From: a virus
Lineage: Duplodnaviria; Heunggongvirae; Uroviricota; Caudoviricetes
Virus record (IMG/VR): IMGVR_UViG_648276650_000010
Location: 1 to 19,602 of that record
Reading direction: 5' to 3' (one strand)
Length of the DNA: 19,602 nucleotides
Shown: one piece after another, positions 1 to 19,602 of the stretch
Position numbering within the stretch: position 1 is the stretch's first letter
Layout of the letters: each line of letters starts with the position of its first letter
The notes under the pieces: model-generated
Told to the model about the DNA's origin: nothing
Databases searched by the model: none
The model's input: only the letters and a program-made list of their open reading frames with translations
Position numbers and translations under genes: made by a program

Positions 1-2400
1 TTACATCTTGCGTCTGTTGCTGTCTTGAACAATAGCCGCGATGTTCTGTTGCTGACGTTTTAATTGTTCAGCAAACCAACGCTGATCAGTAACATTCCCT
101 GAAACGTGAATACTTGCGTCGATTTTTGTTTCGCCTCCTGTTTTCTGATTATCTAAGAAGTCTTTCAAGTCGCCGTTTGTTCTTTCATCAACGACACGTT
201 CGCCACCATCAAGCAGCCATGTCCCTTCTCTTGGAACATTAGAAATACCATCGTGAGCCATACCAGTAAGATTCACTGATTTCATCTGCATGACTTGTCC
301 GATAACTCTTGCATAACTTGAAGCAGCCAGAGCGTAACCTAAAGGACCAGGATATTTTGCCATTGAAGCAGTTGCTGATTCATAAGCGTTTAACATACCG
401 CTTGCGATTGCTGTTCCTTTTTCAACTGCAAACATTGCTTGAGCAGCTTTAGAGTTTTCACCAGAAATACCGGCTATAACTGCACCCATACCAGAAGCAA
501 AACCGTTATACATCTGGAGTTTTGTCTGAATCTCAGTGAAAGTAATTGCTTTCGATTTAACCGCATAAGCTTGCTCAAGACGCTGTTTCTGTTTGAGATA
601 ATCTTCATAAGAAATCAATTGTCCGTCATATAGCTTTTGGTTCTGTTCTTGCATCTTCTGAAATTGTTCTTCCAACATTTTCTGTTGAATAGCCATTTTT
701 TCTTCATCAGTTGCAAAACCGATAGCATCAAGATTTTTAAGATTAGACATATTACCATCGCCAGCAGTCGCTTTAATTGCTTCAAGACGTTGCTGATGGT
801 CTTTCTGAATAGCTTCTAACTGAGAATTATATTCTTTCTGACCGATAAGCGATTGGGCTTTCTTAGCTTCGAGTTGTTCAAGTTGTTGTTGATATACGAT
901 TTCAAGACTCGACGTAATAGCACCGATTTCTTCAGGACTTGCCATAAGAGTTTGTTTGAATTCTTTGTTTGAATTCTCAAAAAGCATTTTACGACGTTGA
1001 TTTGCCTGTGTAGCGCTGATTATTCCTTTCTTTTCAAGTTCGTCGATTGTTTCAACAGCTTCTCTAACTTTACTGACTTGACTAGAAATAGTTCTGCCTT
1101 CTTGACTGAGAATTGCAGCATCAAGACTGGAAAGATTCTGTAACGCTGTCTGACGCTCTTGCATCATCTTATCATAAGCAGCTTTAGCTTCTCTTGCGGC
1201 TTGTTCCTGTAAGCGTTCCTTTTCTTTCTGAGCAGCTTTAGCTTCTCTTGCTATTTTGTCAGCTTCGCGTTTAGCTTTTTCAGCTTCTTTCTTAGCGTCT
1301 TCGGCAGCTAATGCATCTTTTTTTCTTTTCAGATCTGCGGCAGTTTTAGCATTTGCTTGCTGTAAACGAAGATTTTCATCAGCTTTGATTCTTGCTGCGG
1401 CAATATCTTTCTGAAACTTTTCTTCATCTGCAATTGCTTTTCTACGTTTAGCAAAACCCGCATTAGGCATCCATTCGCCCATTTTGTTAACAGTCGCTTC
1501 GGCAGCCCAATCAGAAAGAGCAGCATCAGGACGCAACGTGCTTAATGTTCCCATGAAGTCTAAAAAGTTACTTGCTGTCCAATCTTTATTAGCAATTTCG
1601 AACAGGTCGTTCATTTTCTTAACTAACGGACTCATAACGTTAACAGTTAGATTATCCAGATTGACGGTTAACGTTTTCATGTTTTCGTCGAATTCTTTAT
1701 ATTCTTTTGCTGTTTCGTTTGTGATATCAACAGAACGATTGTTAATAGCGTTTAATGCGTCTTGAGTTGAACCGTATTTTTCAAGAGTTGAAATCAAATG
1801 TGAAGCATCAGAAGCCATTGACTCCATTCCGTTCACGATTTCAGCTTGACTTGCACCAGCAGCTTTCAGGTCATAATAAGTCTGAACAAGCGCTTTAATA
1901 CCGCCTTGGGCATCGTTGACGTATTGTGTGTACTGTTCAAGACCAATACCCCATTCTTTGAGGTCGTCTGCAATACCGCCATGACCTTCTCTGAATGAAT
2001 CGCCAAGTTTATCTAATGTGTCTTTGTTTAAATCTCCGAAACGGTCAATCTCCATACCTGTTTCGCGAAATTCATTTTTAAGTTGTTGCAGATATTCAAC
2101 TGAAAGACCAGTTGATGTAGAGAGTTGATTGAGTTCTCTCGTTTTTTCTAACGCGGTATTAAGAACAGCTACACCTGCACCTGCTGCCATTCCTGCAATC
2201 CCCAGAGCTTGCATACCCTTGGACATTCCTGCAATACCTGAGATTCCGTTGTTGAGATTATTCAACGGTCCTGTCATATTACTAAAAAGTCCATTAGCTA
2301 CTGAATCGAGTTCATTCAGTTTCTTCATGGACTTGTCAATAGAAATTGATAGGCCTTTGTTATCTCCGTTAATCTCGACGTCATAACGTGATTTAGCCAT
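1..2400 (-). CDS. tail tape measure protein, 799 aa
   Basis: ATG at 2400-2398 preceded by a GGTG Shine-Dalgarno; stop TAA at 3-1. Protein is helical with an EAK/Q-rich low-complexity core and Gly/Ala-rich hydrophobic segments near both ends. Lies immediately downstream of the G/T chaperone pair and overlaps the T-frame stop by 8 nt. Assigned from composition and synteny. Confidence 0.75.
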   Translation of the reverse strand: MAKSRYDVEINGDNKGLSISIDKSMKKLNELDSVANGLFSNMTGPLNNLNNGISGIAGMSKGMQALGIAGMAAGAGVAVLNTALEKTRELNQLSTSTGLSVEYLQQLKNEFRETGMEIDRFGDLNKDTLDKLGDSFREGHGGIADDLKEWGIGLEQYTQYVNDAQGGIKALVQTYYDLKAAGASQAEIVNGMESMASDASHLISTLEKYGSTQDALNAINNRSVDITNETAKEYKEFDENMKTLTVNLDNLTVNVMSPLVKKMNDLFEIANKDWTASNFLDFMGTLSTLRPDAALSDWAAEATVNKMGEWMPNAGFAKRRKAIADEEKFQKDIAAARIKADENLRLQQANAKTAADLKRKKDALAAEDAKKEAEKAKREADKIAREAKAAQKEKERLQEQAAREAKAAYDKMMQERQTALQNLSSLDAAILSQEGRTISSQVSKVREAVETIDELEKKGIISATQANQRRKMLFENSNKEFKQTLMASPEEIGAITSSLEIVYQQQLEQLEAKKAQSLIGQKEYNSQLEAIQKDHQQRLEAIKATAGDGNMSNLKNLDAIGFATDEEKMAIQQKMLEEQFQKMQEQNQKLYDGQLISYEDYLKQKQRLEQAYAVKSKAITFTEIQTKLQMYNGFASGMGAVIAGISGENSKAAQAMFAVEKGTAIASGMLNAYESATASMAKYPGPLGYALAASSYARVIGQVMQMKSVNLTGMAHDGISNVPREGTWLLDGGERVVDERTNGDLKDFLDNQKTGGETKIDASIHVSGNVTDQRWFAEQLKRQQQNIAAIVQDSNRRKM
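1177..1251 (-). repeat. 21-nt exact direct repeat (agcagctttagcttctcttgc) at 1177-1197 and 1231-1251 inside the tape measure gene
   Basis: Read directly from the sequence. Copies are 54 nt apart (in frame) and encode the duplicated peptide AREAKAA within the EAK-rich region. Confidence 0.8.
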
Positions 2401-3099
2401 TATTCACCTTTTTTTGTTGTTTCAGTCTAACTTTGTCTAACAGAGCAGGGTCGAACATCGATTCAACAGCTTTCTTGCGTTTAAGCTCCTGTTGCTCTTT
2501 CTCTTTTTCGATTTCCTCTTGAGACTTAAACACAGAATCTTTAATAAGCAGGTGATCTTTCATGTTGAGCTTTTTCCTATATTCTTTTGTAAGATTAGGA
2601 TTATTAGCTTCGATAGTGTGGACCAAACGTGCTTGATAGAAATCGTTATAGACAGGACCTTGAGGTTCAATAAACGAGTCGAAAAACCATAGTTCGTAAT
2701 ACATCATCACGGACATCTGTTGAATTTCATCGTTAGATAATCCGCGACGTAGCATTGTTCTATACTGAAATGATTTAGCCCAGTTCTGTCTTAGTTCTTT
2801 TCCAGAACGTCTGATTTCTTACTGAGAATACTGGCAGTAGAAACAGCACTAGCAAGAGTTGAACGAACAGTGGTATAAAGTTTCTGAACTTGAGCGATTT
2901 CTTTAAAAACAGGAGTTCCGTCTTCGTGTTGAATACAATTCAGAATCATTCGGTCGTTACGTTCTTCTGTGTTTTCATTTTTGAAATAGAATTCACCGAA
3001 TTCAGATACGGTCATAGGACGAGCATAGAATTTAAAGCCGTTGATTTCTACTGGTTCGCGAGAAGGCGAAAGACTTGCTAACATTTCATCGAAATTCAT
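2393..3099 (-). CDS. predicted G-T fusion chaperone made by -1 programmed ribosomal frameshift
   Basis: The -1 frame is open from a TAA at 2821-2819 down to the stop at 2395-2393, overlapping the last ~8 codons of the G frame. The T-frame stop overlaps the tape measure start by 8 nt. The frameshift itself is inferred; the slippery site is non-canonical. Confidence 0.5.
2791..3099 (-). CDS. tail assembly chaperone, gpG-like, 102 aa
   Basis: ATG at 3099-3097 with an AAGGGA SD-like element; stop TAA at 2793-2791. Sits directly upstream of the tape measure gene, and a -1 frame ORF overlaps its 3' end (classic G/GT arrangement). N-terminal segment VEINGFKFYARPMTVSEFGEF resembles the lambda gpG N-terminus as I recall it. 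Confidence 0.65.
   Translation of the reverse strand: MNFDEMLASLSPSREPVEINGFKFYARPMTVSEFGEFYFKNENTEERNDRMILNCIQHEDGTPVFKEIAQVQKLYTTVRSTLASAVSTASILSKKSDVLEKN
2794..2821 (-). promoter_or_regulatory. candidate -1 frameshift window; best heptamer GGAAAAG at 2797-2803
   Basis: This is the only stretch where the G frame and the T frame are both open. Minus-strand sequence is AGT AAG AAA TCA GAC GTT CTG GAA AAG AAC TAA. It contains the A-AAG lysine slippery motif but not a canonical X-XXY-YYZ heptamer. Confidence 0.35.
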
Positions 3100-3133
3100 T
3101 TTTGTTTCCCTTTGTTGAGTTTTCTTTTATTTA

Positions 3134-3162
3134 TGAAAAAGGGAGCGCGAGGCTCCCTTTTG
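3134..3162 (-). terminator. intrinsic terminator (bidirectional-looking) after the 105-aa gene
   Basis: Stem GGGAGC (3141-3146) pairs with GCTCCC (3152-3157) around a 5-nt loop. Flanked by AAAAA (3136-3140) and TTTT (3158-3161), so it is followed by a U-tract on either strand. Located between the stop at 3163 and the G start at 3099. Confidence 0.65.
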
Positions 3163-3480
3163 TTATTTCCATTGAAAGAAATATCCGTACATTCTGAAAC
3201 CTTTGTGGATATATTCAATCATTCCTAAGTTCTTCGCTTCGGTCTCAAAAAATGGACCTTGCAGTCGAACTGTCTGTCCTAATTTGAAATGACAATTAGG
3301 TTTTTTCTTCTGTGTTGAAACAATAAAAACGTTCTTATCGTTGAACAGATATTTTTTAATTCGCTTATCTTTGATGTGTTCGCAACCGTAAGGAACAGTC
3401 ATTGACTCGGGATTAATCTCGTTAACGTAGATGTCGGCAAGTTCGTCTAATCTGTAAGTATCAAAATCGTGAATGTTCAT
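3163..3480 (-). CDS. hypothetical protein, 105 aa
   Basis: ATG at 3480-3478 with an AGGAGA SD; stop TAA at 3165-3163; followed by a terminator. No recognisable motif. Confidence 0.55.
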   Translation of the reverse strand: MNIHDFDTYRLDELADIYVNEINPESMTVPYGCEHIKDKRIKKYLFNDKNVFIVSTQKKKPNCHFKLGQTVRLQGPFFETEAKNLGMIEYIHKGFRMYGYFFQWK

Positions 3481-3497
3481 TTGTTCTCCTTTTGACT

Positions 3498-4040
3498 TTA
3501 TTTAGTACCCGCAACACGCTTAACGGTTTTGAATATATCGTCAGAGATTTGATTCCATGAACCCAGAGTTTTTCTTCTGTGTTGATTTTTCTTGAATACA
3601 GCAATTAAACGACGGTCTTGCTTTTTAACGTTAGTTTTAATGAGGATCGTTCGAGTTACGCCATCTTTTTTTTGCTTGACAGCTTCAAGATTATTTCTTG
3701 ATTTCAAGTTAGGAATGTTACCGAATTTGTTCTTTGAACCTCTTACACCAGTTGGAACAAACTTGTTAATTCCTTTGTTATCATCAATTAACGGAGCAAG
3801 ATAATCAGCCTGCTTGTCTTTGATGAATATTCTATTTCGTGACCCGTTCTGATCGTATCTGAAACTGAAACCTACTGCGTTCTTAGTGAAATTAACTGGT
3901 CCATCGACTCGTCTGTTGATTTTTCTTTGCAACTCAACAGAAGCGAGTTTAGACGCTTTGGTTACTTTCTTACTGAACACGTCAGATTCTTTGATTCGCC
4001 ATTTTTCAAGGTCTTTCATAACATCTTTTGCTTTTGCCAT
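3498..4040 (-). CDS. hypothetical strongly basic (Lys/Arg-rich) protein, 180 aa
   Basis: ATG at 4040-4038 overlaps the stop of the upstream 65-aa ORF (TAATG coupling). Composition suggests nucleic-acid binding; too basic to be a typical tail tube protein. Function unknown. Confidence 0.6.
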   Translation of the reverse strand: MAKAKDVMKDLEKWRIKESDVFSKKVTKASKLASVELQRKINRRVDGPVNFTKNAVGFSFRYDQNGSRNRIFIKDKQADYLAPLIDDNKGINKFVPTGVRGSKNKFGNIPNLKSRNNLEAVKQKKDGVTRTILIKTNVKKQDRRLIAVFKKNQHRRKTLGSWNQISDDIFKTVKRVAGTK

Positions 4041-4237
4041 TAGTTCACTCCTGACATCAGAAGCGTCCCAAATGTTTTTATCTGTTCTTCGCTGATAAGA
4101 ATCATTTTAGGTGCTTTAATATCGAAAGCTTGCAGAACAGGAACAGCAACAGTGTTATAAGTTATAGTAACGAGAAATAGAACAATAAGATAATCTTTAG
4201 CGTGTTTTGCCAATGCTTGGAGATATTTCATTTTCAT
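4040..4237 (-). CDS. small membrane protein, 65 aa, one predicted TM helix
   Basis: ATG at 4237-4235 with a GGTG SD 5 nt upstream. Hydrophobic segment YLIVLFLVTITYNTVAVPVL. Overlaps the 3' end of the endonuclease gene by 41 nt and is coupled to the downstream 180-aa gene. Confidence 0.45.
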   Translation of the reverse strand: MKMKYLQALAKHAKDYLIVLFLVTITYNTVAVPVLQAFDIKAPKMILISEEQIKTFGTLLMSGVN

Positions 4238-4673
4238 ATTTCACCTTTATTTGGTTTGAGTAGACTTTTTCAAGCTCCTTTTTCGTTTTAAGGTTTGAAC
4301 CTGTAATAGCTTTCATCTCAGAAAGATTTTTTCGAGAGAACGCCTTCTTTAAATCAGGAATAAGTTGTGGATGCGTAGGATTGTCTGAGTAGTCTTTTTC
4401 AAGATACTGAACAAGATTCTTCAAAAACTCGATGTAGTCAATTTTCCCATCGAGACCCGAACGTTTAAACTGATGTTTTATTCTGCCCTCTAGGACGTTT
4501 GCTTGAGCGATTAATAATCCTCTGCATCTGCCTGCGTTAGAGCCTGTTAATATATGGTCATGGTCAAGATGGGCTTTATTAACTTCATGAATCTTTATGC
4601 CAGTTAAAGCACAAAGACCTTTTTGCTTTTGAAAGAGTTCTTGCTTATAAATCGGAATCTCTTTTCTTTTCAT
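4197..4673 (-). CDS. T4 endonuclease VII (gp49)-like nuclease, 158 aa, with degenerate zinc-binding site
   Basis: ATG at 4673-4671 with a GAGG SD; ATGA overlap with the upstream 94-aa gene. The segment HLDHDHILTGSNAGRCRGLLIAQANVLEGRIKHQFKRSGLDGKIDYIEFLKNLVQYLEKDY aligns closely with my recollection of T4 endo VII (HLDHDHELNGPKAGKVRGLLCNLCNAAEGQMKHKFNRSGL...). The catalytic Asp/His/Asn/Glu positions appear retained, but three of the four Cys Zn ligands are replaced (by T, I, A). Confidence 0.8.
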   Translation of the reverse strand: MKRKEIPIYKQELFQKQKGLCALTGIKIHEVNKAHLDHDHILTGSNAGRCRGLLIAQANVLEGRIKHQFKRSGLDGKIDYIEFLKNLVQYLEKDYSDNPTHPQLIPDLKKAFSRKNLSEMKAITGSNLKTKKELEKVYSNQIKVKYENEISPSIGKTR

Positions 4674-4954
4674 TTTCCTCTTAGAACTGCTAGGTCGATA
4701 TCTAGCTTTGCTGTTCTTCCTTCTAAATTCTTCAAATCAGATTTGACCTCTCGAAATTCATCCTGTTGTCGTGTTATATCGCTTATAAGCGAAGCATCTT
4801 TTGCGTCATTAACGGCTATGCTTTTTTCGATGTCTGAGAAACGTTTCTCAAGGTCAATTCGTTTTTCATTGTTTGATTTAATTTCGGCATAAACCCAAGC
4901 CAAGAAACCTCCTAGAGCACCCAAGATGGAAATGATCAGTGCTATATCGACCAT
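4670..4954 (-). CDS. membrane-anchored coiled-coil protein, 94 aa
   Basis: ATG at 4954-4952 with two AAGGAG-type elements upstream. N-terminal hydrophobic helix (IALIISILGALGGFLAWVYA) followed by a charged heptad-like region. Function unknown; i-spanin-like or exclusion-like topology. Confidence 0.6.
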   Translation of the reverse strand: MVDIALIISILGALGGFLAWVYAEIKSNNEKRIDLEKRFSDIEKSIAVNDAKDASLISDITRQQDEFREVKSDLKNLEGRTAKLDIDLAVLRGK

Positions 4955-4999
4955 CTTGAATCTCCTTTTTAAAAGACCTCCTTGTCTTTATTTAGAACG

Positions 5000-7900
5000 T
5001 TATTGTTGTTTACTGATAAAGTAAACTGCTCTTGCTGCGGTCGCATGATTCAAGTCAGCACCGTAACTCAAATCAACAGCTTGTCCCGCATAGATAATGC
5101 CTGTACCACCGTTTGAACCACTCATTGCACTGGTAACTGTTCTTACGATTTCTTGACCGTTCGACATATTAATCCATGCAGTTCCGTAGCCCCAAGCACC
5201 ACCGGAATAAGTTCTGCCTGAAATCGAAAGGTTTGGAATAGAAATTACTCTGTTCCAGTTAACAGCAGGAATATGAACTGTTGTCCACGGATCTATATGA
5301 CCCATTTTGATAACGTCACCTTCAATTCTGTCAGCGTATACAGTTCCTGTGAAATAACCTGAACCGCCTCTGATTTCACCTGCGAAATAACCAGAATCTG
5401 CTTGAATGTTACCTCTGATATTAACGTTTTGGAAAGAAGCCCAACCGTCTTTTCTGATTGTCCAACCTTGAGTACCACCGGAAGGGAACCAGTTATCAGA
5501 AGATATTTCATAAGCAATCTGTGCTGAACCGATCTGAGCATTACCAATTTTCGCAGTAGTAATCGCACCGTTTTCAATCTTCGCGTTGTTAATAGCACCG
5601 TTTTGAATCTTAGCGTTGTTAATAGAAGCATCTGCAATCTGTGCTGAACCGATAGAAGCATTACGAATCATTGCAGAATCCATATAAACTCTGTTATCAG
5701 CGACCATAAACGGAGCAACAGCACCCGCAGGAGTATTGTTATTCGTTATAGCGATTTTATCAGCGTTAAAAACAATACTAGACTGTTTTGAACCGTCAGG
5801 ATTCTTATTAGCCAGCATACTGATACCAGCAACAACACCGTCGGCATTAGTCTGAACTGCCCATTTGCTATTAATCGTTCCTGTTAAGTCGTCAACGCTT
5901 GCTTTTGATTCTTGACTAACTGTTGCAATAGCTGTGTTTGTTTCAGCTTTCAATTGATTAATTGAACTTGCGGTTGCTTGTCTATCATCAGCTTGAGTTT
6001 TTTCAACTTTCGTAATAGCCGAGTTAAGTTTTCCATCAAAGTTAGATTCTTGAATACTGATAGCCTGATTGATAGCGCCATTAGTTTCATTAGTAATCTG
6101 AGTATGAAGTTCGGTGTTTTTCGTCGTGATAGTCTGATTTAATTCAGTAGTAACTTTTTGCTCGGATGCTGTAACTTTCGTATCAGTGTATTTGTTAGCG
6201 AGGTCTAATGCTTCATCGATAGCACCATCAACACGTTTATCCAAATCAAGCAAATCGTTTAACTGTTCTTTCATATCGTCAGTCCACGGAATATCCCATT
6301 TCATATCGATAAACTTCGATTCTGACCAAGTAATCTGGTCTTGTCCGAATACGTCATACCAAGCTGAACGAACATAGAATTGACCATCTTCTAATGGAAA
6401 ATTATCTAAGAACGGACTTGAACTTGAATAAACGTGAACAATTTCATTAAAACTCTGGTCTTTCGCAATATGAACGATTGTGCCTTTGAAGTCAGGAACT
6501 TCAGGCTTATTATCGCGTGGGTCATTCCAAGAGCACATCAGCATTCCAGGACCATTCGAAGCTGTGAAACCTTGAATAGCAGGAGCTTGATTGTTCTTAA
6601 CAGTAATAACAGCAGGATCTGACTTCATACCAGCGTGACCGTATGCAGTAACAGAAACTTTCAATTCACGACTCAGACCATTACCCAAGTTCATATTAAA
6701 GTCATATACAAAACCTAAGTCTTTAGTCTTGTAAATTACAGGACGCTGACCTTCAATTTTGATTTCGTAATATTGAAAAACTTCACCGAATGTCTGTAAC
6801 GTGTCGTCAACATAGAATTTCTGTGCGCTCTGGTCGTCCCAGGCGAATTCAAATTGAGTCTTGTTAGTGGTGTATTGATTTTCAACTGCGTTCACTAGGT
6901 GCAGTCCTGTAACGACTGGTAAGTTATACATAACCTCAGGGTTAACGTTATTGACATAAACCCAATCTGAACGATACACAACACCAGAAGCACAAACACG
7001 AATATCAAATTTCTGATTAGGGTCAAGACTCATAATCAAGAAATAATCGCCTGATGTGAAACCTGCTTGAATCCAAGAGTTCTTACCAGCAAGACTATAC
7101 TGAATATAATAACCTGCGCGATTATAATCAGGTTCAGACGTCCATTGAACTTTCAGAGTTCTTCCTAAAGCTGTTTCAGCAACTGCTTTAACTGTCAGAT
7201 TCTTAGGAGCAATCAGAACAGATTTATTAGGAATGTTGCTTCCTGTGTTATCAGGGTCTTTCGCGTAGTCAAGATTGGTATAAACTTCTTCGATATATTC
7301 AGAAGCAGTAATAGTAACGATACCAGCAGCACCTTTATTCATCGAACGATCGATATTAGTAATACGCCATAATGAATTCACAAGTTCCAGTTCAGAGAAA
7401 TTAACTCTGATAACATCCCAGACCTGTGCGGTATAAGCATCAGCAGTTGAAAAACTAATAACTTGCTTTAACAGAGATTTGTTACGTTCGATTGAAGCAA
7501 TTTTATCCAACTGAGATTTTGATTTCACGAATCTGTAACTGATATCTTTAGCGATAATACGTTTATCTTTCGCGATTGTTCCATCATTTGTTACGTCAGA
7601 CGGATAACGCAGAACTTGGTCAGAATAGTCAATCGACGGATCTTGATATTTCACGTTCAGAGTATTGTAATAATTCTCAGAACCGCCATCGTTTAAGCTA
7701 ACAGTACCAGCGTTAATATTATCTTCGTTGAAGTCATATTGAACAACATCAGGTCCATCGATTCTGCATGTTACTTTACCGAAAGTCTCTGTGATAATAC
7801 CGTTAAATGCACCTGCAAGCTGAGTTAAGTTTTCTTTGAATGAACCGTTCGGGTCAGTTGCACCATCAGAAAATAAACTGTTCAGTTTTGCATATCGAGC

Positions 7901-8689
7901 AGCTTCTTTAAAACTATCAAGGTCGATTTTATCAATCTGAATTCCAAGACCGTATCTATCATTTGTTAGATAATCAACAATCTGACTCGGACCGTTGTTC
8001 GAGGAAACGCGTTCTCCTGTGTTCAGATCTGTAATCAAACGTCCTCTAACGTCAACAGATACTTGACTGTTAGGTTGCAGGATATCAGCTTGGTTTTGAA
8101 GGTCTGAGTTACGTTTGCGCATAACAACACAACAAGCAGCGATGTTATTACCAGTAGCAGAATCAGGCCAGCCAGCATCTGAATTTCCTAGATATTTCTG
8201 AGCAAGAGTAAAAACGTGACCGTATGGCTTACCAGTTGAGAATTCAACTTCAACATATTGCTGATATTCAGCAGCGATTGAACCTTTCGGAAGAACACCG
8301 TCTTTATAAACGCCATCAAGTAAGATTTTCTGATTATCCATATAAAGGTTTTTGAAGCTATCAACTTCACCTTCACAGATTGCAAAGATCTGAACCAAAT
8401 ATGTCGTATCAACGCCAACAGCTTTCCAAACGTTAATCGTACCTGTACGCTGTTCACCATAGATAATAGGAATAACACTTGATGGATCTGACGTTGTTCC
8501 TAATGTCGTTGCTGTGTCTGTGCTGTTAAATCGGGGAACGTTCTGCGCCATCTGAGTTGACATCAAAGCAGAAACAGCAGCAACAGCGACACCAATACCA
8601 ATTGCCAAAGCAAGAGCAGCACCCGCAGCGTAAGCAGCAGCAGCCGCGGAAGCACCTGCGATAATTGCACCAATAGCTACAATAGCCAT
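5000..8689 (-). CDS. lambda J-like tail tip / host specificity protein, 1229 aa, with hydrophobic N-terminal extension
   Basis: ATG at 8689-8687 overlaps the upstream stop (TAATG). The region PIIYGEQRTGTINVWK...YLVQIFAICEGEV matches the conserved N-terminal motif of J-type tip proteins; the C-terminal region (FMVADNRVYMDSAMIRNASIG..., NIRGNIQADSGYFAGEIRGG...) resembles the lambda J C-terminal receptor-binding region as I recall it. Confidence 0.75.
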   Translation of the reverse strand: MAIVAIGAIIAGASAAAAAYAAGAALALAIGIGVAVAAVSALMSTQMAQNVPRFNSTDTATTLGTTSDPSSVIPIIYGEQRTGTINVWKAVGVDTTYLVQIFAICEGEVDSFKNLYMDNQKILLDGVYKDGVLPKGSIAAEYQQYVEVEFSTGKPYGHVFTLAQKYLGNSDAGWPDSATGNNIAACCVVMRKRNSDLQNQADILQPNSQVSVDVRGRLITDLNTGERVSSNNGPSQIVDYLTNDRYGLGIQIDKIDLDSFKEAARYAKLNSLFSDGATDPNGSFKENLTQLAGAFNGIITETFGKVTCRIDGPDVVQYDFNEDNINAGTVSLNDGGSENYYNTLNVKYQDPSIDYSDQVLRYPSDVTNDGTIAKDKRIIAKDISYRFVKSKSQLDKIASIERNKSLLKQVISFSTADAYTAQVWDVIRVNFSELELVNSLWRITNIDRSMNKGAAGIVTITASEYIEEVYTNLDYAKDPDNTGSNIPNKSVLIAPKNLTVKAVAETALGRTLKVQWTSEPDYNRAGYYIQYSLAGKNSWIQAGFTSGDYFLIMSLDPNQKFDIRVCASGVVYRSDWVYVNNVNPEVMYNLPVVTGLHLVNAVENQYTTNKTQFEFAWDDQSAQKFYVDDTLQTFGEVFQYYEIKIEGQRPVIYKTKDLGFVYDFNMNLGNGLSRELKVSVTAYGHAGMKSDPAVITVKNNQAPAIQGFTASNGPGMLMCSWNDPRDNKPEVPDFKGTIVHIAKDQSFNEIVHVYSSSSPFLDNFPLEDGQFYVRSAWYDVFGQDQITWSESKFIDMKWDIPWTDDMKEQLNDLLDLDKRVDGAIDEALDLANKYTDTKVTASEQKVTTELNQTITTKNTELHTQITNETNGAINQAISIQESNFDGKLNSAITKVEKTQADDRQATASSINQLKAETNTAIATVSQESKASVDDLTGTINSKWAVQTNADGVVAGISMLANKNPDGSKQSSIVFNADKIAITNNNTPAGAVAPFMVADNRVYMDSAMIRNASIGSAQIADASINNAKIQNGAINNAKIENGAITTAKIGNAQIGSAQIAYEISSDNWFPSGGTQGWTIRKDGWASFQNVNIRGNIQADSGYFAGEIRGGSGYFTGTVYADRIEGDVIKMGHIDPWTTVHIPAVNWNRVISIPNLSISGRTYSGGAWGYGTAWINMSNGQEIVRTVTSAMSGSNGGTGIIYAGQAVDLSYGADLNHATAARAVYFISKQQ
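5514..5653 (-). repeat. intragenic tandem and direct repeats in the J-like gene
   Basis: Exact 20-nt direct repeat gcaatctgtgctgaaccgat at 5514-5533 and 5634-5653 (120 nt apart, in frame), with 30-nt-period near-repeats at 5561-5620 between them. Encodes a periodic motif (IGSAQIA ... NNAKIQNGAINNAKIENGAITTAKIGNAQ). Confidence 0.8.
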
Positions 8690-9105
8690 TATTTTCTCCT
8701 GTTAAAAATTAATTCAAAATTAAAATCGTTGACGTTTATCAGTTGATATTTATTTTCATGTTCAACTAATGCTCTATTATTAAAAACGATAGATGCAACG
8801 TAATAGACACGGTTTTTATGTTTTTTCTTAATTAAGATAACCGAGCCTGTTTCTATAGTTTCTGATTTCTCAAGATGCGTTTCACACGCTTCGAGAACGT
8901 TATTAAAACCAGTTAGCTCTTTGCAAATCTTGAGACCTTCAGGAATACTCGTGTATTTGTCTTTTAATTTGTCTGTGTATTCAGTAGCACAAACAAGGTC
9001 GATATATTCAGCAACAAGGATATTACAGTCGTTTTGACCGAAAACGTGTTGCTGATTGATATAGCGGTTAAGTAATTTTGATAAGTCAGCTTGAAATTTA
9101 AACAT
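8689..9105 (-). CDS. hypothetical Cys/His-containing protein, 138 aa, translationally coupled to the J-like gene
   Basis: ATG at 9105-9103 with a GAGGTGA SD; stop overlaps the J start. Motif GQNDCNILVAEY plus downstream His residues could fit a papain-like fold (speculative). Position suggests a tail tip assembly role. Confidence 0.5.
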   Translation of the reverse strand: MFKFQADLSKLLNRYINQQHVFGQNDCNILVAEYIDLVCATEYTDKLKDKYTSIPEGLKICKELTGFNNVLEACETHLEKSETIETGSVILIKKKHKNRVYYVASIVFNNRALVEHENKYQLINVNDFNFELIFNRRK

Positions 9106-9132
9106 GTTTCACCTCTGACTTTATTTAGAGCC

Positions 9133-9161
9133 AAAAAAAGACCCCTTGCGGAGTCTTTTTA
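9133..9161 (-). terminator. intrinsic terminator after the 158-aa gene
   Basis: On the minus strand: GACUCC-GCAA-GGGGUC (6-bp stem with one U-G wobble, GNRA loop) followed by seven U. Stem at 9140-9155, A-run at 9133-9139 on plus. Begins 7 nt after the stop at 9163. Confidence 0.7.
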
Positions 9162-9162
9162 A

Positions 9163-9639
9163 TTAATCACTTGATGTCAAATCAACAACACCAGAAACAA
9201 CAGGACCACCATCAACACTCAGTGTCATTGTCAGACCTTGAACTTCTGATTCACCGCCATTATGAACAGCGCTTGACAAGAAGCCGTTATAAACTTTTGC
9301 AACACCCAGTTTTTTAGTAGCATCAATCCAATAAACGATTTTAAACTGACCACGTTTACCATCTTCCGCAAGCTTAATCAGAACATCATGAACGCTTTCT
9401 GGAATATAGTTAACGGTCAAGTCGATATCAGGAACAGAGCCACGACCAACCAGTTTACGGGAGTATTTGTGAGAGAAGTTAGGAGCTGTAATAACTTCGC
9501 GTTCAATACCCGTAGAAGGGAATGCACCAGTTTCAGGAATTTCAACAAACTTTTCTGAATTCAGATCGGTGTTTGCAATTTCTGAGTTATAGAACACACT
9601 GACGTAAGAGCCAGCAAAAATATCAAATTTGTCTGCCAT
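9163..9639 (-). CDS. hypothetical acidic beta-rich protein, 158 aa, probable virion structural protein
   Basis: ATG at 9639-9637 with an AGGAAA SD; stop TAA at 9165-9163. No TM segment or signal peptide. Bracketed by terminator-like hairpins on both sides (stand-alone transcription unit). Fold and function not assignable from sequence alone. Confidence 0.55.
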   Translation of the reverse strand: MADKFDIFAGSYVSVFYNSEIANTDLNSEKFVEIPETGAFPSTGIEREVITAPNFSHKYSRKLVGRGSVPDIDLTVNYIPESVHDVLIKLAEDGKRGQFKIVYWIDATKKLGVAKVYNGFLSSAVHNGGESEVQGLTMTLSVDGGPVVSGVVDLTSSD

Positions 9640-9680
9640 TTTTAATTTCCTATTTGAGTTAATATAGTTTATTTAGCAAA

Positions 9681-9699
9681 GGGGATTTCTCCCCTTTTT
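9681..9699. terminator. terminator-like hairpin directly after the tail fiber stop
   Basis: GGGGA (9681-9685) pairs with TCCCC (9690-9694) around a 4-nt loop. On plus it is followed by TTTTT (9695-9699); on the minus strand only by UUU, so minus-strand termination is probably partial. Confidence 0.5.
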
Positions 9700-9700
9700 G

Positions 9701-12700
9701 TTATTTAGCTTCAAGTTCTTTAACGCGAGCACTTAATTCCTTGATAGCATTAACCAGCAACGCGTTTACAGCAGCAGAGTTAACACCAAGAATTTCGTCA
9801 GGTCCGAAAGAACTAACAGCTTCTGGTAATACTTCTTTCAGTTCTTGAGCAATAATACCTGCTTCACGAACTTCGAATGAATATTCAGTTTTGACTAAAT
9901 CAGATTTCTTATCGTATACGTAACCAGTAAGTTTCTCGACTTTATCAACTGCGTTTTCAATTTCTTCAAAGTTCGATTTCAGACGTTTATCAGAAGTGCT
10001 AACCCATTGGATCGCATTTGCTGTTCCATTACCGAGGAATAGATAGTCTGCACCACCAATGTGAAGTGCAGCCTCGGGAGCAGAACTACCCGGATTATAA
10101 ATGTCCATCGCAGCACCGTATTCTGTGCCCCAATGAACATGTTTCCAGATATTAATACATTTATCACGAGTCTGAGCTTCAACAATCATTCCCGCAGGAC
10201 GATCACGCCACGCTGACCACTGCGGCCAACCGTCAACGACACCTTGAATCATCGCATTGCTTGCCCCGGTTCTAACGTTTCCAACATAAACACCGCGAGA
10301 CTCATTATGGGTGTTAATCGTAATTGACCGATCAATTGTCAAACCAGCTGTGTTAAAGGTTGCGATTTGAATACCATTAGTAAAAATGCTTAAGTTTCCG
10401 TCCGTAACTTGTCGAATACCTGTATCGTTATCACCAAACGCGATTGAGTTTCCACCTAGTACGTTGTCCGTGTTAATACCAAAACTTGTTAAACGATTTG
10501 TTTCAACAGAAGGAGTATTAATTTTTCCAGGAACAGCAAAACGACCATCGATATCAAATTCATAATTAGCCATTTTACCGAACGTCGATTCTTCTTTCGT
10601 CCCAACACGAAGAATTCCTTTGCCCCATGAATTAGCTGGTCCTCTAATAGTTCCTAATTCAACAACAGTAGAGAATCCGTGTCCTACGGAAACAGAGTTC
10701 ATCGAATATCCGGGATAATAATCACTTTCACCAGCAACTGCTCCGAAGTTAATCTGCATAGGAGCATTTTGTCTCCATTGATTAGCGTAAGCATGATCAT
10801 TGGTTGCTGCCCATCTTGCACCATCAATTTGAATTGTATTATGCTGAATATCCATCGCGGTATTAGTACCAGTCTGAACCGTCACGGATCCGTTAGTTCT
10901 AAGAGTAACACCAGATGACGTAGAGAAATCATTTCTCATATTCTGAGACCAGACAATATCGAGATTCTCACTTGTCTTGCCAAGAATCCAGGTATTATTG
11001 CGACCGTCCATATTGCCAGACATATAACTTGCCTGATTCGACGCAGGAATATTCAACTGAATAGCATTAGATTCGCCGTTGACAGAAACACCACTTGCAA
11101 GATTCAATCGACCATTGGTGTTTAATGAACCCATCCAATATTCAGGAGTATCACCATGAAACCAACATATAGAGTTATCCAGCCTATCGTCAGGATGATT
11201 AGCCATTGCCAACTCATGATAAATGGATCCAGCACCAACGGCTCTAACTTTTCTTAAATGATTTGATTGTTGCTCAGGAGTGTTCCAGTCGGGTAAGCTT
11301 TCCGAGTCATACCATCCGTAAGGCTTATTATTATAAATCGTTTTATAGAAACTTGCAGGGCCAGCAACACCAAGACCTTCTTTAGTATCAATATAAGTTC
11401 TGCCTGAACCTCTCAGATAATGATTATATTTTCCACCATTAACTAATCCGAAATAAGTCGTGGCGTCACCAATGTTATTACCGTCGGTTGTCGTATCGAT
11501 ATTAATTAATGAATAACCTTCAGGAGCCATCAGATTCGAATCACCATCATCACTTCTGAAACGGAAATGAGTTTTTCTATTAAAGTAGTTTTCAGATCCT
11601 GCAATAGAAGCTGTTACAACGTTATTTGAATAGAAGTTTAACCATCCGTCTTCTCTCCATTTAAAACCAGTGTCGGAATCACCAATCGCGATAGAGTTTA
11701 AACCCAGTGAATTTCCAACGGCAAAGTTGCTTGCAACGGACATTAAAGGAGTTGTTACTGCATCAGTGATTCTAGCTTGACCTGAAATATCAATTGACAT
11801 TCCTCTGCCTGTTTTTCCCCAAGTCATGGTCATTAGATCTAATGCGTCGGTTCCTTCGTTAGCATCACGACGAAATAACAGTCGATCATCCGTATCCGTT
11901 GCGTATGCAATTTGATGAATAGTCTTTGAAGTTCTGCCGTGGTTTTCAATACTCAGAACATCACCGTTATTACCAGCAGGTGTAACTTTCAAAGTTCCTG
12001 CGTATACATTACCAGCAGCATGAACAGAAGGAACAGTTAAGTCGCCAGTCATCGTGTCGCCAGCTTTATTAACTTTGGTGTCAATCATGTCTTTCAGAGT
12101 CTGATTATCAACAGTCAAACGGTCATTAACTGCTTTAATCTTTTCGTCAGCATCAGCTTTATTCGCATCAACTTTCGTATTAATAGCCGTGTCGTTCTGG
12201 TCAACTTTTGAATTCAGATTATCAACGCGAGTGTTAATAGCAGCGTCGTTAGCATCAACTTTCTGTTCGAGTTTCGTCAGGTCAGCACTTGAACCTGTTT
12301 GAACTTTGCTGATTTCAGAATCAACGTAATCTTTACGCGTAGCGCTATCAGGAGCAACAGGAGCAGCAGGCAAAGATAACTGACCATTACCGTTAAGCAC
12401 GAAGTCAGAACTCTCTCCTGTACCTTTTCCTTTCGCTACCGTAACACGAAGTTCACCTTTAGAGTCTGTCTGAGCAGGAGAACTAATACGTGCTTTTGCT
12501 TTGTCGTGTTCATCAGCAAAAACAATATCGCTTTTATCAAGATTTTTTAAAGTCAGATTAGAATCGGATTCAATATCACTTGCTTTAATTTTTCCAGTAA
12601 AGGTCTGACCGCCTTCAACAACAGCATCAGCACCATTACCGATGTTAATAACAGCGTCACCGAATTTAGTAAAAATCTTTTTATCGGCTAAGTTAATAGC

Positions 12701-12784
12701 GATTTCACCATCAAGCATGTTTTTCGCTTCTGGCTTTCTTCCGGCGACGTCTGTTCTATAATGTTTAACTTTATTATTTGCCAT
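9701..12784 (-). CDS. tail fiber protein, 1027 aa, with C-terminal intramolecular chaperone (peptidase S74-type) domain
   Basis: ATG at 12784-12782. N-terminal fibrous repeats (VDxNDxAINTxVD) and a DTMTGDLTV motif typical of phage fibers. C-terminal WVSTS-DKRLKSNFEEIE...YVYDKK...EAGIIAQELKEVLPEAV...NAIKELSARVKELE matches the auto-cleaving chaperone domain seen in endosialidase-type tailspikes and L-shaped fibers. Confidence 0.8.
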   Translation of the reverse strand: MANNKVKHYRTDVAGRKPEAKNMLDGEIAINLADKKIFTKFGDAVINIGNGADAVVEGGQTFTGKIKASDIESDSNLTLKNLDKSDIVFADEHDKAKARISSPAQTDSKGELRVTVAKGKGTGESSDFVLNGNGQLSLPAAPVAPDSATRKDYVDSEISKVQTGSSADLTKLEQKVDANDAAINTRVDNLNSKVDQNDTAINTKVDANKADADEKIKAVNDRLTVDNQTLKDMIDTKVNKAGDTMTGDLTVPSVHAAGNVYAGTLKVTPAGNNGDVLSIENHGRTSKTIHQIAYATDTDDRLLFRRDANEGTDALDLMTMTWGKTGRGMSIDISGQARITDAVTTPLMSVASNFAVGNSLGLNSIAIGDSDTGFKWREDGWLNFYSNNVVTASIAGSENYFNRKTHFRFRSDDGDSNLMAPEGYSLINIDTTTDGNNIGDATTYFGLVNGGKYNHYLRGSGRTYIDTKEGLGVAGPASFYKTIYNNKPYGWYDSESLPDWNTPEQQSNHLRKVRAVGAGSIYHELAMANHPDDRLDNSICWFHGDTPEYWMGSLNTNGRLNLASGVSVNGESNAIQLNIPASNQASYMSGNMDGRNNTWILGKTSENLDIVWSQNMRNDFSTSSGVTLRTNGSVTVQTGTNTAMDIQHNTIQIDGARWAATNDHAYANQWRQNAPMQINFGAVAGESDYYPGYSMNSVSVGHGFSTVVELGTIRGPANSWGKGILRVGTKEESTFGKMANYEFDIDGRFAVPGKINTPSVETNRLTSFGINTDNVLGGNSIAFGDNDTGIRQVTDGNLSIFTNGIQIATFNTAGLTIDRSITINTHNESRGVYVGNVRTGASNAMIQGVVDGWPQWSAWRDRPAGMIVEAQTRDKCINIWKHVHWGTEYGAAMDIYNPGSSAPEAALHIGGADYLFLGNGTANAIQWVSTSDKRLKSNFEEIENAVDKVEKLTGYVYDKKSDLVKTEYSFEVREAGIIAQELKEVLPEAVSSFGPDEILGVNSAAVNALLVNAIKELSARVKELEAK

Positions 12785-12796
12785 TTTCTTTATCCG

Positions 12797-13822
12797 TTAA
12801 AATACTCCTGCGTCTAAGGTTTCTCCTAACGCTACACAATTAATCTCTAATGGCGTTGGTTTATTACTTGGAGAATAGACTTCTTTGCCTTTGACCTTGA
12901 CAGAAGTTGAGTTAATTTCATTACTATTTAGAGCCAAGATTTCACCTTGTGGCGCAGAAATCTTTTTACGAACGTTCAGATATTCCTGAATAGTCAAAGA
13001 TCCTTTGAGTTCTCCACCAGTAATAGGCAAAGCATTAATATCTTCAGGAGTTGGACGTTCAAGTTCTGTATAGACTTTGACCCACGGAGATTCAGTAACA
13101 GTTTCACCGCTTTGTTGTTTGTTTCTGATTCTGATGCTTGGATTACCGACTGACGAACCAATAAGCTCCCAACCTTGACCATCAGGATGCTGAATAGCCA
13201 TAGCAGACGTGCCAGAGTTATAAGGGTTATCGCTGTTTGTTGCATCGACTGTTACACATCTGTTACCAGTTAATAATCCTAAGTCTTTAACGCCTGCGAT
13301 TTCTTCTGTACCAGCACCAATACCATAATCGCCAACGTTTAACGGAACTGAGAATTCAGCAAAACCTGTAAACAACTGACCATCAGGAGAAAGATTAAAA
13401 GTTGTTGTAACGACTGAGTTAGCCGAACCTGATGTTTCTTTCTTCGTTACATAAGCATTAAAAATATGATAAAGACCAGCATCATTATCTTTCTTTGTTT
13501 CTCCATCGATAACATAAAGACTTCTGAATCTAAGGAGTTTCTTTTCCATAAGAGCTTCATCAAGCAACTGATAAACTGGGTCAGAACTGTCTTCAAATAA
13601 GCTTATTGAAGTGTCGTTAATTGTTACGTCACCTGAAAGTTTCGTTGTGAAATCGGTTCTGTAATCTTCTAGTGTCTGAACTTCTTTTCTAAATCCGATA
13701 ACAGGGAATGCAGCCAGTTTATCAGTGCTTACATAACCTGGGTCGTTATATCCTGGGATTTCAACGATTAGCGGATTAACTGAAACTCTGACGTTATTTC
13801 CTACAAAAATATCGTTTGTCAT
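12797..13822 (-). CDS. major tail protein, gpV-like, with C-terminal Ig-like extension, 341 aa
   Basis: ATG at 13822-13820; stop TAA at 12799-12797. Position is right after the gpU-like gene. The segment NDTSISLFEDSSDPVYQLLDEA...LLRFRSLYVIDG resembles the lambda V pattern [23 protein letters not shown]...AYKIRFPNG as I recall it; C-terminal ~100 aa is beta-rich and Ig-like. Confidence 0.6.
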   Translation of the reverse strand: MTNDIFVGNNVRVSVNPLIVEIPGYNDPGYVSTDKLAAFPVIGFRKEVQTLEDYRTDFTTKLSGDVTINDTSISLFEDSSDPVYQLLDEALMEKKLLRFRSLYVIDGETKKDNDAGLYHIFNAYVTKKETSGSANSVVTTTFNLSPDGQLFTGFAEFSVPLNVGDYGIGAGTEEIAGVKDLGLLTGNRCVTVDATNSDNPYNSGTSAMAIQHPDGQGWELIGSSVGNPSIRIRNKQQSGETVTESPWVKVYTELERPTPEDINALPITGGELKGSLTIQEYLNVRKKISAPQGEILALNSNEINSTSVKVKGKEVYSPSNKPTPLEINCVALGETLDAGVF

Positions 13823-13829
13823 TTTAGTC

Positions 13830-14228
13830 TCACATTAAGTATTCGAAAGTTAAAATTATTTGTGCGCTAACATGACCATTTGATGCTTCACTATCATAAT
13901 CAGTGAAGCTCGAACTTGGATAAATCTTATCGATTTTAAATGGGATAAGTTTTTCATGATTAGCTTTAATAGAAATTAAGTCGTAAACGGCTTTGTGAAC
14001 GCCTGTTTCGCTTTTCTCTGAGAAAATATCAATCGTAATACTAAGAACACTTGCAAGTTTCGATTGCAAACCGATTCGCGTATATTCTTCTGTCATTCCT
14101 GGAATCATTACTTGAACAGGTTCTTTAACACCAGTTGTGAAAGCGTTTTTGACGTATTTCAGATTAAGTTCTTTAACGATTATTTCTTCCAGAGCGCGTT
14201 TAATTCCTAAACGTGGCAGATTAGTCAT
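13830..14228 (-). CDS. tail terminator protein, gpU-like, 133 aa
   Basis: I place the start at the internal ATG at 14228-14226, which overlaps the upstream stop by 8 nt; the ORF-track start at 14306 would overlap the upstream gene by 86 nt. C-terminus DYDSEASNGHVSAQIILTFEYLM resembles the lambda gpU C-terminus (DY..DDAG..SADLTYVITYEM) as recalled. Confidence 0.6.
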   Translation of the reverse strand: MTNLPRLGIKRALEEIIVKELNLKYVKNAFTTGVKEPVQVMIPGMTEEYTRIGLQSKLASVLSITIDIFSEKSETGVHKAVYDLISIKANHEKLIPFKIDKIYPSSSFTDYDSEASNGHVSAQIILTFEYLM

Positions 14229-14517
14229 AGAATGATGTCTCCTGTTCGCCTTTAAATGCCAGATAACAATTAGCAAGTCCTGAACCATCATTAACAAGAT
14301 ACGCAATGGTATACAGAATCTCGTTTAATAGAACTTCATCTTCTTGCTTAACTTTATTGATATCAGCGGTTATATAGATTGTCTCGCTTACTTGTCCGTT
14401 ATCGTTGTTAATCTCAATTTCAACAATACCGAGTTCATCAGAATCGTTAATTTTGATTTTCTGTCCGAAACGAGTTAAGAAAGACTGTTTTTGTTTTTCT
14501 GAATATGGAAAAATCAT
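14221..14517 (-). CDS. head-tail joining (neck) protein, 98 aa
   Basis: ATG at 14517-14515 with an AAGGAGA SD; first gene after the capsid terminator. Small and acidic, in the position of a head completion/connector protein. No specific family assignable. Confidence 0.5.
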   Translation of the reverse strand: MIFPYSEKQKQSFLTRFGQKIKINDSDELGIVEIEINNDNGQVSETIYITADINKVKQEDEVLLNEILYTIAYLVNDGSGLANCYLAFKGEQETSFYD

Positions 14518-14552
14518 GTTGTCTCCTTTTTATTATATTTAGTCCAGAAACG

Positions 14553-14576
14553 AAAAAAGGACTCCCGAAGGAGTCC
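14553..14576 (-). terminator. strong intrinsic terminator after the major capsid gene
   Basis: On the minus strand: GGACUCC-UUCG-GGAGUCC (perfect 7-bp stem, UUCG tetraloop; stem 14559-14576) followed by UUUUUU (14553-14558 on plus). Lies about 50 nt downstream of the capsid stop. Confidence 0.85.
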
Positions 14577-14597
14577 TCTGATTATTCAGCAGTTTCA

Positions 14598-14627
14598 GCT
14601 TTCGCTTTCGCTTTTGCTTTTGCTTTT
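14598..14627. repeat. five tandem hexamers (GCTTTC x2, GCTTTT x3 on plus; AAAAGC/GAAAGC on the mRNA) immediately 3' of the capsid stop
   Basis: Read directly from the sequence. Starts 1 nt after the stop codon (14629-14631) and ends before the terminator hairpin. Confidence 0.8.
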
Positions 14628-14628
14628 C

Positions 14629-16533
14629 TTAGGCTTGTTTTTCGTGCAGGAACAGACGATCATCAGCACAAACTTTCCAATCGATATCAGCCCAAACGCG
14701 AGGAACGATAGCGCCTTTGTTACGGTAAGTTGTGTCGTCTAGGTCAAGAGCAAGACCTTCCCACTCAGCTACGGTTACAGCAGAGAAGTCACCAGAGATA
14801 ACCTGACCTTCTTTAACAAGACCGGAACCGATAACATCATGTCCGCCCAGTTTGTTCAGGTCGTCGATGATATAACCAGCAACACCAGCGTCACGCAGAG
14901 TGGTTTTCAAATCACCTTCAAGAGCAGCAGCCATCAAATATTTGAACTTGTCCATTGCTACGCCGTCGCCTTTAGCTTTAGCAGCTTCAACAACGAATTC
15001 TTTGTAGGTCATTCCCATCTGTTTTGCTACTAACTGAGCAACGATAGACTGAGGAGCTTTTGCGTCGGTAATAGAACCGAACATCAGACCTTCCAGTTTA
15101 GCGCGTGAGAAATTCACGATATGGTCAGAAATGAACGCACCCAGATTAGGCAGAGTCAACAGAGCTTGACGAGAAATCGGGTTACCACCAGTAAATGTCT
15201 TAGGCATAAACTGAATGTTTTCGAATTTGCTTTCGCCTTCTGGAGATTCACCGTTTTCATCAACGAAACCGAATGCATCAACACTTGATTTTGTCTGCTT
15301 AGGAACAGAAATCGGAGTAGTCAGACCAGTCAGGAAGTTAACTCCCAGCTTATCAGCAACAGTGTCTTTCAACAGCATTTCAACGAATGAATCATAACGC
15401 TGAACAGTTTCTTGTACTGCGGAAACAGTTGATACAGTGTTAATAGCGCGTTTGCCTTGCAGAGCACTAACTGGCATATAGATACCTTGAGAAACGTTAG
15501 CACCGCGCATCAGACGCTTACGGGACATTTCTTGAGTATATTCAGCAGCAGCACCGCGAACAGCTTTACCATTCATCATAGAGCGAACAGCATCGCCAAG
15601 GTCGAATTTATTTTCCAGAGTTTGTTTAGTATCTTTAGTCATGTTGCGAATCACCGTTGCAGATTTATTAGGTTTAATAGAGCGTTTGAATTGACGTGCG
15701 GTCATGCCTTTAGCGATAGCGCTTGCAACGTCTTTCTGTGCTACTTTGTAGCGTTGTGCGATTTCAAGAATTTCTTCCGCTTCTTCTTCGCGTTCTTCTT
15801 CTGTCAGTTCGTCACCAGCAGGAACAGCAGCAGGAGCGTCATCAGTTTTTTCAACAGCAGAATCACCAGCGTTTTCATTTTCAACGACTACTTCTTCCAG
15901 AATTTCTTCACGCTTTGCACGATCTTCATCGGACAGCATTTCAATTTCATCGATAGTCATTTCTGCCAGTTCATCTTTAGTCATTTCATCAATACGTTTC
16001 ATTCGAGTACCTTTGTTAAGTTTGTTTGTTGTATCTGTATTTAGTAGTCTTCCCAAACCGACTTTATCGTCAGCAGGAACAGTGACGAAAGAAATTTCAT
16101 ATGGTGCCCATTTCGTAACAATAAGATTGTCGCCTTCTAAGTGATATTCATTAATGTCATATCCGAAAGAGATTTTACTAATTGTTCCTTCTTGAACTTT
16201 TGCACCGATTTCTTTAGCTAATTCACCGTGTTGACTGAATTGGACTTTTGCTCGTCCTATTTTGTCTTCATCGATTCGAACAGAATCAGGAATAACGATT
16301 CCCAAGTGTTTATCAAAATCATGGTTAAACAGCAAAGCAGCACCGTTATTAATTCGGGTCAAGTCAGCGTTATGTGAGCCGTCATGAACGAGAATTTCAT
16401 TAACAGTAATGTTTTGACCGTATTCATCCTGAATCTGTCTTTCAACAGGAGTTTCAGAACTGAACGCAATTTCAAAAACACCATCAACAGAATCAATACC
16501 CTGAACTGTGTAATCGCGCTTAAGTTTTAGCAT
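14629..16533 (-). CDS. fused prohead protease / scaffold-like linker / HK97-fold major capsid protein, 634 aa
   Basis: ATG at 16533-16531 with a GAGGA SD. Residues ~1-177 carry the prohead protease signature (ISFGYDINEYHLEGDNLIVTKWAPYEISFVTVPAD, as in HK97-type U35/S78 proteases). Residues ~178-270 are acidic and helical (DELTEEEREEEAEEILE). The C-terminal ~360 aa look like an HK97-type capsid protein. An in-frame internal ATG with SD lies at 16002-16000 (M178). Confidence 0.8.
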   Translation of the reverse strand: MLKLKRDYTVQGIDSVDGVFEIAFSSETPVERQIQDEYGQNITVNEILVHDGSHNADLTRINNGAALLFNHDFDKHLGIVIPDSVRIDEDKIGRAKVQFSQHGELAKEIGAKVQEGTISKISFGYDINEYHLEGDNLIVTKWAPYEISFVTVPADDKVGLGRLLNTDTTNKLNKGTRMKRIDEMTKDELAEMTIDEIEMLSDEDRAKREEILEEVVVENENAGDSAVEKTDDAPAAVPAGDELTEEEREEEAEEILEIAQRYKVAQKDVASAIAKGMTARQFKRSIKPNKSATVIRNMTKDTKQTLENKFDLGDAVRSMMNGKAVRGAAAEYTQEMSRKRLMRGANVSQGIYMPVSALQGKRAINTVSTVSAVQETVQRYDSFVEMLLKDTVADKLGVNFLTGLTTPISVPKQTKSSVDAFGFVDENGESPEGESKFENIQFMPKTFTGGNPISRQALLTLPNLGAFISDHIVNFSRAKLEGLMFGSITDAKAPQSIVAQLVAKQMGMTYKEFVVEAAKAKGDGVAMDKFKYLMAAALEGDLKTTLRDAGVAGYIIDDLNKLGGHDVIGSGLVKEGQVISGDFSAVTVAEWEGLALDLDDTTYRNKGAIVPRVWADIDWKVCADDRLFLHEKQA

Positions 16534-16548
16534 TACCAGTCCTCTGTT

Positions 16549-16580
16549 GGAGCGTCTTTCGACGCTCTTTGTTTTTCTGA
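16549..16580. promoter_or_regulatory. stable stem-loop in the portal-capsid intergenic region, terminator-like only in plus orientation
   Basis: GAGCGTC (16550-16556), loop TTTC, GACGCTC (16561-16567), followed on plus by TTTGTTTTT. On the minus-strand mRNA it forms a GAAA-loop hairpin 17 nt upstream of the capsid SD with no U-tract after it. Confidence 0.45.
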
Positions 16581-16592
16581 ATGTATTTAGTG

Positions 16593-18143
16593 TTATTCCA
16601 CCGAGTTATCCGAATTAATTTCAGCAACTTCCACTTGAGCATCAGCCGTTAATGCAGCAGGTGCAGCAGCAACTTTAATTTGATTATCGTATTTCGGAAC
16701 ATAACGAGTTCTTTCTTGTTCAACCTGAGCAAATACAATATCCGGGTCTTCACCGCGAGCAATAATAATATCAGAAGCAGATTTGAATCCGTTTTCAACA
16801 TCAAAAATATCCTTCTGAGTATCTTTAATTGGGTCGATACTTTGCCATTGAGGATATGTCCAAACAGTCTGACGAAGAACTGAAGGAATAGTTGTCATTT
16901 TCAAATTAACGGTTTCTCTGATAATTGACCATTGTAACCAACGTTCAAAAATAACATCAAAAACCTGTTCTTTAATATTACGCTGAACTGATTTAAACAT
17001 TACGCGTTGTGCAAGATCACCGAAGCGGGCAGCAGAATAGTTAATATTTGCTGTGTCACCTTTCCAACCTTGTTTGTAAAAACCGTAACCCATAGCAAGC
17101 AGGTCTTCCAGACGATTCGTGAAGTTCATAAAGTCGTCACCGCCCTGAGTAGAGCTAAACTGCTTTATATCGTAACCAGCAGGAAGTTTATGAATTGTCC
17201 CTGATTCAAAGTTTTGAATAACATCAGGAGATTCTTCAATGCCTTCGTTATCGCTATCAATTTCGATATTATCTTGACCGTCTTTGTCTTGAGTGATGAA
17301 ACCCATAGAGCTTGCTGCGGCGCGTTTCTGAATCAACGTTGCTTTTGTGAAAGCATCATATTGGTTCATAACATCAATATTCGCTACACATTCAGGAATG
17401 CCTCTGCGTTGATCAGGGAACAATTCTCTGTAATAGTGAATAATATTTTCAGCGTCGATACCTTCAGATTTACCAGATGAAGTCTGTGTTGCTTTGCTTA
17501 TTGTGTTAAACCAGTAACGAACTGGAACATCATCGTTATTATATTCGATACCATCAAGAACATAACCGTTGTCGGAGGTTTCTCTGTCGCCAAATTTACA
17601 GCGTGAAGCTTCGATAATTTCAAGCTTAAATTCAGTATCAGATTCGTGAATACGAATAAAAACCTCGCCGTCAACAAATCTTGAACGTTCAACGAGTTCT
17701 TGAAATCTGCGCCAGTTCATTCTTTCATTTTTACTGAAACGTTTTGCTGAACTTGACCAATAGCTGAACTGGTCCATAATCATAGAGTTCAGTTTCTTGC
17801 TTGGCTTTCCGTTTGTTCCCAGAATACGCAATTGTGGGTTAATACCTTCACCGATAACGTTATCAACTTGATATTGAACAGCACGTTTACCAACTGGTGT
17901 ATTAATCGAAAGAGTTCGAGACATATTACGAATGCCATCGGCATAAGTTCGAATCTCGTTATTAATCGTTGCAGTCGTAATCAGGTTCTCTTGAAAGTCG
18001 CCATCTAAACGGTCAGTTCGAGGACCAAGAATACGCTGTAACTGTGAGCCATATGCTTGCTCGTTATCAATTACCAGTTTCTGTTTCTGTTTACGTGTTT
18101 TCGGTTCTGCTTTTTTAAATGTGAAAAAATCTCTAATACTCAT
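16593..18143 (-). CDS. portal protein, lambda gpB-like, 516 aa
   Basis: ATG at 18143-18141 overlaps the upstream stop (ATGA). Size, position between the terminase/W-like genes and the protease-capsid gene, and overall sequence character fit a lambda-type portal. Confidence 0.85.
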   Translation of the reverse strand: MSIRDFFTFKKAEPKTRKQKQKLVIDNEQAYGSQLQRILGPRTDRLDGDFQENLITTATINNEIRTYADGIRNMSRTLSINTPVGKRAVQYQVDNVIGEGINPQLRILGTNGKPSKKLNSMIMDQFSYWSSSAKRFSKNERMNWRRFQELVERSRFVDGEVFIRIHESDTEFKLEIIEASRCKFGDRETSDNGYVLDGIEYNNDDVPVRYWFNTISKATQTSSGKSEGIDAENIIHYYRELFPDQRRGIPECVANIDVMNQYDAFTKATLIQKRAAASSMGFITQDKDGQDNIEIDSDNEGIEESPDVIQNFESGTIHKLPAGYDIKQFSSTQGGDDFMNFTNRLEDLLAMGYGFYKQGWKGDTANINYSAARFGDLAQRVMFKSVQRNIKEQVFDVIFERWLQWSIIRETVNLKMTTIPSVLRQTVWTYPQWQSIDPIKDTQKDIFDVENGFKSASDIIIARGEDPDIVFAQVEQERTRYVPKYDNQIKVAAAPAALTADAQVEVAEINSDNSVE

Positions 18144-18634
18144 GATGGATTCGTGAACCTCGCTTTAATAGTAACAATCGGAGATTTACCGTTTGCCATT
18201 TGTTCTGACTTAATCAGATTTGCTAAGTTAGCTAAAAGTCGTTTTCGAGCCATAAGCAGCGAATCAAGCGTTTCATAAACGAATGATTTACCGTTAATAC
18301 TCATTTGTTGAATAGCTTCTTCGTTACTTGTCAGACGATACTGAATAACTGTATCGATATCGTTAATCATTTCTCTGAGTTGTTCTCTTTTCGTTTTTGA
18401 AACGAATGGTGATTTCACTTTGATAATGCTGTTACTGATAAGCGCACCTTCATAGAGAACAACAACAGAAAAAGTTCCTTCGATAAAATCTGATGTGTCC
18501 ACCGAGATATTCGCTGGACAATCAGTTTGAGAAAACAATTTAGTTTCAGTTGAGCCTATGGAGACTGTTGCACCTTCAGGATTATAAACAGCGAGTTTTT
18601 CACCGATGTAAATTTCTGAATTTGATTTTTGCAT
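18140..18634 (-). CDS. gpW-like head-tail joining protein with ~85-aa N-terminal extension, 164 aa
   Basis: ATG at 18634-18632 with a GGAGAA SD; lies between terminase and portal as lambda W does. The C-terminal ~75 aa (INGKSFVYETLDSLLMARKRLLANLANL...) resemble lambda gpW ([23 protein letters not shown]...) as recalled. The N-terminal beta-rich half has no counterpart in 68-aa gpW. Confidence 0.55.
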   Translation of the reverse strand: MQKSNSEIYIGEKLAVYNPEGATVSIGSTETKLFSQTDCPANISVDTSDFIEGTFSVVVLYEGALISNSIIKVKSPFVSKTKREQLREMINDIDTVIQYRLTSNEEAIQQMSINGKSFVYETLDSLLMARKRLLANLANLIKSEQMANGKSPIVTIKARFTNPS

Positions 18635-18654
18635 TGAGTTCTCCTTTCTTATAT

Positions 18655-19602
18655 TTATAATCCGAAACCACGAGGCTTATTAACTGGTCTGTTTCGTTTG
18701 ATAATGTTTCGACGAGGTTCATGAGTTTGAATAACAGGAGAATTTGTTTCGTTTTGTTCTTCTGGCATTTCAATATCAGATTTAGCAGCGAGTTTCCTCC
18801 ACTCGTGAAATTTGATTTTCTCTAGAACTTGCAGACGCGCGCAATAACCGTAGTTAAAGCAGTCAAGACCTTCGTTACGAACACCGCCTTGTTTAATAAC
18901 CCATCTAACAGTATTACCAGAGCGTTTTAATTCTTCGGACATAAGCTGTTCGCAGTAATCATCTGGAACATCATCAGAGATTTCGACTCTGACTGGTGTA
19001 TTTCCAGATTTCACGCTTCTGTTTAGCAGTTCACGAACTAAGTTTTTTCCTTGGTTTACACCAATCATATAAAGTTCATAACCACCGGTTTTCGTGATTT
19101 TCGTTGGAACATAAGGGGCATCAACAGAGCTGGCACCTTTAATTGCTTTCAGGTTTGTCCACTGAGAGCAGAAACGATAGATTGTTTTAGTTGCTCGACC
19201 GTTTGAGCTATCGACGTTCACCCACGCTAAAGGAACCTTTCTTCCCAAAGCTGTTCTGAACGGTGCTTTAACGTATGCAAGAAGTTCTTTATAAGCAGGG
19301 GAATCGATAACCTCAGCGTTCATTGTCATAAAGCTACGATGTGCAAGAATATAAACGGTTCGTTCGTTGTGACCCATCAAGGTTACTTCTAAACGGTCTT
19401 GCTGTTGGTCAACCCCAGCGGTTAAAAACAACGTGTCTTCTGGTATATTGCTGATGCCGATATTCGTCTTGAGTGTTTCTAATTTACTAACCTCAATGTC
19501 TTCGTTTAAATCATCAAACGGTAGACCAAGAACAGTGTTATAAAACGTTGACAAGCTGAACGTTTGCCATGCTGACCTGCCCCCAGGATTAGATACAACC
19601 GT
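18655..19602 (-). CDS. terminase large subunit, C-terminal part (5'-truncated by the window edge)
   Basis: The frame is open from the window edge at 19602; the ORF-track start at 19554 is a TTG and probably internal. Stop TAA at 18657-18655. Sequence character fits the C-terminal nuclease domain of a lambda gpA-type terminase. Confidence 0.85.
   Translation of the reverse strand, partial: TVVSNPGGRSAWQTFSLSTFYNTVLGLPFDDLNEDIEVSKLETLKTNIGISNIPEDTLFLTAGVDQQQDRLEVTLMGHNERTVYILAHRSFMTMNAEVIDSPAYKELLAYVKAPFRTALGRKVPLAWVNVDSSNGRATKTIYRFCSQWTNLKAIKGASSVDAPYVPTKITKTGGYELYMIGVNQGKNLVRELLNRSVKSGNTPVRVEISDDVPDDYCEQLMSEELKRSGNTVRWVIKQGGVRNEGLDCFNYGYCARLQVLEKIKFHEWRKLAAKSDIEMPEEQNETNSPVIQTHEPRRNIIKRNRPVNKPRGFGL

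Follow-up and report, generated by a model that had tools for sequence, protein, structure and literature searches.

At least three orders of the same orthologous tail genes, all under purifying selection, were found within one family of prophage-like elements. The stretch of DNA analysed here (the window, 19,602 nt) belongs to a lineage in which the tail tube gene is parted from the chaperone and tape-measure protein (TMP) genes. This odd order is a true rearrangement and not an annotation error. The initial annotation had suggested a rearranged tail module, and this was borne out, in that relatives and outgroups keep the canonical order and the window lineage differs from it. The element is probably best described as a serine-recombinase prophage in which the tail set is held in separate cassettes, headed by hairpins or sequence motifs, that have been reshuffled from an ancestral colinear order. 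The succession of tube, chaperones, tape measure, Dit and tip is among the most conserved syntenies of tailed phages and is used to annotate genes by position. The occurrence of three orders under purifying selection implies that gene order is not required for assembly and that annotation from gene position is fallible, the 341-aa and 158-aa genes of the window being cases in point.

The window constitutes the late (structural) region of a prophage-like element of about 33–34 kb, which a large serine recombinase integrates into the E. coli chromosome in the interval flanked by ldtB and ybiT. The element has a low G+C content (about 38–40 %) and encodes TerS, TerL, a portal, a protease–capsid protein and a full tail and fibre set, as well as a T4-type lysozyme (52 % identity), while its PSS-15 copy also carries a homing endonuclease. 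It is present in 6 of 5426 complete E. coli genomes, with related copies in other Enterobacteriaceae; a scan of a contig collection with one genome per species yielded two Atlantibacter loci only. Megablast of the window against phage genomes returned only a match to the capsid gene of DCP80 and 47-nt hairpin matches, with no close sequenced phage, and no virion of the family is reported in the phage collection examined. PHROG and Pfam searches of the window and the rest of the prophage (in L016/L017) recognized no replication, repressor or late-sigma genes, and an Rfam scan of the prophage returned no known RNA family. An 'Ec67-family' RT annotation is present in the context of the element, and retron Ec67 itself is presumably carried on a 34-kb element near 19 min. 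Identity of the prophage with the Ec67 element was considered and dropped, since a review places Ec67 in a 186-related prophage.

The order types were established by tblastn of all element proteins against the relatives. Type A, represented by L001, L025–L027, the Atlantibacter loci L095/L096 and L108–L112, has the order tube-G-T-TMP-Dit-hub-DUF6950-J, and a canonical layout is also found in the outgroup Vibrio phage V6Aob. The gene set is common to type A relatives and the window at 30–65 % protein identity, including the tube paralogue, the gp37-like fibre, endonuclease VII, p180/p105, the T4-type lysozyme and the NNTAAATA motifs. Type B, which comprises the window, L004, L005 and L016–L024, differs from type A in having the order tube-DUF6950-J-...-p105-G-T-TMP, with G-T-TMP as the final cassette before the attachment site. 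The Dit-hub pair is turned around and found at the opposite end of the prophage, beside the lysozyme gene and about 30 kb away when the element is integrated, so that the contiguous Dit-hub-small protein-J run that follows TMP in type A is absent. In type C (contiguous in L105; also L104, L006 and L007), G-T-TMP follows the lysozyme gene. Types B and C differ in the orientation of the int gene, and the adjoining Dit-hub block is inverted relative to type A. Interconversion of the three types takes at least two or three events, including at least one transposition and one inversion, and no intermediates were found among the loci compared. The type A order was also seen in the DCP80 segment, the first 27 kb of PQ671644. 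It was considered whether DCP80 is a T4-like replicon into which a siphovirus module has come. As PQ671644 contains a T4 capsid gene, soc and gp37 together with duplicated, inverted T4 segments, it is regarded as a chimeric co-assembly with a T4-like genome, and the other type A loci were relied on.

All genes in the window lie on the minus strand, and the last gene of the prophage is a complete TMP gene (1..2400; 799 aa; phrog_13674, 4e-70), the stop codon of which occupies positions 1–3. It is preceded by the gene for a G-type tail assembly chaperone of 102 aa (2791..3099; phrog_344, 1e-6; weak Phage_TAC_13 match) and by a T frame (2393..2818) that lies at -1 relative to G, is open from 2818 (listed ORF 2755–2393) and overlaps the start of TMP. 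A -1 frameshift producing G-T directly upstream of TMP is predicted; the sequence G GAA AAG at the 3' end of G may serve as the slip site, its counterpart in type A relatives being A AAA AAG. Distal-tail or tip genes, which the initial annotation had proposed to look for downstream of TMP, do not occur there. A terminator hairpin and att (core approximately GTGAYGTT) lie directly outside the window, host DNA begins about 65 nt past the TMP stop, and ldtB comes next in all eight of the places shown.

At the other end of the tail region, a 132-aa ORF (13830..14228; 158 aa if translated from a TTG at 14306) occupies the head–tail/terminator position and is conserved upstream of the 341-aa gene in all relatives. 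No Pfam or PHROG match to this ORF was found, and a 'gpU-like' assignment made earlier is without profile support. The next two genes encode the 341-aa protein (12797..13822) and a 1027-aa side fibre (9701..12784), which resembles T4 gp37 and ends in an S74 intramolecular chaperone (Peptidase_S74, 2e-14; phrog_1699, 1e-114), its best phage matches being gp37 of T4-like phages at 35–40 % identity. A spacer (9640..9700) with a GC hairpin followed by GCTAAATA separates the fibre gene from the gene of the 158-aa tail tube protein (9163..9639).

The 158-aa gene had been regarded as a stand-alone gene, yet its product belongs to the tube family. It matches phrog_158, 'major tail protein', at 5e-16 (the 341-aa protein does so at 1e-5), also matches Phage_TTP_12 weakly, and has a tube (Hcp-like) fold; in canonical-order (type A) relatives its orthologue lies directly before G. 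By these criteria the 158-aa protein is identified as the tube orthologue, and it is likely to be the major tube protein. Its gene has hairpins on both sides and its own motif, as does the capsid gene. The 341-aa protein had been called V-like; the tube fold is upheld, but the protein is a paralogue with a fibre-like C-terminal part. A gp36-type domain occurs in its homologues. It may be considered a candidate fibre-anchoring ring. The minor ring-forming tube-fold proteins T5 p140 (7qg9_I) and Sf11 gp24 'neck whiskers' (9occ_B) lack its gp36-like fibre segment. The separation of about 9.7 kb reported for the window is correct from the 341-aa gene to G, whereas the distance from the tube gene stop (9163) to the start of G (3099) is 6.06 kb and spans eight genes. 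The reported gene order does exist on the minus strand as a true rearrangement, but the assignments of the 158-aa and 341-aa genes need correction.

The first rearrangement junction lies in the spacer between the tube and DUF6950 genes (9106..9162), which consists of a hairpin followed by TCTAAATA. The 138-aa DUF6950 protein (8689..9105; PF22262, 1.6e-10) is encoded immediately 5' of J in all order types, at the position of the g14 peptidase in RcGTA-type tips. The adjoining 1229-aa protein (5000..8689) had been suspected of being a side fibre; it is a central tip protein of the J/pb3-like kind, as first proposed, and matches Phage_Tail_Tip (2e-23, 83 bits) and phrog_31, 'central tail fiber J' (6e-61), with a Phage-tail_3 (PF13550) score of 19.8 bits, under the cut-off of 23. 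Its N-terminal half aligns to adjoining T5-like hub and straight-fibre genes. The sequence TCTAAATA (4989–4996) also precedes a 94-aa ORF (4670..4954) with a hydrophobic N-terminus and weak coiled-coil profile matches. This is followed by a T4 gp49-like endonuclease VII gene (4197..4673; PF02945, 1e-10; phrog_423, 4e-36), a 65-aa ORF and the gene of a conserved 180-aa protein (3498..4040), which possibly is a minor tail or neck protein, to judge from a match to phrog_1924, 'minor tail protein' (1.5e-4). The 180-aa gene always adjoins that of the conserved 105-aa protein p105 (3163..3480; ACTAAATA upstream), and in L025/L108 the 180-aa gene shares an inversion with the lysozyme gene. The second junction is the p105/G spacer (3100..3162), in which a 10-bp hairpin (3137–3161) is followed by CATAAATA (3135–3128).

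Each cassette is headed by a stable hairpin and/or the NNTAAATA motif. The hairpins are short, some with UUCG or GNRA tetraloops, and a TAAATA core lies approximately 16–50 nt before late-gene starts on either strand of the prophage. In the window, all 12 copies of TAAATA lie on the coding strand, as do all nine of CTAAATA, for which 3.5 would be expected on the two strands together. The motif is found within 60 nt upstream of 8 of the 18 starts, while shuffled sequences gave a mean of 1.4 and a maximum of 6 (n=5000). Sigma-70-like sites were not enriched (36 versus 46.7 expected), and neither generic sigma-70 promoter counts nor terminator counts rose above those of shuffles; for the hairpins, only the positions are informative. 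The motif is conserved in L017, L105, L108 and L111, and in L017 it precedes cassettes on both strands; the spacer from which the lysozyme and Dit genes diverge there, which is palindromic, also contains it. Most members of the three order types have [CTG]ATAAATA or CTAAATA upstream of G, exceptions being L025, with the variant CATAAACA, and L022, for which the region shown contains none. Late promoters of T4 follow the consensus TATAAATA, of which an A(-13) variant and, in Aeh1, the form a/gC-TAAATA are described (PMC2988020). The strand-specific NNTAAATA motif, which resembles a -10 element with no -35 element, matches the Aeh1 and A(-13) variants and may therefore act as a promoter of the T4-family late type. 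No gp55 or gp33 homologue was matched by PHROG or Pfam in the window or in the rest of the prophage (L016/L017), and a literature search on CTAAATA returned nothing informative.

Hairpins and motifs also mark the breakpoints. The spacers read in types A, B and C (tube/G, tube/DUF6950, p105/G, GH/G, GH/Dit and TMP/Dit) mostly contain a hairpin and/or the motif, at the resolution of spacers rather than nucleotides; the type C GH/G and GH/Dit spacers have the motif without a hairpin, and the type A hub/DUF6950 boundary has no spacer. The ancestral colinear order would survive in type A relatives. In the type B lineage, the G-T-TMP cassette would have moved to the far 3' end, beside attP, and the Dit-hub cassette would have been inverted and placed across attP-int beside the lysozyme gene. 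Independent promoters may free gene order to change, and the changes themselves may have arisen by recombination at the repeated hairpin/promoter boundaries and/or by recombinase-mediated inversion near attP. Reshuffling is plausibly tolerated because the cassettes carry their own promoter-like motifs.

Two readings that would remove the rearrangement altogether carry very little weight. That the order is an artefact of assembly or provirus trimming might be suspected from the fact that the window starts exactly at the TMP stop, where IMG/VR contigs are trimmed; however, type B order is found in closed chromosomes (NZ_CP107720, NZ_AP027709 and NZ_CP062211, among others), in NCBI, ENA and Logan assemblies and in diverged relatives, and its presence in independent complete genomes and diverged relatives makes such an artefact scarcely conceivable. 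It is also very improbable that families were wrongly assigned and that genuine tube, Dit and tip genes are to be found, canonically ordered, beyond the window. Genes for Dit (phrog_1302, 2.5e-22) and the hub (PF09931/DUF2163, 30.1 bits against a cut-off of 26; L016:44301-44948) are indeed outside the window, as that reading anticipates, but they occupy the far end of the prophage, on the other strand, rather than the canonical position, host DNA follows TMP, and both the tube orthologue and the J-like tip gene are inside the window.

More serious is the proposal that the element's own large serine recombinase acted on pseudo-att sites, by inversion or by excision and reinsertion near attP, with no part played by boundary repeats. 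Of the three blocks that were relocated, two lie directly beside attP-int, the inversions of int and of the neighbouring Dit-hub block fall in the same region, and the recombinase has a further match to phrog_125, a family of DNA invertases. Nevertheless, the tube/DUF6950 junction is far from attP, and neither long repeats nor att-like repeats were found at the junctions, so that this mechanism on its own appears unlikely. Recombination at boundaries has a weakness as well, as the boundary elements in the window resemble one another over only about 24 nt at 79 % identity, which is thin for homologous recombination. A decaying cryptic prophage, in which the tail genes were scrambled without selection on order or function, is a more doubtful explanation still. 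In E. coli 2021CK-01361 both J and TerL are broken by IS elements, as is p94 in CP154587, J is split by an insertion in L007, and the rarity of the element and its lack of recognizable replication or repressor genes would fit decay. On the other hand, type B order is unchanged although TMP and J have diverged to 44–53 % identity (TMP down to 44 %), all ORFs of the PSS-15 copy are intact except for a TIR gene split by IS2, and many contigs are intact as well; the GG771846 contig, for one, carries an uninterrupted copy. The moved genes are intact, and purifying selection acts on them: dN/dS between two type B prophages was 0.06–0.37 for G, TMP, Dit and hub and for nine other genes (T was left out owing to saturated dS). 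Conservation extends to the -1 frameshift signal and to the promoter-like motifs. The reshuffling of cassettes from a colinear ancestor is thus the preferred reading.

The tail genes form a complete siphovirus set with a tip of the RcGTA/phiJL001 type (in which Dit, a DUF2163 hub, a cell-wall peptidase and a host-specificity protein occur), to which a tube-fold paralogue and a gp37-like side fibre are added, as judged from protein similarity. With the canonical lambda/HK97-type module the element has in common the tube fold and the G/G-T frameshift before TMP, but in the window lineage neither do the chaperones follow the tube nor do Dit-hub and tip genes follow TMP. As in RcGTA and phiJL001, there is a Dit-like protein, a hub N-domain of the PF09931/DUF2163 type, a TP901-1-like tube fold and a small protein encoded before the large J-like tip protein; in the element, however, DUF6950 replaces a recognizable peptidase, and the genes are divided between two loci that are far apart and of opposite strand. 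P2-like myophages encode baseplate and fibre proteins (V-W-J-I-H-G) before FI-FII-E-E'-T, the sheath/tube, chaperone and TMP genes. Tip and fibre genes thus precede chaperones and TMP in both P2 and the element, which indicates that colinear order is not needed for assembly, but in P2 the tube gene stays by the chaperones and TMP in a fixed layout, whereas in the element it stands apart and the order varies within the family. A literature search on non-canonical TMP positions found nothing relevant.

Composite promoter–terminator motifs (PeSLs) mediate module shuffling in T4-like phages (PMC2839356, PMC4122927), and the late units and PeSLs of the T4 family resemble the element in that genes are bracketed by hairpin–motif elements at which breakpoints fall (PMC2988020, PMC2839356, PMC4122927). 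PeSLs differ in combining a terminator with an early promoter in hyperplastic regions of lytic myophages, whereas the element, an integrated 33-kb siphovirus-like prophage without gp55/gp33 genes, has a motif of the late type. The many small units with late-promoter-like motifs and hairpins suggest a link between genome plasticity and regulatory architecture, as proposed for PeSLs.

The lack of a recognized replication, repressor or late-sigma gene raises the possibility of dependence on a T4-like helper. It is tentatively proposed, at rather long odds, that the element, while encoding its own virion, lives as a satellite or hitch-hiker on T4-like phages and would borrow their replisome and their gp55/gp33/clamp-dependent late transcription. 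Known satellites (P4-like, PICI, cfPICI and PLE) lack most virion genes, unlike this element with its full virion set, and if the motifs are truly gp55-type promoters in an element devoid of gp55, it would represent a new kind of helper-dependent element. A literature search on T4-dependent satellites found nothing relevant. Features reminiscent of T4-like phages include the low G+C content, the T4-type lysozyme, endonuclease VII, the gp37-like fibre, the gp36-type domain, the PSS-15 homing endonuclease and the tetraloop hairpins, to which may be added a 47-nt match to the T4 soc terminator and the fact that in PQ671644 a type A element is assembled together with a T4-like genome.

Every credible gene of the window lies on the minus strand, and profile evidence (Pfam, PHROG) gives, read as transcribed, the C-terminal portion of a lambda-type large terminase, a 164-aa head–tail joining protein, a lambda-family portal, a 634-aa protease–scaffold–capsid fusion, 98- and 132-aa proteins for which the profile searches found no family match, a 341-aa protein, a 1027-aa fibre that carries an S74 chaperone at its C-terminus, a 158-aa protein, a DUF6950 protein of 138 aa, a J-like tip protein of 1229 aa, a 94-aa ORF whose N-terminus is hydrophobic, endonuclease VII, proteins of 65, 180 and 105 aa, the 102-aa tail assembly chaperone G, T (a 120-aa ORF in the -1 frame) and a complete 799-aa tape measure protein (TMP), whose stop codon occupies window positions 1–3. 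The unusual order of tail genes described in the initial annotation is thus borne out.

The 158-aa gene, previously listed as stand-alone, encodes a better tube candidate than the 341-aa gene, since its product matches phrog_158 (major tail protein) at 5e-16 versus 1e-5, its orthologue is the more conserved of the two in every relative, and hairpins flank the gene on both sides, the upstream one accompanied by a motif of its own, exactly as for the capsid gene. The 158-aa protein, which also shows a weak Pfam match to the lambda tube family, is therefore read as the probable major tube protein. The 341-aa gene starts just 7 nt after its neighbour; the C-terminal part of its product matches tail-fibre families, and some homologues contain the T4 gp36 domain (PF03903). 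It is read as a tube-fold ring protein, which may anchor the gp37-like fibre. The J-like assignment of the 1229-aa protein holds: matches to Phage_Tail_Tip (2e-23) and phrog_31 (6e-61), and the alignment of its N-terminal half to adjoining T5-like hub and straight-fibre genes, identify it as the predicted central tip protein.

The alternative that canonical tail genes lie just outside the window is contradicted by the DNA that adjoins TMP. The exact TMP sequence is present on many contigs, and in 8/8 places among the matches listed the host genes ldtB-ybiR-mntR-mntS-opgE-ompX-rhtA-dps-glnHPQ are found ~300 bp beyond it. The element occurs in 6 of 5426 complete Escherichia coli genomes, and both of the prophages inspected in full (2 of the 6) are ~33–34-kb insertions in the ldtB/ybiT interval, with TMP and a ~500-aa large serine recombinase at their opposite ends. 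Comparison of the two places the junctions ~65 nt past the TMP stop codon and shortly before the start codon of ybiT, with a common core of about GTGAYGTT. The 'missing' genes for the distal tail protein Dit (187 aa; phrog_1302, 2.5e-22) and a hub N-domain protein (215 aa; PF09931/DUF2163, above the Pfam cut-off) exist ~30 kb away, inverted, on the opposite strand between the recombinase and T4-type lysozyme genes. In an 89%-identical relative (L005), a 118-aa convergent ORF (18640–18996), absent from the window's lineage, is inserted between TMP and the element end.

The siphovirus tail module is split into movable cassettes. Searches of all element proteins against the fetched loci (tblastn) revealed the same orthologous genes in three orders, which upholds the earlier reading of a rearranged module. 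Type A, the canonical layout, runs tube-G-T-TMP-Dit-hub-DUF6950-J-(endoVII)-p180-p105 (proteins named by length in aa) and occurs in the initial 27 kb of PQ671644, IMG/VR contigs L025–L027 and L108–L112, and two prophages of Atlantibacter. Vibrio phage V6Aob, the outgroup, shares this layout, which indicates that type A is the ancestral order. Type B, represented by the window, L004, L005, L016, L017 and L018–L024, runs tube-DUF6950-J-p94-endoVII-p65-p180-p105-G-T-TMP-attP-int-p245-(hub, Dit inverted)-lysozyme, and is kept while identity drops to 44% (TMP) and 53% (J); it differs from type A by a minimum of one block transposition plus one inversion. Type C, which L105 carries on a single contiguous contig and of which L104, L006 and L007 show prophage ends, runs tube-DUF6950-J-...-p105, then inverted int-attP-hub-Dit, then lysozyme-G-T-TMP-TerS.

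Type B is unlikely to be debris: between two type B prophages, dN/dS was 0.06–0.37 in every computable gene, including G, TMP, Dit and hub (saturated dS left T without a value), and G ends in a conserved frameshift site, which reads A AAA AAG in type A and G GAA AAG in type B. Both observations argue that the rearranged layout is kept by selection. Disrupted copies also occur. A ~1.2-kb insertion with two ORFs on the reverse strand (274 and 87 aa) splits the J-like gene of prophage end L007 (11222–12425), ISEc68 interrupts J and TerL in the prophage of strain 2021CK-01361 (L016), and a DDE transposase gene truncates p94 at its end in another copy (L009).

The short spacers of the window hold GC-rich hairpins, several with UUCG, GAAA or GCAA loops, followed by a TAAATA-core motif, mostly CTAAATA(A). 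There are 12 copies of TAAATA on the coding strand and none on the other, and all 9 CTAAATA matches are on the coding strand (3.5 expected over both strands). The motif lies 16–50 nt upstream of 8/18 start codons, compared with 1.4 on average and at most 6 in shuffles (n=5000). The strand-specific form NNTAAATA, often directly after a stable hairpin and found also in L017 and L105, occupies positions 3128–3135, 3499–3506, 4989–4996, 9122–9129, 9670–9677, 14536–14543, 16584–16591 and 18652–18659, each ahead of a late gene. In the diverged prophage of strain PSS-15 (L017), the motif stands ahead of the same genes and, on the other strand, ahead of Dit; the 48-nt divergent lysozyme/Dit spacer (L017 45355–45402; L016 43693–43737) is a perfect palindrome with two outward-facing GCTAAATAAG copies. 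Upstream of most examined G-T-TMP cassettes of all three types stands [CTG]ATAAATA or CTAAATA; in L025 its place is taken by the variant CATAAACA, and the upstream region shown for L022 contains no motif. These patterns speak against a chance occurrence of the motif. Within the 634-aa capsid ORF, an AAAGG Shine–Dalgarno-like site and an in-frame ATG (codon 178; 16000–16002) come 35 nt after a ACTAAATA motif (16038–16045), which suggests a nested scaffold–capsid product devoid of the protease domain; the L017 and L108 capsid ORFs have the internal motif at a comparable place.

The T4 late promoter is TATAAATA, with AATAAATA as its commonest variant, and the consensus of Aeromonas phage Aeh1 is a/gC-TAAATA (PMC2988020); the element's motifs match this T4 variant and the Aeh1 forms. 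The favoured reading is that the tail genes are independent late units, each behind a putative late promoter, with no common transcript to constrain their relative order. Order variants could have arisen by recombination at the repeated hairpin/motif boundaries, and perhaps also by recombinase-mediated inversion next to attP. In T4-like phages, composite hairpin–promoter elements have already been linked to the shuffling of modules (PMC2839356, PMC4122927).

Other features are likewise shared with T4-like phages: a lysozyme 52% identical to their gene e product, the gp37-like fibre, endonuclease VII, a G+C content of 36–44%, and 47 nt across the UUCG-loop hairpin after the capsid gene (14548–14594) that are ~92% identical to the terminator downstream of soc in, for example, YUEEL01. 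No element protein matched gp55, gp33, a replication initiator, a helicase/primase or a CI/Cro-type repressor in Pfam/PHROG profiles. In PQ671644 ('Escherichia phage DCP80'), a 141-kb record labelled Gaprivervirus, a type A element (the first ~27 kb) is joined to T4-like segments in which structural genes are scrambled and others (rIIA, exonuclease subunits, spackle) are duplicated and inverted; the record seems to be a chimera in which two entities from a single lysate were assembled together. Together, these observations raise the idea that the family depends on T4-like helper phages, which is considered unlikely.

The ~12-kb non-structural region encodes TerS, the recombinase, a few proteins without known function and cargo that differs by strain. 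The cargo of 2021CK-01361 (L016 36064–42854) includes an Ec67-family retron reverse transcriptase/endonuclease and a TIR-domain protein, and that of PSS-15 (L017 34946–36480) a GntR regulator, a YadA-like/YadA-anchor protein and a homing endonuclease. A 1.2-kb stretch of L017 without annotated genes (38333–39513), flanked by divergent genes, carries short direct repeats (TTGCGATGCACT three times and one 31-nt pair) and is possibly an origin or control region.

Follow-up and report, generated by a model that had tools for sequence, protein, structure and literature searches.

A conserved A_AAG tetranucleotide as the probable -1 frameshift site of a tail assembly chaperone gene pair in a Caudoviricetes genome

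The G/T gene pair and its overlap

The window, meaning the whole stretch of 19,602 nucleotides that was analyzed (record IMGVR_UViG_648276650_000010, Caudoviricetes), begins within a tape measure protein gene on the minus strand, and two overlapping open reading frames, G and T, sit directly 5' of that gene (Table 1). The identity of the tape measure protein is clear from its match to phrog_13674 ("tail length tape measure protein," E = 3.8e-70) and from tblastn matches to tape-measure genes. The G protein matched phrog_344 ("tail assembly chaperone") with an E-value of 1.2e-6, and seven of the eight G family members matched the same family (best, 1.2e-8). Its match to Pfam PF16459 (Phage_TAC_13; E = 1.1e-3) scored 19.7 bits, which is under the 28.8-bit Pfam cut-off, and six of the eight family members matched PF16459 with E-values of 8.5e-7 at best. 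A single-sequence structure model of G had a mean pLDDT of 55, too poor for a fold search, and PDB sequences searched with the G alignment as a profile gave nothing meaningful, the best hit being an unrelated nuclease (E = 0.046). For the T part of the window protein, the PHROGs search found no family, and one of eight relatives matched "tail protein." On the other side of the pair, a tail tube homologue lies at 9639..9166 and is 50% identical to a tail tube protein of an E. coli prophage. In that prophage the tube gene adjoins G; in the window the two are set apart by extra genes that take up about 6 kb. No tRNA genes were found in the window. The position between the tube homologue and the tape-measure gene, together with the profile matches of G, supports the assignment of G and T as a tail-assembly-chaperone pair.

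Table 1 Coordinates of the G/T locus and of the proposed slip site
Feature	Position	Strand	Details
Tape measure protein gene	1..2400	-	Runs off the window; ATG 2400-2398 overlaps the T stop
T-frame terminal stop	TAA 2395-2393	-	
T-frame coding region after the predicted shift	2396..2797	-	134 codons, GAA 2797-2795 to GGC 2398-2396; from translation
Internal T-frame ATG	2753..2755	-	Start of ORF 2393..2755; 36 nt after the G stop
Gene G, putative tail assembly chaperone	2791..3099	-	102 aa; TAA stop 2793-2791; from ORF list
Sole stretch open in both the G frame and the T frame (-1)	2794..2818	-	25 nt; from scripted check
A_AAG tetranucleotide, proposed slip site	2797..2800	-	Only element common to every relative
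Non-canonical heptamer G_GAA_AAG	2797..2803	-	P-site GAA 2802-2800, A-site AAG 2799-2797
T-frame upstream stop closing the 5' side of the overlap	TAA 2819..2821	-	From minus-strand read

T is in the -1 frame relative to G, as given by the minus-strand read and the ORF list. Because the G frame ends at its own stop and the T frame is closed upstream by a TAA, both frames are open only in one short stretch. The sequence-only reading had delimited this stretch in the same way, and a scripted check reproduced its boundaries exactly; the sequence quoted there for the overlap, AGT AAG AAA TCA GAC GTT CTG GAA AAG AAC TAA in the 0 frame, likewise agrees letter for letter with the minus strand. In 46 of the 68 tabulated related loci, the overlap is only 13 nt long. 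No X_XXY_YYZ heptamer was found within the 25-nt overlap of the window by the scripted check. The heptamer GGAAAAG had been singled out as the sole plausible -1 site in spite of this departure from the canonical pattern, a choice that our analysis bears out: its A_AAG is the only motif of the overlap that permits cognate re-pairing in the A site, and the other potential shift sites were rejected because none permits it. The AAG is the second-to-last sense codon of G, with a single codon (AAC) before the TAA. A literature search for GGAAAAG or GGTAAAG as frameshift sites returned nothing relevant. By itself, the occurrence of the tetranucleotide is only mildly unusual. In-frame A_AAG is found at 27 of the 6184 codons in the window's 17 genes, where Lys is encoded less often by AAG than by AAA (86 vs 359), and the chance of at least one such motif per eight-codon stretch is about 3.4%. 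The weight of the motif comes from its conservation.

Conservation of the site and coding in the T frame

The comparison covered 69 fetched loci, i.e., 68 tabulated ones, which form 12 clusters at 70% T-protein identity, plus locus L082; they include the E. coli phage DCP80 and E. coli prophages, with 53 complete E. coli genomes among them, and are related by descent, so that counts of loci are not counts of independent events. The G-T region had no megablast match among isolated phages, and tblastn with T against isolated phages found DCP80 as the sole match, and therefore named, experimentally studied relatives are lacking. A scan of a genome collection yielded one contig only, from a metagenome-assembled genome. 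A search of a large protein database with the predicted GT fusion produced 292 word-sharing candidates, of which none was significant, and thus neither "Rosetta-stone" in-frame fusions nor a deep alignment.

An alignment of homologues had been proposed as a way to see which nucleotides are conserved: A_AAG is kept in 69 of 69 loci, and the P-site codon varies. An in-frame N_NNA_AAG stands at the homologous Lys codon in all 68 tabulated loci and in L082, and all 12 clusters carry A_AAG. The P-site codon is GAA, GTA, or TTA; G_GAA_AAG itself recurs in 13 related loci, and the others have A_GAA_AAG, G/A_GTA_AAG, or T_TTA_AAG. The last of these is a canonical heptamer, present in one of the 68 tabulated loci (DCP80) at exactly the same Lys, which ties the position of this Lys to a recognized slippery heptamer. 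The residue before the Lys varies among E, V, and L, and that after it in the T frame among E, V, A, and G, but the nucleotides A, AAG, and G around the slip Lys are invariant despite the changes of the flanking residues. Moreover, AAG is kept at this position although AAA is favored 359:86 in this phage. Constraint at the protein level may account in part for the Lys being conserved in both frames.

All loci have T in the -1 frame, which is open right back to A_AAG in every one of them. An alignment of T with eight relatives starts at the shared Lys and has a mean column identity of 59%. Over the 14 codons past the slip site, the ratio of synonymous to non-synonymous differences is 67/122 in the T frame, and 23/153 and 8/170 in the other frames; between the window and its closest relatives, all three differences in these codons are synonymous in the T frame. 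By these patterns, the sequence directly after the slip site evolves as coding in the T frame, which suggests that translation of T begins at the slip site. The first T-frame ATG of the relatives is situated anywhere from 6 to 79 codons after the slip, the equivalent of Met-2755 is Ile or Leu in L012, L015, L018, and DCP80, and in L015 and L061 the first T-frame ATG falls past the conserved FDSFIEPQ core. As judged from these alignments, T is without a conserved start codon.

Proposed slippage and competing explanations

G and T are likely to form a tail assembly chaperone pair of the lambda type, with expression through a programmed -1 frameshift whose slip is at A_AAG, and the longer G-T product would most likely be made by a -1 slip on this tetranucleotide, not on a textbook heptamer. 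From the frame geometry, the conservation of A_AAG, the coding signature of T, and the lack of a start for T, we infer the slippage, its timing, and its efficiency as follows. In the context CUG_GAA_AAG_AAC_UAA, a small fraction of the ribosomes would have the P-site GAA paired with tRNA-Glu and the A-site AAG paired with tRNA-Lys (anticodon UUU). The tRNA-Lys would un-pair from AAG and re-pair on AAA, one base back, while the tRNA-Glu either releases the third base of its codon or undergoes near-cognate re-pairing on GGA (G:C, G.U, A:U). The ribosome would then read on in the T frame (GAA CUA AGA ...). The predicted GT protein of 235 amino acids (27.8 kDa) would consist of G residues 1-101 and 134 T-frame residues, with ...SDVLEK joined to ELRQNWAK... 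at the junction and DVLEKELRQNWAKSFQYRTMLRRGLSN as the Asp-N peptide. The remaining ribosomes would decode AAC and then terminate to give the 102-aa G. The predicted shift frequency lies between a fraction of a percent and a few percent, which is the regime wanted for GT versus G. GAA is read by a tRNA-Glu with mnm5s2U34, whose wobble is restricted; GUA, the P-site codon of most relatives, is read by a tRNA-Val with cmo5U34, which is wobble-prone. Under the NNA_AAG rule, the P-site GAA is probably not in the favorable class, the basis for which is reportedly the NNA_AAG study of Licznar and co-workers in 2003. In E. coli, which may not match the host of this phage, a single tRNA-Lys (mnm5s2UUU) decodes both AAA and AAG (PMC5009743).

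Stimulators of A_AAG sites, which may be a hairpin or pseudoknot 5-9 nt downstream or a Shine-Dalgarno-like sequence upstream, were searched for on both sides of the site. When the 42 nt after the site were folded for 10 lineages in search of a hairpin, the minimum free energies were -0.2 to -5.2 kcal/mol and the z-scores -0.63 to +1.54; the z-scores of 90-nt folds were mostly near 0, and Rfam had no match at the G/T site. A hairpin 7 nt past AAG (-3.8 kcal/mol, z -0.63) was rejected as a stimulator, being missing from other clades, and so was a stronger one at 2754..2700, which is about 43 nt downstream, is limited to near-identical relatives, and is without covariation. Upstream of the site in the window, the best anti-Shine-Dalgarno duplex was -2.4 kcal/mol (background mean, -2.0), and a Shine-Dalgarno-like stimulator was rejected there; such an element is present in some relatives only, for example TAAGGA 14 nt upstream in L010 and L011. 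In the prophage clade, GAGGT abuts the slip site. This abutting spacing is said, after work by Larsen and co-workers in 1994, to be wrong for -1 stimulation. Because no downstream hairpin, Shine-Dalgarno-like, or Rfam element was found, a low shift frequency is predicted. Low efficiency is plausible and fits a chaperone needed in small amounts, and the predicted yield of GT may be very low unless an unrecognized stimulator exists. The sequence-only reading had suggested "an atypical recoding mechanism or a low-efficiency site"; the latter half agrees with the lack of a detected stimulator, but the former is not supported, because re-pairing of tRNA-Lys from AAG to AAA on A_AAG is a documented -1 event (Atkins et al. 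2016, PMC5009743; Sharma et al. 2014, PMC4066793). Slippery sites of the A_AAG type, with their low efficiency, are already known, and the mechanism is not a new one.

The same GT product might instead be formed with another timing, in which translocation comes first and the tRNA-Lys, by then in the P site next to an empty A site, moves back from AAG to AAA. This is possible but doubtful. In the family, such slippage would be promoted by a slow-to-decode stop ("shifty stop"), and for the window the codon in the A site would be AAC. The stop follows AAG directly in 54 of the 68 relatives (G_GTA_AAG_TAA, G_GAA_AAG_TAA) and is one codon off in 11 more, the window included, and slippage on Lys codons in the P site and at hungry codons is described in the literature (PMC10861913, PMC5009743). 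However, the AAC that follows AAG in the window is an ordinary sense codon, and the gap between AAG and the stop is 11, 10, and 4 codons in L020, DCP80, and L021, respectively; therefore, adjacency of the stop is not obligatory, and it could come from mere minimization of a doubly constrained overlap. It is unlikely, in our estimation, that the family uses a stimulator-free -1 "shifty stop," that is, a programmed signal of a virion-assembly gene in which a 0-frame stop in or beside the A site drives the A_AAG slip. If it did, the G:GT ratio would be set by the kinetics of termination and not by RNA structure.

That T is made alone, through initiation at ATG 2755 or reinitiation following termination at the G stop, without any G-T fusion, is highly improbable. 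The ATG does lie a short distance past the G stop, and RefSeq has the T homologue of an E. coli prophage as a separate CDS starting from an internal ATG, but the sequence upstream of ATG 2755, TCATTTCAGTATAGAACA, contains no Shine-Dalgarno sequence, and the Met is not conserved, with the first ATG up to 79 codons downstream in relatives. The 14 codons upstream of this ATG bear the coding signature of the T frame, which is open back to A_AAG in every locus. Independent translation from ATG 2755, named by the sequence-only reading as one outcome that would speak against a frameshift, is thus contradicted by both the unconserved Met and the coding character of the upstream stretch. A frame change at the RNA or DNA level deserves next to no weight, because the run of four A at the site (GAAAAG), which is A3 in the GTA_AAG clades, is too short for transcriptional slippage, whose programmed realignment sites cited in PMC3711429 have runs of >7 A or >8 T, and because the same two-frame layout in 69 independently assembled loci, including the 53 complete E. 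coli genomes, rejects an assembly or sequencing indel.

Comparison with known recoding systems

A -1 slip of tRNA-Lys at A_AAG, the reading we prefer, leaves the knowledge of recoding unchanged. Homologous prophage G and T genes are present in 53 complete E. coli genomes, and no record examined carries a frameshift annotation for the G/GT pair; in one annotated E. coli record examined, G is a "cytochrome" and T a separate "hypothetical protein." The whole family will escape frameshift finders that are based on heptamers. At the same time, it is a clean natural series, with a fixed A_AAG, a varying P-site codon (GAA, GTA, TTA), -1 base, and stop distance, and no evident stimulator in any member, and could serve to gauge bare-tetramer frameshifting in a real gene and the effect of stop proximity.

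One close comparison is with G/GT of lambda, where a programmed -1 frameshift takes place at G_GGA_AAG (Levin, Hendrix & Casjens 1993; Xu, Hendrix & Duda 2004, 2013, 2014; summarized in PMC5009743) and the G:GT ratio is 30:1 (PMC5009743). In lambda-type pairs the fusion amounts to a few percent of G and is needed to assemble the tail. As in lambda, the tape-measure gene is immediately preceded by two overlapping ORFs, the second of which is in the -1 frame without a start of its own, the shift would occur at the very end of G, and the A-site half is the same A_AAG (Lys). Little fusion protein is likewise expected, here as a prediction from sequence. In contrast, the P-site half is G_GA in the window and G_GG in lambda, so the heptamer is not X_XXY_YYZ. 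The tRNA-Glu of the window is without cognate re-pairing (GGA would give a central G.U), and the AGA, GGU, and AGU of the relatives are worse. The G and T proteins also lack detectable similarity to the named lambda families, with G matching phrog_344 and PF16459, and the window differs from lambda in the other genes intervening between its tail tube gene and G.

A_AAG, the most familiar tetranucleotide for -1 shifts in bacteria, is the minimal -1 motif, used by IS1222 (G_CGA_AAG) and occurring in B. subtilis cdd (A_CGA_AAG) (PMC5009743), and slippage of the single A-site tRNA on it has been described (PMC10861913). Its efficiency is set by the two 5' bases (NNA_AAG), with wobble-prone P-site tRNAs favoring the shift (PMC5009743, PMC10861913). 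In E. coli it outperforms the other 15 of the 16 tetramers by a wide margin, reaching 5.6% with a pseudoknot, and bare A_AAG in an IS3 reporter context gives about 0.15% vs 0.11% background (PMC4066793). The present family resembles IS1222, cdd, and the tetramer elements of the IS1 and IS3 families in that the in-frame A_AAG is the sole constant, the preceding NNA varies without cognate P-site re-pairing, and the proposed step is the same move of tRNA-Lys from AAG to AAA. It differs from the IS cases, which need a pseudoknot, a hairpin, or an upstream Shine-Dalgarno for useful levels, in that the searches for a hairpin, a Shine-Dalgarno-like sequence, or an Rfam element detected no stimulator at the G/T site, and from IS1222 and cdd in having GAA or GTA and not CGA in the P site. 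The gene is also of another kind, a virion-assembly chaperone instead of a transposase.

Finally, the PRFect survey (McNair et al. 2024, PMC10885494) states that most annotated chaperone frameshift overlaps are without XXXYYY and proposes non-"threethree" motifs including "twofour," which were drawn from inspection of annotations, mostly of actinophages, and are untested. Judged by its name alone, "twofour" would fit the GGAAAA of the window. The GG part is, however, not conserved among the relatives, where AG and TT occur and GTA replaces GAA, and therefore the operative unit appears to be A_AAG and not "two + four."

Gene order and the G/T overlap

All genes in the G/T part of the window lie on the minus strand in the ORF listing. 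The first ORF, G, is, as judged by profile matches, a tail assembly chaperone: its product matches phrog_344 (tail assembly chaperone) with E=1.2e-6, seven of eight family members match the same profile (best 1.2e-8), and Pfam PF16459 (Phage_TAC_13) is matched in six of eight relatives (best E=8.5e-7), while the window's G scores 19.7 bits, under the 28.8-bit cut-off. A single-sequence model of G reached a pLDDT of 55, too low for a useful structure. The third ORF is identified as a tape measure gene also by tblastn matches to tape-measure genes, and these assignments make G and T fitting names. The T stop and the tape-measure start (ATG 2400-2398) overlap within the string ATGGCTAA, and a Shine-Dalgarno sequence, AAGGTGA, lies just 5' of that ATG, which suggests that tape-measure translation is coupled to the rare ribosomes in the T frame, in addition to ordinary initiation.

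Features of the G/T region and its surroundings
Feature	Position	Strand	Source or match
G ORF, 102 aa	ATG 3099 to TAA 2793-2791	-	ORF listing
T frame, -1 relative to G	open after TAA 2821-2819 to TAA 2395-2393	-	ORF listing
Tape measure protein ORF	ATG 2400, off window at base 1	-	phrog_13674, E=3.8e-70
Both frames open, 25 nt	2818..2794	-	minus strand read, script check
GGAAAAG	2803..2797	-	minus strand read, script check
Hairpin inside T coding sequence	2754..2700	-	97-nt fold
GC-rich palindromic hairpin, then T run	3137-3161	-	
Block between tail tube homologue and G	3163-9163		
T4 endonuclease VII-like gene	4197-4673	-	PF02945, E=1.1e-10
Tail tube homologue	9639..9166		50% identical to E. 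coli prophage 'phage tail tube protein'

The sequence-only reading had confined the shift to this short overlap and placed it at GAA-AAG, in a non-canonical setting. Its description of the frames, the overlap and GGAAAAG is exact: the G frame reads AAG AAA TCA GAC GTT CTG GAA AAG AAC TAA across the overlap, and the 25 nt contain no X_XXY_YYZ heptamer. It was also right that any shift has to fall within these 25 nt. In the window's 17 genes, where Lys is encoded less often by AAG than by AAA (86 versus 359), 27 of the 6184 codons carry an in-frame A_AAG, from which the chance of at least one occurrence within eight codons is 3.4%. Taken alone, the tetramer is thus suggestive, not compelling, and the argument for it rests on the comparison with relatives.

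The surroundings offer several further observations. The GC-rich hairpin (AAAGGGAGCCTCGCGCTCCCTTTTT, followed by a T run) stands between the ORF 3480..3163 and the G start, and looks like an intrinsic terminator about 40 nt 5' of G within a presumed single tail operon. In an E. coli prophage locus compared at 4936-6435 (L057), the tail tube gene is about 700 bp upstream of G, whereas in the window the two are about 6 kb apart, the intervening block holding a 138-aa ORF, a 1229-aa J-like central fibre protein, a 94-aa ORF, the endonuclease VII gene, and 65-, 180- and 105-aa ORFs. The endonuclease gene, amid the tail gene module, has a weak dimerisation domain match. No tRNA genes were found in the window.

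The A_AAG tetramer in related loci

IMG/VR was scanned first with G itself, afterwards with alignments built on G and on the T part, and one species-representative genome scan and one metagenome scan were added; 75 related loci were fetched, several being the same contigs taken twice. The T frame was located by script through its conserved FDSFIEP core, and the overlapping upstream ORF was then found. A megablast for close isolated phages found nothing, and a large protein database searched with the GT fusion returned nothing. For the tape measure the closest match is to Escherichia phage DCP80 (39% identity), the metagenome contig UMJI01010978.1 does not differ from the window across T, and one big clade is made up of prophages in E. 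coli chromosomes, which were found in 53 of the 5426 complete genomes.

Each of the 68 tabulated loci has T in frame -1 to G and carries in its overlap an in-frame N_NNA_AAG at the Lys codon homologous to 2799-2797; one extra locus beyond these (L082) also has A_AAG. Since the loci share ancestry, they are not 69 independent events. The site reads G_GTA_AAG in 46 loci, G_GAA_AAG in 13 (the window among them), A_GAA_AAG in five, A_GTA_AAG in three and T_TTA_AAG in one, that of DCP80, the sole canonical heptamer of the 68. The overlap is 13 nt in 46 loci, leaving four candidate codons, and the T parts comprise 40 distinct proteins in 12 clusters at 70% identity, with A_AAG in every cluster. The residue before the Lys varies (Glu, Val or Leu), as does the T-frame residue after it (Glu, Val, Ala or Gly), while the A closing the codon before the Lys, the AAG for Lys and the G opening the next T-frame codon are invariant. 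Because the flanking amino acids change while the bases stay fixed, selection seems to have targeted the bases AAAG and not the proteins. Alignment of homologous chaperone genes, proposed earlier as a check, singles out A_AAG and the following G; the choice of GAA-AAG as the site was right. The overlap with its A_AAG is a real feature, with GT as the predicted product of a probable frameshift.

Proposed slippage, stimulators and the start of T

In a -1 shift on A_AAG, tRNA-Lys would unpair from AAG and re-pair on AAA, after which tRNA-Glu would face GGA with G:C, G.U and A:U pairing. The corresponding post-shift P-site codons of relatives (AGA, GGU, AGU) pair worse than GGA, so P-site re-pairing is not the conserved feature. 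As for timing, tRNA-Lys may instead slip in the P site, favoured by a slow A site near the stop. The 0-frame stop follows AAG directly in 54 loci, lies one codon past it in 11, including the window, and 4 to 11 codons past it in four; this recurrent closeness fits slippage in the P site, but it may merely reflect pressure for a short doubly coding overlap.

Low efficiency, as the sequence-only reading proposed, is likely, for stimulators were sought and none was found. Across ten lineages the 42 nt 3' of the site form folds no more stable than those of shuffled sequences (MFE -0.2 to -5.2 kcal/mol; z -0.63 to +1.54), z-scores of 90-nt folds at the site are mostly near zero, Rfam gave no match there, and the best anti-Shine-Dalgarno duplex within the window's 21 nt upstream of the site reaches -2.4 kcal/mol versus a background mean of -2.0. 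A window hairpin starting 7 nt past AAG is weak (-3.8 kcal/mol) and not conserved. The hairpin inside T is stronger (-22.6 kcal/mol for the 97-nt fold, z -2.25), but its start is about 43 nt downstream and it occurs in near-identical relatives only, with no covariation. In two 92%-identical relatives (L010 and L011) the string TAAGGA, which pairs with the anti-Shine-Dalgarno at -5.7 kcal/mol, stands 14 nt before A_AAG, much the same distance as separates the dnaX Shine-Dalgarno element and the dnaX A_AAG; the window has TAAGAAA there (2821-2815). GAGGT abuts the slip site in the prophage clade, and such strings are not common to the whole family. The frameshift level may nevertheless differ between the window and these very close relatives.

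Independent initiation of T at ATG 2755 is argued against by three observations. No Shine-Dalgarno was found in the 18 nt 5' of this ATG (TCATTTCAGTATAGAACA). Met-2755 is not conserved, the first T-frame ATG lying 6 to 79 codons past the slip site among relatives and, in two of them (L015 and L061), past the most conserved part of T. Finally, the 14 codons from the slip site to the ATG 2755 position show the pattern of change of a T-frame coding sequence: across seven GAA_AAG-clade members, synonymous/non-synonymous codon differences are 67/122 in this frame versus 23/153 and 8/170 for the remaining frames, and at all three places where the window departs from its 92%-identical relatives (AGA/AGG, GCT/GCA, AGA/CGA) the T-frame residue is unaltered. 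The T-frame protein alignment starts exactly at the shared Lys. The predicted GT fusion would have 235 aa (27.8 kDa), G residues 1-101 plus 134 T-frame residues joined as ...SDVLEK|ELRQNWAK, with an acidic G part (pI 5.2) and a basic T part (pI 9.2).

The value of the finding is chiefly for annotation; the relatives also offer a natural set of variants on which -1 shifting at a bare tetramer or beside a stop could be tested. In RefSeq/PGAP the G homologue of the L057 prophage (6127-6815; E. coli MEI003, NZ_CP071263.1) is called 'cytochrome', and T is given as a separate hypothetical protein with an internal ATG start and no annotated ribosomal slippage. All seven features of the DCP80 region (L001, PQ671644.1) are annotated 'hypothetical protein'; the phage is filed under Straboviridae/Tevenvirinae/Gaprivervirus, yet the make-up of its tail module, with G, T and a homologue of about 800 aa of the window's tape-measure protein, resembles that of a siphovirus.

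Comparison with known frameshift sites

The atypical recoding mechanism proposed in the sequence-only reading is not supported, because the site falls in the known A_AAG / NNA_AAG class. Z_ZZN is the minimal -1 site, with A_AAG singled out; B. subtilis cdd contains it as A_CGA_AAG and IS1222 uses it as G_CGA_AAG, the efficiency of NNA_AAG varies with its two 5' bases by way of P-site tRNA wobble, and in E. coli a single tRNA-Lys with modified U34 reads both AAA and AAG (Atkins et al. 2016, PMC5009743). When all 16 tetramers were measured in E. coli, A_AAG was far ahead, at 5.6% with the IS3 pseudoknot; tetramers without a stimulator were near background (0.147% versus 0.112%), and among IS1 and IS3 elements tetramer users number 87 versus 403 heptamer users (Sharma et al. 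2014, PMC4066793). Single-tRNA A-site slippage on A_AAG is summarised in PMC10861913. Non-heptamer sites in tail chaperone genes had been noted earlier: PRFect reports that XXXYYY is missing from most annotated overlaps, and motifs such as 'twofour' are proposed (PMC10885494). The constant unit in the present relatives is A_AAG, not 'GG + AAAA'. Judged from its sequence, the G/T pair is most likely an unannotated G/GT chaperone frameshift using this already known type of tetramer site. Its A-site half, A_AAG, is the same as that of lambda G_GGA_AAG, and the two heptamers are one base apart, with A in the window and G in lambda at the third position.

Follow-up and report, generated by a model that had tools for sequence, protein, structure and literature searches.

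In phage genomes, exclusion genes typically sit beside the gene for receptor binding, and they are found downstream of tail-tip genes, for example HK97 gp15 and T5 llp. Among the late functions, T4 endonuclease VII (gp49) carries an HLDHDH motif followed by N and E residues that we take to be catalytic, and lysis membrane proteins comprise holins, antiholins and Rz-type i-spanins (lambda S and Rz, T4 T). The tail completion proteins (TCPs) of the lambda gpZ type form another described family. The 80alpha TCP is located in the neck (PMC11661146), whereas the TCP of T5, p143, was placed laterally at the tail tip (10.1101/2024.10.16.618446).

The window analyzed here, a stretch of 19,602 nucleotides, belongs to a prophage carried by E. 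coli MS 115-1. The original prediction for its minus strand between positions 3163 and 4954 was that of an accessory cassette, foreign to a canonical tail module and possibly corresponding to an undescribed system. We favor, with moderate confidence, another reading, in which the region closes the late transcript of a temperate siphovirus, where unrelated late functions are juxtaposed and do not form one system. The features of the region are as follows.

1-2400, minus strand: tape measure protein (phrog_13674, 4e-70)
2393-2755, minus strand: T-like ORF, in the context of the block
2791-3099, minus strand: tail assembly chaperone (phrog_344)
3134-3162, minus strand: intrinsic-terminator-like hairpin, 3' of p105, with a U-run after the stem
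3163-3480, minus strand: p105, 105 aa, predicted small split beta-barrel protein
3498-4040, minus strand: TCP180, 180 aa, assigned as a lambda gpZ-type tail completion protein
4040-4237, minus strand: TM65, 65 aa, predicted single-pass membrane protein, basic at its N-terminus
4197-4673, minus strand: nuclease, 158 aa, assigned as a T4 gp49-type recombination endonuclease VII
4670-4954, minus strand: TMCC, 94 aa, predicted transmembrane (TM) segment at the N-terminus and coiled coil
5000-8689, minus strand: J-like tail tip protein, 1229 aa (phrog_31, 5.7e-61), upstream of the block

Inspection of the sequence and of its ORFs recovered the five tightly packed genes (94, 158, 65, 180, and 105 aa) where they had been called, with the packing that had been described. 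The TMCC start lies 45 nt after the J stop and is preceded by a GGAGG-type ribosome-binding site. TMCC overlaps the nuclease gene by 4 nt (ATGA), the nuclease gene overlaps TM65 by 41 nt, and TM65 overlaps TCP180 by 1 nt (TAATG), while the 17-nt spacer between TCP180 and p105 contains AAGGAG. Directly past the p105 stop, the hairpin GGGAGC-CUCGC-GCUCCC is followed by UUUUUCAU (3137-3161). It folds at -14.8 kcal/mol (z = -3.5), with equally good folds in 0 of 200 shuffles, which bears out the intrinsic terminator proposed earlier. No sigma-70-like promoter was found on the minus strand between 2300 and 5300. Hence, with no promoter inside it, the block would be co-transcribed with the late virion genes. 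An Rfam search of the window gave no matches. Each of the five ORFs has orthologs in other genera, and dN/dS ranged from 0 to 0.25 against two relatives in every comparison with an estimable dS, that of TMCC and p105 being saturated in the comparison with the Enterobacter locus. Thus, the ORFs are more than chance, and the sequence comparisons indicate that the five genes are real and that purifying selection acts on the four non-nuclease genes.

The arrangement of the block was compared across 25 related loci from several enterobacterial genera, with identities down to about 30-50%. In all 25, TMCC, TM65, TCP180, and p105 follow J in the same order, which contradicts the idea of a non-canonical accessory cassette. 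The order J-TMCC-(endoVII)-TM-TCP-p105 is seen in Enterobacter, Proteus, further prophage or metagenome loci of enterobacteria, and phage DCP80, the latter being the only match of distant blastn and tblastn searches; a megablast search of GenBank phages with the region gave none. The J-like orthologs carry the Pfam Phage_Tail_Tip domain. The four non-nuclease genes are conserved as well as, or better than, J and the tape measure protein. Loci of the ancestral type have the canonical order tube-G-T-TMP-DTP-hub-DUF6950-J, and the block then leads directly into an endolysin gene (M15 or T4-type). In 10 relatives, the endolysin gene comes two genes further downstream in the same coupled unit TM-TCP-p105-endolysin, and in one locus (L034) TM-TCP-p105-lysozyme is a separate, tightly overlapping operon headed by TM65. 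In the E. coli/Enterobacter lineage, the genes of the chaperone and of the tape measure protein would have been relocated behind the block, so that it resembles an insert inside the tail module; its odd position would then be the product of a lineage-specific rearrangement of that module. The main value of the analysis is therefore negative: an apparent mystery system within a tail module comes down to late genes of the core set and a single mobile nuclease gene.

TCP180 (pI 10.7, net charge +28) is assigned by profile and model comparisons to the lambda gpZ-type TCPs, through a link that is transitive via remote relatives. Indeed, the window protein itself matches phrog_1924 at 1.5e-4 and has no match in Pfam at E<0.1, including Minor_tail_Z. 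Among its close homologs, 28 of 34 match phrog_1924 (best 7e-10). The remote relatives match the same family in 30 of 45 cases (best 1.9e-51), phrog_27 in 9 of 45, and PF06763 in 5 of 45 (best 1.5e-4). In hhalign, a wide profile (A3) gave a marginal end-to-end match to lambda Z (E 0.0066, 166 columns, probability 5.8%); the close-homolog profile (A2) did not match lambda Z. No hhalign matches were obtained with T5 p143, T5 p142, lambda U, or lambda FII. When TCP180 and p105 profiles were searched against PDB sequences, only noise was returned, and Foldseek against BFVD gave nothing at E<=0.001. The TCP180 model begins with a long helix, continues with a beta domain, and ends with a helix at the C-terminus, which is the TCP fold and agrees with the gpZ-type architecture described in PMC11661146. 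TCP180 is conserved on par with the tail tube, and its gene lies downstream of J in 25/25 loci, not between the head-completion and the tail-terminator/tube genes. Neck protein candidates of 98, 132, and 164 aa are also encoded, the 132-aa one (13830-14228) being a candidate terminator. By analogy with the family, TCP180 would be a basic, low-copy tail protein added as tail assembly ends, on which productive head-tail joining and DNA delivery depend. This enterobacterial prophage lineage, in which the gpZ-type gene stands past that of the tip protein and is coupled to lysis genes, bears on the disagreement between the neck location of the TCP in 80alpha and its tip location in T5. The original prediction had named clear homology to tail proteins, or conservation of the block in all relatives, as findings that would speak against a new system, and both are largely there: TCP180 is related to the gpZ-type family, and the four non-nuclease genes keep their order in all 25 related loci. 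The 94-, 65-, and 105-aa proteins have no characterized homologs, so that the label "unknown" stands in part.

The p105 gene is invariably located 3' of the TCP180 gene. The p105 model is a confident small split beta-barrel, a generic fold for which PilZ domains score highest. The protein is probably a lineage-specific partner, either in the virion or in tail assembly, and it would be translated right after TCP180.

In TMCC, an N-terminal hydrophobic segment (residues 1-25) is followed by heptad-rich sequence, and TM65 has a single hydrophobic segment (residues 16-37) with a predicted N-in, C-out topology. The earlier descriptions of membrane, coiled-coil, and basic proteins, the last one referring to TCP180, were accurate. 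TMCC, always encoded directly downstream of the J-like gene, evolves fast (median identity 23%; dN/dS 0.17) and matches phrog_1009, a family of unknown function, at 1.3e-7. Its orthologs have weak matches to Rz-like spanin PHROGs, from 1.5e-6 for the Enterobacter copy, the best, to 0.04; the window copy has none. Searches of TMCC against holin families (Pfam, PHROGs, NCBIfam) gave only coiled-coil noise. A role of TMCC as a chaperone or exclusion protein paired with the receptor-binding end of J was also considered and rejected, since covariation of TMCC with the J C-terminus was tested and none was found. TM65, unannotated in RefSeq, has a dN/dS of 0.2-0.25 and invariant K14, N28, P33, and P43 in its orthologs. 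It matches no family in Pfam, PHROGs, NCBIfam, or PADLOC, and its orthologs likewise match no holin family. Finally, no lipobox ORF of at least 20 aa was found in any coding-strand frame of the block, in the window and four relatives.

Among the real genes of the ~34-kb prophage, no small membrane proteins other than TMCC and TM65 are encoded. The conserved unit TM-TCP-p105(-endolysin) opens with TM65 and, in most relatives, leads straight into the endolysin gene. TMCC and TM65 are therefore the best holin-type candidates, and these two unannotated or uncharacterized proteins are the only ones that the phage group offers. We infer that TM65 is the best holin candidate of the group and that TMCC is a candidate lysis membrane protein, with an Rz/i-spanin-like architecture or as a holin partner. 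By elimination and from gene context, TM65 and probably TMCC would thus be membrane lysis proteins. TM65 would act as a single-pass holin releasing a soluble T4-type or M15 endolysin, and TMCC as a coiled-coil accessory anchored in the membrane, resembling either an antiholin or an i-spanin. The prophage lysozyme has neither a signal nor a SAR sequence. In the prophage, the endolysin gene is not adjacent but about 30 kb from the block, at the opposite prophage end, and in relatives two non-lysis genes (TCP180 and p105) stand between TM65 and the endolysin gene. The prophage lies between ybiT and ldtB, and on the side of host ldtB it ends at the stop codon of the tape-measure gene. Its TerL is interrupted by an IS3 element, no replication genes were seen in it, and it may be defective, which weakens the argument that a holin must exist. 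Defense-type genes, encoding a TIR protein and a retron-type RT, are present elsewhere in this prophage. Its identification as a 34-kb retron-Ec67 element was dropped, because the classical Ec67 retron resides in a 186-like prophage (PMC7826664); the Ec67 link is retained only as a PGAP family label.

The nuclease is, from sequence comparisons, a clear homolog of T4 gp49, and the endonuclease VII call made at the outset holds. It matches PF02945 (Endonuclease_7) with 41.6 bits for a cut-off of 23.6, phrog_423 at 4e-36, and the T4 gp49 structure 1e7d at E 2e-27, in a colinear manner (residues 10-122 vs. 12-126), with 45-53% identity to T-even gp49. The match to the C-terminal dimerization domain PF09124 is weak (E 0.0031, 18.1 bits, under the cut-off of 22). 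In the HMMER alignment, the HLDHDH...N..E motifs are identical to those of 1e7d, and they are invariant among three orthologs. At the zinc site, three of four cysteines are replaced in the window copy (C21-A-L-T and I-A-Q-A vs. C-L-I-C and C-N-L-C in T4), so that the activity of this copy is not assured; the Enterobacter copy has the same replacements, and the DCP80 and L034 copies retain all four cysteines. The gene is missing from six loci (L006, L007, L012, L013, L017, and L036) and lies on the opposite strand in two (L032 and L034). Hence, it is not an obligate partner of the other four genes. Comparison with relatives, which had been proposed for the cassette as a whole, shows a conserved block of four genes and a nuclease gene that is the sole optional one, inserted between TMCC and TM65. 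Some lineages would have acquired the endonuclease VII gene at this junction. By analogy with T4, the enzyme may trim branched replication or recombination intermediates ahead of packaging.

The gene-sized presence/absence polymorphism, located exactly at a gene junction, also suits a selfish, homing-type insertion that would have no role for the phage and might be decaying. Neighboring junctions in relatives hold inserts as well (NUMOD3 in L013, a 237-aa ORF in L017), and three of the four zinc ligands are gone. We find this reading possible but doubtful, because the gp49 architecture is full-length with its catalytic-type motifs conserved, purifying selection is strong (dN/dS 0.02-0.13), and the T4-type recombination genes UvsW and UvsY encoded by relatives fit a branch-resolving role. 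That strong purifying selection still acts on an endonuclease VII devoid of its zinc site may be a useful point in itself. Highly improbable, on the other hand, is a membrane-associated module made of all five genes and devoted to superinfection exclusion, defense, or anti-defense. A structure-specific nuclease is indeed flanked by two membrane proteins, with translationally coupled genes, in a block that adjoins the receptor-binding gene as exclusion genes typically do, and a TIR protein and a retron-type RT are carried by the same prophage. However, the other four genes persist where the nuclease gene is absent (6 loci) or inverted (2), TCP180 comes from a structural family, TMCC does not covary with the receptor-binding end of J, and the lack of an internal promoter indicates co-transcription of the block with late virion genes. 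PADLOC defense models gave no significant match with the five proteins, the nuclease alone having two weak HNH-type matches (E 0.005 and 0.03). With a known tail family, no significant PADLOC match, and an optional nuclease, the block loses its standing as a candidate undescribed system.

Alternatively, TM65, TCP180, p105, and the muralytic enzyme could form one virion-associated unit for envelope penetration or ejection, with the gpZ-type protein at the tail tip and not in the neck, and with membrane proteins assisting channel formation or tip assembly. The invariant, tight coupling of TM-TCP-p105-lysin beside the tip gene, its stand-alone operon in L034, and a 48-residue hydrophobic segment in the J N-terminus are in line with such a unit. 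We nevertheless judge it unlikely: if T5 has its TCP on the tail-tip side (10.1101/2024.10.16.618446), 80alpha has it in the neck (PMC11661146), and if the lysozyme has its best PHROG match in the tail-lysozyme family phrog_430, relatives exchange M15 for T4-type enzymes and vice versa, as is typical of endolysins. Moreover, the element has no other endolysin, so that the lysin is required for lysis, and small membrane proteins as virion components find no support. On the unlikely side as well is the proposal that the coupled unit is a functional module with the TCP-family protein at the tip or envelope, and/or that TM65 and TMCC are a new spanin-free holin/accessory pair. The tip or envelope placement of TCP180 in this proposal is in line with the unexpected tip location of T5 p143. 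Finally, every lineage has orthologs of TMCC and TM65, which sets them apart from typical morons; the two genes lack a separate promoter, their translation is coupled to that of late genes, and they encode the only holin candidates of the element. All this makes it quite improbable that one or both are morons expressed from the prophage at the end of the tail operon, such as DNA-entry blockers unrelated to lysis, even if small inner-membrane genes past tail-tip genes occupy a known exclusion-gene location, TMCC evolves very fast, and neither protein matches a holin family.

Each product of the region can be compared with a known system of its own. PilZ domains differ from p105 in that the c-di-GMP motifs RxxxR and (D/N)xSxxG are absent from the conserved positions of the p105 family, and phage tube/stopper beta-barrels differ in that no sequence link of p105 to lambda FII, lambda U, or T5 p142 was found. 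Like holins, antiholins, and Rz-type i-spanins, TMCC and TM65 are small late membrane proteins that share an operon with the endolysin in relatives. TM65 resembles class III holins by its one TM domain, predicted N-in and C-out, and TMCC resembles i-spanins by its N-terminal TM domain and coiled coil. In contrast, neither belongs by sequence to any holin or spanin family, the block has no lipoprotein o-spanin partner as in the two-component spanin Rz/Rz1, and a tail gene plus p105 separate TM65 from the endolysin. The nuclease is closer to its model, T4 endonuclease VII (gp49; PDB 1e7d, 1en7, 2qnc), with 158 vs. 157 aa, colinearity across ~115 residues at ~45% identity, and the HLDHDH motif and downstream N..E residues kept; unlike gp49, it lacks three of four zinc-ligand cysteines and is encoded by an optional gene in the late operon of a temperate siphovirus. 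As for TCP180, its similarity to gpZ itself is marginal at the sequence level, and its gene differs from those of gpZ-type TCPs by lying past J and being coupled to the gene of a small membrane protein and, in most relatives, to that of the endolysin. The protein nevertheless shares with lambda gpZ (PF06763), HK97 gp10, SPP1 gp16.1, and 80alpha gp51 (PDB 9mu2 chain P) a size of ~180-190 aa and a strongly basic character, together with the predicted succession of long N-terminal helix, beta domain, and C-terminal helix, remote sequence links through PHROG 1924, PHROG 27, and Minor_tail_Z, and a single-copy late gene conserved like that of the tube protein.

All long open reading frames of the window lie on the minus strand, in the following transcription order (coordinates for selected features):

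18655-19554, minus: C-terminal fragment of the terminase large subunit
minus: head-tail joining protein
minus: portal
minus: protease-capsid fusion
minus: two small proteins
12797-13822, minus: 341-aa tube-like protein
minus: 1027-aa fibre
9163-9639, minus: 158-aa tail tube protein
minus: DUF6950
minus: 1229-aa J-like tip protein
4670-4954, minus: TMCC, 94-aa transmembrane (TM) and coiled-coil protein
4197-4673, minus: endonuclease VII
4040-4237, minus: TM65, 65-aa single-TM protein
3498-4040, minus: TCP180, 180-aa basic protein
3163-3480, minus: p105, 105-aa protein
minus: hairpin terminator
minus: tail assembly chaperone, T-like ORF and tape measure protein (TMP), in that order

The five genes from TMCC to p105 (the block, 3163-4954) are located exactly as in the original prediction, and their packing and terminator are confirmed from the sequence. 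Three of their junctions overlap, by 4, 41 and 1 nt, and the fourth has a 17-nt spacer; no sigma-70-like promoter was found inside the block on its coding strand. The hairpin that follows has a stability of -14.8 kcal/mol, equalled in 0/200 shuffles.

Two proteins of the window carry a tail-tube-like domain. That of 158 aa (9163-9639) is the conserved tube, which precedes G/T in relatives; that of 341 aa (12797-13822), followed by the 1027-aa fibre gene, may form a collar or fibre-anchoring ring. The J-like protein begins with an Ala/Gly-rich hydrophobic stretch of about 48 residues (8546-8689), conserved in relatives and unusual among J-type tip proteins. The T-like frame (-1) has no stop for 8 codons spanning the chaperone gene end (about 2795-2815), and GGAAAAG in the chaperone/T overlap, which differs from the lambda GGGAAAG, is a possible G/T-type frameshift site.

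The block was compared across 25 loci, several of them near-duplicates: the window and 24 related loci from phage DCP80, Enterobacter and Proteus prophages or metagenomes, and IMG/VR and Logan contigs. TCP180/p105 homologs also occur in Klebsiella, Citrobacter, Salmonella, Serratia, Pantoea, Edwardsiella and Providencia genomes. The tail completion protein (TCP) and p105 genes are neighbours in 25/25 loci, a small TM gene lies 5' of the TCP gene at every locus where it is detectable, and a TMCC-type gene follows J in all loci spanning the J 3' end, bar L032 (undetected by tblastn). The sole variable member is the endonuclease VII gene, absent from 6 loci and on the other strand in 2. In ancestral-type loci, the tail genes have a canonical order (tube, G, T, TMP, distal tail protein (DTP), hub, DUF6950, J) and the block leads straight to endolysin, then integrase and host DNA. 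Over the whole set, p105 is followed by an endolysin (M15 peptidase or T4-type lysozyme; 10 loci), by the chaperone/tape-measure genes (11 loci, E. coli/Enterobacter lineage), by a serine integrase (3 loci) or by the contig end (1 locus). At two loci, L032 and L034, a TM-TCP-p105-lysozyme unit is convergent to the genes ending in J. In L034, whose ORFs were read (6465-8382), the TM, TCP, p105 and T4-type lysozyme genes overlap or abut in a separate operon, with TMCC after J on the opposite strand and the endonuclease VII gene upstream of the operon, also on the opposite strand.

Percent identity of window proteins to four relatives
TCP180: 74, 53, 49, 46
Tail tube: 77, 57, 55, 57
J: 62, 46, 41, 42
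Tape measure: 56, 37, 33, 33

TCP180 is therefore conserved on a par with the tail tube and more strongly than J or the tape measure protein. For all five genes, dN/dS is 0-0.25 wherever dS is estimable, indicating purifying selection. Conserved order and purifying selection thus make the block core and syntenic, and not the accessory cassette that had been proposed; its insert-like appearance in the window comes from relocation of the chaperone and tape-measure genes to a position behind it.

Gene junctions of the module appear to be insertion hot spots, with a NUMOD3 homing endonuclease between hub and DUF6950 genes in one related locus (L013:2410-3183) and a 237-aa ORF between p105 and endolysin in another (L017:9447-10160). 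GenBank has a single phage relative, DCP80 (PQ671644.1), which is listed as Straboviridae; its record, where the TMCC and TM genes are unannotated, holds the T4 genes motA and ndd together with this siphovirus-type module and may be a mosaic or chimeric assembly.

The region matches a prophage of the E. coli MS 115-1 chromosome at 100% identity and is present in 7/5426 complete E. coli genomes. This prophage of about 34 kb lies between ybiT and ldtB and ends at the tape-measure stop codon, window position 1, adjoining ldtB; Enterobacter shares this layout, again at this host site and beside an ldt gene. The opposite end carries a serine recombinase, a T4-type lysozyme, a TIR-domain gene, the small terminase, a 'retron Ec67 family' RT/endonuclease and a terminase large subunit interrupted by an IS3 element, so that window positions 18655-19554 hold just its C-terminal fragment. 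The DTP and DUF2163 hub genes are inverted there, beside the serine recombinase (locus L010:15118-19289). No replication or immunity genes were recognisable in the prophage (loci L010:15118-30501 and L005:17702-39464), which may be defective or domesticated.

TCP180 matches PHROG 1924 ('minor tail protein') at 1.5e-4, as do 28/34 close homologs (best 7e-10). Searching 1.84 billion representatives with a profile gave 185 relatives; among 45 remote ones, 30 match PHROG 1924 (best 1.9e-51), nine PHROG 27 ('tail completion or Neck1 protein') and five Pfam Minor_tail_Z. In the AlphaFold model (pLDDT 80), a long N-terminal helix is followed by a beta domain and then a C-terminal helix; lambda gpZ follows the plan of the 80alpha TCP structure with an extra beta domain (PMC11661146). 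The wide TCP family profile aligns end to end with lambda gpZ in hhalign (E 0.0066, low probability). From these profile matches, the model architecture and this alignment, we assign TCP180 to the gpZ-type tail completion proteins as a divergent member. The basic character of TCP180 (pI 10.7, net charge +28) fits a protein that in 80alpha touches both DNA and the TMP.

The p105 family is limited to the prophage group of the window. No PilZ motif is present among the positions conserved in 34 homologs, and no link was found between the p105 profile and lambda U, lambda FII or T5 p142. As p105 is translated directly after the TCP in every case, our guess is a virion or assembly partner.

The block nuclease scores over the cut-off of the Pfam endonuclease VII model, matches T4 gp49 (PDB 1e7d) at E 2e-27 and is 45-53% identical to T-even gp49; by sequence, its homology to T4 gp49 is genuine. 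It retains HLDHDH...N..E, the catalytic residues of T4 endonuclease VII. Of the four zinc-ligand cysteines of T4 gp49, the E. coli and Enterobacter nucleases keep one and have the other three replaced (C-A-L-T and I-A-Q-A in the window protein, 4197-4673); the DCP80 and L034 copies retain CxxC...CxxC. Despite this loss, dN/dS (0.02-0.13) indicates strong purifying selection. Since relatives encode T4-type UvsW and UvsY, branch trimming ahead of packaging, by analogy with T4, would be a plausible role.

TMCC and TM65, which match no described family, are the sole small proteins with a TM segment among the real genes of the prophage. Since the prophage lysozyme lacks both a signal and a SAR sequence, a holin is required if the phage lyses its host. 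TM65 has orthologs in all lineages (dN/dS 0.2-0.25), although RefSeq NZ_CP146665.1 leaves it unannotated, with a gap between V9Z46_RS15505 and RS15500; in most lineages it comes first in the coupled unit closing with endolysin. TMCC orthologs show weak Rz-like spanin matches; no spanin-type lipoprotein partner was found. TMCC evolves very fast (median identity 23%), and is just 24-31% identical in locus pairs with 71% identical J C-termini. Not tracking the receptor-binding end of J, it would hardly be a receptor-specific chaperone or exclusion protein. We therefore favour TM65 as candidate holin and TMCC as candidate membrane-anchored accessory, with confidence evenly balanced. The membrane-nuclease defence or exclusion module first envisaged is unsupported, with no significant match of PADLOC models to the block proteins.

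Thus, the block is real as an observation and ordinary as biology. We read it as the 3'-terminal part of a late phage operon, combining a displaced tail-completion gene and its putative small partner p105 with probable lysis membrane proteins and an optional T4-type resolvase. Its remaining novelty lies in the uncharacterised membrane pair TMCC/TM65 and p105, in an endonuclease VII without zinc site, and in a TCP gene whose position and coupling are non-canonical. Unlike in the gpZ-type family, this gene lies outside the neck-gene position, an arrangement of note given the reported tail-tip location of the T5 TCP (10.1101/2024.10.16.618446).

Follow-up and report, generated by a model that had tools for sequence, protein, structure and literature searches.

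Conserved TAAATA boxes resembling gp55-type late promoters precede the virion genes of an integrated E. coli island with no detectable gp55

Almost every virion gene of an integrated, siphovirus-like island of E. coli is preceded by a conserved TAAATA box. The evidence supports the view that the box serves late promoters of the gp55 (T4-superfamily) type as their -10-like element; in the absence of transcript data, promoter function is inferred. The stretch analysed, referred to as the window (19,602 nucleotides), is part of this island, which measures ~34 kb, has a GC content of 39% and occupies the ybiT/ldtB interval. By a modest preference we take the island to be a satellite that makes virions of its own but whose late promoters, the boxes, are read by the machinery of a helper phage, a reading that is not experimentally proven.

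A preliminary description of the window had drawn attention to a 13-mer, CTAAATAAAGTCA, on the minus strand, to which all features given below with coordinates also belong. We re-found it exactly at 3493-3505 and 9116-9128 and with one mismatch at 4983-4995, at distances of 12, 10 and 28 nt from the ATGs of genes for 105, 138 and 94 amino acids (aa), respectively. The related copies listed there all exist, with small coordinate offsets (for example, 3128-3135 for a copy given as 3131-3139), and two further copies that matter, at 16038-16045 and 12925-12932, had not been included. The same description cautioned that TAA stop codons and AT-rich spacers might in part account for the motif. Consistent with functionless strings of this origin, the total of 12 sense (minus) strand TAAATA copies in the window matches the 10.6 ± 3.3 obtained in dinucleotide shuffles, and two copies, at 3499-3505 and 9702-9708, overlap stop codons. 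However, 9 of the 12 sense copies lie 0-60 nt upstream of a start codon, where 0.62 ± 0.78 were expected and the largest value in 300 shuffles was 4. The antisense strand contains no copy against an expected 6.5 ± 2.4, while CTAAATA occurs nine times against 2.3 ± 1.5. When each 60-nt upstream segment was shuffled separately, which preserves its AT-richness, 0.87 ± 0.91 copies were expected; the 8 observed were reached in 0 of 2000 shuffles. In a ranking of upstream 6-mers by enrichment, TAAATA came first, ahead of the Shine-Dalgarno sequence AGGAGA. Since only one functional-looking copy (3499-3505) overlaps a stop codon, stops and AT-rich spacers fail to explain the pattern. What is more, the box is retained in a relative with 49% GC (L024), and at least 13 of 14 box sites persist at orthologous positions in a relative whose synonymous sites are saturated. 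The comparison of L010 with L011 gave dS values of about 0.5-2.8, which could not be computed for one gene, and dN/dS ratios of 0.06-0.36, so that neutral sequence would be scrambled. Shuffles, strand bias, conservation and divergence thus refute the compositional explanation, to which we attach practically no credence; the TAAATA signal is real.

The boxes keep their positions, with differing flanks, in L009 (87% identical), L011 (76%), further IMG/VR relatives and contig 1 of the record DCP80. The only exact TATAAATA of the window, at 18652..18659, lies 17 nt upstream of the ATG of a 164-aa head-tail joining gene (18140-18634); it had been noted before, upstream of a gpW-like gene, with the coordinates 18653-18660. 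Its counterpart is TATAAATA in L009 and ACTAAATA in L011. The protease-major capsid fusion gene (14629-16533) is preceded by ACTAAATA at 16584..16591, found at the same place in L009, L011, L018, L020, L022 and DCP80, with a -13/-12 flavour that varies with the lineage. The remaining upstream boxes of the window are kept in both L009 and L011. Among them, ACTAAATA at 14536..14543 is 18 nt upstream of a 98-aa gene (14221-14517), GCTAAATA at 9670..9677 is 30 nt upstream of the 158-aa tail-tube gene (9163-9639), and CATAAATA at 3128..3135 is 28 nt upstream of the 102-aa tail assembly chaperone gene (2791-3099). Another ACTAAATA, at 3499..3506, precedes the 105-aa gene (3163-3480) by 18 nt, its 3' end overlapping the stop codon of a 180-aa gene. 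TCTAAATA is found 16 nt upstream of the DUF6950 gene (box 9122..9129, gene 8689-9105; the 1229-aa tail-tip gene comes next) and 34 nt upstream of the 94-aa gene (box 4989..4996, gene 4670-4954; the endonuclease VII gene comes next). The former includes part of the 13-mer at 9116-9128, and there the sequence ggctcTAAATAaagtcagaggtg is identical in L009 and L011. A third TCTAAATA, at 12925..12932, is located in the 3' part of a 341-aa tube-like gene, 140 nt upstream of the fibre gene (9701-12784), for which it is a candidate promoter; its L020 counterpart is 64 nt upstream of the next gene of that relative. Two other copies probably have no such role. GCTAAATA at 9702..9709 overlaps the last codons and the stop of the fibre gene, and its conservation is that of coding sequence; a promoter function is improbable, because this copy lies upstream of the fibre-gene terminator, which its transcript would immediately meet. 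The other, AATAAATA at 8747..8754, is located in the DUF6950 gene, 57 nt upstream of the tail-tip gene; it has no conserved counterpart in L009 or L011 and probably arose by chance.

Stable intrinsic terminators end 1-13 nt ahead of four of the boxes. The terminator following the capsid gene (14553..14577; GGACTCC-UUCG-GGAGUCC and U6, ΔG -16.1 kcal/mol) has the 14536..14543 box 9 nt past its U-run, and over the 30 nt at 14548-14577 there is complete identity with the terminator that follows soc in the T4-like phage YUEEL01. The fibre-gene terminator (9677..9694, -12.4 kcal/mol) and that of the 105-aa gene (3136..3157, -14.8 kcal/mol) are directly followed by the boxes at 9670..9677 and 3128..3135, and a further terminator, with U7, follows the tail-tube gene (9133..9155, -13.9 kcal/mol). 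We read this arrangement as putative late units for virion, packaging and lysis functions, each with its own copy of the box and often in the form of a terminator-promoter cassette. About 17 nt past the capsid box, the predicted leader of the capsid gene contains a hairpin (16550..16567; GAGCGTC-GAAA-GACGCTC, ΔG -12.6 kcal/mol, z = -5.9) that has no U-run in this element and shows compensatory changes in 5 of its 7 pairs across 6 relatives, with none broken.

The protease-capsid gene also contains ACTAAATA at 16038..16045, a candidate internal promoter. It spans codons 164-166 (Leu-Asn-Thr), and its codon position and phase are identical in all close relatives; the Leu codon CTA becomes Ile ATA exactly in those lineages that have A at -12 in their other boxes. 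An in-frame ATG with a ribosome site follows 35 nt after this box (16000..16002), and the internal Shine-Dalgarno sequence and ATG are conserved in L009, L011, L018, L020, L022 and DCP80. Translation from this ATG would yield a scaffold/capsid protein of 457 aa that lacks the protease domain, so that the internal box may drive a nested, protease-less capsid product.

The logo of the 14 sites of the whole element reads T (usually) at -14, any base at -13, C or A at -12 and then TAAATA, with an A-rich downstream segment. TAAATA is invariant in all 14 sites; position -12 is C in eight and A in six, never G or T; A occupies -4 in 12 sites, and positions -5 to +3 are mostly A or T. By type, one site is an exact TATAAATA, five are NATAAATA and eight NCTAAATA. 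No -35 element or activator site is visible in these sites, as no single position upstream of -14 exceeds 0.68 bits. The box precedes the TerS, TerL, head, tail, fibre, Dit and lysozyme units, whereas no copy stands in front of the recombinase, TIR, retron and GntR-like genes. The element thus has the TAAATA core, the lack of a -35, the A/T-rich downstream segment and the late-gene placement of gp55-type promoters; what was not detected is a cognate gp55, with gp33 and gp45, in the same genome. The adenine at -12 of a strict Tequatrovirus promoter is not a constant feature (C in 8 of 14), and the TTGACA-like -35 and TATAAT-like -10 ending in T of a sigma-70 promoter are not present. The earlier proposal of a late-promoter element of the T4 kind has passed the tests possible at the level of sequence (strand, late genes, no -35, conservation), its function remaining an inference.

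In T4, late promoters consist of TATAAATA at -13 to -6, without a -35 and with an AT-rich downstream segment (PMC2988020). The island resembles T4 in its single -10-like TAAATA box at about -11 to -6 and in having many separate copies before virion genes, on the strand of the gene, often after a terminator and with short leaders (PMC2988020), and six of its boxes are of the TATAAATA or NATAAATA type. On the other hand, the adenine at -12 is accommodated in a deep pocket of T4 gp55 (PMC7892883), and eight of the 14 island boxes have C at this position. The resemblance to T4 pointed out previously therefore holds for the TAAATA core, while most copies have the CTAAATA flavour of Aeh1 and Kuttervirus. 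The late promoters of the Aeromonas phage Aeh1 have CTAAATA from -12, the same 7-mer in the same register as in the island (PMC1524935). For the phage CBA120 a 2011 paper stated the late motif to be unidentified (PMC3184105). We found that CBA120 encodes gp55, gp33 and gp45 homologues and that about 10 of its late genes are preceded by (A)CTAAATA at a distance of 25-50 nt, a spacing in the same range as in the island; this is a sequence observation and not a set of mapped promoters. E. coli is the host of this Kuttervirus. Unlike the island, Aeh1 and CBA120 encode their own gp55 homologue, and the CBA120 tailspike promoters continue as CTAAATACCCC, whereas the island continuation is A-rich, as in the 13-mer.

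PHROG and Pfam scans of the island gave only virion, packaging, lysozyme, endonuclease VII, recombinase, GntR-like and defence genes, besides many small ORFs without an assigned function. The virion set is complete (capsid, portal, protease, tail tube, tape measure, Dit, hub, tip, fibre and terminase), the serine recombinase, to which the integration of the island is ascribed, is located at the ybiT end, the GntR-like gene adjoins the terminase gene, and the defence cargo comprises a TIR protein and a reverse transcriptase of the retron Ec67 family. The nearest relatives of the fibre and endonuclease VII are Straboviridae proteins. A search for a gp55-like late sigma factor had been proposed in the preliminary description; no homologue of gp55, gp33 or gp45 was detected in the island or any relative by phmmer --max with the T4-like and CBA120 proteins as queries against 4793 six-frame ORF fragments (positive control E = 2.5e-8), or by the PHROG and Pfam scans. 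Replication genes were likewise found in no member by these scans. Such searches leave room for a very divergent sigma factor or activator encoded by one of the small unassigned ORFs. The idea that the DNA belongs to a T4-like phage with its own late sigma is rejected: the carrier is not a T4-like myovirus but an integrated siphovirus-like island in which no late sigma of its own is detectable. A phage-inducible chromosomal island (PICI) has a regulatory and primase-replication module as its hallmark, and capsid-forming PICIs have head genes without tail genes; with tail genes present and no primase or replication gene found, the island is neither.

Because the island lacks a detectable gp55-like sigma, gp33, gp45 and replication genes, the sigma factor of a helper phage is the most likely reader of the boxes. 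A superinfecting gp55-encoding phage would supply its late sigma to the host RNA polymerase core, the island boxes would be read, and the virion genes would be switched on only in the late phase of the helper infection. The motif, its placement, strand bias and conservation, the lack of a -35 and of a detectable cognate factor are observations, as is the occurrence of this box ahead of late genes in phages that encode gp55; the start of transcription at the boxes, their reading by gp55 and the supply of gp55 by a helper are all inferred. Judging from the CTAAATA flavour, the gp55 would be Aeh1- or Kuttervirus-like rather than that of T4, and the AATAAATA or exact TATAAATA boxes of sister lineages would fit T4-like helpers. 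DCP80 is a scrambled T4-like record whose first contig is a complete ~30.6-kb relative of the island, with an exact TATAAATA before nearly every unit, and these promoters resemble the gp22 promoter of the T4-like phage itself, GTTATAAATAAATGTAT. The recovery of a relative from the sample of a T4-like phage is only a circumstantial hint of helper-dependent induction, replication or packaging, as two independent phages in one lysate or contamination could also account for it. Against a helper, the Kuttervirus- or Aeh1-like identity has nothing but a sequence match in its favour, a start of transcription 6 nt past the box would leave several genes with leaders of only 11-13 nt, and T4 may read the C(-12) boxes poorly, given the adenine pocket of its gp55 (PMC7892883). 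If T4-like phages are considered, the fate of the DNA in the infected cell also counts. During T4 infection Alc blocks transcription of cytosine-containing DNA and the host DNA is degraded; the cytosine-containing island would need prior replication or protection, for which we see no means in its sequence. Satellites, moreover, normally lack a full set of virion genes.

The island might instead be a self-sufficient temperate phage whose late promoters are read by an unrecognised factor of its own, either the GntR-like protein or a small, highly divergent sigma or activator encoded by one of the unassigned ORFs, with the likeness to gp55-type promoters being convergent or inherited. This is a possibility that we take seriously but consider unlikely. 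An integrase together with a complete virion and packaging set under purifying selection is what a normal prophage would have, fast-evolving regulators escape sequence searches, and small sigma-like late activators, the RinA family, are known from other temperate phages (PMC3152322). However, the E. coli islands and DCP80 contig 1 both use the box and have in common only structural, packaging, lysozyme and endonuclease VII genes, so that no conserved regulator could read it; contig 1 lacks both the GntR-like gene and the recombinase. No replication genes were found in any member, and no operator-like or upstream activator site is conserved beside the boxes. Temperate siphoviruses usually have a single late operon, and the many promoter-terminator cassettes would be atypical for them.

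We consider it improbable that the box is read by a host sigma, as a weak sigma-70 or sigma-S -10 element, or acts in the RNA as an A/U-rich translation enhancer or processing site. It is AT-rich and near ribosome-binding sites, some copies being merely 16-18 nt from the ATG, and the C-T-A start recalls the preference of sigma-S for C at -13. TAAATA, however, shares just 3 of 6 positions with TATAAT, the key final T not being among them, neither a -35 element nor a TG extension is conserved in the 14 sites, and a sigma-70 scan gave no hit on the boxes and fewer sites than in shuffles; constitutive recognition would moreover express virion genes and lysozyme in the lysogen. A role in the RNA would leave unexplained the invariant hexamer with free flanks, the copies 50 and 140 nt upstream of their genes, the one ahead of the leader hairpin and the lineage-wide switching at -13/-12.

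Under the favoured reading, in which a helper phage provides the late sigma, the island can be compared with satellites such as P4, which depends on P2 Ogr, the SaPIs with the late activators of their helpers, and PLE with ICP1. Like these, it is mobile and integrated and carries a recombinase of its own and defence cargo, no replication module or late regulator of its own was detected in the sequence searches, and its late genes are apparently wired to a helper transcription signal. Unlike these, which steal virion proteins, the island keeps its own head, tail, fibre, terminase and lysozyme and so departs from the satellite habit of using the virion proteins of a helper. Virophages such as Sputnik have their own capsid and carry the late-promoter motif of the helper on their genes, which are expressed by the helper machinery. 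The island would share this combination, as an analogy of logic and not homology, since virophages differ in the domain of life, virion type and transcription apparatus. If its late promoters are indeed read by a helper, the island would borrow transcription, and probably replication, rather than virion proteins.

The TAAATA hexamer occurs 12 times on the sense strand of the window, as composition predicts. Nine of these copies stand no more than 60 nt upstream of a start codon, where 0.62 ± 0.78 would be expected. The antisense strand has none (6.5 ± 2.4 expected), and the longer form CTAAATA is present in 9 copies where 2.3 ± 1.5 were expected. When each 60-nt upstream segment was shuffled separately, so that local AT-richness was preserved, the 8 TAAATA copies in these segments compared with 0.87 ± 0.91 in the shuffles, and 8 was reached in none of 2000. 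TAAATA also took first place in an unbiased ranking of upstream 6-mers, with the ribosome-binding site AGGAGA lower. The preliminary description had allowed that the motif might be partly compositional. Such an artefact of composition or of stop codons is excluded by the whole-window and within-window shuffles, by the strand asymmetry and by conservation. The 13-mer copies that it described were located exactly where it had placed them; the other copies exist as well, but their coordinates had to be shifted by 1–3 nt.

All genes of the window are on the minus strand. Their identities come from PHROG scans and, in transcription order, they encode the C-terminal half of a gpA-type large terminase (18655–19554), a head-tail joining protein of 164 aa, the portal (16593–18143), a 634-aa fusion of prohead protease and major capsid protein (14629–16533) followed by two proteins of 98 aa and about 132 aa, a tube-like protein of 341 aa, a fibre of 1027 aa that combines a T4 gp37-like part with an S74 chaperone (9701–12784), a 158-aa tail tube protein, a DUF6950 protein, a J-like tail tip of 1229 aa (5000–8689), a 94-aa protein, a T4-type endonuclease VII (4197–4673), proteins of 65, 180, 105, 102 (a chaperone) and 120 aa, and the 799-aa tape measure (1–2400). 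A 158-aa ORF with a TTG start, listed mechanically at 13830–14306, is more likely the 132-aa gene with its ATG at 14228; this start overlaps the end of the 98-aa gene and agrees with public annotations.

The capsid protein was found with identical sequence on contigs of bacterial chromosomes of about 5 Mb, and the window is 100% identical to DNA of E. coli 2021CK-01361. Relatives are present in 6 of 5426 complete E. coli genomes. In three of the carrier genomes the element is an island of ~34 kb with 39% GC between flanks of 50.5% GC, always located between ybiT and ldtB. Outside the window the island encodes a serine recombinase, the small terminase, a GntR-like regulator, and a divergently transcribed Dit/hub pair with a T4-type lysozyme; no replication gene or sigma factor was detected among these genes. 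Boxes precede the TerS, TerL, head, tail, fibre, Dit and lysozyme units, and the recombinase, TIR, retron and GntR-like genes have no upstream box. The cargo is of defence type and differs among islands; it includes a TIR-domain protein and a reverse transcriptase/endonuclease of the retron Ec67 family (6027–6923 and 8289–10058 in L010, the window's own element); the region is also variable in the sister islands L009 and L011. Between L010 and L011, which are 76% identical, dN/dS was 0.06–0.36 and dS about 0.5–2.8, with one gene not computable. These values indicate that the elements are functional and anciently diverged, not decaying remnants. In the CP107720 copy, the terminase and tail-tip genes are each interrupted by an IS5 (ISEc68) insertion. 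Among plasmids and phage-plasmids no relative exceeded 29% capsid identity, and GTDB species representatives yielded just two capsid relatives, both distant.

A non-coding, repeat-rich stretch of ~1 kb lies outside the window between genes for 59-aa and 246-aa proteins (3982–4998 of L003, corresponding to about 11230–12350 of L010). It contains three mini-hairpins of the GCGCGAAGCGC type and further repeats, both of its strands carry TAAATA boxes, and all three islands retain it as a gap; an origin or a packaging site is a possible role. In contig 1 of the DCP80 record, the terminase genes are preceded by a similar 1.2 kb rich in repeats.

This contig, the first 30.7 kb (30,710 nt) of 'Escherichia phage DCP80', is the sole relative in the phage database. 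The GenBank record (PQ671644.1) is titled 'complete genome', has 141 kb and is filed as Gaprivervirus. It consists of concatenated T4-like (Gaprivervirus) fragments, with 22 N-runs, rIIA three times and primase twice. A genuine 141-kb hybrid of T4 and a siphovirus is ruled out by the N-separated contigs, the duplicated genes and the confinement of the siphovirus-like part to its own contig. Contig 1 is siphovirus-like and lacks an integrase; it contains no N and has ends with an overlap of about 110 nt, and it is therefore a complete genome of ~30.6 kb. Exact TATAAATA stands before nearly every unit, including a cluster of tiny genes, and its extension GTTATAAATAAA(A/T)GTAT recalls the late promoter of gp22 in the co-sequenced T4-like phage. 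Gene modules are rearranged between the window and contig 1: relative to the latter, the Dit and hub genes of the island are inverted and relocated beside the lysozyme gene, and the chaperone/tape-measure block is placed after the tail-tip block. Each relocated block bears its own TAAATA box.

At least 13 of 14 sites are kept at orthologous positions in L011, with different flanking bases. The IMG/VR relatives have the same arrangement of boxes with lineage-specific bases at −13/−12 (the box itself being numbered −11 to −6 as in T4). These read [A/T]CTAAATA in L018 and L019, gTAATAAATA or TTAAATA in L020, L021 and L022, and tttC(A)TAAATA, after terminators, in L024, which has 49% GC and only 40% capsid identity.

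We built a logo from 14 aligned sites of the whole element, with positions that assume T4 numbering. T is found at −14 in 9 of 14 sites and is followed by any base, then C (8 sites) or A (6 sites) at −12, then TAAATA. Downstream, A occupies −4 in 12 of 14 sites and the DNA is A-rich until about +3. Upstream of −14 no single position carries more than 0.68 bits, and hence neither a −35 element nor an activator site can be seen. Four boxes are placed 1–13 nt after stable terminator hairpins with U-runs (ΔG −12.4 to −16.1 kcal/mol). The terminator of the capsid gene (14548–14577, AGGACTCCTTCGGGAGTCCTTTTTTCGTTT) matches the soc terminator of the T4-like phage YUEEL01 and relatives exactly over 30 nt. 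No Rfam family matched in the window or in L003.

The leader of the protease-capsid gene contains a 7-bp hairpin (16550–16567, minus strand) between box and ribosome site, with compensatory changes in 5 of 7 pairs among six relatives and no broken pair. It may act as an attenuator or, as a 5′ hairpin, stabilise the mRNA; a U-run is absent in the window's element and present in L020 and L022. Within the same gene an internal box (16038–16045, minus strand) covers codons 164–166, in identical phase in every close relative, and a good ribosome site with an in-frame ATG follows 32–65 nt later in all of them. The ATG in the window (16002–16000, minus strand) would yield a predicted product of 457 aa without the protease domain. 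The codon at −12 to −10 is CTA (Leu) in elements of the CTAAATA type and ATA (Ile) in those of the AATAAATA type (L020) and the TATAAATA type (DCP80); judged from the sequence alone, these are rare codons held at the nucleotide level. Such features would suit an internal promoter for a nested, protease-less scaffold/capsid product, itself only predicted.

In T4, the late promoter sequence TATAAATA spans −13 to −6, and gp55 recognises it together with gp33 and the gp45 clamp (PMC2988020). The likeness noted in the preliminary description extends to a single −10-like box without a −35 element, A/T-rich downstream DNA, and many copies ahead of virion genes on either strand. In the absence of transcript data we are nevertheless confident that the box serves as a late-promoter element of one kind or another. 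In T4 the adenine at −12 is flipped into a pocket of gp55 (PMC7892883), whereas eight boxes have C at this position, which points to a gp55 other than that of T4. CTAAATA is also the late consensus predicted for Aeromonas phage Aeh1, which has a divergent gp55 (PMC1524935). The Kuttervirus coliphage CBA120 (NC_016570), which encodes homologues of gp55, gp33 and gp45, has (A)CTAAATA 25–50 nt upstream of about 10 late genes. We derived these boxes directly from its sequence and not from CTAAATAcCcc, a putative late motif of ViI-like phages; according to the 2011 CBA120 genome paper, the late motif of this group had not been identified (PMC3184105). Before three tailspike and fibre genes of CBA120 the box is extended to CTAAATACCCC.

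The element itself does not appear to supply the reader. The gp55-like late sigma factor for which the preliminary description had looked to the rest of the genome was not found: PHROG and Pfam scans of the window genes and the non-structural island genes were negative, and six-frame searches (phmmer --max, 4793 ORF fragments) with T4-like and CBA120 gp55, gp33 and gp45 as queries detected no homologue in any family member (positive control, E = 2.5e-8). What is more, the E. coli islands have only structural, packaging, lysozyme and endonuclease VII genes in common with DCP80 contig 1, which leaves no conserved regulator of the element's own to read the shared box. A highly divergent regulator could still be concealed among the small ORFs. 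Host sigma factors do not fit. A sigma-70 consensus scan gave fewer hits than shuffled sequence and none on the boxes, and the logo lacks a −35 element; constitutive host recognition would, besides, be harmful. The rV5-type motif is a different box: phage rV5 has TggTAaAAtA and lacks gp55 (PMC3606486).

On the most economical explanation, the box is read by a gp55-type sigma of a superinfecting T4-superfamily phage. This phage would supply the sigma that acts on the island promoters, and the element would be a satellite that borrows the late transcription of its helper, probably replication too, yet builds its own virion. The fibre and endonuclease VII have their nearest relatives among Straboviridae proteins, and this kinship, together with the 30-nt soc-type terminator, would fit a long association with T4-superfamily phages. 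Some predicted leaders are very short, which counts against helper dependence. T4 Alc and host-DNA degradation are obstacles for an island of cytosine DNA, and the co-occurrence in DCP80 may reflect a mixed lysate of two independent phages. Because of these points, the possible hidden regulator, the lack of transcripts and a helper inferred from sequence only, we rate the full helper-dependent reading only slightly above even.

A wider proposal, which is not excluded and which we put forward tentatively at somewhat less than even chances, assigns the window to a family of siphovirus-like satellites that depend on T4-superfamily phages (Straboviridae, Ackermannviridae) in the manner of virophages. 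Its members, integrated or free, would form their own complete virions, lack late sigma and replication machinery, and have all morphogenesis genes wired to the gp55/gp33/gp45 late-transcription system of a helper, with a promoter flavour at −13/−12 (CTAAATA, AATAAATA or TATAAATA) matched to the helper lineage's gp55. Under the same reservation, the integrated members would be the E. coli ybiT-ldtB islands with TIR and retron cargo, and the free member the 30.6-kb genome in the DCP80 lysate. The gp55 promoter class is already known, as are satellites wired to late regulators of a helper (P4/P2, SaPIs, PLE). Our literature searches turned up no account of gp55-type promoters in satellites, in prophages or in an integrated siphovirus-like element, and none of a satellite that retains a full virion gene set. 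Nor did they yield one of T4 satellites or of the prophage context of retron Ec67; part of the literature results was crowded by primer and microsatellite matches.

To our knowledge, late promoters of the gp55 type are considered characteristic of T4-related phages, in which the matching sigma is always present. The same signal ahead of almost all virion genes in an unrelated, integrated siphovirus-like element without this sigma points to a new parasitic strategy, in which late transcription and probably replication would be borrowed from a helper while the particle is the element's own. Known phage satellites do the reverse; virophages are analogous. Even a modest reading yields a precise promoter and terminator map of the element. 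If the strategy is real, it would explain why such 'intact prophages' may never respond to the usual induction treatments, would add a possible mechanism of interference with T4 or Kuttervirus, and would make promoter flavour usable for predicting helper-satellite pairs.

Follow-up and report, generated by a model that had tools for sequence, protein, structure and literature searches.

The window, the whole stretch of 19,602 nucleotides analysed here, has all of its genes on the minus strand. Transcription order begins with the terminase large subunit (partial), a head-tail joining protein, a portal and a protease-capsid fusion, followed by small genes, a gp37-like long tail fibre, a 158-amino acid tail protein, a DUF6950 protein and a 1229-amino acid tail-tip protein of the J type (termed J). 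Next are a 94-amino acid membrane/coiled-coil protein, an endonuclease VII (endo VII) homolog, a 65-amino acid membrane protein, a basic 180-amino acid protein (termed p180) and a 105-amino acid protein (p105), and the order closes with a tail assembly chaperone, a 120-amino acid protein and a 799-amino acid tape-measure-like protein. The features in the area of the endo VII gene are as follows.

4670..4954, minus strand, 94-amino acid protein with an N-terminal transmembrane helix and a coiled coil, upstream of endo VII (PHROG 1009, function unknown)
4197..4673, minus strand, endonuclease VII homolog, zinc-knuckle-less form, 158 amino acids (open reading frame)
4251..4373, minus strand, C-terminal helical region resembling the T4 endo VII dimerisation domain, residues 101-141 (PF09124 and predicted helices)
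4040..4237, minus strand, 65-amino acid single-transmembrane protein, downstream of endo VII (open reading frame, hydrophobic stretch)
3498..4040, minus strand, basic p180, pI 10.7, always found after the block and serving as synteny anchor (alignment; all related loci)

The endo VII gene is one ORF which, with the stop codon included, fits 4197-4673 exactly, in agreement with the preliminary description of this DNA, which gave no strand. The encoded protein is a genuine full-length homolog of T4 endonuclease VII (gp49). PDB entry 1e7d is matched by phmmer with an E value of 2.1e-27, with residues 10-122 of the query aligned to T4 residues 12-126 at ~45% identity over ~113 residues, reaching into the C-terminal domain. 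The Pfam profile PF02945 (Endonuclease_7) scores 41.6 bits against a cut-off of 23.6 and PHROG 423 ("endonuclease VII") is matched with an E value of 4e-36, and by its similarity to PF02945 and to T4 gp49 the protein belongs to the endo VII family. The preliminary description had allowed that the resemblance might be limited to a generic HNH motif; this is ruled out by the extent of the gp49 similarity, which spans the 113 residues, and by the PF01844 (HNH) profile, which gives no match at E <= 0.1. NCBIfam models return nothing for endo VII or the neighboring genes, and the PADLOC defence models give just a sub-significant 30-residue fragment of PtuB (E value 0.005), so by these models the protein is not an anti-phage defence nuclease.

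The comparison with T4 gp49 (PDB codes 1en7, 1e7d, and 2qnc; PF02945 and PF09124) shows a closely similar length (158 amino acids compared with 157 in T4), the same order of domains and a conserved helical block following the His-Me finger, and T4 gp49 is the best structural match of the predicted model of the window protein. Differences occur after about residue 122, where the sequence departs from that of T4. The dimerisation domain profile PF09124 is matched below its cut-off (E value 0.003, 18.1 bits compared with 22), helices are predicted at residues 104-113, 117-124 and 131-147, and several of the close homologs described below have precomputed PF09124 matches. Unlike the T4 gene, the window gene belongs to a temperate siphovirus-type prophage and lies within its tail/late operon.

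The placement in a late structural operon, with translational coupling to two small membrane-protein genes, is as the preliminary description had read it. The stop codon of the 94-amino acid ORF overlaps the endo VII start codon (ATGA), an AAGAGGA ribosome-binding site lies ahead of endo VII, and the start of the 65-amino acid ORF precedes the endo VII stop codon by 41 nt, with its own stop overlapping the ATG of the next gene. Each of the two small ORFs has a single strongly hydrophobic 19-residue stretch (Kyte-Doolittle about 2.2), and for the two single-pass membrane proteins no family assignment was found beyond PHROG 1009. Relatives carry a similar-sized gene in the slot of the 94-amino acid protein (22-35% identity, with the similarity undetectable in loci L016 and L017), and an ORF of 55-70 amino acids is present at the position of the 65-amino acid protein in L006, L007, L010, L024 and L025; a tblastn search of phages with the 94-amino acid protein gives no match. 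A scan for a minus-strand promoter or terminator around the endo VII gene found none, and Rfam and tRNA scans of the window are empty. No compositional break is seen flanking the gene, and a recent insertion of endo VII as a moron is therefore not supported.

T4 endonuclease VII serves as a textbook example of a junction-resolving enzyme, and its Zn(Cys)4 site is regarded as essential and as a conserved element of the family signature. The residues of the window protein that correspond to this site and to the T4 active site are located as follows.

4602..4613, minus strand, former first zinc knuckle C21-A-L-T24 (T4 C23-L-I-C26), second Cys replaced by Thr (codons TGT GCT TTA ACT)
4554..4571, minus strand, catalytic His-Asp cluster H35-L-D-H-D-H40 (T4 H38, D40, H41, H43; codons CAT CTT GAC CAT GAC CAT)
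4500..4511, minus strand, former second zinc knuckle, I55-A-Q-A58 where T4 has C58-N-L-C61, with aliphatic residues instead of both Cys (codons ATC GCT CAA GCA)
4488..4499, minus strand, segment with catalytic N59 and E62 (T4 N62, E65; codons AAC GTC CTA GAG)

In the alignment the T4 motif GKCLIC pairs with GLCALT and T4 RGLLCNLCNAAEG pairs with RGLLIAQANVLEG, gap-free within either ligand motif and with the T4 residue numbering verified against the sequence. The zinc ligand Cys-23 is kept as Cys-21, whereas Cys-26, Cys-58 and Cys-61 are replaced by Thr-24, Ile-55 and Ala-58, respectively. The preliminary description gave the four positions as C..T and I..A and took the zinc ligands to be lost; the reading is exact, but three of the four ligands are gone and Cys-23 is retained. 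The alignment to T4 gp49 that it called for leaves these cysteines lost, with no gaps in the ligand motifs that might restore them. The Zn(Cys)4 knuckle, with a CX2C before the β-hairpin and a CX2C at the start of the helix, is not present in the window protein. The catalytic constellation is present in full: the HLDHDH motif, Arg-51, Asn-59 and Glu-62 are all found by alignment, as had been claimed, with T4 D40, H41, H43, R54, N62 and E65 corresponding to D37, H38, H40, R51, N59 and E62.

Mutagenesis of T4 endo VII showed that the C23S and C61S proteins are inactive and do not bind DNA, and that C26S and C58S are each tolerated alone and are not tolerated in combination (Giraud-Panis et al. 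1995, as cited in PMC6083498). The window protein differs from T4 by the equivalent of C26T, C58I and C61A together, where in T4 the single change C23S or C61S is inactivating. A zinc-less protein, as the preliminary description proposed, is probable; given the T4 mutagenesis results, and with Cys-23 the sole survivor of the four ligands, a T4-type Zn(Cys)4 site cannot form. Since C23S or C61S inactivates the T4 enzyme, activity of the window protein would need compensation. AlphaFold has no metals in its model, and its confident fold is therefore uninformative on zinc.

A search of 5.8 billion proteins finds 24 close homologs with 52-98% identity from Escherichia coli, Enterobacter, Klebsiella and Pantoea. 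The window protein and 22 of these make up a clade of 23 full-length Enterobacteriaceae prophage proteins in which the altered ligand positions are patterned. The position of T4 Cys-23 is cysteine in all 23 members, Cys-26 is replaced by threonine (19) or serine (4), and Cys-61 is replaced by alanine (21) or valine (2). The position of Cys-58 is the most varied with leucine in 11, isoleucine in 6, cysteine and histidine in 2 each, and threonine and valine in 1 each. The two members with cysteine, P0004 and P0006 from Klebsiella aerogenes, look like leftovers of the zinc-loss transition. T4 residues H38, D40, H41, H43 and N62 are invariant in the clade and E65 is kept in 22 of 23, with aspartate in P0001, whereas the second aspartate of HLDHDH (T4 D42, non-essential) varies. 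The reading frame is intact in all of the 20+ homologs, and pairwise dN/dS is 0.024 in the comparison with a 97.7%-identical copy, rising to 0.11-0.20 for copies with 52-72% amino acid identity (pairs with estimable dS). The gene is under strong purifying selection, and the ligand loss is a conserved state and not decay.

Glu-86 of T4 is the residue changed in E86A, the classic mutant enzyme that is proficient in binding but defective in cleavage. The equivalent residue of the window protein is Glu-82 (4428-4430), and the position is occupied in the zinc-less clade by aspartate (11), glutamate (5), valine (4), serine (2) and threonine (1). As it is variable across the wider endo VII family as well, it is not a conserved catalytic residue.

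A neighbor-joining tree recovers the zinc-less clade as monophyletic, with the metagenomic protein P0025 as its sister. The next-outer group, which contains T4, Escherichia phage DCP80 and others, is zinc-bearing with the exception of P0036, which is probably misaligned.

When 1.84 billion cluster representatives (50% identity clusters) were searched exhaustively with HMMER, 267 matches were obtained at E <= 0.001, and the best 150 of these were aligned to T4; leaving aside the cluster of the window protein itself, they comprise 149 representatives. Of these 149 from the best 150 of 267 matches, 72 have a complete set of four ligands (C,C,C,C or C,C,H,C), 1 has three ligands, 71 are missing at least two and the remaining 5 are fragments. 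The zinc-less state is therefore not rare, as it accounts for about half of the representatives among the best 150 of 267 matches. The active site follows a different pattern within the same best 150 of 267: D40, H41 and R54 are kept by every scorable representative, zinc-bearing and zinc-less alike; D40, H41 and H43 are conserved together in 143 of 144 scorable representatives, with H43 gapped in one zinc-less sequence; and N62 is kept in 71/71 zinc-less and 71/72 four-ligand representatives, the one exception being a zinc-bearing sequence with aspartate. Cys-23 itself is replaced by aspartate in 17 of the 71 zinc-less representatives (best 150 of 267). A comparison of the zinc-bearing and zinc-less groups by mutual information, in which compensating substitutions were sought, shows that only the three lost ligand positions stand out; they change together and are the sole strongly discriminating columns. 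A rough Fitch count on a neighbor-joining tree gives at least 9 switches of zinc state.

The retention of the active site in 71 of 149 representatives (best 150 of 267) that have no knuckle means that zinc-free versions are evolutionarily viable and that the knuckle defines a T4 subtype and not the whole homologous family. With zinc-free versions forming about half of the family in this set, the window protein is a modest variant and not a new kind of enzyme. Ten zinc-less representatives that were looked up are all unnamed proteins, and nine of them come only from metagenome or sequencing-run assemblies. Zinc-less forms were also sought in cultured phages, and the best matches checked (Pseudoalteromonas RIO-1 and HP1, Alteromonas H4/4) turned out to be zinc-bearing.

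The endo VII family has been described with a highly conserved CX2-4C...DHDH...CX2C pattern (PMC6083498), and the His-Me finger classification places endo VII among the proteins with a zinc knuckle, many other representatives being without one (PMC5714182). These knuckle-less His-Me finger (HNH) nucleases share with the window protein a ββα-Me core working without structural zinc, but they belong to families other than endo VII. The literature searched, the coverage of which is incomplete, yielded no account of endo VII homologs of the zinc-less type, and the loss of the site is common in the family yet apparently unremarked in print.

The window derives from a ~36-kb prophage with a serine recombinase, inserted between ldtB and ybiT and carried by 6 of the 5,426 complete E. 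coli genomes, and the element was found solely as those E. coli prophages and as IMG/VR contigs. A megablast search of the phage collection with window positions 3000-6000 gives no match, and a scan of genome contigs with the p180 alignment confirmed nothing. The block formed by J, a membrane protein, endo VII, a second membrane protein, p180 and p105 recurs in E. coli, Enterobacter and Pantoea prophages and in IMG/VR contigs. Across the related loci endo VII shows 56-74% identity, much as p180 (60-80%) and J (56-74%) do, and this matched divergence together with the recurrence of the block shows the position to be long-standing and vertically inherited. Endo VII is present in 18 of 19 related loci and is absent from L019 alone, a distant relative in which the two membrane-protein genes directly adjoin each other. 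At least one gain or loss of the gene has therefore taken place at this slot, and the enzyme is dispensable for at least some such phages.

Two relatives illustrate the state before the loss of the knuckle. P0025 (locus L025), the nearest relative of the window protein outside the clade in the neighbor-joining tree, has the ligands C,C,H,C, and its gene is found after the tail-tip gene, between genes for 101- and 55-amino acid proteins and before those for p177, p104 and lysozyme. The DCP80 protein (XNX25187.1, locus L024) has the ligands C,C,C,C, reading CLLC...CPSC, and lies in the order J, 153-amino acid membrane/coiled-coil protein, endo VII, 57-amino acid membrane protein, p183, p99 and endolysin. 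Both proteins are 41-49% identical to the window protein and occupy the same slot between J and p180/p105. They differ in keeping the full zinc knuckle and in having the tape measure upstream of J and a lysozyme gene after the block. Because these same-slot relatives keep the full site, the knuckle was probably lost in place within the phage lineage from a zinc-bearing ancestor, and the simplest reading of the alignment and tree would be one such loss in the ancestor of the prophage clade. The preliminary description considered the placement unusual for a DNA-processing enzyme; the gene does lie in a tail/late operon, but since P0025 and DCP80 share the slot this is a trait of the phage group and not one peculiar to the zinc-less form.

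Further differences are apparent in the loci surrounding these genes. The tail assembly chaperone, 120-amino acid and tape-measure-like genes of the window (1-3099) are downstream of J (5000-8689), an unusual order placing them at the ldtB-side end of the prophage. In most siphoviruses the tape measure is upstream of J, as is also seen in DCP80 (L024 2520-10827) and L025 (1-6615). A T4-type lysozyme gene ends the block after p180 and p105 in L019 (2653-3144 and 4030-4506), L024 (10862-13723) and L025 (6721-9723), which hints at a lysis-related role for the membrane-protein block. A single ORF of 634 amino acids in the window (14629-16533) is an HK97-type prohead protease (Peptidase_S78) fused to the major capsid protein, and its RefSeq annotation is inconsistent, reading "prohead protease" for one genome but "major capsid protein" for a second. 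The DCP80 record (PQ671644.1, L024 10899-36141) is classified in the Straboviridae and has T4-type motA and ndd in addition to the siphovirus-type tape measure/J/endo VII/lysozyme block. Its length of 141 kb is short for a T4-like phage, the genomes of which are about 170 kb, and the record may be a chimeric assembly of two phages.

The prophage of E. coli 2021CK-01361 (L001, NZ_CP107720.1 3255331-3298331) is 100% identical over window positions 3000-6000 and its J protein is 99.4% identical. Insertions of the IS5-family element ISEc68 in the J gene and the terminase gene make this copy defective, and a retron Ec67-family reverse transcriptase is located just beyond it. The G+C content in window positions 2000-7000 is 33-43%, well under the roughly 51% of E. 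coli, which may reflect descent from lower-GC hosts or a long stay in them, or else a compositional bias particular to the phage.

The interpretation we favor, and consider likely, is that the protein is a functional zinc-independent branch-cutting nuclease of the T4 type, made late and removing DNA branches before packaging. As a His-Me finger nuclease it would cut branched DNA, presumably as a dimer resolving junctions and with no zinc bound, the Zn(Cys)4 knuckle being replaced by ordinary side-chain packing, with Thr, Ile/Leu and Ala where T4 has C26, C58 and C61. These replacements leave untouched the catalytic metal site formed by D37, H38, H40, R51, N59 and E62. The endo VII gene appears to be co-transcribed and translationally coupled in the late operon between the tail-tip gene and the gene for p180, so that the enzyme would be made while concatemeric phage DNA is packaged. 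By analogy with T4 gp49 it most probably trims Holliday junctions and further branched structures that would stand in the way of the terminase, here of the lambda gpA type and encoded at the other end of the window, and would do so ahead of that enzyme. The role of T4 endo VII is the clearing of DNA branches before packaging, which late expression of the window gene suits if the two proteins act alike. The preliminary description expected a zinc-less variant to have altered dimer or DNA-binding architecture and possibly a different specificity; conservation is high away from the three ligand positions, and this offers no special ground for anticipating a change in dimer architecture or specificity.

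Other explanations of the gene and its missing ligands were weighed against this. The Endo VII catalytic motif can serve homing, as shown by F-CphI (PMC6083498), and the abutting membrane-protein genes of L019 have the presence/absence pattern expected of an inserted gene. The gene could encode a free-standing selfish or homing endonuclease of the Endo VII-motif "DHHRN" type, or a domesticated descendant of one, inserted between adjacent genes and cutting a specific site in phages that do not have it. F-CphI, the "DHHRN" homing endonucleases and Hpy99I do share the D-H-x-H ... R ... N constellation with the window protein. In F-CphI, however, the motif is at the C terminus behind a different N-terminal part, whereas the window protein is collinear with gp49 throughout, with the catalytic domain N-terminal and a gp49-like helical C terminus. 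The published family alignment has a highly conserved CX2-4C / CX2C pattern (PMC6083498), the cysteines of which are not present in the window protein. The single absence among 19 loci is also not the sporadic presence of such genes, the divergence of endo VII tracks that of its neighbors, dN/dS is 0.02-0.20 and there is no compositional break, which together make a homing endonuclease improbable. The invariance of C21 in 23/23 clade members despite the loss of three partners raises a different possibility, that a structural metal is still bound through a rebuilt site composed of C21 together with other residues such as C50, which lies in the AGRCRGLL strand, or histidines close by. C50 is present in 20/23 members, and two members with isoleucine there have cysteine at the T4 Cys-58 position. 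However, cysteine at this position (T4 V53) is found in 17/73 zinc-bearing as well as 28/71 zinc-less representatives (best 150 of 267), and because it is common in zinc-bearing relatives C50 was rejected as a compensating new ligand. Clade member P0005 has threonine at the C50 position and no cysteine at position 58, a third or fourth ligand is not conserved, and the aspartate found for C23 in 17/71 zinc-less representatives (best 150 of 267) removes even the surviving cysteine. We regard a rebuilt metal site as unlikely.

The translational coupling to two single-pass membrane proteins, and the lysozyme gene following p180 and p105 in L019, L024 and L025, by which the block may be near or part of a lysis cassette, could be accommodated by a nuclease that acts together with the membrane proteins on either side of it, in exclusion or in a function linked to lysis, for example degrading host or competitor DNA late in infection. 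This is hardly likely, as endo VII itself contains neither a hydrophobic segment nor a signal sequence (maximum KD19 0.38), the membrane proteins occur without endo VII in L019, the defence-system models give nothing above noise, and adjacency in a phage late operon weakly supports a physical partnership. The prophage is damaged in some host strains by the IS insertions in J and terL, and single cysteine changes at C23 or C61 inactivate the T4 enzyme (PMC6083498), both of which would fit a decaying or catalytically dead remnant that lost its zinc site once folding or cutting was unneeded. The strong purifying selection, the intact frame in 20+ homologs with essentially invariant catalytic residues, and ligand replacements that are conservative and patterned instead of random make a dead remnant highly improbable. 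A selective advantage for the preferred zinc-independent nuclease can also be imagined, in which a lineage of Enterobacteriaceae prophages freed an essential late enzyme of zinc so that packaging works in zinc-starved hosts, with a parallel in the zinc-free (C-minus) paralogs of bacterial ribosomal proteins. We attach little probability to this adaptive origin; if true, the ~50/50 split of the family among the best 150 of 267 matches would reflect repeated selection of zinc-independence.

The analysis shows that relatives of T4 endo VII ~45% identical to it and with the same catalytic residues have dispensed with the zinc site under strong purifying selection, and the family signature is corrected by these zinc-less members. 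About half of endo VII diversity (best 150 of 267 matches) is zinc-less, and nearly all of the zinc-less proteins looked up are unnamed metagenomic proteins. Neither a new mechanism nor a new kind of system is revealed, and the practical value is modest but real, as zinc-independent resolvases might be easier to make as reagents. Of most use is a compact natural test set, in which zinc-bearing, intermediate (P0004 and P0006, which keep C58) and zinc-less enzymes are found in one genomic slot, and this natural series could reveal how side-chain packing comes to take over from a structural zinc site.

Follow-up and report, generated by a model that had tools for sequence, protein, structure and literature searches.

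The route of siphophages through the outer membrane is only partly understood, and the gpI helices of phage lambda and the megatron proteins' N-terminus are the current candidates for the first channel. Structures of the lambda tail tip assembly protein gpI (TAPI) have been determined (PDB 8IYK, 8XCG, and 9E7M). Its H1 and H2 are predicted transmembrane helices that are resolved in the closed tip and missing from the density in the LamB–nanodisc open state, in which the remaining gpI chain is directed at the membrane, and a channel in the outer membrane has been proposed (PMC11101478). A trimeric gpI tripod holds the C-terminal coiled coil of gpH in the lumen (PMC10721106, PMC12617516).

In the megatron, the tube is closed by an iris made of residues 1–46, to which three subunits contribute their first helix, and penetration of the outer membrane has been proposed for both RcGTA (PMC7296036) and R4C (PMC10276861). 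Even in these systems (lambda, RcGTA, and R4C), entry into the membrane has the status of a proposal (PMC11101478, PMC7296036, PMC10276861). In T5, the plug of pb3 refolds and anchors in the membrane, reaching the nanodisc, and the tape measure inserts through a hydrophobic stretch of 46 residues (PMC10038345). The JBD30 paper contains nothing on such an N-terminal element.

Start codon and translation of the tail-tip gene

In the window (the whole stretch of DNA analysed, 19,602 nt), an ORF at positions 5000–8689 on the minus strand encodes a J/pb3-like tail-tip hub and central-fibre protein of 1229 aa, hereafter the J-like protein, as assigned by Pfam, PHROG, and AF2/Foldseek. Pfam Phage_Tail_Tip matches residues 926–1021, and the protein also matches PHROG 31 ‘central tail fiber J’. 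Homologs conserve this as a single ORF. Positions 8540–8689 encode residues 1–50, and residues 1–45 (8555–8689, minus strand) read exactly as quoted in a preliminary description of the locus, which had pointed out a hydrophobic N-terminal segment of ~45 residues.

A Shine-Dalgarno sequence, AGGAG (8696–8700, minus strand, read directly), is separated by 6 nt from the ATG (8687–8689), which overlaps the TAA stop of the preceding gene as TAATG. The identical ATG and AGGAG are present in two other E. coli prophage copies, in which the NCBI annotation uses the same start. Synonymous differences outnumber non-synonymous ones in codons 1–45, by 15 to 5 relative to strain L3Cip3 and by 13 to 5 relative to strain PSS-15. 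Because of the ribosome-binding site, the TAATG coupling, the conserved start, and the synonymous excess, the segment is translated; residues 1–45 are conserved and under purifying selection. The preliminary description had considered a start near residues 43–47, and in-frame ATG codons do exist at residues 43 and 47. Yet neither is preceded by a ribosome-binding site like the correctly spaced AGGAG of the first ATG, the stop–start overlap lies at the first ATG, the amino-acid pattern of residues 1–45 is kept under an excess of synonymous changes, and the same architecture recurs in homologs down to 32% identity and in more than 100 representatives of 50%-identity clusters. An annotation artefact, with Met43 or Met47 as the true start and the hydrophobic codons as an untranslated leader, thus conflicts with the purifying selection as well as with the ribosome-binding site and the coupling of translation, and we regard it as scarcely tenable.

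Hydrophobicity of residues 1–45

Residues 1–45 form an uncharged, Ala/Gly/Ile-rich segment of two membrane-helix lengths. The segment comprises 20 Ala, 5 Gly, 6 Ile, 4 Val, and 3 Leu residues (Ala and Gly together 56%) and is devoid of charged or strongly polar residues. None of 10,000 shuffled versions of the protein contained a 45-residue run lacking D, E, K, R, N, Q, H, and P; the longest such run after shuffling was 34 residues. The best 19-residue Kyte-Doolittle mean is 2.4 in the segment, compared with 1.24 anywhere beyond residue 60. Simple sums on the Hessa scale are about +0.6 kcal/mol for residues 1–19 and −0.8 kcal/mol for residues 25–43; the corresponding sums for H1 and H2 of lambda gpI are +1.5 and +2.4 kcal/mol. 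As membrane helices, residues 1–45 are therefore marginally to well hydrophobic, and at least as hydrophobic as H1 and H2 of gpI. The observation of the preliminary description, a long hydrophobic N-terminal segment, is confirmed. AF2 predicts helices at residues 9–30 and 39–45, but pLDDT is below 50 across residues 1–53, and a hairpin geometry is not established by the model.

A Sec signal and a lipoprotein signal were considered and rejected. The first K/R is residue 53, the first D/E residue 58, and the first Cys residue 105, and the hydrophobic run extends over 45 residues. The N-terminal sequence contains no positively charged n-region, h-region of 7–15 residues, cleavage site, or lipobox Cys; a signal-peptide reading of residues 1–45 fails on the n-region and the lipobox.

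In a related reading, the segment would serve assembly or targeting only while the tail tip is under construction, for example for an inner-membrane or chaperone hold, and would be cleaved off before the tail matures or as it does so, perhaps by the adjacent protein of NlpC/P60 fold. The gene for this neighbour, a DUF6950 protein of 138 aa (8689–9105, minus strand), occupies the position of lambda gpK directly upstream and is translationally coupled to the J-like gene, its stop overlapping the J-like start. Processing of gpI by gpK has been proposed by Iyer et al. (PMC1779556), and in lambda the tape measure, too, undergoes cleavage as the tail is assembled (PMC12617516). However, what the processing proposed for lambda takes off is the ubiquitin-like domain, missing from the J-like protein, and not H1/H2, which are present in mature virions. 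Moreover, the DUF6950 protein lacks both a conserved His and a JAB domain, and the segment lacks a positive n-region, an AxA-type site context, and a lipobox, its 45 residues being far too long for the h-region of a Sec signal. The ‘cleaved assembly signal’ of the preliminary description is unsupported on these grounds, and we consider such a signal very improbable.

Comparison of the N-terminus with lambda gpI

When a profile of family N-termini (A2) was searched against all PDB sequences, the top match was lambda gpI (residues 109–210, E=1.2e-5), followed by gpI chains covering residues 134–223 (9e-5), the phage tail assembly protein 25vf_9 (1.4e-3), and pb3 of DT57C/T5 (residues 261/262–293, E about 0.02). 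A local N-terminal profile matched gpI at residues 110–211 (E=1.9e-5); both profiles include the N-terminus of the J-like protein itself. In hhalign, A2 aligns with the gpI family alignment over 34 columns (probability 95%, E=4e-8). A concatenate of gpI (residues 100–223) and gpJ aligns colinearly with the J-like protein, the I|J junction falling at about residue 93/94. These alignments indicate homology between residues 1 to ~94 and the C-terminal half of lambda gpI, which contains the hydrophobic H1/H2, the plug, and the VLPVLYGEMRVG strand. The significance of the gpI match rests on the strand motif, and the low-complexity hydrophobic stretch is equated with H1 and H2 by its position, its length, and its composition, not by the statistics of the alignment.

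Neither the N-terminus nor any of nine family members gave a gpI-related match in Pfam scans. The scans are silent because PF06805 covers only gpI residues 14–97 and no Pfam model spans the C-terminal half. The occurrence of the module across the family and the colinearity with lambda I and J give it a sequence definition that is missing from Pfam.

Linker, strand motif, and hub body

The hydrophobic segment is followed by a polar, Ser/Thr-rich linker, TQMAQNVPRFNSTDTATTLGTTSDPS (residues 46–70; 8480–8554, minus strand), which profile alignments set against ‘...APKARTPRIQTTDNGKQNT...’ of gpI. The linker lies at the position of the gpI plug (gpI residues 159–175; PMC11101478) and of the T5 pb3 plug (PMC10038345), and by colinearity it is probably equivalent to both.

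Next comes a conserved strand motif, VIPIIYGEQRTGTINVWKAV (residues 72–91; 8417–8476, minus strand), which matches VLPVLYGEMRVGSRVV of gpI and residues 263–280 of T5 pb3 in alignments, hhalign, and the PDB profile search. Alignments A2 and A3 show no variation at P74 and G78 and next to none at Y77.

The body of the protein is predicted with higher confidence. In an AF2 model of residues 1–480, pLDDT is 85–92 over residues 70–480, and Foldseek searches with this model retrieved T5 pb3 (E=1.3e-27, TM 0.70), lambda gpJ (7e-18), and RcGTA 6tba_8A (1.7e-16). Accordingly modelled, the body has the predicted pb3/gpJ/megatron hub fold. A phmmer search of the whole protein against the PDB matched only C-terminal fibre domains.

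Conservation in the J-like family

A word-index search whose query took in the low-complexity N-terminus, and in which scoring was limited to the 8000 candidates with the most words in common, returned 8 homologs, and all 8 carry the segment; homologs with the segment range from 100% down to 32% identity. The protein of phage DCP80, which is 44.6% identical, has the same 45-residue segment. We repeated the survey on a representative library with a profile built without the N-terminus, and this profile found 6087 proteins. A strict regular expression placed the IPVVYG strand in 58 of the best 150 representatives of these 6087 and was replaced by HMM-guided placement. Among the best 150, a total of 52 have at least 32 hydrophobic residues ahead of IPVVYG and 66 have one membrane-length segment; six further representatives, in which the script did not place the motif, visibly carry the segment on inspection by eye. 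Thus, about 118–124 of the 145 full-length representatives have one or two membrane-length hydrophobic segments before the conserved strand, and the family variants keep membrane-helix lengths of ~20 or ~45 residues. By these counts, a hydrophobic N-terminus is the rule in the J-like family.

In the preliminary description, the segment figured as an ‘extension’ that is out of the ordinary for a tip protein, a kind that is normally soluble. This is wrong: most of the family has the segment, lambda has the module as gpI, and comparison with J homologs reveals a conserved module rather than an add-on.

The representatives show four N-terminal forms: two-helix, one-helix, Lys-rich amphipathic, and no segment. 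Seven representatives lack a hydrophobic segment. At two loci of segment-less representatives that were inspected, no separate gpI-like gene was found nearby; the contig of a third was too short. Some family members thus have neither the segment nor a nearby gpI-like gene, indicating that the segment is not indispensable for such tail tips.

A proposed role at the outer membrane

We propose that the N-terminus of the J-like protein is a fused module corresponding to the C-terminal half of gpI, which plugs the lumen, is released at receptor binding, and inserts into the outer membrane; we consider this reading likely. The module would span ~94 residues in three parts: the hydrophobic segment (residues 1–45), the plug-type linker (residues 46–70), and the strand (residues 72–91, VIPIIYGEQRTG), the lambda equivalent of which is interlaced with the gpJ hub domains. 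If lambda, RcGTA, R4C, and T5 are a guide, the trimeric tail-tip cone would most likely enclose the three hydrophobic N-termini in its lumen. Binding of the fibre to the receptor would cause the hub domains to swing open, and the N-termini would be freed towards the cell and could insert into the outer membrane. The inserted N-termini may anchor the tube and form, or help to form, the first channel, through which the tape measure and the DNA would then pass. That the N-termini lie in the lumen, touch the tape measure, leave at receptor binding, and insert is in each case inferred from published structures of relatives. The preliminary description had also suggested insertion into a membrane during genome ejection. 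That idea gains from the role published, as a proposal, for H1/H2 of lambda gpI (PMC11101478, PMC10721106, PMC12617516) and for the megatron (PMC7296036, PMC10276861); for the J-like protein itself, we infer it.

Within the tail lumen, the hydrophobic N-terminus is likely to have the tape measure protein as its partner, by analogy with the lambda and T5 structures. This protein of 799 aa (1–2400, minus strand) matches PHROG tape-measure families (E=3.8e-70). The tape measure has Gly-rich hydrophobic stretches of its own, at about residues 47–85 and 630–705, and by eye the C-terminal stretch looks helical. These stretches could themselves do membrane work, which counts against a role of the J-like segment.

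A purely structural segment would act as an internal plug or scaffold that binds the tape measure's C-terminus and moves aside without entering the membrane. A plug or tripod is what the lambda, RcGTA, and R4C structures actually show, insertion not having been visualised; the hydrophobic stretches of the tape measure and the family members that have no segment at all fit this reading as well. However, 45 residues without a polar residue, marginally to clearly competent for the membrane, exceed the needs of a plug, and the family variants retain the lengths of membrane helices. In addition, lambda H1/H2 leave the ordered density on docking to LamB nanodiscs with the remaining chain facing the membrane, and the T5 plug demonstrably reaches the nanodisc. 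A purely structural role is therefore unlikely in our view, and insertion into the outer membrane is the preferred reading.

The element by which this family breaches the outer membrane may be an N-terminus permanently tethered to the hub, rather than a separate gpI or the tape measure; three hairpins (six helices) could form a channel in register with the tail tube, and the variants could be matched to the cell envelope. We offer this extension tentatively and regard it as possible rather than probable. If it is true, the two-helix, one-helix, Lys-rich amphipathic, and absent forms could be alternative solutions for different cell envelopes, and these natural variants would be a ready comparative system for how non-contractile tails cross the outer membrane. 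Likewise, the absence of the ubiquitin-like domain and of JAB at this locus would show that the hydrophobic helices can be handled without the chaperone/processing pair.

For annotation, the module explains the apparent transmembrane anchor of J-like proteins; annotators should keep the start codon and avoid the label ‘membrane protein’.

Comparison with known tail tips

The likeness to the megatron is one of design. The RcGTA g15 and R4C gp16 megatrons are likewise large J-like hub/fibre proteins that begin with ~45 hydrophobic residues (R4C gp16, MATVLLAAAGGAIGTSLGGALFGISAAVIGQAVGGLIGQ), and the body fold is similar to that of the RcGTA megatron, as the Foldseek match to 6tba_8A indicates. 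The gene order is alike as well: the peptidase gene (RcGTA g14, R4C gp15) is the positional counterpart of the gene upstream of the J-like gene, and in R4C, gp15 lies directly upstream of gp16 with a one-base overlap of the CDSs, as here. The megatron segment differs in that it is richer in Gly and only its first helix is ordered. The family profiles gave E=880 or no match against the N-terminus of R4C gp16, and RcGTA and R4C chains were not among the matches in HMMER profile searches of the PDB. The N-terminus of the J-like protein thus resembles the megatron's iris/penetration domain in design, without significant sequence similarity.

T5 pb3 is the best structural match for residues 70–480. 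The IPVVYG strand corresponds to pb3 263–268, ~25 residues past the tip of the membrane-anchoring hairpin (residues 233–236). Unlike the N-terminal plug equivalent of the J-like protein, however, the pb3 plug is internal, with hub domain I and an insertion (~260 residues) ahead of it, and it refolds into a β-hairpin rather than helices. The pb3 arrangement of four hub domains (I–IV) with an internal plug was not found here, as the sequence match starts at pb3 263 and the first ~260 residues are without a counterpart. T5 also has a hydrophobic stretch of ~46 residues that is thought to enter the outer membrane, but it is located on the tape measure pb2* and not on the hub.

The closest comparison is with lambda. 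In gpI, a Gly/Ala-rich uncharged stretch of 45–55 residues and a polar linker precede a (V/I)(L/I)P(V/I)xYGExR(V/T)G strand, as in the J-like protein, and the motif, in the form (V/I)(L/I)PVxYGExRVG, lies ~25–40 residues beyond the hydrophobic stretch. By eye, both stretches also have an aromatic residue near the middle with a Gly close behind (AAYAAG here, AAWGAA in gpI). A gene of NlpC/P60 fold lies immediately upstream and the J body downstream, as in the lambda order K-I-J. In contrast to the fused N-terminus here, lambda gpI is a separate protein of 223 aa encoded between K and J, and it has an N-terminal ubiquitin-like domain (Pfam Lambda_tail_I, PF06805). PF06805 matched neither the J-like protein nor the nine family members, while gpI itself scores 1.1e-28. 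Unlike in lambda, the upstream peptidase-like gene here is without a JAB domain.

Fusions of this kind have precedents. TAPI–TAPJ fusions, in which a gpI-type protein is joined to a J-type protein as here, have been described in prophages (Iyer, Burroughs and Aravind 2006, PMC1779556), and the variants reported there include a neighbouring NlpC/P60 protein without JAB, again as here; those fusions were described with the ubiquitin-like domain, which the J-like protein lacks. The same module stands at the N-terminus of most of the ~6,000-member hub family, and lambda I joined to J is colinear with a single protein of this family. For this prophage, the hydrophobic N-terminus is an expected feature, a known tail-tip element in fused form rather than a new mechanism.

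Translation of the hydrophobic N-terminus

The J-like gene (5000–8689, minus strand) is a single ORF of 1229 residues, and its translation places the Ala/Gly/Ile-rich string quoted in the preliminary description, letter for letter, at residues 1–45. The segment contains 20 Ala, 6 Ile, 5 Gly, 4 Val, and 3 Leu, and D, E, K, R, N, Q, H, and P are all absent; the first basic residue of the protein is R53, the first acidic residue D58, and the first cysteine C105. A 45-residue run of the same kind occurs in 0 of 10,000 shuffles of the protein, the longest shuffled run being 34. Simple Hessa-scale sums are about +0.6 kcal/mol for residues 1–19 and −0.8 kcal/mol for residues 25–43, values of a membrane segment that is marginal to good and about as long as two helices.

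A 6-nt spacer separates an upstream AGGAG from the start ATG (8687–8689, minus strand), and this ATG overlaps the preceding gene's TAA stop (TAATG), indicating translational coupling between the two genes. AGGAG and the same ATG are kept in two E. coli prophage copies that have diverged to 86.6% and 77.6% nucleotide identity, and the NCBI annotation 'phage tail tip fiber protein' begins at this ATG in both. Codons 1–45 differ from those of strain L3Cip3 by 15 synonymous and 5 non-synonymous changes and from those of strain PSS-15 by 13 and 5, with conservative replacements (e.g., V/A, L/I, and A/G). The same segment is present in the protein of Escherichia phage DCP80 (44.6% identical) and in 8 of 8 database homologs, down to 32% identity. 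A start at Met43 or Met47, which would leave the segment untranslated, is rejected by the conserved ATG and AGGAG, the synonymous excess, and the segment in DCP80 and the homologs; a mis-called start is therefore extremely improbable. A Sec or lipoprotein signal is likewise excluded, as the N-terminus has no n-region charge, no lipobox, and a hydrophobic run of 45 residues. That the segment is a cleaved assembly signal, as the preliminary description also suggested, is quite unlikely.

Correspondence to lambda gpI

The 107-position profile A2, built from 34 family N-termini, has gpI, the lambda tail tip assembly protein I, as its top match among all PDB sequences (8IYK; E = 1.2e-5; gpI residues 109–210). 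Chains comprising gpI residues 134–223 (9E7M; E = 9e-5; chain residues 6/7–79), a 'Putative phage tail assembly protein' (25VF; E = 1.4e-3; residues 103–190), and pb3 of DT57C and T5 (E ~0.02; residues 261/262–293) are also matched, and unrelated proteins appear from E ~0.08. In addition, a local profile matches gpI residues 110–211 (E = 1.9e-5), and hhalign against a gpI family alignment gives a probability of 95% (E = 4e-8) over the strand motif.

Colinearity holds along the whole alignment. Lambda gpI 100–156 and J-like residues 1–45 are both Gly/Ala-rich and uncharged, the polar stretch 'APKARTPRIQTTDNGKQNT...' of gpI corresponds to 'QNVPRFNSTDTATTLGTTSDPSS', and the strand 'VLPVLYGEMRVGSRVV' corresponds to 'VIPIIYGEQRTGTINV'. 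A concatenate of gpI(100–223) and gpJ is colinear with the longer family profile and places the I|J junction at about residue 93/94; gpJ pieces alone do not match this profile significantly. By sequence comparison, residues 1 to ~94 are thus a predicted gpI-C module (the C-terminal half of gpI) fused to J. Pfam domain scans find no match at this region because the Lambda_tail_I model spans gpI residues 14–97 only, corresponding to the ubiquitin-like domain, which is part of lambda gpI but missing from the J-like protein.

Distribution in the J-like family

Profile A1, built from five homologs after their N-termini were cut off and searched against 1.84 billion cluster representatives, retrieves 6087 proteins at E ≤ 0.001. 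N-terminal states are scored in the region before the conserved IPVVYG motif in the best 150 of these (all E < ~1e-30). At least 32 hydrophobic residues precede the motif in 52 of the 150, and one membrane-length segment (14–31 residues) does so in 66. The script leaves the motif unplaced in 7, six of which visibly carry one membrane-length segment; 13 have an extension without a hydrophobic run (several being Lys-rich amphipathic helices), 7 begin directly at the motif, and 5 are fragments. These counts indicate that the segment is the rule in the family. The preliminary description was right about its presence, but its framing as an unusual extension does not hold, since most of the best 150 representatives have such a segment.

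A Lys-rich amphipathic helix (e.g., MGFLSKLFKGIGKLLKAVFKFIGKIF) replaces the hydrophobic N-terminus in members P0048, P0113, P0075, and P0086, and members listed with a segment-free direct start at IPVVYG are P0029, P0038, P0042, P0047, P0050, and P0067. In the two segment-less members inspected (P0038 in locus L014 and P0050 in locus L015), DUF6950 is the gene directly upstream, and no gpI-like gene for a separate small hydrophobic protein is nearby, so the element can evidently be lost.

Neighbouring genes

The window is part of a prophage that occurs in E. coli, Citrobacter, and metagenomes. On the minus strand, terminase, connector, and portal come first, followed by a protease–capsid fusion and small ORFs; next are a Dit-like/fibre protein, a fibre of 1027 aa carrying an S74 chaperone, and a Dit-like protein of 158 aa. 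DUF6950 and the J-like protein follow, and after them an ORF of 94 aa, endonuclease VII, and a putative tube protein and chaperones. The order is non-canonical in that the Dit, J, and fibre genes come before those for the putative tube, the chaperones, and the tape measure. The tape measure (1–2400, minus strand; complete, 799 aa) is the last phage gene before the adjoining host YkuD/Ldt_C-domain (ldtB-like), Fe_dep_repress-family (mntR-like), and MntS-family genes, placing the prophage end just beyond the window start.

A 634-aa ORF (14629–16533, minus strand) fuses the major capsid protein to an S78-type maturation protease. The tail-tube/Dit-like N-terminal domain (PHROG 158) occurs in two proteins (9163–9639 and 12797–13822, minus strand), the longer having fibre-like C-terminal matches, and no gpL-like hub protein is identified in the window. 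The tail module includes a gene for T4-type endonuclease VII (4197–4673, minus strand), immediately preceded in one E. coli genome by an inserted IS-type transposase, DDE_3 (locus L005, 14008–15039). In E. coli 2021CK-01361 (NZ_CP107720.1, 3270930–3272230), the J gene, otherwise identical, is broken and annotated as two hypothetical proteins, with a 339-aa product (P0002) carrying a different tail; this copy is probably defective. The 141-kb DCP80 record (PQ671644.1) leaves its DUF6950 ORF (8460–8876) unannotated and is filed under Straboviridae/Gaprivervirus despite a siphophage-type gpI–J hub module.

DUF6950 (8689–9105, minus strand), of the NlpC/P60 fold, has an invariant Cys27 in an 'NDC' motif. 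No His is conserved in it, so by sequence it may not be catalytic. Its order with the J-like gene is that of lambda K-I-J and of R4C peptidase–megatron. JAB and the ubiquitin-like domain are both missing at this locus, which fits the two working as a pair.

Predicted fold and proposed role

The AF2 model of residues 1–480 is confident from residue 70 onward and matches T5 pb3 (E = 1.3e-27, TM 0.70), lambda gpJ (7e-18), and RcGTA virion chain 6tba_8A (1.7e-16). For residues 1–53, pLDDT is <50 and hairpin geometry is unproven; a poor monomer model could be expected there if the segment folds only in the assembled tip.

[quoted passage not shown] They would be freed when the receptor triggers tip opening and would then insert into the outer membrane, anchoring the tube and starting the channel. 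Translation, conservation, homology, fold, and synteny are established by the present analysis; the lumen position, the release, and the insertion are carried over from relatives. Membrane insertion, the first of the roles suggested in the preliminary description, is still a proposal for those relatives too. A segment that only plugs and never enters the membrane is unlikely. Gly-rich hydrophobic stretches are also present in the tape measure (residues ~47–85 and ~630–705), whose C-terminal stretch DQRWFAEQLKRQQQNIAAIVQD looks helical by eye; these could be partners of, or redundant with, the J-like N-terminus.

Comparison with known systems

The kind of element is already known from lambda gpI, the megatron N-terminus, and a 2006 note on fusions. 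The lambda gpI trimer is a tripod in the tip lumen, below the coiled coil at the C-terminus of tape measure gpH (PMC10721106; PMC12617516), and gpI is visible only from residue 167 onward in the published LamB-nanodisc open state. The J-like 'megatron' has an N-terminal 'iris/penetration' domain (RcGTA residues 1–46, roseophage R4C 1–45), proposed as an outer-membrane pore, and its first helix shuts the tail channel (PMC7296036; PMC10276861). The internal plug of T5 pb3 becomes a hairpin on refolding, anchored in the nanodisc, and insertion is proposed for a 46-residue hydrophobic stretch of the T5 tape measure (PMC10038345). The pb3 plug lies just upstream of the IPVVYG-equivalent strand. TAPI–TAPJ fusions in prophages and NlpC/P60-only TAPK were noted by Iyer et al. 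2006, who took the hydrophobic part for a glycine-rich linker (PMC1779556). The family-wide prevalence of the segment and the sequence link between gpI and 'J-like proteins with an N-terminal transmembrane segment' may be useful, if unsurprising to specialists. Among these systems, the J-like protein is a so far uncharacterised member, and its architecture is a specific variant in which gpI-C lacks the ubiquitin-like domain and is fused to J.

Follow-up and report, generated by a model that had tools for sequence, protein, structure and literature searches.

A 158-aa open reading frame (ORF) bracketed by two RNA hairpins and lying between tail fiber and tail tip genes raises the question of whether an abundant structural protein or foreign cargo is encoded at this locus of the window, that is, the whole stretch of 19,602 nucleotides of IMG/VR virus record IMGVR_UViG_648276650_000010 analyzed here. 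The initial annotation regarded the gene as an autonomous, probably highly expressed unit and proposed either an abundant protein of the tube-like or decoration type or a moron-type insertion equipped with its own expression signals. The ORF, starting with ATG on the minus strand, as well as both hairpins proved to be real, and the placement between the S74 fiber gene on the one side and the DUF6950 and J-like tip genes on the other was also recognized correctly (Table 1). When all lines of evidence are considered, the gene is very likely the major tail tube gene of a siphovirus-type, lambda-like module with presumably punctuated expression. As such it is an ordinary tube gene, and the less ordinary part is its context, comprising a fiber-coupled paralog, a T4-class sequence motif and a carrier element in which replication or late-regulator genes are not recognizable.

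All sizeable ORFs of the window are encoded on the minus strand and constitute one co-directional late operon. Transcription proceeds from the gene of the large terminase, which is cut at the window edge, via those for a 164-aa head-tail joining protein, a lambda-type portal and a protease/major-capsid fusion to two small genes (98 and 132 aa), the gene of a 341-aa protein (p341) and the tail fiber gene. These are followed by the 158-aa gene, the DUF6950 gene, the gene of the J-like tip protein and six small genes, among them one for endonuclease VII, and the order ends with the tail assembly chaperone gene, a T-like ORF and the tape measure gene. Like the portal gene, the terminase gene of the virion module (GpA) is of the lambda type. 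The end of the chaperone gene is overlapped in the -1 frame by the T-like ORF (overlap at 2794-2818), and a weak match of the chaperone to PF16459 was found in the related loci L003 and L004. According to locus L012, the 3' end of the tape measure ORF is located 200 nt beyond the left edge of the window (position 1).

Table 1. Positions of the genes and putative signals discussed in the text, listed in the direction of transcription.
Feature	Position	Strand	Remarks
Lambda-type portal gene	16593-18143	minus	
Protease/major-capsid fusion gene	14629-16533	minus	
Strong terminator 3' of the protease/major-capsid fusion gene	14556-14579	minus	then CTAAATATA at 14534-14542
Gene of the 341-aa paralog p341	12797-13822	minus	
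Tail fiber gene	9701-12784	minus	1027 aa, C-terminal Peptidase_S74 chaperone domain
Hairpin after the fiber gene stop codon	9678-9697	minus	8-bp stem, GAAA loop
CTAAATAAA motif before the tube gene	9668-9676	minus	1 nt past the upstream hairpin, 28 nt before the tube gene ATG
Shine-Dalgarno AGGA	9648-9651	minus	read from the sequence; ATG 8 nt further on
158-aa tail tube gene (TTP158)	9163-9639	minus	
Intrinsic terminator after the tube gene stop codon	9133-9160	minus	11-bp stem, GCAA loop, U7
Second CTAAATAAA motif	9120-9128	minus	4 nt past the terminator U run, 14 nt before the DUF6950 gene ATG
DUF6950 gene	8689-9105	minus	
J-like tip protein gene	5000-8689	minus	1229 aa
Endonuclease VII gene	4197-4673	minus	
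Tail assembly chaperone gene (G-like)	2791-3099	minus	PHROG 344; displaced by about 6 kb from the tube gene in this lineage
T-like ORF	2393-2755	minus	frame open from 2818
Tape measure protein gene	1-2400	minus	PHROG 13674, E 4e-70; first 799 aa in the window

In sequence-profile comparisons, the 158-aa protein, which is acidic (pI 4.91) as had been assumed in the initial annotation, matches PHROG 158, annotated as major tail protein, over residues 2-148 with an E value of 5.3e-16. NCBIfam gave no match, and neither did Pfam at E ≤ 0.01 for the window protein, the score of which against PF16461 (lambda tail tube protein) amounts to 15.1 bits at a threshold of 26.1 bits. However, its homologs P0033 and P0037 are above the Pfam cut-off for PF16461, P0038 is above that for PF08813 and P0039 just at it. 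Homologs exceeding the cut-off of either family are about 39-52% identical to the 158-aa protein, and in total 10 of the 28 members of its family match Pfam tail-tube families. By way of these homologs, the protein resembles the N-terminal domain of lambda gpV and the families PF16461, PF16460 and PF08813, whereas, unlike gpV, it is devoid of an Ig-like C-terminal domain. When the family profile was compared with the sequences in the PDB, matches were at chance level only and did not include a solved tube protein.

A structural model calculated with AF2 on the family alignment, albeit of moderate confidence (pLDDT 61, pTM 0.56), is mostly beta, in line with the beta-rich character assumed initially, and shows the beta-sandwich fold of tube and Hcp proteins together with one helix and a long disordered hairpin at residues 39-68. 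The comparison of the predicted structure by Foldseek, as had been suggested, indeed retrieved the tube fold: the named BFVD matches are annotated as tail tube or major tail proteins, and the best fold matches as well as every named viral match are siphophage tube proteins. With the solved tubes 80alpha gp53, Sf11 gp24, monocin MttP, the R4C major tail protein and the RcGTA tube, sequence identity is only 11-15%. Among these, Sf11 gp24 has been described as a tail tube protein (PMC12724387), so that its PDB label "neck whiskers" is misleading.

Homologous loci were compiled from protein look-ups, GTDB genomes and IMG/VR, resulting in 37 loci anchored on the tube gene and 80 on the terminase gene, with the GTDB genome scan contributing 3 loci only. 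Among phage genomes, megablast with positions 8600-13900 gave no match, and tblastn with the 158-aa protein returned nothing but DCP80 and two weak matches in Pelagibacter phages. An argument based on distant relatives which seemingly lack the block of p341 and fiber genes and have the tube gene right behind the head genes was dropped; the underlying matches turned out to be cross-matches of the tube query to the p341 paralog. A tube homolog is present in all 37 tube-anchored loci and in every terminase-anchored locus reaching that position, which settles the presence/absence comparison proposed in the initial annotation, and the gene order is the same everywhere, with capsid, connectors, p341-like gene, fiber gene(s) and tube gene following one another. 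Moreover, the tube protein is the best-conserved structural protein of the module, for example, showing 64% identity in locus L008 versus 50% for the capsid, 44% for p341 and 40% for the portal.

Two arrangements can be distinguished downstream of the tube gene. In type A relatives, with 39-64% identity and comprising Hafnia, Edwardsiella, Atlantibacter, Buttiauxella and many IMG/VR contigs, the tube gene is situated directly before the chaperone gene, the T-like ORF and the tape measure gene (L001, L005-L008, L010, L011, L030-L040 and many of L065-L118), a location typical of major tail genes and corresponding to lambda, where the tube gene likewise adjoins G/GT-type chaperone and tape measure genes. 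Further on, these loci encode a Dit-like protein, a DUF2163-type protein, DUF6950 and a J-like protein. In type B, the clade of the window with at least 65% identity, the chaperone/tape measure block has been relocated behind the tip genes, and the Dit and DUF2163 genes are inverted at the opposite end of the element. Hence, in the window, the DUF6950 gene, the J-like gene and six small genes are located between the tube gene and the chaperone and tape measure genes, an arrangement unlike that in lambda. The 158-aa protein is not itself a Dit protein, as in type A a separate Dit-like gene (about 187 aa) follows the tape measure gene, matching PF21430 weakly in L008, and in the E. coli element the Dit-like gene is found at the other end. 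On the basis of profile match, fold and synteny in relatives, the 158-aa protein can be assigned with good confidence as a siphovirus major tail tube protein, corroborating the tube-like structural alternative of the initial annotation. Counted against this assignment are the Pfam score below the cut-off, the moderate confidence of the model and the fact that the chaperone and tape measure genes do not adjoin the tube gene in the window.

The assignment has to be weighed against the existence of a second tube-like protein in the same operon. Over its entire length, the tube protein is homologous to residues 1-160 of p341 (BLASTP with 28% identity and E 1e-10; hhalign of the two families with a probability of 99.4% and E 2.4e-21), and the p341 model matches the same solved tubes as the 158-aa protein. 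As the tube fold is common to both, it cannot tell which of them is the repeating subunit. On an alternative view, p341 would be the true major tail protein, consisting of tube and decoration or fiber domains, with the 158-aa protein serving as a minor initiator, adaptor ring or terminator-like ring. Besides the shared fold, the N-terminal domain of p341 being modeled at higher local confidence, the position of its gene immediately behind those for head completion, which is the site of the major tail gene in many siphophages, and the length of the PHROG 158 profile (376 positions), which is nearer to that of p341, are in favor of this interpretation. In type A loci, however, it is the 158-aa gene and not that of p341 which directly precedes the chaperone and tape measure genes, and p341 is less well conserved, as evident from the identities in L008 given above. 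The fraction of codons preferred in E. coli, determined with a manually compiled list of preferred codons, points in the same direction, with values of 0.69 for the capsid gene, 0.62 for the chaperone gene and 0.61 for the tube gene, the third highest in the window, compared to only 0.47 for p341. In addition, the p341 gene has neither a hairpin or terminator nor a motif of its own and is separated from its neighbors by gaps of only 7 and 12 nt. The architecture of p341 also speaks against a tube subunit: the N-terminal tube domain (1-160) is followed by a conserved middle domain and a variable C-terminus, with the first about 270 residues being conserved, and the C-terminus changes with the type of fiber gene downstream. 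In Klebsiella relatives, the p341 homologs bear a T4 gp36 domain, and in L011 the p341-homologous domain forms the N-terminus of a single 927-aa S74 fiber protein, the fiber being trimeric. Taken together, a role of p341 as the main tube subunit is distinctly unlikely. Most likely, p341 is not the tube but would form a single tube-like ring anchoring the side fibers. To our knowledge, anchoring of fibers through a tube paralog has not been described for solved siphovirus tails, and we know of no tube paralog fused to a fiber adaptor in the systems of the 80alpha, Sf11, monocin, R4C and RcGTA tubes.

With the 158-aa protein as the preferred candidate for the tube subunit, the flanking hairpins require an explanation. 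The downstream hairpin, beginning 2 nt past the tube gene stop codon, reads AAAAAGACUCC-GCAA-GGGGUCUUUUU on the coding strand, then UU, and folds with -13.9 kcal/mol (z = -2.8), a value equaled in 3 of 200 dinucleotide shuffles. Judged from its stem and U tract, the element at 9133-9160 is a canonical intrinsic terminator. A consensus terminator scan did not list it, likely because the A/U pairs were assigned to the stem and the T remaining for the tail were too few. The upstream hairpin, AAAGGGGA-GAAA-UCCCCUUU on the coding strand, is similarly stable (-12.4 kcal/mol, z = -3.2). Its 3' side, however, only shows G-CUAAAUAAA (UUU) and hence no proper U tract; the T run TTTTTGTTATTT is found on the opposite (+) strand, where the scan scored a plus-strand terminator. 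In the sense direction, this hairpin would therefore be a weak terminator at best, and read-through from the fiber gene is likely. Thus, the strong terminator initially proposed downstream is confirmed, whereas of the terminator-like hairpin proposed upstream the stem holds but the sense-strand U tract is missing. In the whole window, 15 terminator-like sites were found versus 13.5 expected from shuffles, and in the absence of such an excess the case for a function of the hairpins rests on their conservation. By manual count, about 27 of 31 non-redundant relatives possess a GC hairpin with U tract right 3' of the tube gene stop codon, and about 26 of 31 have a hairpin in the gap preceding the gene, mostly lacking the U tract. 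The stem sequences vary between loci though their positions are kept.

Such bracketing would distinguish the 158-aa gene from lambda V, for which we know of no flanking hairpins. In having transcription signals of its own on both sides within a late operon, the gene is reminiscent of the morons of HK97/HK022-type lambdoid phages, and the hairpin and the strong terminator as well as the detachment of the gene from the chaperone and tape measure genes in the lineage of the window could be taken as indications of an independently acquired and expressed gene which has been inserted between tail genes and is dispensable for virion assembly. Unlike lambdoid morons, however, the 158-aa gene is a conserved core structural gene of typical composition, with G+C and GC3 values (0.40 and 0.28) close to those of the fiber gene (0.40 and 0.29) and the J-like gene (0.40 and 0.30). 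Besides, a scan for sigma-70-like promoters in the 61-nt upstream gap (9640-9700, coding strand) was negative, and the capsid gene is surrounded by the same punctuation. Because the protein is homologous to core tail tube proteins and its gene is present after the fiber genes in every relative covering the position, down to 39% identity and in several enterobacterial genera, the moron reading is refuted on the very grounds which the initial annotation had named for giving it up, and its remaining probability is very small. The hairpins most likely represent conserved operon punctuation for an abundant structural gene and not marks of a foreign insertion. Equally improbable is the reading that the protein decorates the capsid or tail, or is secreted like Hcp, and has no more than the beta-sandwich fold in common with tubes: the top and all named viral fold matches as well as the sequence-profile matches point to tail tubes, the place next to chaperone and tape measure genes which the gene occupies in relatives is consistent with a tube protein, and type VI secretion genes are not found nearby.

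Punctuation of the late operon is not confined to hairpins. Every gap of the window with a length of at least 45 nt contains a (C/A)TAAATA motif oriented with the genes, namely, those before the capsid gene, after the capsid terminator, before the tube gene, after the tube terminator, after the J-like gene and before the chaperone gene, and one more copy overlaps the stop codon of a 180-aa gene. Usually, a distance of 1-10 nt separates the motif from the preceding hairpin and one of 14-34 nt from the following ATG; only in the gap preceding the capsid gene is the order different, with the hairpin following 17 nt and the ATG 48 nt after the motif. In the window, CTAAATA occurs nine times on the coding strand and not once on the other, and five of the nine copies fall within 487 intergenic nucleotides (binomial p about 1e-6). 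Among 3420 hexamers counted in 11 diverse loci, none shows a stronger strand asymmetry than TAAATA (138:8), and of 3170 heptamers, ATAAATA (53:0) and CTAAATA (50:0) rank first and second; in about 60 loci, TAAATA was counted at a strand ratio of 719:28. Moreover, the motif is kept at the same places in relatives despite diverged surrounding sequence. Hairpin and CTAAATA in combination are likewise found on both sides of the major capsid gene and ahead of several further late genes, with the capsid gene showing punctuation by terminator plus motif in the window and in six relatives. The notion of an autonomous, highly expressed unit appears plausible, albeit not specific to the 158-aa gene, as the capsid gene is punctuated alike.

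A function of CTAAATA as a sigma-70 -10 element was discarded upon inspection, as the conserved A at -11 and T at -7 are missing in any register. Late promoters of the T4 type are recognized by the sigma factor gp55 together with gp33 and the sliding clamp, with transcription starting about 6 nt downstream of the box. As in these promoters, the motif of the window strictly follows the orientation of the late genes and accumulates in the gaps between them. For the T4-like phage Aeh1, CTAAATA has been proposed as late-promoter consensus, extending from -12 (PMC1524935), and the motif before the tube gene is identical to this variant. In the DCP80 record, the copy has the sequence TATAAATA, identical to the gp55 late-promoter consensus of T4 (PMC1524935). 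In terms of sequence, a TATAAATA-class box, in the Aeh1 variant CTAAATA, is thus found upstream of late genes and on the late strand. The likeness is a resemblance and not a demonstration, and CTAAATAAA at 9668-9676 can be considered a candidate late promoter or processing signal. In contrast to T4, the virion genes accompanying the motif are siphovirus-type and lambda-like, and PHROG and Pfam comparison of the non-structural ORFs of the E. coli element revealed no recognizable homolog of gp55, gp33 or gp45.

Over the 1.6 kb compared, the window is identical to part of E. coli 2021CK-01361. The element to which it belongs has a size of about 33 kb, is integrated between ybiT and ldtB and was found in only 6 of 5426 complete E. 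coli genomes. Among its genes are those for a large serine recombinase, a small terminase subunit and a lysozyme, and its variable defense cargo comprises a retron Ec67-type reverse transcriptase, a TIR protein and a homing-endonuclease-like gene. The family to which it belongs consists of little-studied integrated phage-like elements of enterobacteria with a size of 30-36 kb, equipped with a full siphovirus gene set for head, tail, packaging and lysis in addition to defense cargo, and the contigs of the IMG/VR relatives are mostly 28-36 kb long. When the unannotated ORFs of the E. coli element were compared with PHROG and Pfam, neither a replication protein nor a sigma factor was found, with several ORFs remaining matchless; the search only identified the small terminase subunit, a homing-endonuclease-like protein and a GntR-type regulator. 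Clustering of the ORFs upstream of the terminase gene in 72 IMG/VR loci revealed a variable cargo zone and no conserved regulator. T4-type traits of the element are the endonuclease VII gene, fiber modules of the T4 type and a low G+C content of about 0.39. A literature search on the retron Ec67 prophage and T4-dependent satellites gave nothing relevant.

Among isolated "phages", a close module is found in DCP80 alone, in the record of which 26 kb of the element are joined to a scrambled T4-like assembly. A natural chimera of a T4-like phage and a siphovirus was considered and rejected; owing to three copies of rIIA, duplicated exonuclease genes and the scrambled order of T4 capsid and sheath genes, the record is treated as a jumbled co-assembly. 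In view of the promoter-like box, the lack of replication and regulator genes, the endonuclease VII gene, the T4 fiber modules, the low G+C content and the DCP80 record, a link to T-even phages is conceivable, albeit of low probability. In an explicit form of this idea, the tube and capsid genes would be separate late units re-initiated at the T4-class box, and the family would depend on a gp55-type sigma factor, either an unrecognized one of its own or that of a superinfecting T4-like phage. We regard this as unlikely on present sequence evidence. If the sigma factor were supplied by a superinfecting T4-like phage, the elements would accompany T-even phages as virion-encoding satellites or hitch-hikers.

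For the 158-aa protein as major tail tube subunit, the following course can be envisaged. By homology, the acidic subunits of about 17 kDa would stack as hexameric rings around the tape measure protein, probably aided by the G/GT-like chaperones, and the tube would start on the tip complex of Dit-like, DUF2163 and J-like proteins, forming the conduit for the DNA. It is proposed that the tube gene is set off within the late operon because the virion needs far more tube protein than products of the neighboring genes. The upstream hairpin would close the fiber gene, with CTAAATAAA following as a candidate late promoter or processing site, whereas the terminator after the tube gene stop codon might lower transcription into the low-copy tip genes and, at the same time, stabilize the 3' end of the abundant tube mRNA. 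The two mass-produced components, capsid and tube, would thus each be closed by a real terminator, and the low-copy genes beyond might be transcribed via read-through or re-initiation at the box. Both the stoichiometric control by the terminator and the promoter activity of the motif are what we infer from the arrangement of these elements.

With this assignment, the protein annotated as "hypothetical" in RefSeq for six complete E. coli genomes can be named a tail tube protein, and the same applies to many prophage-like elements of Klebsiella, Enterobacter, Hafnia, Edwardsiella and Atlantibacter. Hairpins bracketing such a gene can be read as punctuation for stoichiometry rather than as a sign of foreign cargo. 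Furthermore, the conserved pair of tube paralogs, one of which is fused or coupled to side fibers, suggests a mode of fiber anchoring on the siphovirus tail. Finally, an oriented T4-class promoter-like box in elements without replication and regulator genes gives rise to a testable idea on how these elements are activated and by whom.

The window is part of an element of about 33 kb sited between ybiT and ldtB. Of 5426 complete E. coli genomes, just 6 carry this element; relatives in IMG/VR mostly have sizes of 28-36 kb. Encoded on the element are a large serine recombinase, a small terminase subunit and a lysozyme as well as a reverse transcriptase of the retron Ec67 type and a TIR protein. 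No replication, repressor or late-regulator genes are recognisable in these ~33 kb. In E. coli 2021CK-01361, ISEc68 splits both the gene for the J-like tip protein and the large terminase gene. The window contains an uninterrupted J-like gene, and its edge truncates the terminase gene. Strain L3Cip3 carries an IS3 element between the capsid gene and a 132-aa gene, and its fibre gene is mostly without annotation.

Comparison of window positions 1-9105 with the related loci L008, L010 and L005 shows that the clade of the window has a rearranged tail module. Here, the chaperone gene, the T-like ORF and the tape measure gene follow the tip genes and not directly the gene of the tube protein, and the Dit-like and DUF2163 genes occupy the element's far end in inverted orientation. 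Within the tail gene cluster also lies a T4 gp49-type endonuclease VII gene, which is kept in the type B relatives (the clade of the window) and in Escherichia phage DCP80. It is adjoined by a gene for a small protein of 94 aa, whose N-terminal part includes a hydrophobic stretch, and by a 65-aa ORF. The DCP80 record itself (PQ671644.1; loci L001, L015 and L016), a 141-kb entry classified in GenBank as Gaprivervirus, has the appearance of a scrambled assembly: it starts with 26 kb of this siphovirus-type element, bears rIIA in three copies and duplicated exonuclease genes, and the order of its T4 capsid and sheath genes is disturbed.

All sizeable intergenic gaps of the window contain an oriented (C/A)TAAATA(A) motif, mostly immediately after a hairpin. 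CTAAATA alone shows a strand count of 9:0 in the window, and ATAAATA (53:0) and CTAAATA (50:0) are the top strand-asymmetric 7-mers across 11 loci. The motif is also present in L001, L003, L004, L008, L009 and L010, its DCP80 version being TATAAATA. The published putative late-promoter box of the T4-like phage Aeh1 is identical in sequence to CTAAATA (PMC1524935).

Coordinates of features in the window and in related loci
Feature	Locus	Position	Strand
~33 kb element	L012 + L013 (NZ_CP107720.1)	3247950-3281330	
~33 kb element	L014 (strain L3Cip3)		
ISEc68 insertions	L012	18050-19030, 30942-31922	
Inverted Dit-like and DUF2163 genes	L013	35384-36594	
(C/A)TAAATA(A) copies	window	16582-16590, 14534-14542, 9668-9676, 9120-9128, 4987-4995, 3497-3505, 3126-3134	minus
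158-aa ORF of the mechanical list	window	13830-14306	minus
p341	window	12797-13822	minus
J-like gene	window	5000-8689	minus
Endonuclease VII gene	window	4197-4673	minus
Chaperone/T-like overlap	window	2794-2818	minus
p341-type gene	L009	4349-5566	
p341-type/S74 fibre fusion	L011	7163-9946	

Some gene boundaries deserve comment. A 158-aa ORF with a TTG start in the mechanical ORF list is begun at ATG 14228 by RefSeq and in all relatives, resulting in the 132-aa gene, which overlaps a 98-aa gene by 8 nt. The frame of the T-like ORF, -1 relative to the chaperone gene, is open over the 25 nt that precede the chaperone stop codon, across CUGGAAAAGAAC; this arrangement is compatible with a G/GT-type frameshift, and the overlap does not contain a canonical slippery heptamer. 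At its N-terminus, the J-like protein has a hydrophobic segment of about 45 residues that is rich in Ala, Gly, Ile and Val (MAIVAIGAIIAGASAAAAAYAAGAALALAIGIGVAVAAVSALMST).

The 341-aa protein p341 and the tube protein are paralogues, with an hhalign probability of 99.4%. The C-terminus of p341 is variable and corresponds to the fibre type: a T4 gp36 domain is present in the homologue from Klebsiella relatives, and in L011 the p341-type domain is joined in one protein to a fibre with a Peptidase_S74 chaperone domain. Throughout the family, the gene order p341, fibre, tube is constant.

Follow-up and report, generated by a model that had tools for sequence, protein, structure and literature searches.

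A hexanucleotide array behind a prophage capsid gene as the possible coding core of a basic capsid tail reached by -1 frameshifting

Results

The capsid gene and its 3' end

The window, by which we mean the whole stretch of 19,602 nucleotides that was analysed, belongs to an Enterobacteriaceae prophage, and according to the ORF list every gene in it lies on the minus strand. The capsid gene product is a single fusion of a prohead protease (S78), an acidic scaffold-like linker and an HK97-fold major capsid protein, with Pfam matches to Peptidase_S78 in its N-terminal part (1.4e-10) and to Phage_capsid in its C-terminal part (1.3e-6), and the gene is preceded by a lambda-family portal gene. The solved structure nearest to this protein is the capsid protein of roseophage R4C (8GTA, E 2e-17), the head of which has 415 capsid subunits according to the R4C structure paper; the location of the C-terminus of the capsid protein is not mentioned there. 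The features at and after the 3' end of the capsid gene are listed below.

14629..16533, minus strand: capsid gene, 634 aa, ending in DRLFLHEKQA (ORF list and translation)
14638..14641, minus strand: candidate slip site for a -1 shift, A_AAA, made up of the Lys codon AAA and the A that ends the GAA before it; part of the A5 run 14642..14638 and three codons ahead of the stop (read from the sequence)
14635..14637, minus strand: codon 633 (CAA, Gln), a hotspot of variation that reads CAA, AAA or AAC among prophages with capsid genes otherwise distinguished by 0-4 of 1905 nt
14629..14631, minus strand: 0-frame stop TAA, in the context UAAG (sequence, ORF list)
14598..14627, minus strand: hexamer array, AAAAGC x3 followed by GAAAGC x2 (sequence, Tandem Repeats Finder)
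14582..14638, minus strand: extension ORF in the -1 frame, ACA AGC CTA AGA (AAA GCN)x5 GAA ACT GCT GAA TAA, translated as TSLRKAKAKAKAKAETAE up to its stop
14546..14579, minus strand: intrinsic terminator of the capsid transcript, GGACTCC-UUCG-GGAGTCC and a T run (T6) (terminator scan, fold)
14221..14517, minus strand: next gene, 98 aa, with no family match, which sets the end of the intergenic space; GGAG at 14526..14523

The capsid gene ends GAA AAA CAA GCC TAA. The initial annotation had placed the first three of these triplets directly before the stop; they are present but lie one codon further upstream, and it is GCC that adjoins the stop. The stem of the terminator (14579..14556, with a UUCG loop) is preceded by TCAG, with TGAAACTGCTGAATAA between the hexamer array and TCAG, and the same stem is common to the relatives of this prophage and to T4-like soc terminators.

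The hexamer array and the -1 reading frame

Five tandem hexamers that begin one nucleotide past the capsid stop and end before the terminator had been described from the sequence at the outset, and the description was borne out. The array follows a single G (14628) after the stop, Tandem Repeats Finder reports it at 14598-14627 with a period of 6, 5.0 copies and 95% matches, and an array of five 6-nt units with at most two mismatches appeared in 0 of 500 dinucleotide-preserving shuffles of the window. Also as stated in the initial annotation, the -1 frame through the array reads as a Lys-Ala repeat, (EK)TSLRKAKAKAKAKAETAE. This frame is open from 9 codons upstream of the capsid stop down to 14582, overlapping the candidate slip site, and ends 4 nt short of the terminator hairpin. 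The extension comprises 18 codons with a pI of ~10 and would add 1685 Da (~1.7 kDa) relative to the QA end.

As there is no T in the repeat, none of the three frames can meet a stop codon within it, and thus the openness of the array itself has no evidential weight. The units of the array differ only in an A or a G, which is the third base of the -1 Ala codon (GCA/GCG), a variation that leaves the peptide of the -1 frame unchanged but alters those of both other frames.

Occurrence of the prophage family

The loci compared came from IMG/VR, metagenomes, Logan/ENA/NCBI contigs and E. coli genomes. The capsid protein of the window is recorded in many Citrobacter and E. coli contigs, and the capsid 3' end in the chromosome of E. 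coli 2021CK-01361 is identical to that of the window. In E. coli PSS-15 the relative is a prophage of ~34 kb situated between ybiT and ldtB and adjoining a recombinase-family gene. Members of the family were present in 6 of 5426 complete E. coli genomes, and more distant relatives were found in Klebsiella, Enterobacter and Serratia. A scan of genome contigs gave only two distant matches and a scan of metagenome contigs four loci, all of types already known, while the DNA pattern ACGGGAGCTTAAYTRAY retrieved from viral contigs two known loci and two unrelated chance matches. Short protein queries, namely the C-terminal 185 aa and a hypothetical fused tail of 54 aa, returned nothing useful, apparently owing to a word-index limit. 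No frameshift is annotated for the capsid gene in three RefSeq E. coli records, and a limited literature search found no description of this tail arrangement.

Among deposited phages only Escherichia phage DCP80 (L001, PQ671644.1) is close, at 64% amino-acid identity. Its 141-kb record is filed under Straboviridae/Gaprivervirus, yet this head module is present in it, the HK97-type protease-capsid fusion being directly preceded by a portal gene.

Capsid tails across the family

Most relatives at 50-80% capsid identity have a short in-frame tail rich in Ala, Lys, Glu and Pro after a conserved DRLFLYEK, for example GTPAEVKAALKASA, GTPAEAKAAKQ, GTPAEAPAEAKAGK, GEAKAK, KEAAPAKAK or AEAAGSKAAK. These in-frame tails vary by tandem duplication as well (PAEA once in L008 and twice in L009), and in the lineages that have them the -1 frame is closed right around the stop. 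Four lineages stop 2-4 codons past the conserved Lys codon (A_AAR), with the following ends before the stop codon and tails in the -1 frame.

Lineage A (the group of the window): ends EKQA, EKKA or EKNA
Lineage B (L005, L029, L027, L031/L117, L115): ends EKKTGA, EKTGA or VKTGA; -1 tails like DGSLTDTGAQAAPVRKPRALKVTK
Lineage F (DCP80, L030, L122, L123): ends EKTA, EKTV or EKSE; -1 tail of L122 and L123 ending in AAPVKKARARRVKSTD
Lineage G (L012, 40% identity): ends LVKQG; -1 tail ARVIPTGREEVSVKSGRKPKTDN

The arrangement of an Ala codon before the stop (GCN TAA) recurs in lineage B and in DCP80 of lineage F. In every early-stop lineage the -1 frame runs open from a point upstream of the Lys codon and closes only 3-9 nt short of the terminator hairpin, and the tails that it encodes, of which NGSLINTGEQASPAKVKKPRALKVK and one ending in DAEALDAAPVKKARARRVKSTD are further examples, are similar, mostly basic, of low complexity and 18-39 residues long. 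According to shuffles the chance of such openness is 0.04-0.39 per lineage, which multiplies to ~1e-3 over the four lineages, a product that has to be read in the light of these lineages being few and not fully independent. As for the tail ORF of DCP80, a 1-nt difference in the length of an A-run compared to L122 and L123 makes it end in KKSKSASG instead of continuing as KKARARRVK. A chimeric assembly of the DCP80 record, or an error in the homopolymer, might be the cause.

The tails can also be compared codon by codon. The -1 codons CAA GCT GCT CCT of L005 align in the same codon phase with the in-frame AAA GCT GCT CTG of L006, and AAA GCA AAA GCG of the window aligns, again in phase, with AAG GCA AGA GCG of L122 in lineage F (K-A-[KR]-A). 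Between lineages B and F a block of 10 codons in the -1 frame, P-V-[KR]-K-x-R-A-x-[KR]-V, has been kept, Arg being AGA in one lineage and CGC in the other, and the Pro and Ala codons differing synonymously. The pooled pN/pS of this block is 0.47 and the amino-acid identity 55% in the -1 frame, compared to pN/pS of 1.4 and 1.7 and identities of 20% and 14% in the other two frames; since the block was picked by eye on the -1 peptide, this contrast is supporting evidence and not proof. Within lineage B the pN/pS of the -1 frame is 0.4-1.8 and the variable sites are spread 10/10/11 over the codon positions with no third-position excess, probably because the region doubles as an RNA hairpin, and much of the conservation within B may be at the RNA level. 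The sequence ACGGGAGCTTAA around the B stop codon is invariant, as is expected under overlapping constraints. Taken on these alignments, the hexamers are very probably Lys-Ala codons of a -1 tail ORF homologous to the tails of the relatives, and the array reads as an expansion of a pre-existing basic-Ala motif.

Other routes of translation were considered and rejected. The product of reading through the 0-frame stop would cross the terminator, and this frame is closed almost at once in lineage F and after ~5 codons in L027. The +1 frame (KNKPKKSKSKSESES up to its stop) is open in the window only because the repeat lacks T, and it closes early, after ~6 codons, in lineage B; neither of these frames has a tail common to the lineages. 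An independent small ORF is not a general solution, as neither the window nor B offers it a start codon (ATG, GTG or TTG) or an SD sequence, self-initiation of the tail ORF being conceivable only in DCP80 (internal ATG) and L012 (GTGA overlap). On the plus strand, an ORF at 14505..14711 (68 aa, AFAFAFAFAF through the repeat) runs across the terminator and into the start codon of the next gene, which lies on the opposite strand, and is almost certainly a spurious artefact.

The comparison of lineages bears also on a non-coding role of the tract. E. coli Hfq binds (ARN)n by its distal face together with a 3' U tail, and the window has six consecutive ARN triplets (AAA AGC x3) and an intrinsic terminator with T6, a layout of the Hfq type by which a 3'UTR element could alter mRNA stability or yield a 3'UTR-derived small RNA. 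However, the tract does not occur in lineages B, C, D, E, F and G, where coding-like tails or hairpins are found; its copy number is unconstrained, there is no significant fold, and Rfam gave no match other than a sub-threshold chance one. An element affecting stability or binding protein, which the initial annotation offered as an alternative, thus found no comparative support, as the repeat is missing from all other lineages, and we give this explanation hardly any credence.

Slip sites and hairpins

The A_AAR motif is found at the homologous Lys codon in every early-stop relative. It is extended to a perfect A_AAA_AAG in L005 of lineage B and to A_AAA_AAA or A_AAA_AAC in the sister alleles of the window, and elsewhere it is A_AAG or A_AAA. 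In lineage B a two-tier hairpin begins a few nt past the motif. Pairing was retained in 98.7% of cells, against at most 51% in slid controls, and five pairs had changes on both sides, a covariation that was reached by 0 of 500 shuffles. The z-scores of folding were -1.6 to -4.0 in B and -3.3 in F, and only -0.5 to -1.7 in the in-frame lineages. In phage A2, too, a hairpin lies just downstream of the shift site. It is likely that lineages B and F make a minor, longer form of the capsid protein by -1 frameshifting, as far as the slip sites, folds and tail ORFs allow a function to be read from them.

The window copy is different in this respect. Its slip site is the tetramer A_AAA only (GAA AAA CAA), and there is no X_XXY_YYZ heptamer because CAA follows AAA. 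No SD-like sequence was found upstream of the slip site, and in lineage A no significant fold was found between the slip site or stop and the terminator (z-scores -0.9, in the window, and -1.5). Tetramers with no stimulator gave 0.147% frameshifting compared to a background of 0.112% in E. coli reporters, where, of the tetramers that responded, A_AAA was the weakest even when a pseudoknot was present (PMC4066793). At the published tetramer rate (about 0.15%) less than one subunit in a head of 415 would be extended, and at rates of 1-10% the number would be ~4-40. The main text of Sharma et al. 2014 does not describe its prophage clusters as capsid genes.

That some capsid subunits might be extended by frameshifting near the stop was suggested already in the initial annotation. 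At the family level this idea gained support from the -1 tail ORF in four diverged lineages, the phase-matched in-frame tails, the slip site and hairpin in two lineages and the covariation in one. For the window allele, with A_AAA only and no stimulatory structure, it did not hold in the same way: efficient frameshifting is not supported in this copy, and we expect the long form to be rare, possibly only a trace.

The same lack of a heptamer and of a stimulatory structure, with predicted frameshifting near background, is what would be seen if the tail had become vestigial in the window. According to this main rival explanation the tract is a relic of an ancestral segment that coded for a tail, its translation having ceased as the hairpin disappeared from this lineage and the heptamer, later on, from this allele. 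It would now be a neutral simple-sequence spacer separating the stop from the terminator and drifting by replication slippage. The repeat varies freely from 2 to 6 copies in near-clonal prophages, its frames are trivially open for want of T, and loss of the heptamer is clearly tolerated, as the CAA allele is the commonest (128 collection blocks compared to 38 for the AAA allele). Yet the -1 ORF is intact and stops just where a coding sequence is expected to, at 4 nt from the terminator, its unit-to-unit variation is synonymous in that frame only, and the large difference that separates it from the tails of F and B preserves the frame. In addition, two of the three alleles have kept a true heptamer, and the variation hotspot at codon 633 looks more like tuning than neglect. 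We consider a vestigial tail possible but doubtful, and next turn to the alleles with translation of the tail in the -1 frame still as the preferred reading.

Variation at codon 633 and in copy number

Prophages with capsid genes differing at 0-4 of 1905 nt have 2, 3, 5 or 6 copies of the hexamer, which confirms by copy-number comparison that the tract is slippage-prone and length-variable, as had been proposed from the single sequence. Codon 633 and copy number combine in four haplotypes.

AAC and 2 units: L124
AAA and 3 units: L011, L112-L114, L127
CAA and 5 units: window, L004, L023, L116, L125
CAA and 6 units: L126

Codon 633 takes 2 of the ~4 substitutions in the whole 1905-nt gene, for which the chance at a pre-specified 7-nt site is estimated at roughly 1e-4. 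Each state of the codon gives a different slip site, AAA creating A_AAA_AAA and a run of A8, AAC creating the IS1-type A_AAA_AAC and CAA leaving A_AAA alone. In the A8 run of the AAA allele transcriptional slippage could also take place. Since the unit is 6 nt long, changes in copy number never switch the frame and only alter the length of the tail. One of the CAA loci, L004 (IMGVR_UViG_3300045988_134013), is otherwise identical but has at ~4700-4725 a 1-nt insertion in the capsid gene (GATGTTTATCGG) that truncates the ORF, being either an assembly error or a pseudogene.

These observations could be brought together by regarding the slip codon and the array as one fast-evolving tuning module, where changes in the A-run would set the slippage of the ribosome or RNA polymerase and the copy number (2-6) would set the length of the polybasic tail on some of the subunits, so that the haplotypes represent a co-adjusted dose and length. 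We find this extension of the frameshift reading unlikely, but if it is true, near-clonal prophages would give rise to particles differing in their surface or DNA-contact properties.

The variation could also act at the level of DNA, as a contingency switch where rare indels of one base in the A-run bring the tail into frame in part of the population and copy number sets its length, and the outcome would be heritable capsid variants and not translational mixtures. One added A would indeed bring EKKSLRKAKAK into frame, as read from the sequence. The A8 run in the sister alleles, the one-base indel of DCP80 in another A-run within the tail ORF, and the polymorphic repeat number together with the codon 633 hotspot would fit such a switch. 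On the other hand, the A5 run of the window is poorly mutable and, unlike in classical phase-variable repeats, changes in hexamer copy number keep the frame. No relative with an in-frame A-type tail was found, the single search aimed at such tails being uninformative. Thus we regard switching by indels as very unlikely, and return below to the preferred reading of a ribosome that slips at the Lys codon.

Discussion

Our reading of the locus is that the array codes for the (Lys-Ala)n core of a basic C-terminal tail, TSLRKAKAKAKAKAETAE, which is reached by a -1 slip. As a whole we hold this to be probable, if only by a modest degree of confidence. Capsid proteins of this prophage family would normally end in a tail rich in Ala and Lys, and in the early-stop lineages, including the window, the tail would be reachable only when the ribosome slips one base backward on A_AAR at the Lys codon or, alternatively in the A8 alleles, when RNA polymerase adds one A. 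The majority of the subunits would then end in EKQA and a minority would have the tail, as with 10A and 10B of T7, and the array would grow and shrink by replication slippage, one Lys-Ala pair per step. We infer the frameshifting itself, its frequency and the role of the tail from sequence comparison.

Extension of a capsid protein by frameshifting is established in phages T7, T3, A2, A118 and A500 (PMC3185693; PMC5009743). The layout proposed here is like that of gene 10 of T7 and T3 (10A/10B), where ribosomes that shift to -1 a few codons ahead of the capsid stop produce a minor subunit with a C-terminal extension beside the major short form and a terminator follows the extension ORF (PMC3185693; PMC5009743). 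In contrast to our A_AAR motif and low-complexity extensions of 18-39 residues, T7 has motifs of the G_GUU_UUC type and an extension of 52 residues in ~10% of the subunits, and the protease-scaffold-capsid fusion bears no sequence relationship to T7 gp10. Closer in the type of head are gp5A/gp5B of Lactobacillus phage A2 and cps of Listeria phages A118 and A500, which are temperate phages with an HK97-type head module, whose major head gene yields a second capsid component through a -1 shift at its 3' end (PMC5009743). However, their extensions are larger, that of A2 being Ig-like (PMC5009743), compared to the short basic tail here. In the present family the frameshift would be lineage-specific, since the same tail is in frame in many relatives.

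The slip sites can be compared to the cassettes of dnaX and insertion sequences, which consist of A_AAA_AAG and a stem-loop. Locus L005 has A_AAA_AAG in the correct phase with the covarying hairpin within a few nt, and one sister allele of the window has A_AAA_AAC, a motif that works in IS1 with no known stimulator. The likeness is incomplete, as there is no upstream SD-like element, the main stem lies ~12 nt after the heptamer with only a 4-bp outer stem nearer, and the window allele lacks heptamer and hairpin alike. There is resemblance to simple-sequence contingency loci too, in the combination of a short tandem repeat and a homopolymer run with copy-number and point polymorphism among near-identical genomes, but the unit here is 6 nt and copy number leaves the frame and the on/off state unchanged.

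If the frameshift is real, a prophage family of Enterobacteriaceae, in E. coli, Citrobacter and the hosts of its more distant relatives, makes two capsid isoforms from one gene and adds a member with a short, low-complexity tail to the class of T7, A2 and A118. It would also offer a natural series of one tail in three states, in frame, reached via a heptamer and hairpin, or reached via a decayed site, and this could be useful in studying how recoding signals are gained and lost. Such a tail might be exposed on the outer surface, as in T7 10B, or might contact the DNA. Annotators should note that the 60-120 nt that follow these capsid genes and pass for 'intergenic' probably code for protein. 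If, on the other hand, the tail is vestigial, the tract is merely a hypervariable typing marker for these prophages.

Some further observations concern the surroundings of the array and exchange with other phages. The segment 14548..14594 on the minus strand, which runs from the last four codons of the -1 ORF (ACT GCT GAA TAA) through the spacer of 4 nt to the hairpin and T run of the terminator, is ~90-92% identical to the 3' end and terminator of soc, the gene for the small outer capsid protein in T4-like phages, and this match is present in 146 phage records. The reading frame of soc (ACT GGT GAA TAA) is in the same phase as the -1 frame of the window. The match is partly a feature of the prophage family, since the relatives have the same stem with a GAAA loop. 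A 1027-aa ORF at 9701..12784 on the minus strand matches the distal subunit family of the long tail fiber of T-even phages (PHROG 1699, 1.4e-114), and may be taken as a second sign of genetic exchange between the prophage and T-even phages, beside the soc-end match. In L114 (1..473 of the locus) and in the relatives P0004 and P0005 (residues 1 to ~170) the N-terminal protease segment is divergent, and immediately upstream of the capsid gene of L114 lies a gene with a faint match to NUMOD3 (homing-endonuclease-like), which points to mosaicism at the portal-capsid junction. Elsewhere in the window a second tandem repeat, with a unit of 30 nt and 2.2-2.7 copies, is found at 5545..5640, within the minus-strand gene 5000..8689 that encodes a central tail fiber (J-like) protein of 1229 aa.

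Follow-up and report, generated by a model that had tools for sequence, protein, structure and literature searches.

Does a gene that fuses a prohead protease to a major capsid protein place a protease on every subunit of the shell, or does it also yield a chain that lacks the protease? This question is raised by the ORF at positions 14629–16533 of a 19,602-nucleotide stretch of viral DNA (the window), which lies on the minus strand (−), as do all of its parts described below. Protease-capsid fusions are common, comprising thousands of prophage and phage genes, including those of the tractable phages VP882 and R4C, and their annotation reads just "major capsid protein" or "prohead protease". 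The capsid of roseophage vB_DshS-R4C is a T = 7 shell with 415 copies of the capsid protein (PDB 8GTA; PMC10276861), and a protease on every subunit would mean 415 proteases and 415 scaffolds in each such shell. A conserved internal start would offer a simple answer to the dosing of the protease and to its encapsidation without a targeting peptide.

Protease, scaffold-like region and capsid protein are fused in one continuous gene

The ORF encodes 634 residues (69.8 kDa) and starts with an ATG (16533–16531) that is preceded, at a 6-nt spacing, by the Shine-Dalgarno (SD) sequence AGAGGA (16540–16545), with a duplex energy of −5.8 kcal/mol. It matches PHROG 617 (residues 3–621 against profile positions 8–612 of 626; E = 1e-78) as well as PHROG 4523, named "major head and protease protein", and belongs to the protease-capsid fusion family that these two profiles represent, with both domains collinear over the full-length ORF. 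A search of 5.8 billion proteins with the 634-residue protein at a cutoff of E ≤ 1e-10 returned 2,280 homologs, with both Pfam domains present in all matches listed, and the same fusion occurs in the annotated phages VP882, phiHAP-1, ECO1230-10, Persinger, RcCronus, R4C and S-CBS1. The ORF is identical and intact in 39 database members and is also unbroken in RefSeq NZ_CP107720.1 and in IMG/VR contigs; in the chromosomal element of E. coli 2021CK-01361, the gene is 100% identical and is annotated by PGAP as a single CDS. By these sequence comparisons, a sequencing error can be ruled out as the origin of the fusion, because the two domains occur together in over 2,000 homologs, the fusions have PHROG families of their own, and the R4C capsid contains only the C-terminal 268 residues of its gene product.

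The first-pass annotation had read this locus as one 634-residue ORF composed of a prohead-protease domain, a linker and an HK97-fold capsid domain, a reading that is borne out by the ORF list, Pfam and PHROG 617. Its concern that a frameshift or a sequencing error might separate two genes does not hold, as thousands of homologs show the same unbroken reading frame; nor do residues 1–177 lack a protease-family match. Domain searches on the three segments placed Peptidase_S78 and Phage_capsid above their cutoffs, while the linker alone (residues 178–372) gave no match in PHROG and no similarity to known scaffolds. An AlphaFold2 (AF2) model of the 634-residue protein (mean pLDDT 72) is laid out as a β-rich region (residues 1–151), a disordered stretch (152–178), a series of helices (186–359), a second disordered stretch (360–381) and an α/β domain that extends to the end.

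The N-terminal domain (residues 1–151; 16081–16533) matches Pfam PF04586 (Peptidase_S78) over residues 63–156 (E = 1.4e-10; 41.9 bits versus a cutoff of 21) and is modeled by AF2 as a β-rich domain with pLDDT 75–89. When HK97 gp4 is aligned to this domain, its residues H65 and S114, reportedly the catalytic residues, fall on H71 (16323–16321) and S122 (16170–16168), respectively, both of which are invariant in an alignment of 20 homologs with 42–91% identity. At the level of sequence, residues 1–151 are confirmed as a prohead protease, as first proposed, and belong to the S78 (HK97 gp4) type, with cleavage activity being predicted. Because capsid structures took up the Foldseek list, this assignment is based on sequence.

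The protease domain is followed by a disordered tether (residues 152–177; 16003–16080), in which AF2 pLDDT stays below 50 across residues 152–178 and in which the aligned homologs carry indels. The tether ends exactly at M178. Beyond it lies a helical, scaffold-like (delta-like) region (residues 178–371; 15421–16002), delimited by the AF2 model and the alignment. This region had been described as acidic and helical. Its helical nature is upheld by the AF2 helices over residues 186–359, which are of moderate confidence and interrupted by disordered breaks at 220–242 and 288–299. Its acidic nature applies to residues 178–250 (38% D/E, net charge −20) and does not extend to residues 251–359, which carry a net charge of +9. 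A conserved core at residues ~250–285 contains the invariant positions E250, E254, I255, A272, F282 and R284 in the alignment.

The C-terminal part (residues ~372–634; 14632–15420) is an HK97-fold major capsid protein, as the earlier annotation had claimed. Pfam PF05065 (Phage_capsid) matches residues 380–623 (E = 1.3e-6; 28.5 bits versus a cutoff of 24.2), and PDB 8GTA, the R4C capsid protein, matched at E = 5e-31 and was the sole solved structure found by sequence. A Foldseek search with the predicted C-terminal domain returned 8gta with a TM score of 0.72 and HK97 gp5 structures with scores of 0.70–0.74. The R4C gene encodes 629 residues, and the deposited 8GTA chain corresponds exactly to residues 362–629; in this family member, the virion protein is without protease and linker, the region equivalent to the scaffold-like linker being missing from the chain. 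In the window, the disordered junction (residues 360–381; 15391–15456) contains a probable cleavage site, based on the AF2 model and homology to R4C. Maturation cleavage probably occurs near S371/A372, which aligns with the start of the virion chain of R4C and from which we infer the exact position. Assuming cleavage there, the mature capsid protein is predicted to comprise ~263 residues with a mass of ~28.7 kDa.

An in-frame ATG with an SD-like element marks the protease/scaffold boundary

The ATG of M178 (16000–16002), here termed site 1, is followed by an AAA codon and preceded by the SD-like element AAAGGT (16009–16014), which is made up of a K and a G codon and separated from the ATG by the 6-nt spacer ACTCGA. 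The codon is located 15 codons past the C-terminal motif of the protease, at the point where disorder ends in the AF2 model. Initiation at M178 is predicted to give a product of 50.1 kDa (residues 178–634) that consists of the scaffold-like region and the capsid protein. In the window, the SD duplex at M178 amounts to −3.9 kcal/mol, compared with −5.8 kcal/mol at the annotated start and −5.6 to −6.2 kcal/mol in relatives of the same clade; it is the weakest SD at this site in its clade and lies below the threshold of the scan described below. The mRNA around M178 has a folding energy of −2.0 kcal/mol, versus a gene average of −9.1 kcal/mol. Taken alone, the SD and ATG of the window gene are weak evidence for a start, and the significance of the site comes from comparative tests.

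Within the clade of the window (64–100% identity), an ATG with AAGG(A/T) 6–9 nt upstream is always present, despite an indel-rich linker. The codon registers in which the SD is written vary among the members, from AAA-GGT (K-G) to AAG-GAA (K-E, in DCP80), GAA-GGA (E-G) and ACA-AGG-AAA, which contains the rare Arg codon AGG. The GGA-to-GGT change that weakens the SD in the window is common to the window and a relative with 85% identity (L025).

Site 1 is conserved across the fusion family

For family-wide tests, ~120 loci were reduced to 28 clusters at 60% identity, whose phylogenetic independence is incomplete. In 24 of the 28 clusters, no more than 45 codons separate the C-terminal motif of the protease from an in-frame ATG, placed 9–35 codons after the protease. 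SD duplexes of −5 kcal/mol or below preceded 16 of these 24 ATGs but only 9.6% of 311 other in-frame ATGs (Mann-Whitney p = 2.3e-9); as a background, 13.7% of all linker positions score at this level. Examples include AGAGGTG in VP882, GGAGGA in R4C, where the internal ATG is codon 189, GGAGG (−9.3) in a group of E. coli prophages with 42% identity to the window gene, and AAGGAGGT (−12.3) in L039/L040. The capsid protein of Stx2 phages had been considered as a representative of this 42%-identity group and was rejected, as that of Sp5 is a member of a P22/N4-like family (PMC5155283). In all 16 clusters with a strong SD, RNA structure in the 60 nt around site 1 is far weaker than on average over the gene (Wilcoxon p = 3e-5), and local G+C falls at site 1 even in GC-rich genomes.

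We also scanned the genes without regard to position, counting as TIR-like (resembling a translation-initiation region) any ATG with an SD of −4.5 or below that lies in the most open 15% of positions. TIR-like ATGs were absent from the protease (0 of 42 ATGs) and from the junction and capsid regions (0 of 180). They made up 14 of 37 ATGs at site 1, 9 of 45 at a second site upstream of the capsid domain (site 2; see below) and 2 of 30 in the mid-linker, a regional confinement with a Fisher p of 1.3e-13. SD-like and openness scores are both inflated by the high A+T and purine content of the linkers; compared with the composition-matched mid-linker, a control that removes this bias only partly, site 1 was enriched with p = 0.0035. 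At M277, a conserved Met of the linker that served as a negative control, there is no SD (−0.65) and the RNA is structured (−11.8). By the same measure, the start of lambda Nu3, our positive control, scored −6.9, and codon 309 of lambda C, for which no function is known, scored −10.8 as a false positive.

Among 77 fusions at ≤50% identity, the first Met past the protease motif falls 5–40 residues downstream of it in 56, where 40 would be expected (p = 1.3e-4). Moreover, stand-alone relatives of 400–450 residues match the module from M178 to the end, and one of them (P0241) begins three residues before the M178 equivalent. A consensus scan found no sigma-70-like promoter inside the gene, so any short product would have to arise by initiation within the one transcript.

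At least one TIR-like site was present in 20 of the 28 clusters and none in the other eight; six clusters lack site 1. Assembly from full-length chains only may therefore be viable. Several of the clusters without a TIR-like site are Verrucomicrobiota MAGs, in which the scan has little power because their own gene starts, as approximately assigned, also lack an SD. Gene starts of distant clusters in general were assigned approximately, and we draw no conclusion on the strength of gene-start versus internal SDs. Loci missed by the motif filter had been candidates for split-gene relatives; all of them proved to be same-frame fusions, apart from one frameshifted copy (L112).

Sequence comparison thus supports a start at the protease/scaffold boundary that is conserved as ATG, SD and open mRNA in genes whose linkers cannot be aligned. 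The first-pass annotation had singled out the ATG at 16002–16000 and its SD-like element as a candidate independent start and had likened the arrangement to lambda C/Nu3. The element was indeed seen (AAAGGT at 16014–16009, with the 6-nt spacer). Comparison lends support to the candidate start through its conserved ATG, SD and open, AT-rich mRNA. The likeness to lambda extends to an in-frame ATG just past the protease domain, with SD and open mRNA conserved in relatives.

A second candidate start precedes the capsid domain in some lineages

M298 (15640–15642), which the first-pass annotation had not noted, is a candidate for a second internal start and precedes the capsid-fold motif by ~84 codons. 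In the window, it combines a weak SD (ACGGTGA, −3.0) with open mRNA around it (−3.1). Clades without site 1 (L032, L033, L037, L038, L102 and L004) each carry a TIR-like ATG ~55–86 codons before the capsid-fold motif, and both sites are present in three clusters. The enrichment of site 2 over the mid-linker was not significant (p = 0.18), and we treat site 2 as a lead, statistically weaker than site 1. Initiation at M298 may give a shorter product of ~37 kDa, composed of a delta-like domain and the capsid protein. A broader and tentative idea, which we hold to be possible rather than likely, is that S78 fusions are generally multi-product genes, in which sites 1 and 2 would be used alternatively or in combination and lineages would keep one or both, such that translation would tune the protease dose and the scaffold mass per procapsid; tripartite genes with a ClpP-type protease (Gifsy-2) might behave likewise.

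The gene resides in a lambda-like head module of a seemingly defective prophage

The fusion gene is preceded, in this order, by genes for a gpA-type large terminase, a gpW-like head-tail joining protein and a lambda-family portal. By sequence, the head module is lambda-like, with one gene standing in for lambda C/Nu3, D and E. Flanked by ybiT and ldtB, the locus is a chromosomal prophage; an origin from a large phage or a phage-plasmid, to which contigs of 130–200 kb and the 141-kb DCP80 record had pointed, was considered and rejected on account of this location and of the lack of close plasmid matches. The terminase (TerL) comprises 299 residues and matches only PF20454, the nuclease domain. 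At the RefSeq locus with 100% identity, an IS5 element lies directly upstream of TerL and a second IS5 splits a tail gene. The host element appears defective because TerL is cut down to its nuclease domain beside an IS5, and the gene may not be in use in this strain. Other copies are damaged, by a premature stop in L024/L042 and by a frameshift in L112. An Rfam scan of the window returned no RNA family.

A nested gene could set the protease dose per procapsid

Based on these comparisons, we consider it probable that the gene is nested, with a full-length chain and an M178-started scaffold-capsid protein translated from one mRNA in the same frame. In the full-length chain, a tether would join a serine protease of the HK97 type to a helical scaffold domain and a capsid protein, and the M178 chain, containing scaffold and capsid protein, would be the counterpart of HK97 gp5 with its delta domain. 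Both chains would co-assemble via their capsid and scaffold parts, with the N-terminal parts facing the interior of the procapsid, so that the protease would be carried inside by covalent linkage instead of a targeting peptide. How often each start is used would determine the number of proteases per shell, in line with the dosing role that the first-pass annotation had proposed for the ratio of the two products. Cleavage would then strip off all residues before ~372 and yield a capsid protein of ~29 kDa. Production of the short protein, co-assembly of both forms and control of the protease dose by their ratio are what we infer.

Alternatively, only the full-length polyprotein might be made, each subunit bringing its own protease, and the ATG and SD at M178 might be incidental or a relic of the fusion of a gp4-like with a gp5-like gene. 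Six clusters without a site-1 ATG and eight without any TIR-like ATG speak for such a scheme, as do the weak SD in the window and a linker composition that favours SD-like purine runs (13.7% of linker positions at or below −5); the stand-alone scaffold-plus-capsid genes among the relatives make a relic start plausible. Yet a relic should decay, whereas ATG, SD and open structure last across lineages at 25–40% protein identity, and the SD has been rebuilt in different codon registers, including one with the rare AGG codon, amid unalignable linkers. The enrichment of site 1 over the composition-matched mid-linker (p = 0.0035) and the presence of site 2 in clades without site 1 likewise weigh against full-length chains only, and we judge this alternative unlikely. 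SD-like motifs inside ORFs have been proposed to cause translational pausing, a proposal that is disputed. In the present genes, the motif sits exactly at the protease/tether boundary, where a pause, rather than a start, could aid co-translational folding of the protease. Pausing, however, does not call for an ATG 6–9 nt downstream or for flanks free of structure, yet the motif is accompanied by both, and it leaves the conserved Met unexplained; this explanation strikes us as highly improbable.

A further possibility concerns the window rather than the family and is compatible with a family-level nested-gene mechanism. The gene here might be an unused remnant of a decaying prophage, with the SDs of both internal sites weakened by relaxed selection. 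The truncated, nuclease-only TerL of 299 residues, the IS5 upstream of it and the tail gene split by the second IS5 would fit this explanation, as would the damage in other copies (premature stop in L024/L042, frameshift in L112) and SDs that are the weakest in the clade. On the other hand, the ORF is intact and identical in 39 database members, the catalytic residues and both ATGs are preserved, and the SD-weakening GGA-to-GGT change is shared with L025 at 85% identity and so does not represent private decay. On balance, we are inclined to doubt that the gene is such a remnant, while giving the idea some weight.

Relation to known head-assembly systems

The predicted arrangement resembles nested protease/scaffold genes in three other systems, lambda C/Nu3, HSV-1 UL26/UL26.5 and HFTV1 gp17/gp17.5, in which an in-frame start with its own SD likewise follows just past the protease domain; for HFTV1, nested genes were shown by Ribo-seq (bioRxiv 10.64898/2026.09.13.751334). 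The likeness to lambda also covers the neighbourhood, with its gpA-type TerL, gpW-like protein and lambda-family portal. In lambda, HSV-1 and HFTV1, however, the capsid protein is encoded by a separate gene, while the nested product predicted here includes it, and the protease families differ, being S49/ClpP-like in lambda, assemblin in HSV-1 and S78 here.

With HK97 gp4 and gp5, the fusion shares an S78 protease and the same capsid fold (Foldseek TM 0.70–0.74), as well as an N-terminal extension of the capsid protein, which in HK97 is a scaffold domain cut off by the protease and here is a scaffold-like region predicted to be cut off likewise. HK97 differs in that it uses two genes and targets its protease non-covalently, by a C-terminal extension of ~60 residues. 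According to the alignment, this extension of gp4 is absent here and the tether takes its place. The scaffold-like region is also longer, with ~190 residues compared to 102 in HK97. If correct, the nested-gene model would link the HK97 design, with a scaffold fused to the capsid protein, to the lambda design, with nested protease and scaffold. The model bears on annotation, on the reading of virion proteomics and cryo-EM models, and on the engineering of capsids or encapsulin-like containers.

Tripartite fusions as such are known. Gifsy-2 has been described as having a "tripartite capsid gene" (Effantin et al., 2010, Virology 402:355, as cited in PMC8538268), and gp5 of Pseudomonas phage MD8 combines protease, scaffold and capsid protein in a single gene (PMC8508860). 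Both resemble the present ORF in this arrangement, at ~690 residues, but differ in having a ClpP/S49-type instead of an S78 protease. The prohead protease "fusion" of a preprint on CBASS escape proved to be unrelated, as it concerns protease-scaffold proteins of T1-like phages. The MD8 paper (PMC8508860) does not mention an internal start, and the paper on R4C (PMC10276861), whose capsid protein is a full-length homolog with ~25–30% identity, contains neither "protease" nor "cleav" and mentions neither the protease domain nor processing. In the literature searched, outside of which most subscription journals lie, we found no report of a conserved internal start in a protease-capsid fusion. Tripartite fusion and nested protease/scaffold genes are thus each known separately, and their combination was not found reported. 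A specialist would probably have guessed the nested start; the value of the present analysis lies in family-wide, testable evidence and in a possible second site. Scanning the Gifsy-2 gene in turn revealed an SD and ATG (GAGGAG, −8.8) at codon 221, at the boundary of the ClpP domain and the linker.

A second candidate internal start

Besides M178, the candidate in-frame ATG following the protease domain, the fusion gene contains a second candidate internal start, M298 (window 15640-15642). Equivalents of M298, lying ~55-86 codons before the capsid fold, were found in the collected loci L032, L033, L037, L038, L102, L004, L051 and L055, and this second site occurs precisely in those clades that do not have the first. 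When compared with composition-matched mid-linker positions, its enrichment was not significant (p=0.18).

Related signals are seen in comparison genes. The tripartite capsid gene of Gifsy-2 (L125; NC_010393 22471-24561) bears an in-frame ATG at codon 221, at the end of its ClpP-type protease domain, with the SD GAGGAG (duplex score -8.8 kcal/mol), an arrangement suggesting that an unrelated protease family shares this nested design. In the lambda C gene (L126), an in-frame ATG at codon 309, inside Nu3, follows a strong SD (CAGGAGGGCGA-ATG, -10.8 kcal/mol); to our knowledge, no product of this ATG has been described. Lambda C codon 309 is a reminder that an SD and an ATG by themselves yield false positives.

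Elements flanking and overlapping the fusion gene

A stable hairpin, GAGCGTC-GAAA-GACGCTC, lies between the portal stop codon and the SD of the fusion gene (window 16549-16568). It is kept in relatives with compensatory stem changes (stem pairs AGAGACTC/GAGTCTCT, GAGCAAC/GTTGCTC, AGAGCGC/GCGCTCT and GGGGGC/GCCCCC) and with GNRA or UUCG loops. Read in the sense direction of the head genes, the window's hairpin does not look like an intrinsic terminator; it does so on the + strand, which is antisense to these genes. A putative terminator is annotated at the same place, the portal/protease junction, in HK97. Also on the + strand, a 195-aa antisense ORF with a TTG start (window 15457-16044) overlaps the sequence that codes for the linker and is probably a side effect of purine richness in the sense strand.

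Related fusion proteins in R4C and DCP80

The fusion gene of R4C (L122; MK882925.1 5455-7344) encodes a product of 629 aa, of which the published capsid model, PDB 8GTA, comprises residues 362-629 only, with numbering restarted from 1. The R4C paper (PMC10276861) is silent on both processing and the S78 protease domain at the N-terminus. A fusion protein with 64% identity to that of the window is encoded in the 141-kb record of Escherichia phage DCP80 (L001; PQ671644.1), which, although classified as Straboviridae/Gaprivervirus, bears a lambda-like head module of the window's kind at its left end and has nearly all of its CDS labelled hypothetical. The DCP80 record may have been assembled as a chimera or wrongly classified.

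Apparent damage to the element, and its surroundings

In the identical RefSeq locus (L041; NZ_CP107720.1), the element is positioned in the chromosome between ybiT and ldtB. Of TerL, only the gpA nuclease domain remains (299 aa; window 18655-19554, - strand), and in the RefSeq locus an IS5 (ISEc68) is found immediately upstream of the reduced gene. A second IS5 copy splits the DUF1983 tail gene there, which is intact in the window (5000-8689). The fusion gene itself is damaged in some IMG/VR contigs: the 100%-identical copy in L024/L042 is cut short by a stop codon after residue 567, and that in L112, from the group of E. coli prophages with 42% identity, is frameshifted near residue 345. The element further carries a serine recombinase, a retron Ec67-family RT/endonuclease and a TIR-domain protein.

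Gene order in the tail module (window 1-12784, - strand) departs from the usual: the gene for the tail assembly chaperone and that for the 799-aa tape measure follow those for a 1027-aa tail fibre and a 1229-aa J-like central tail fibre. An endonuclease VII gene (4197-4673) lies within the module.
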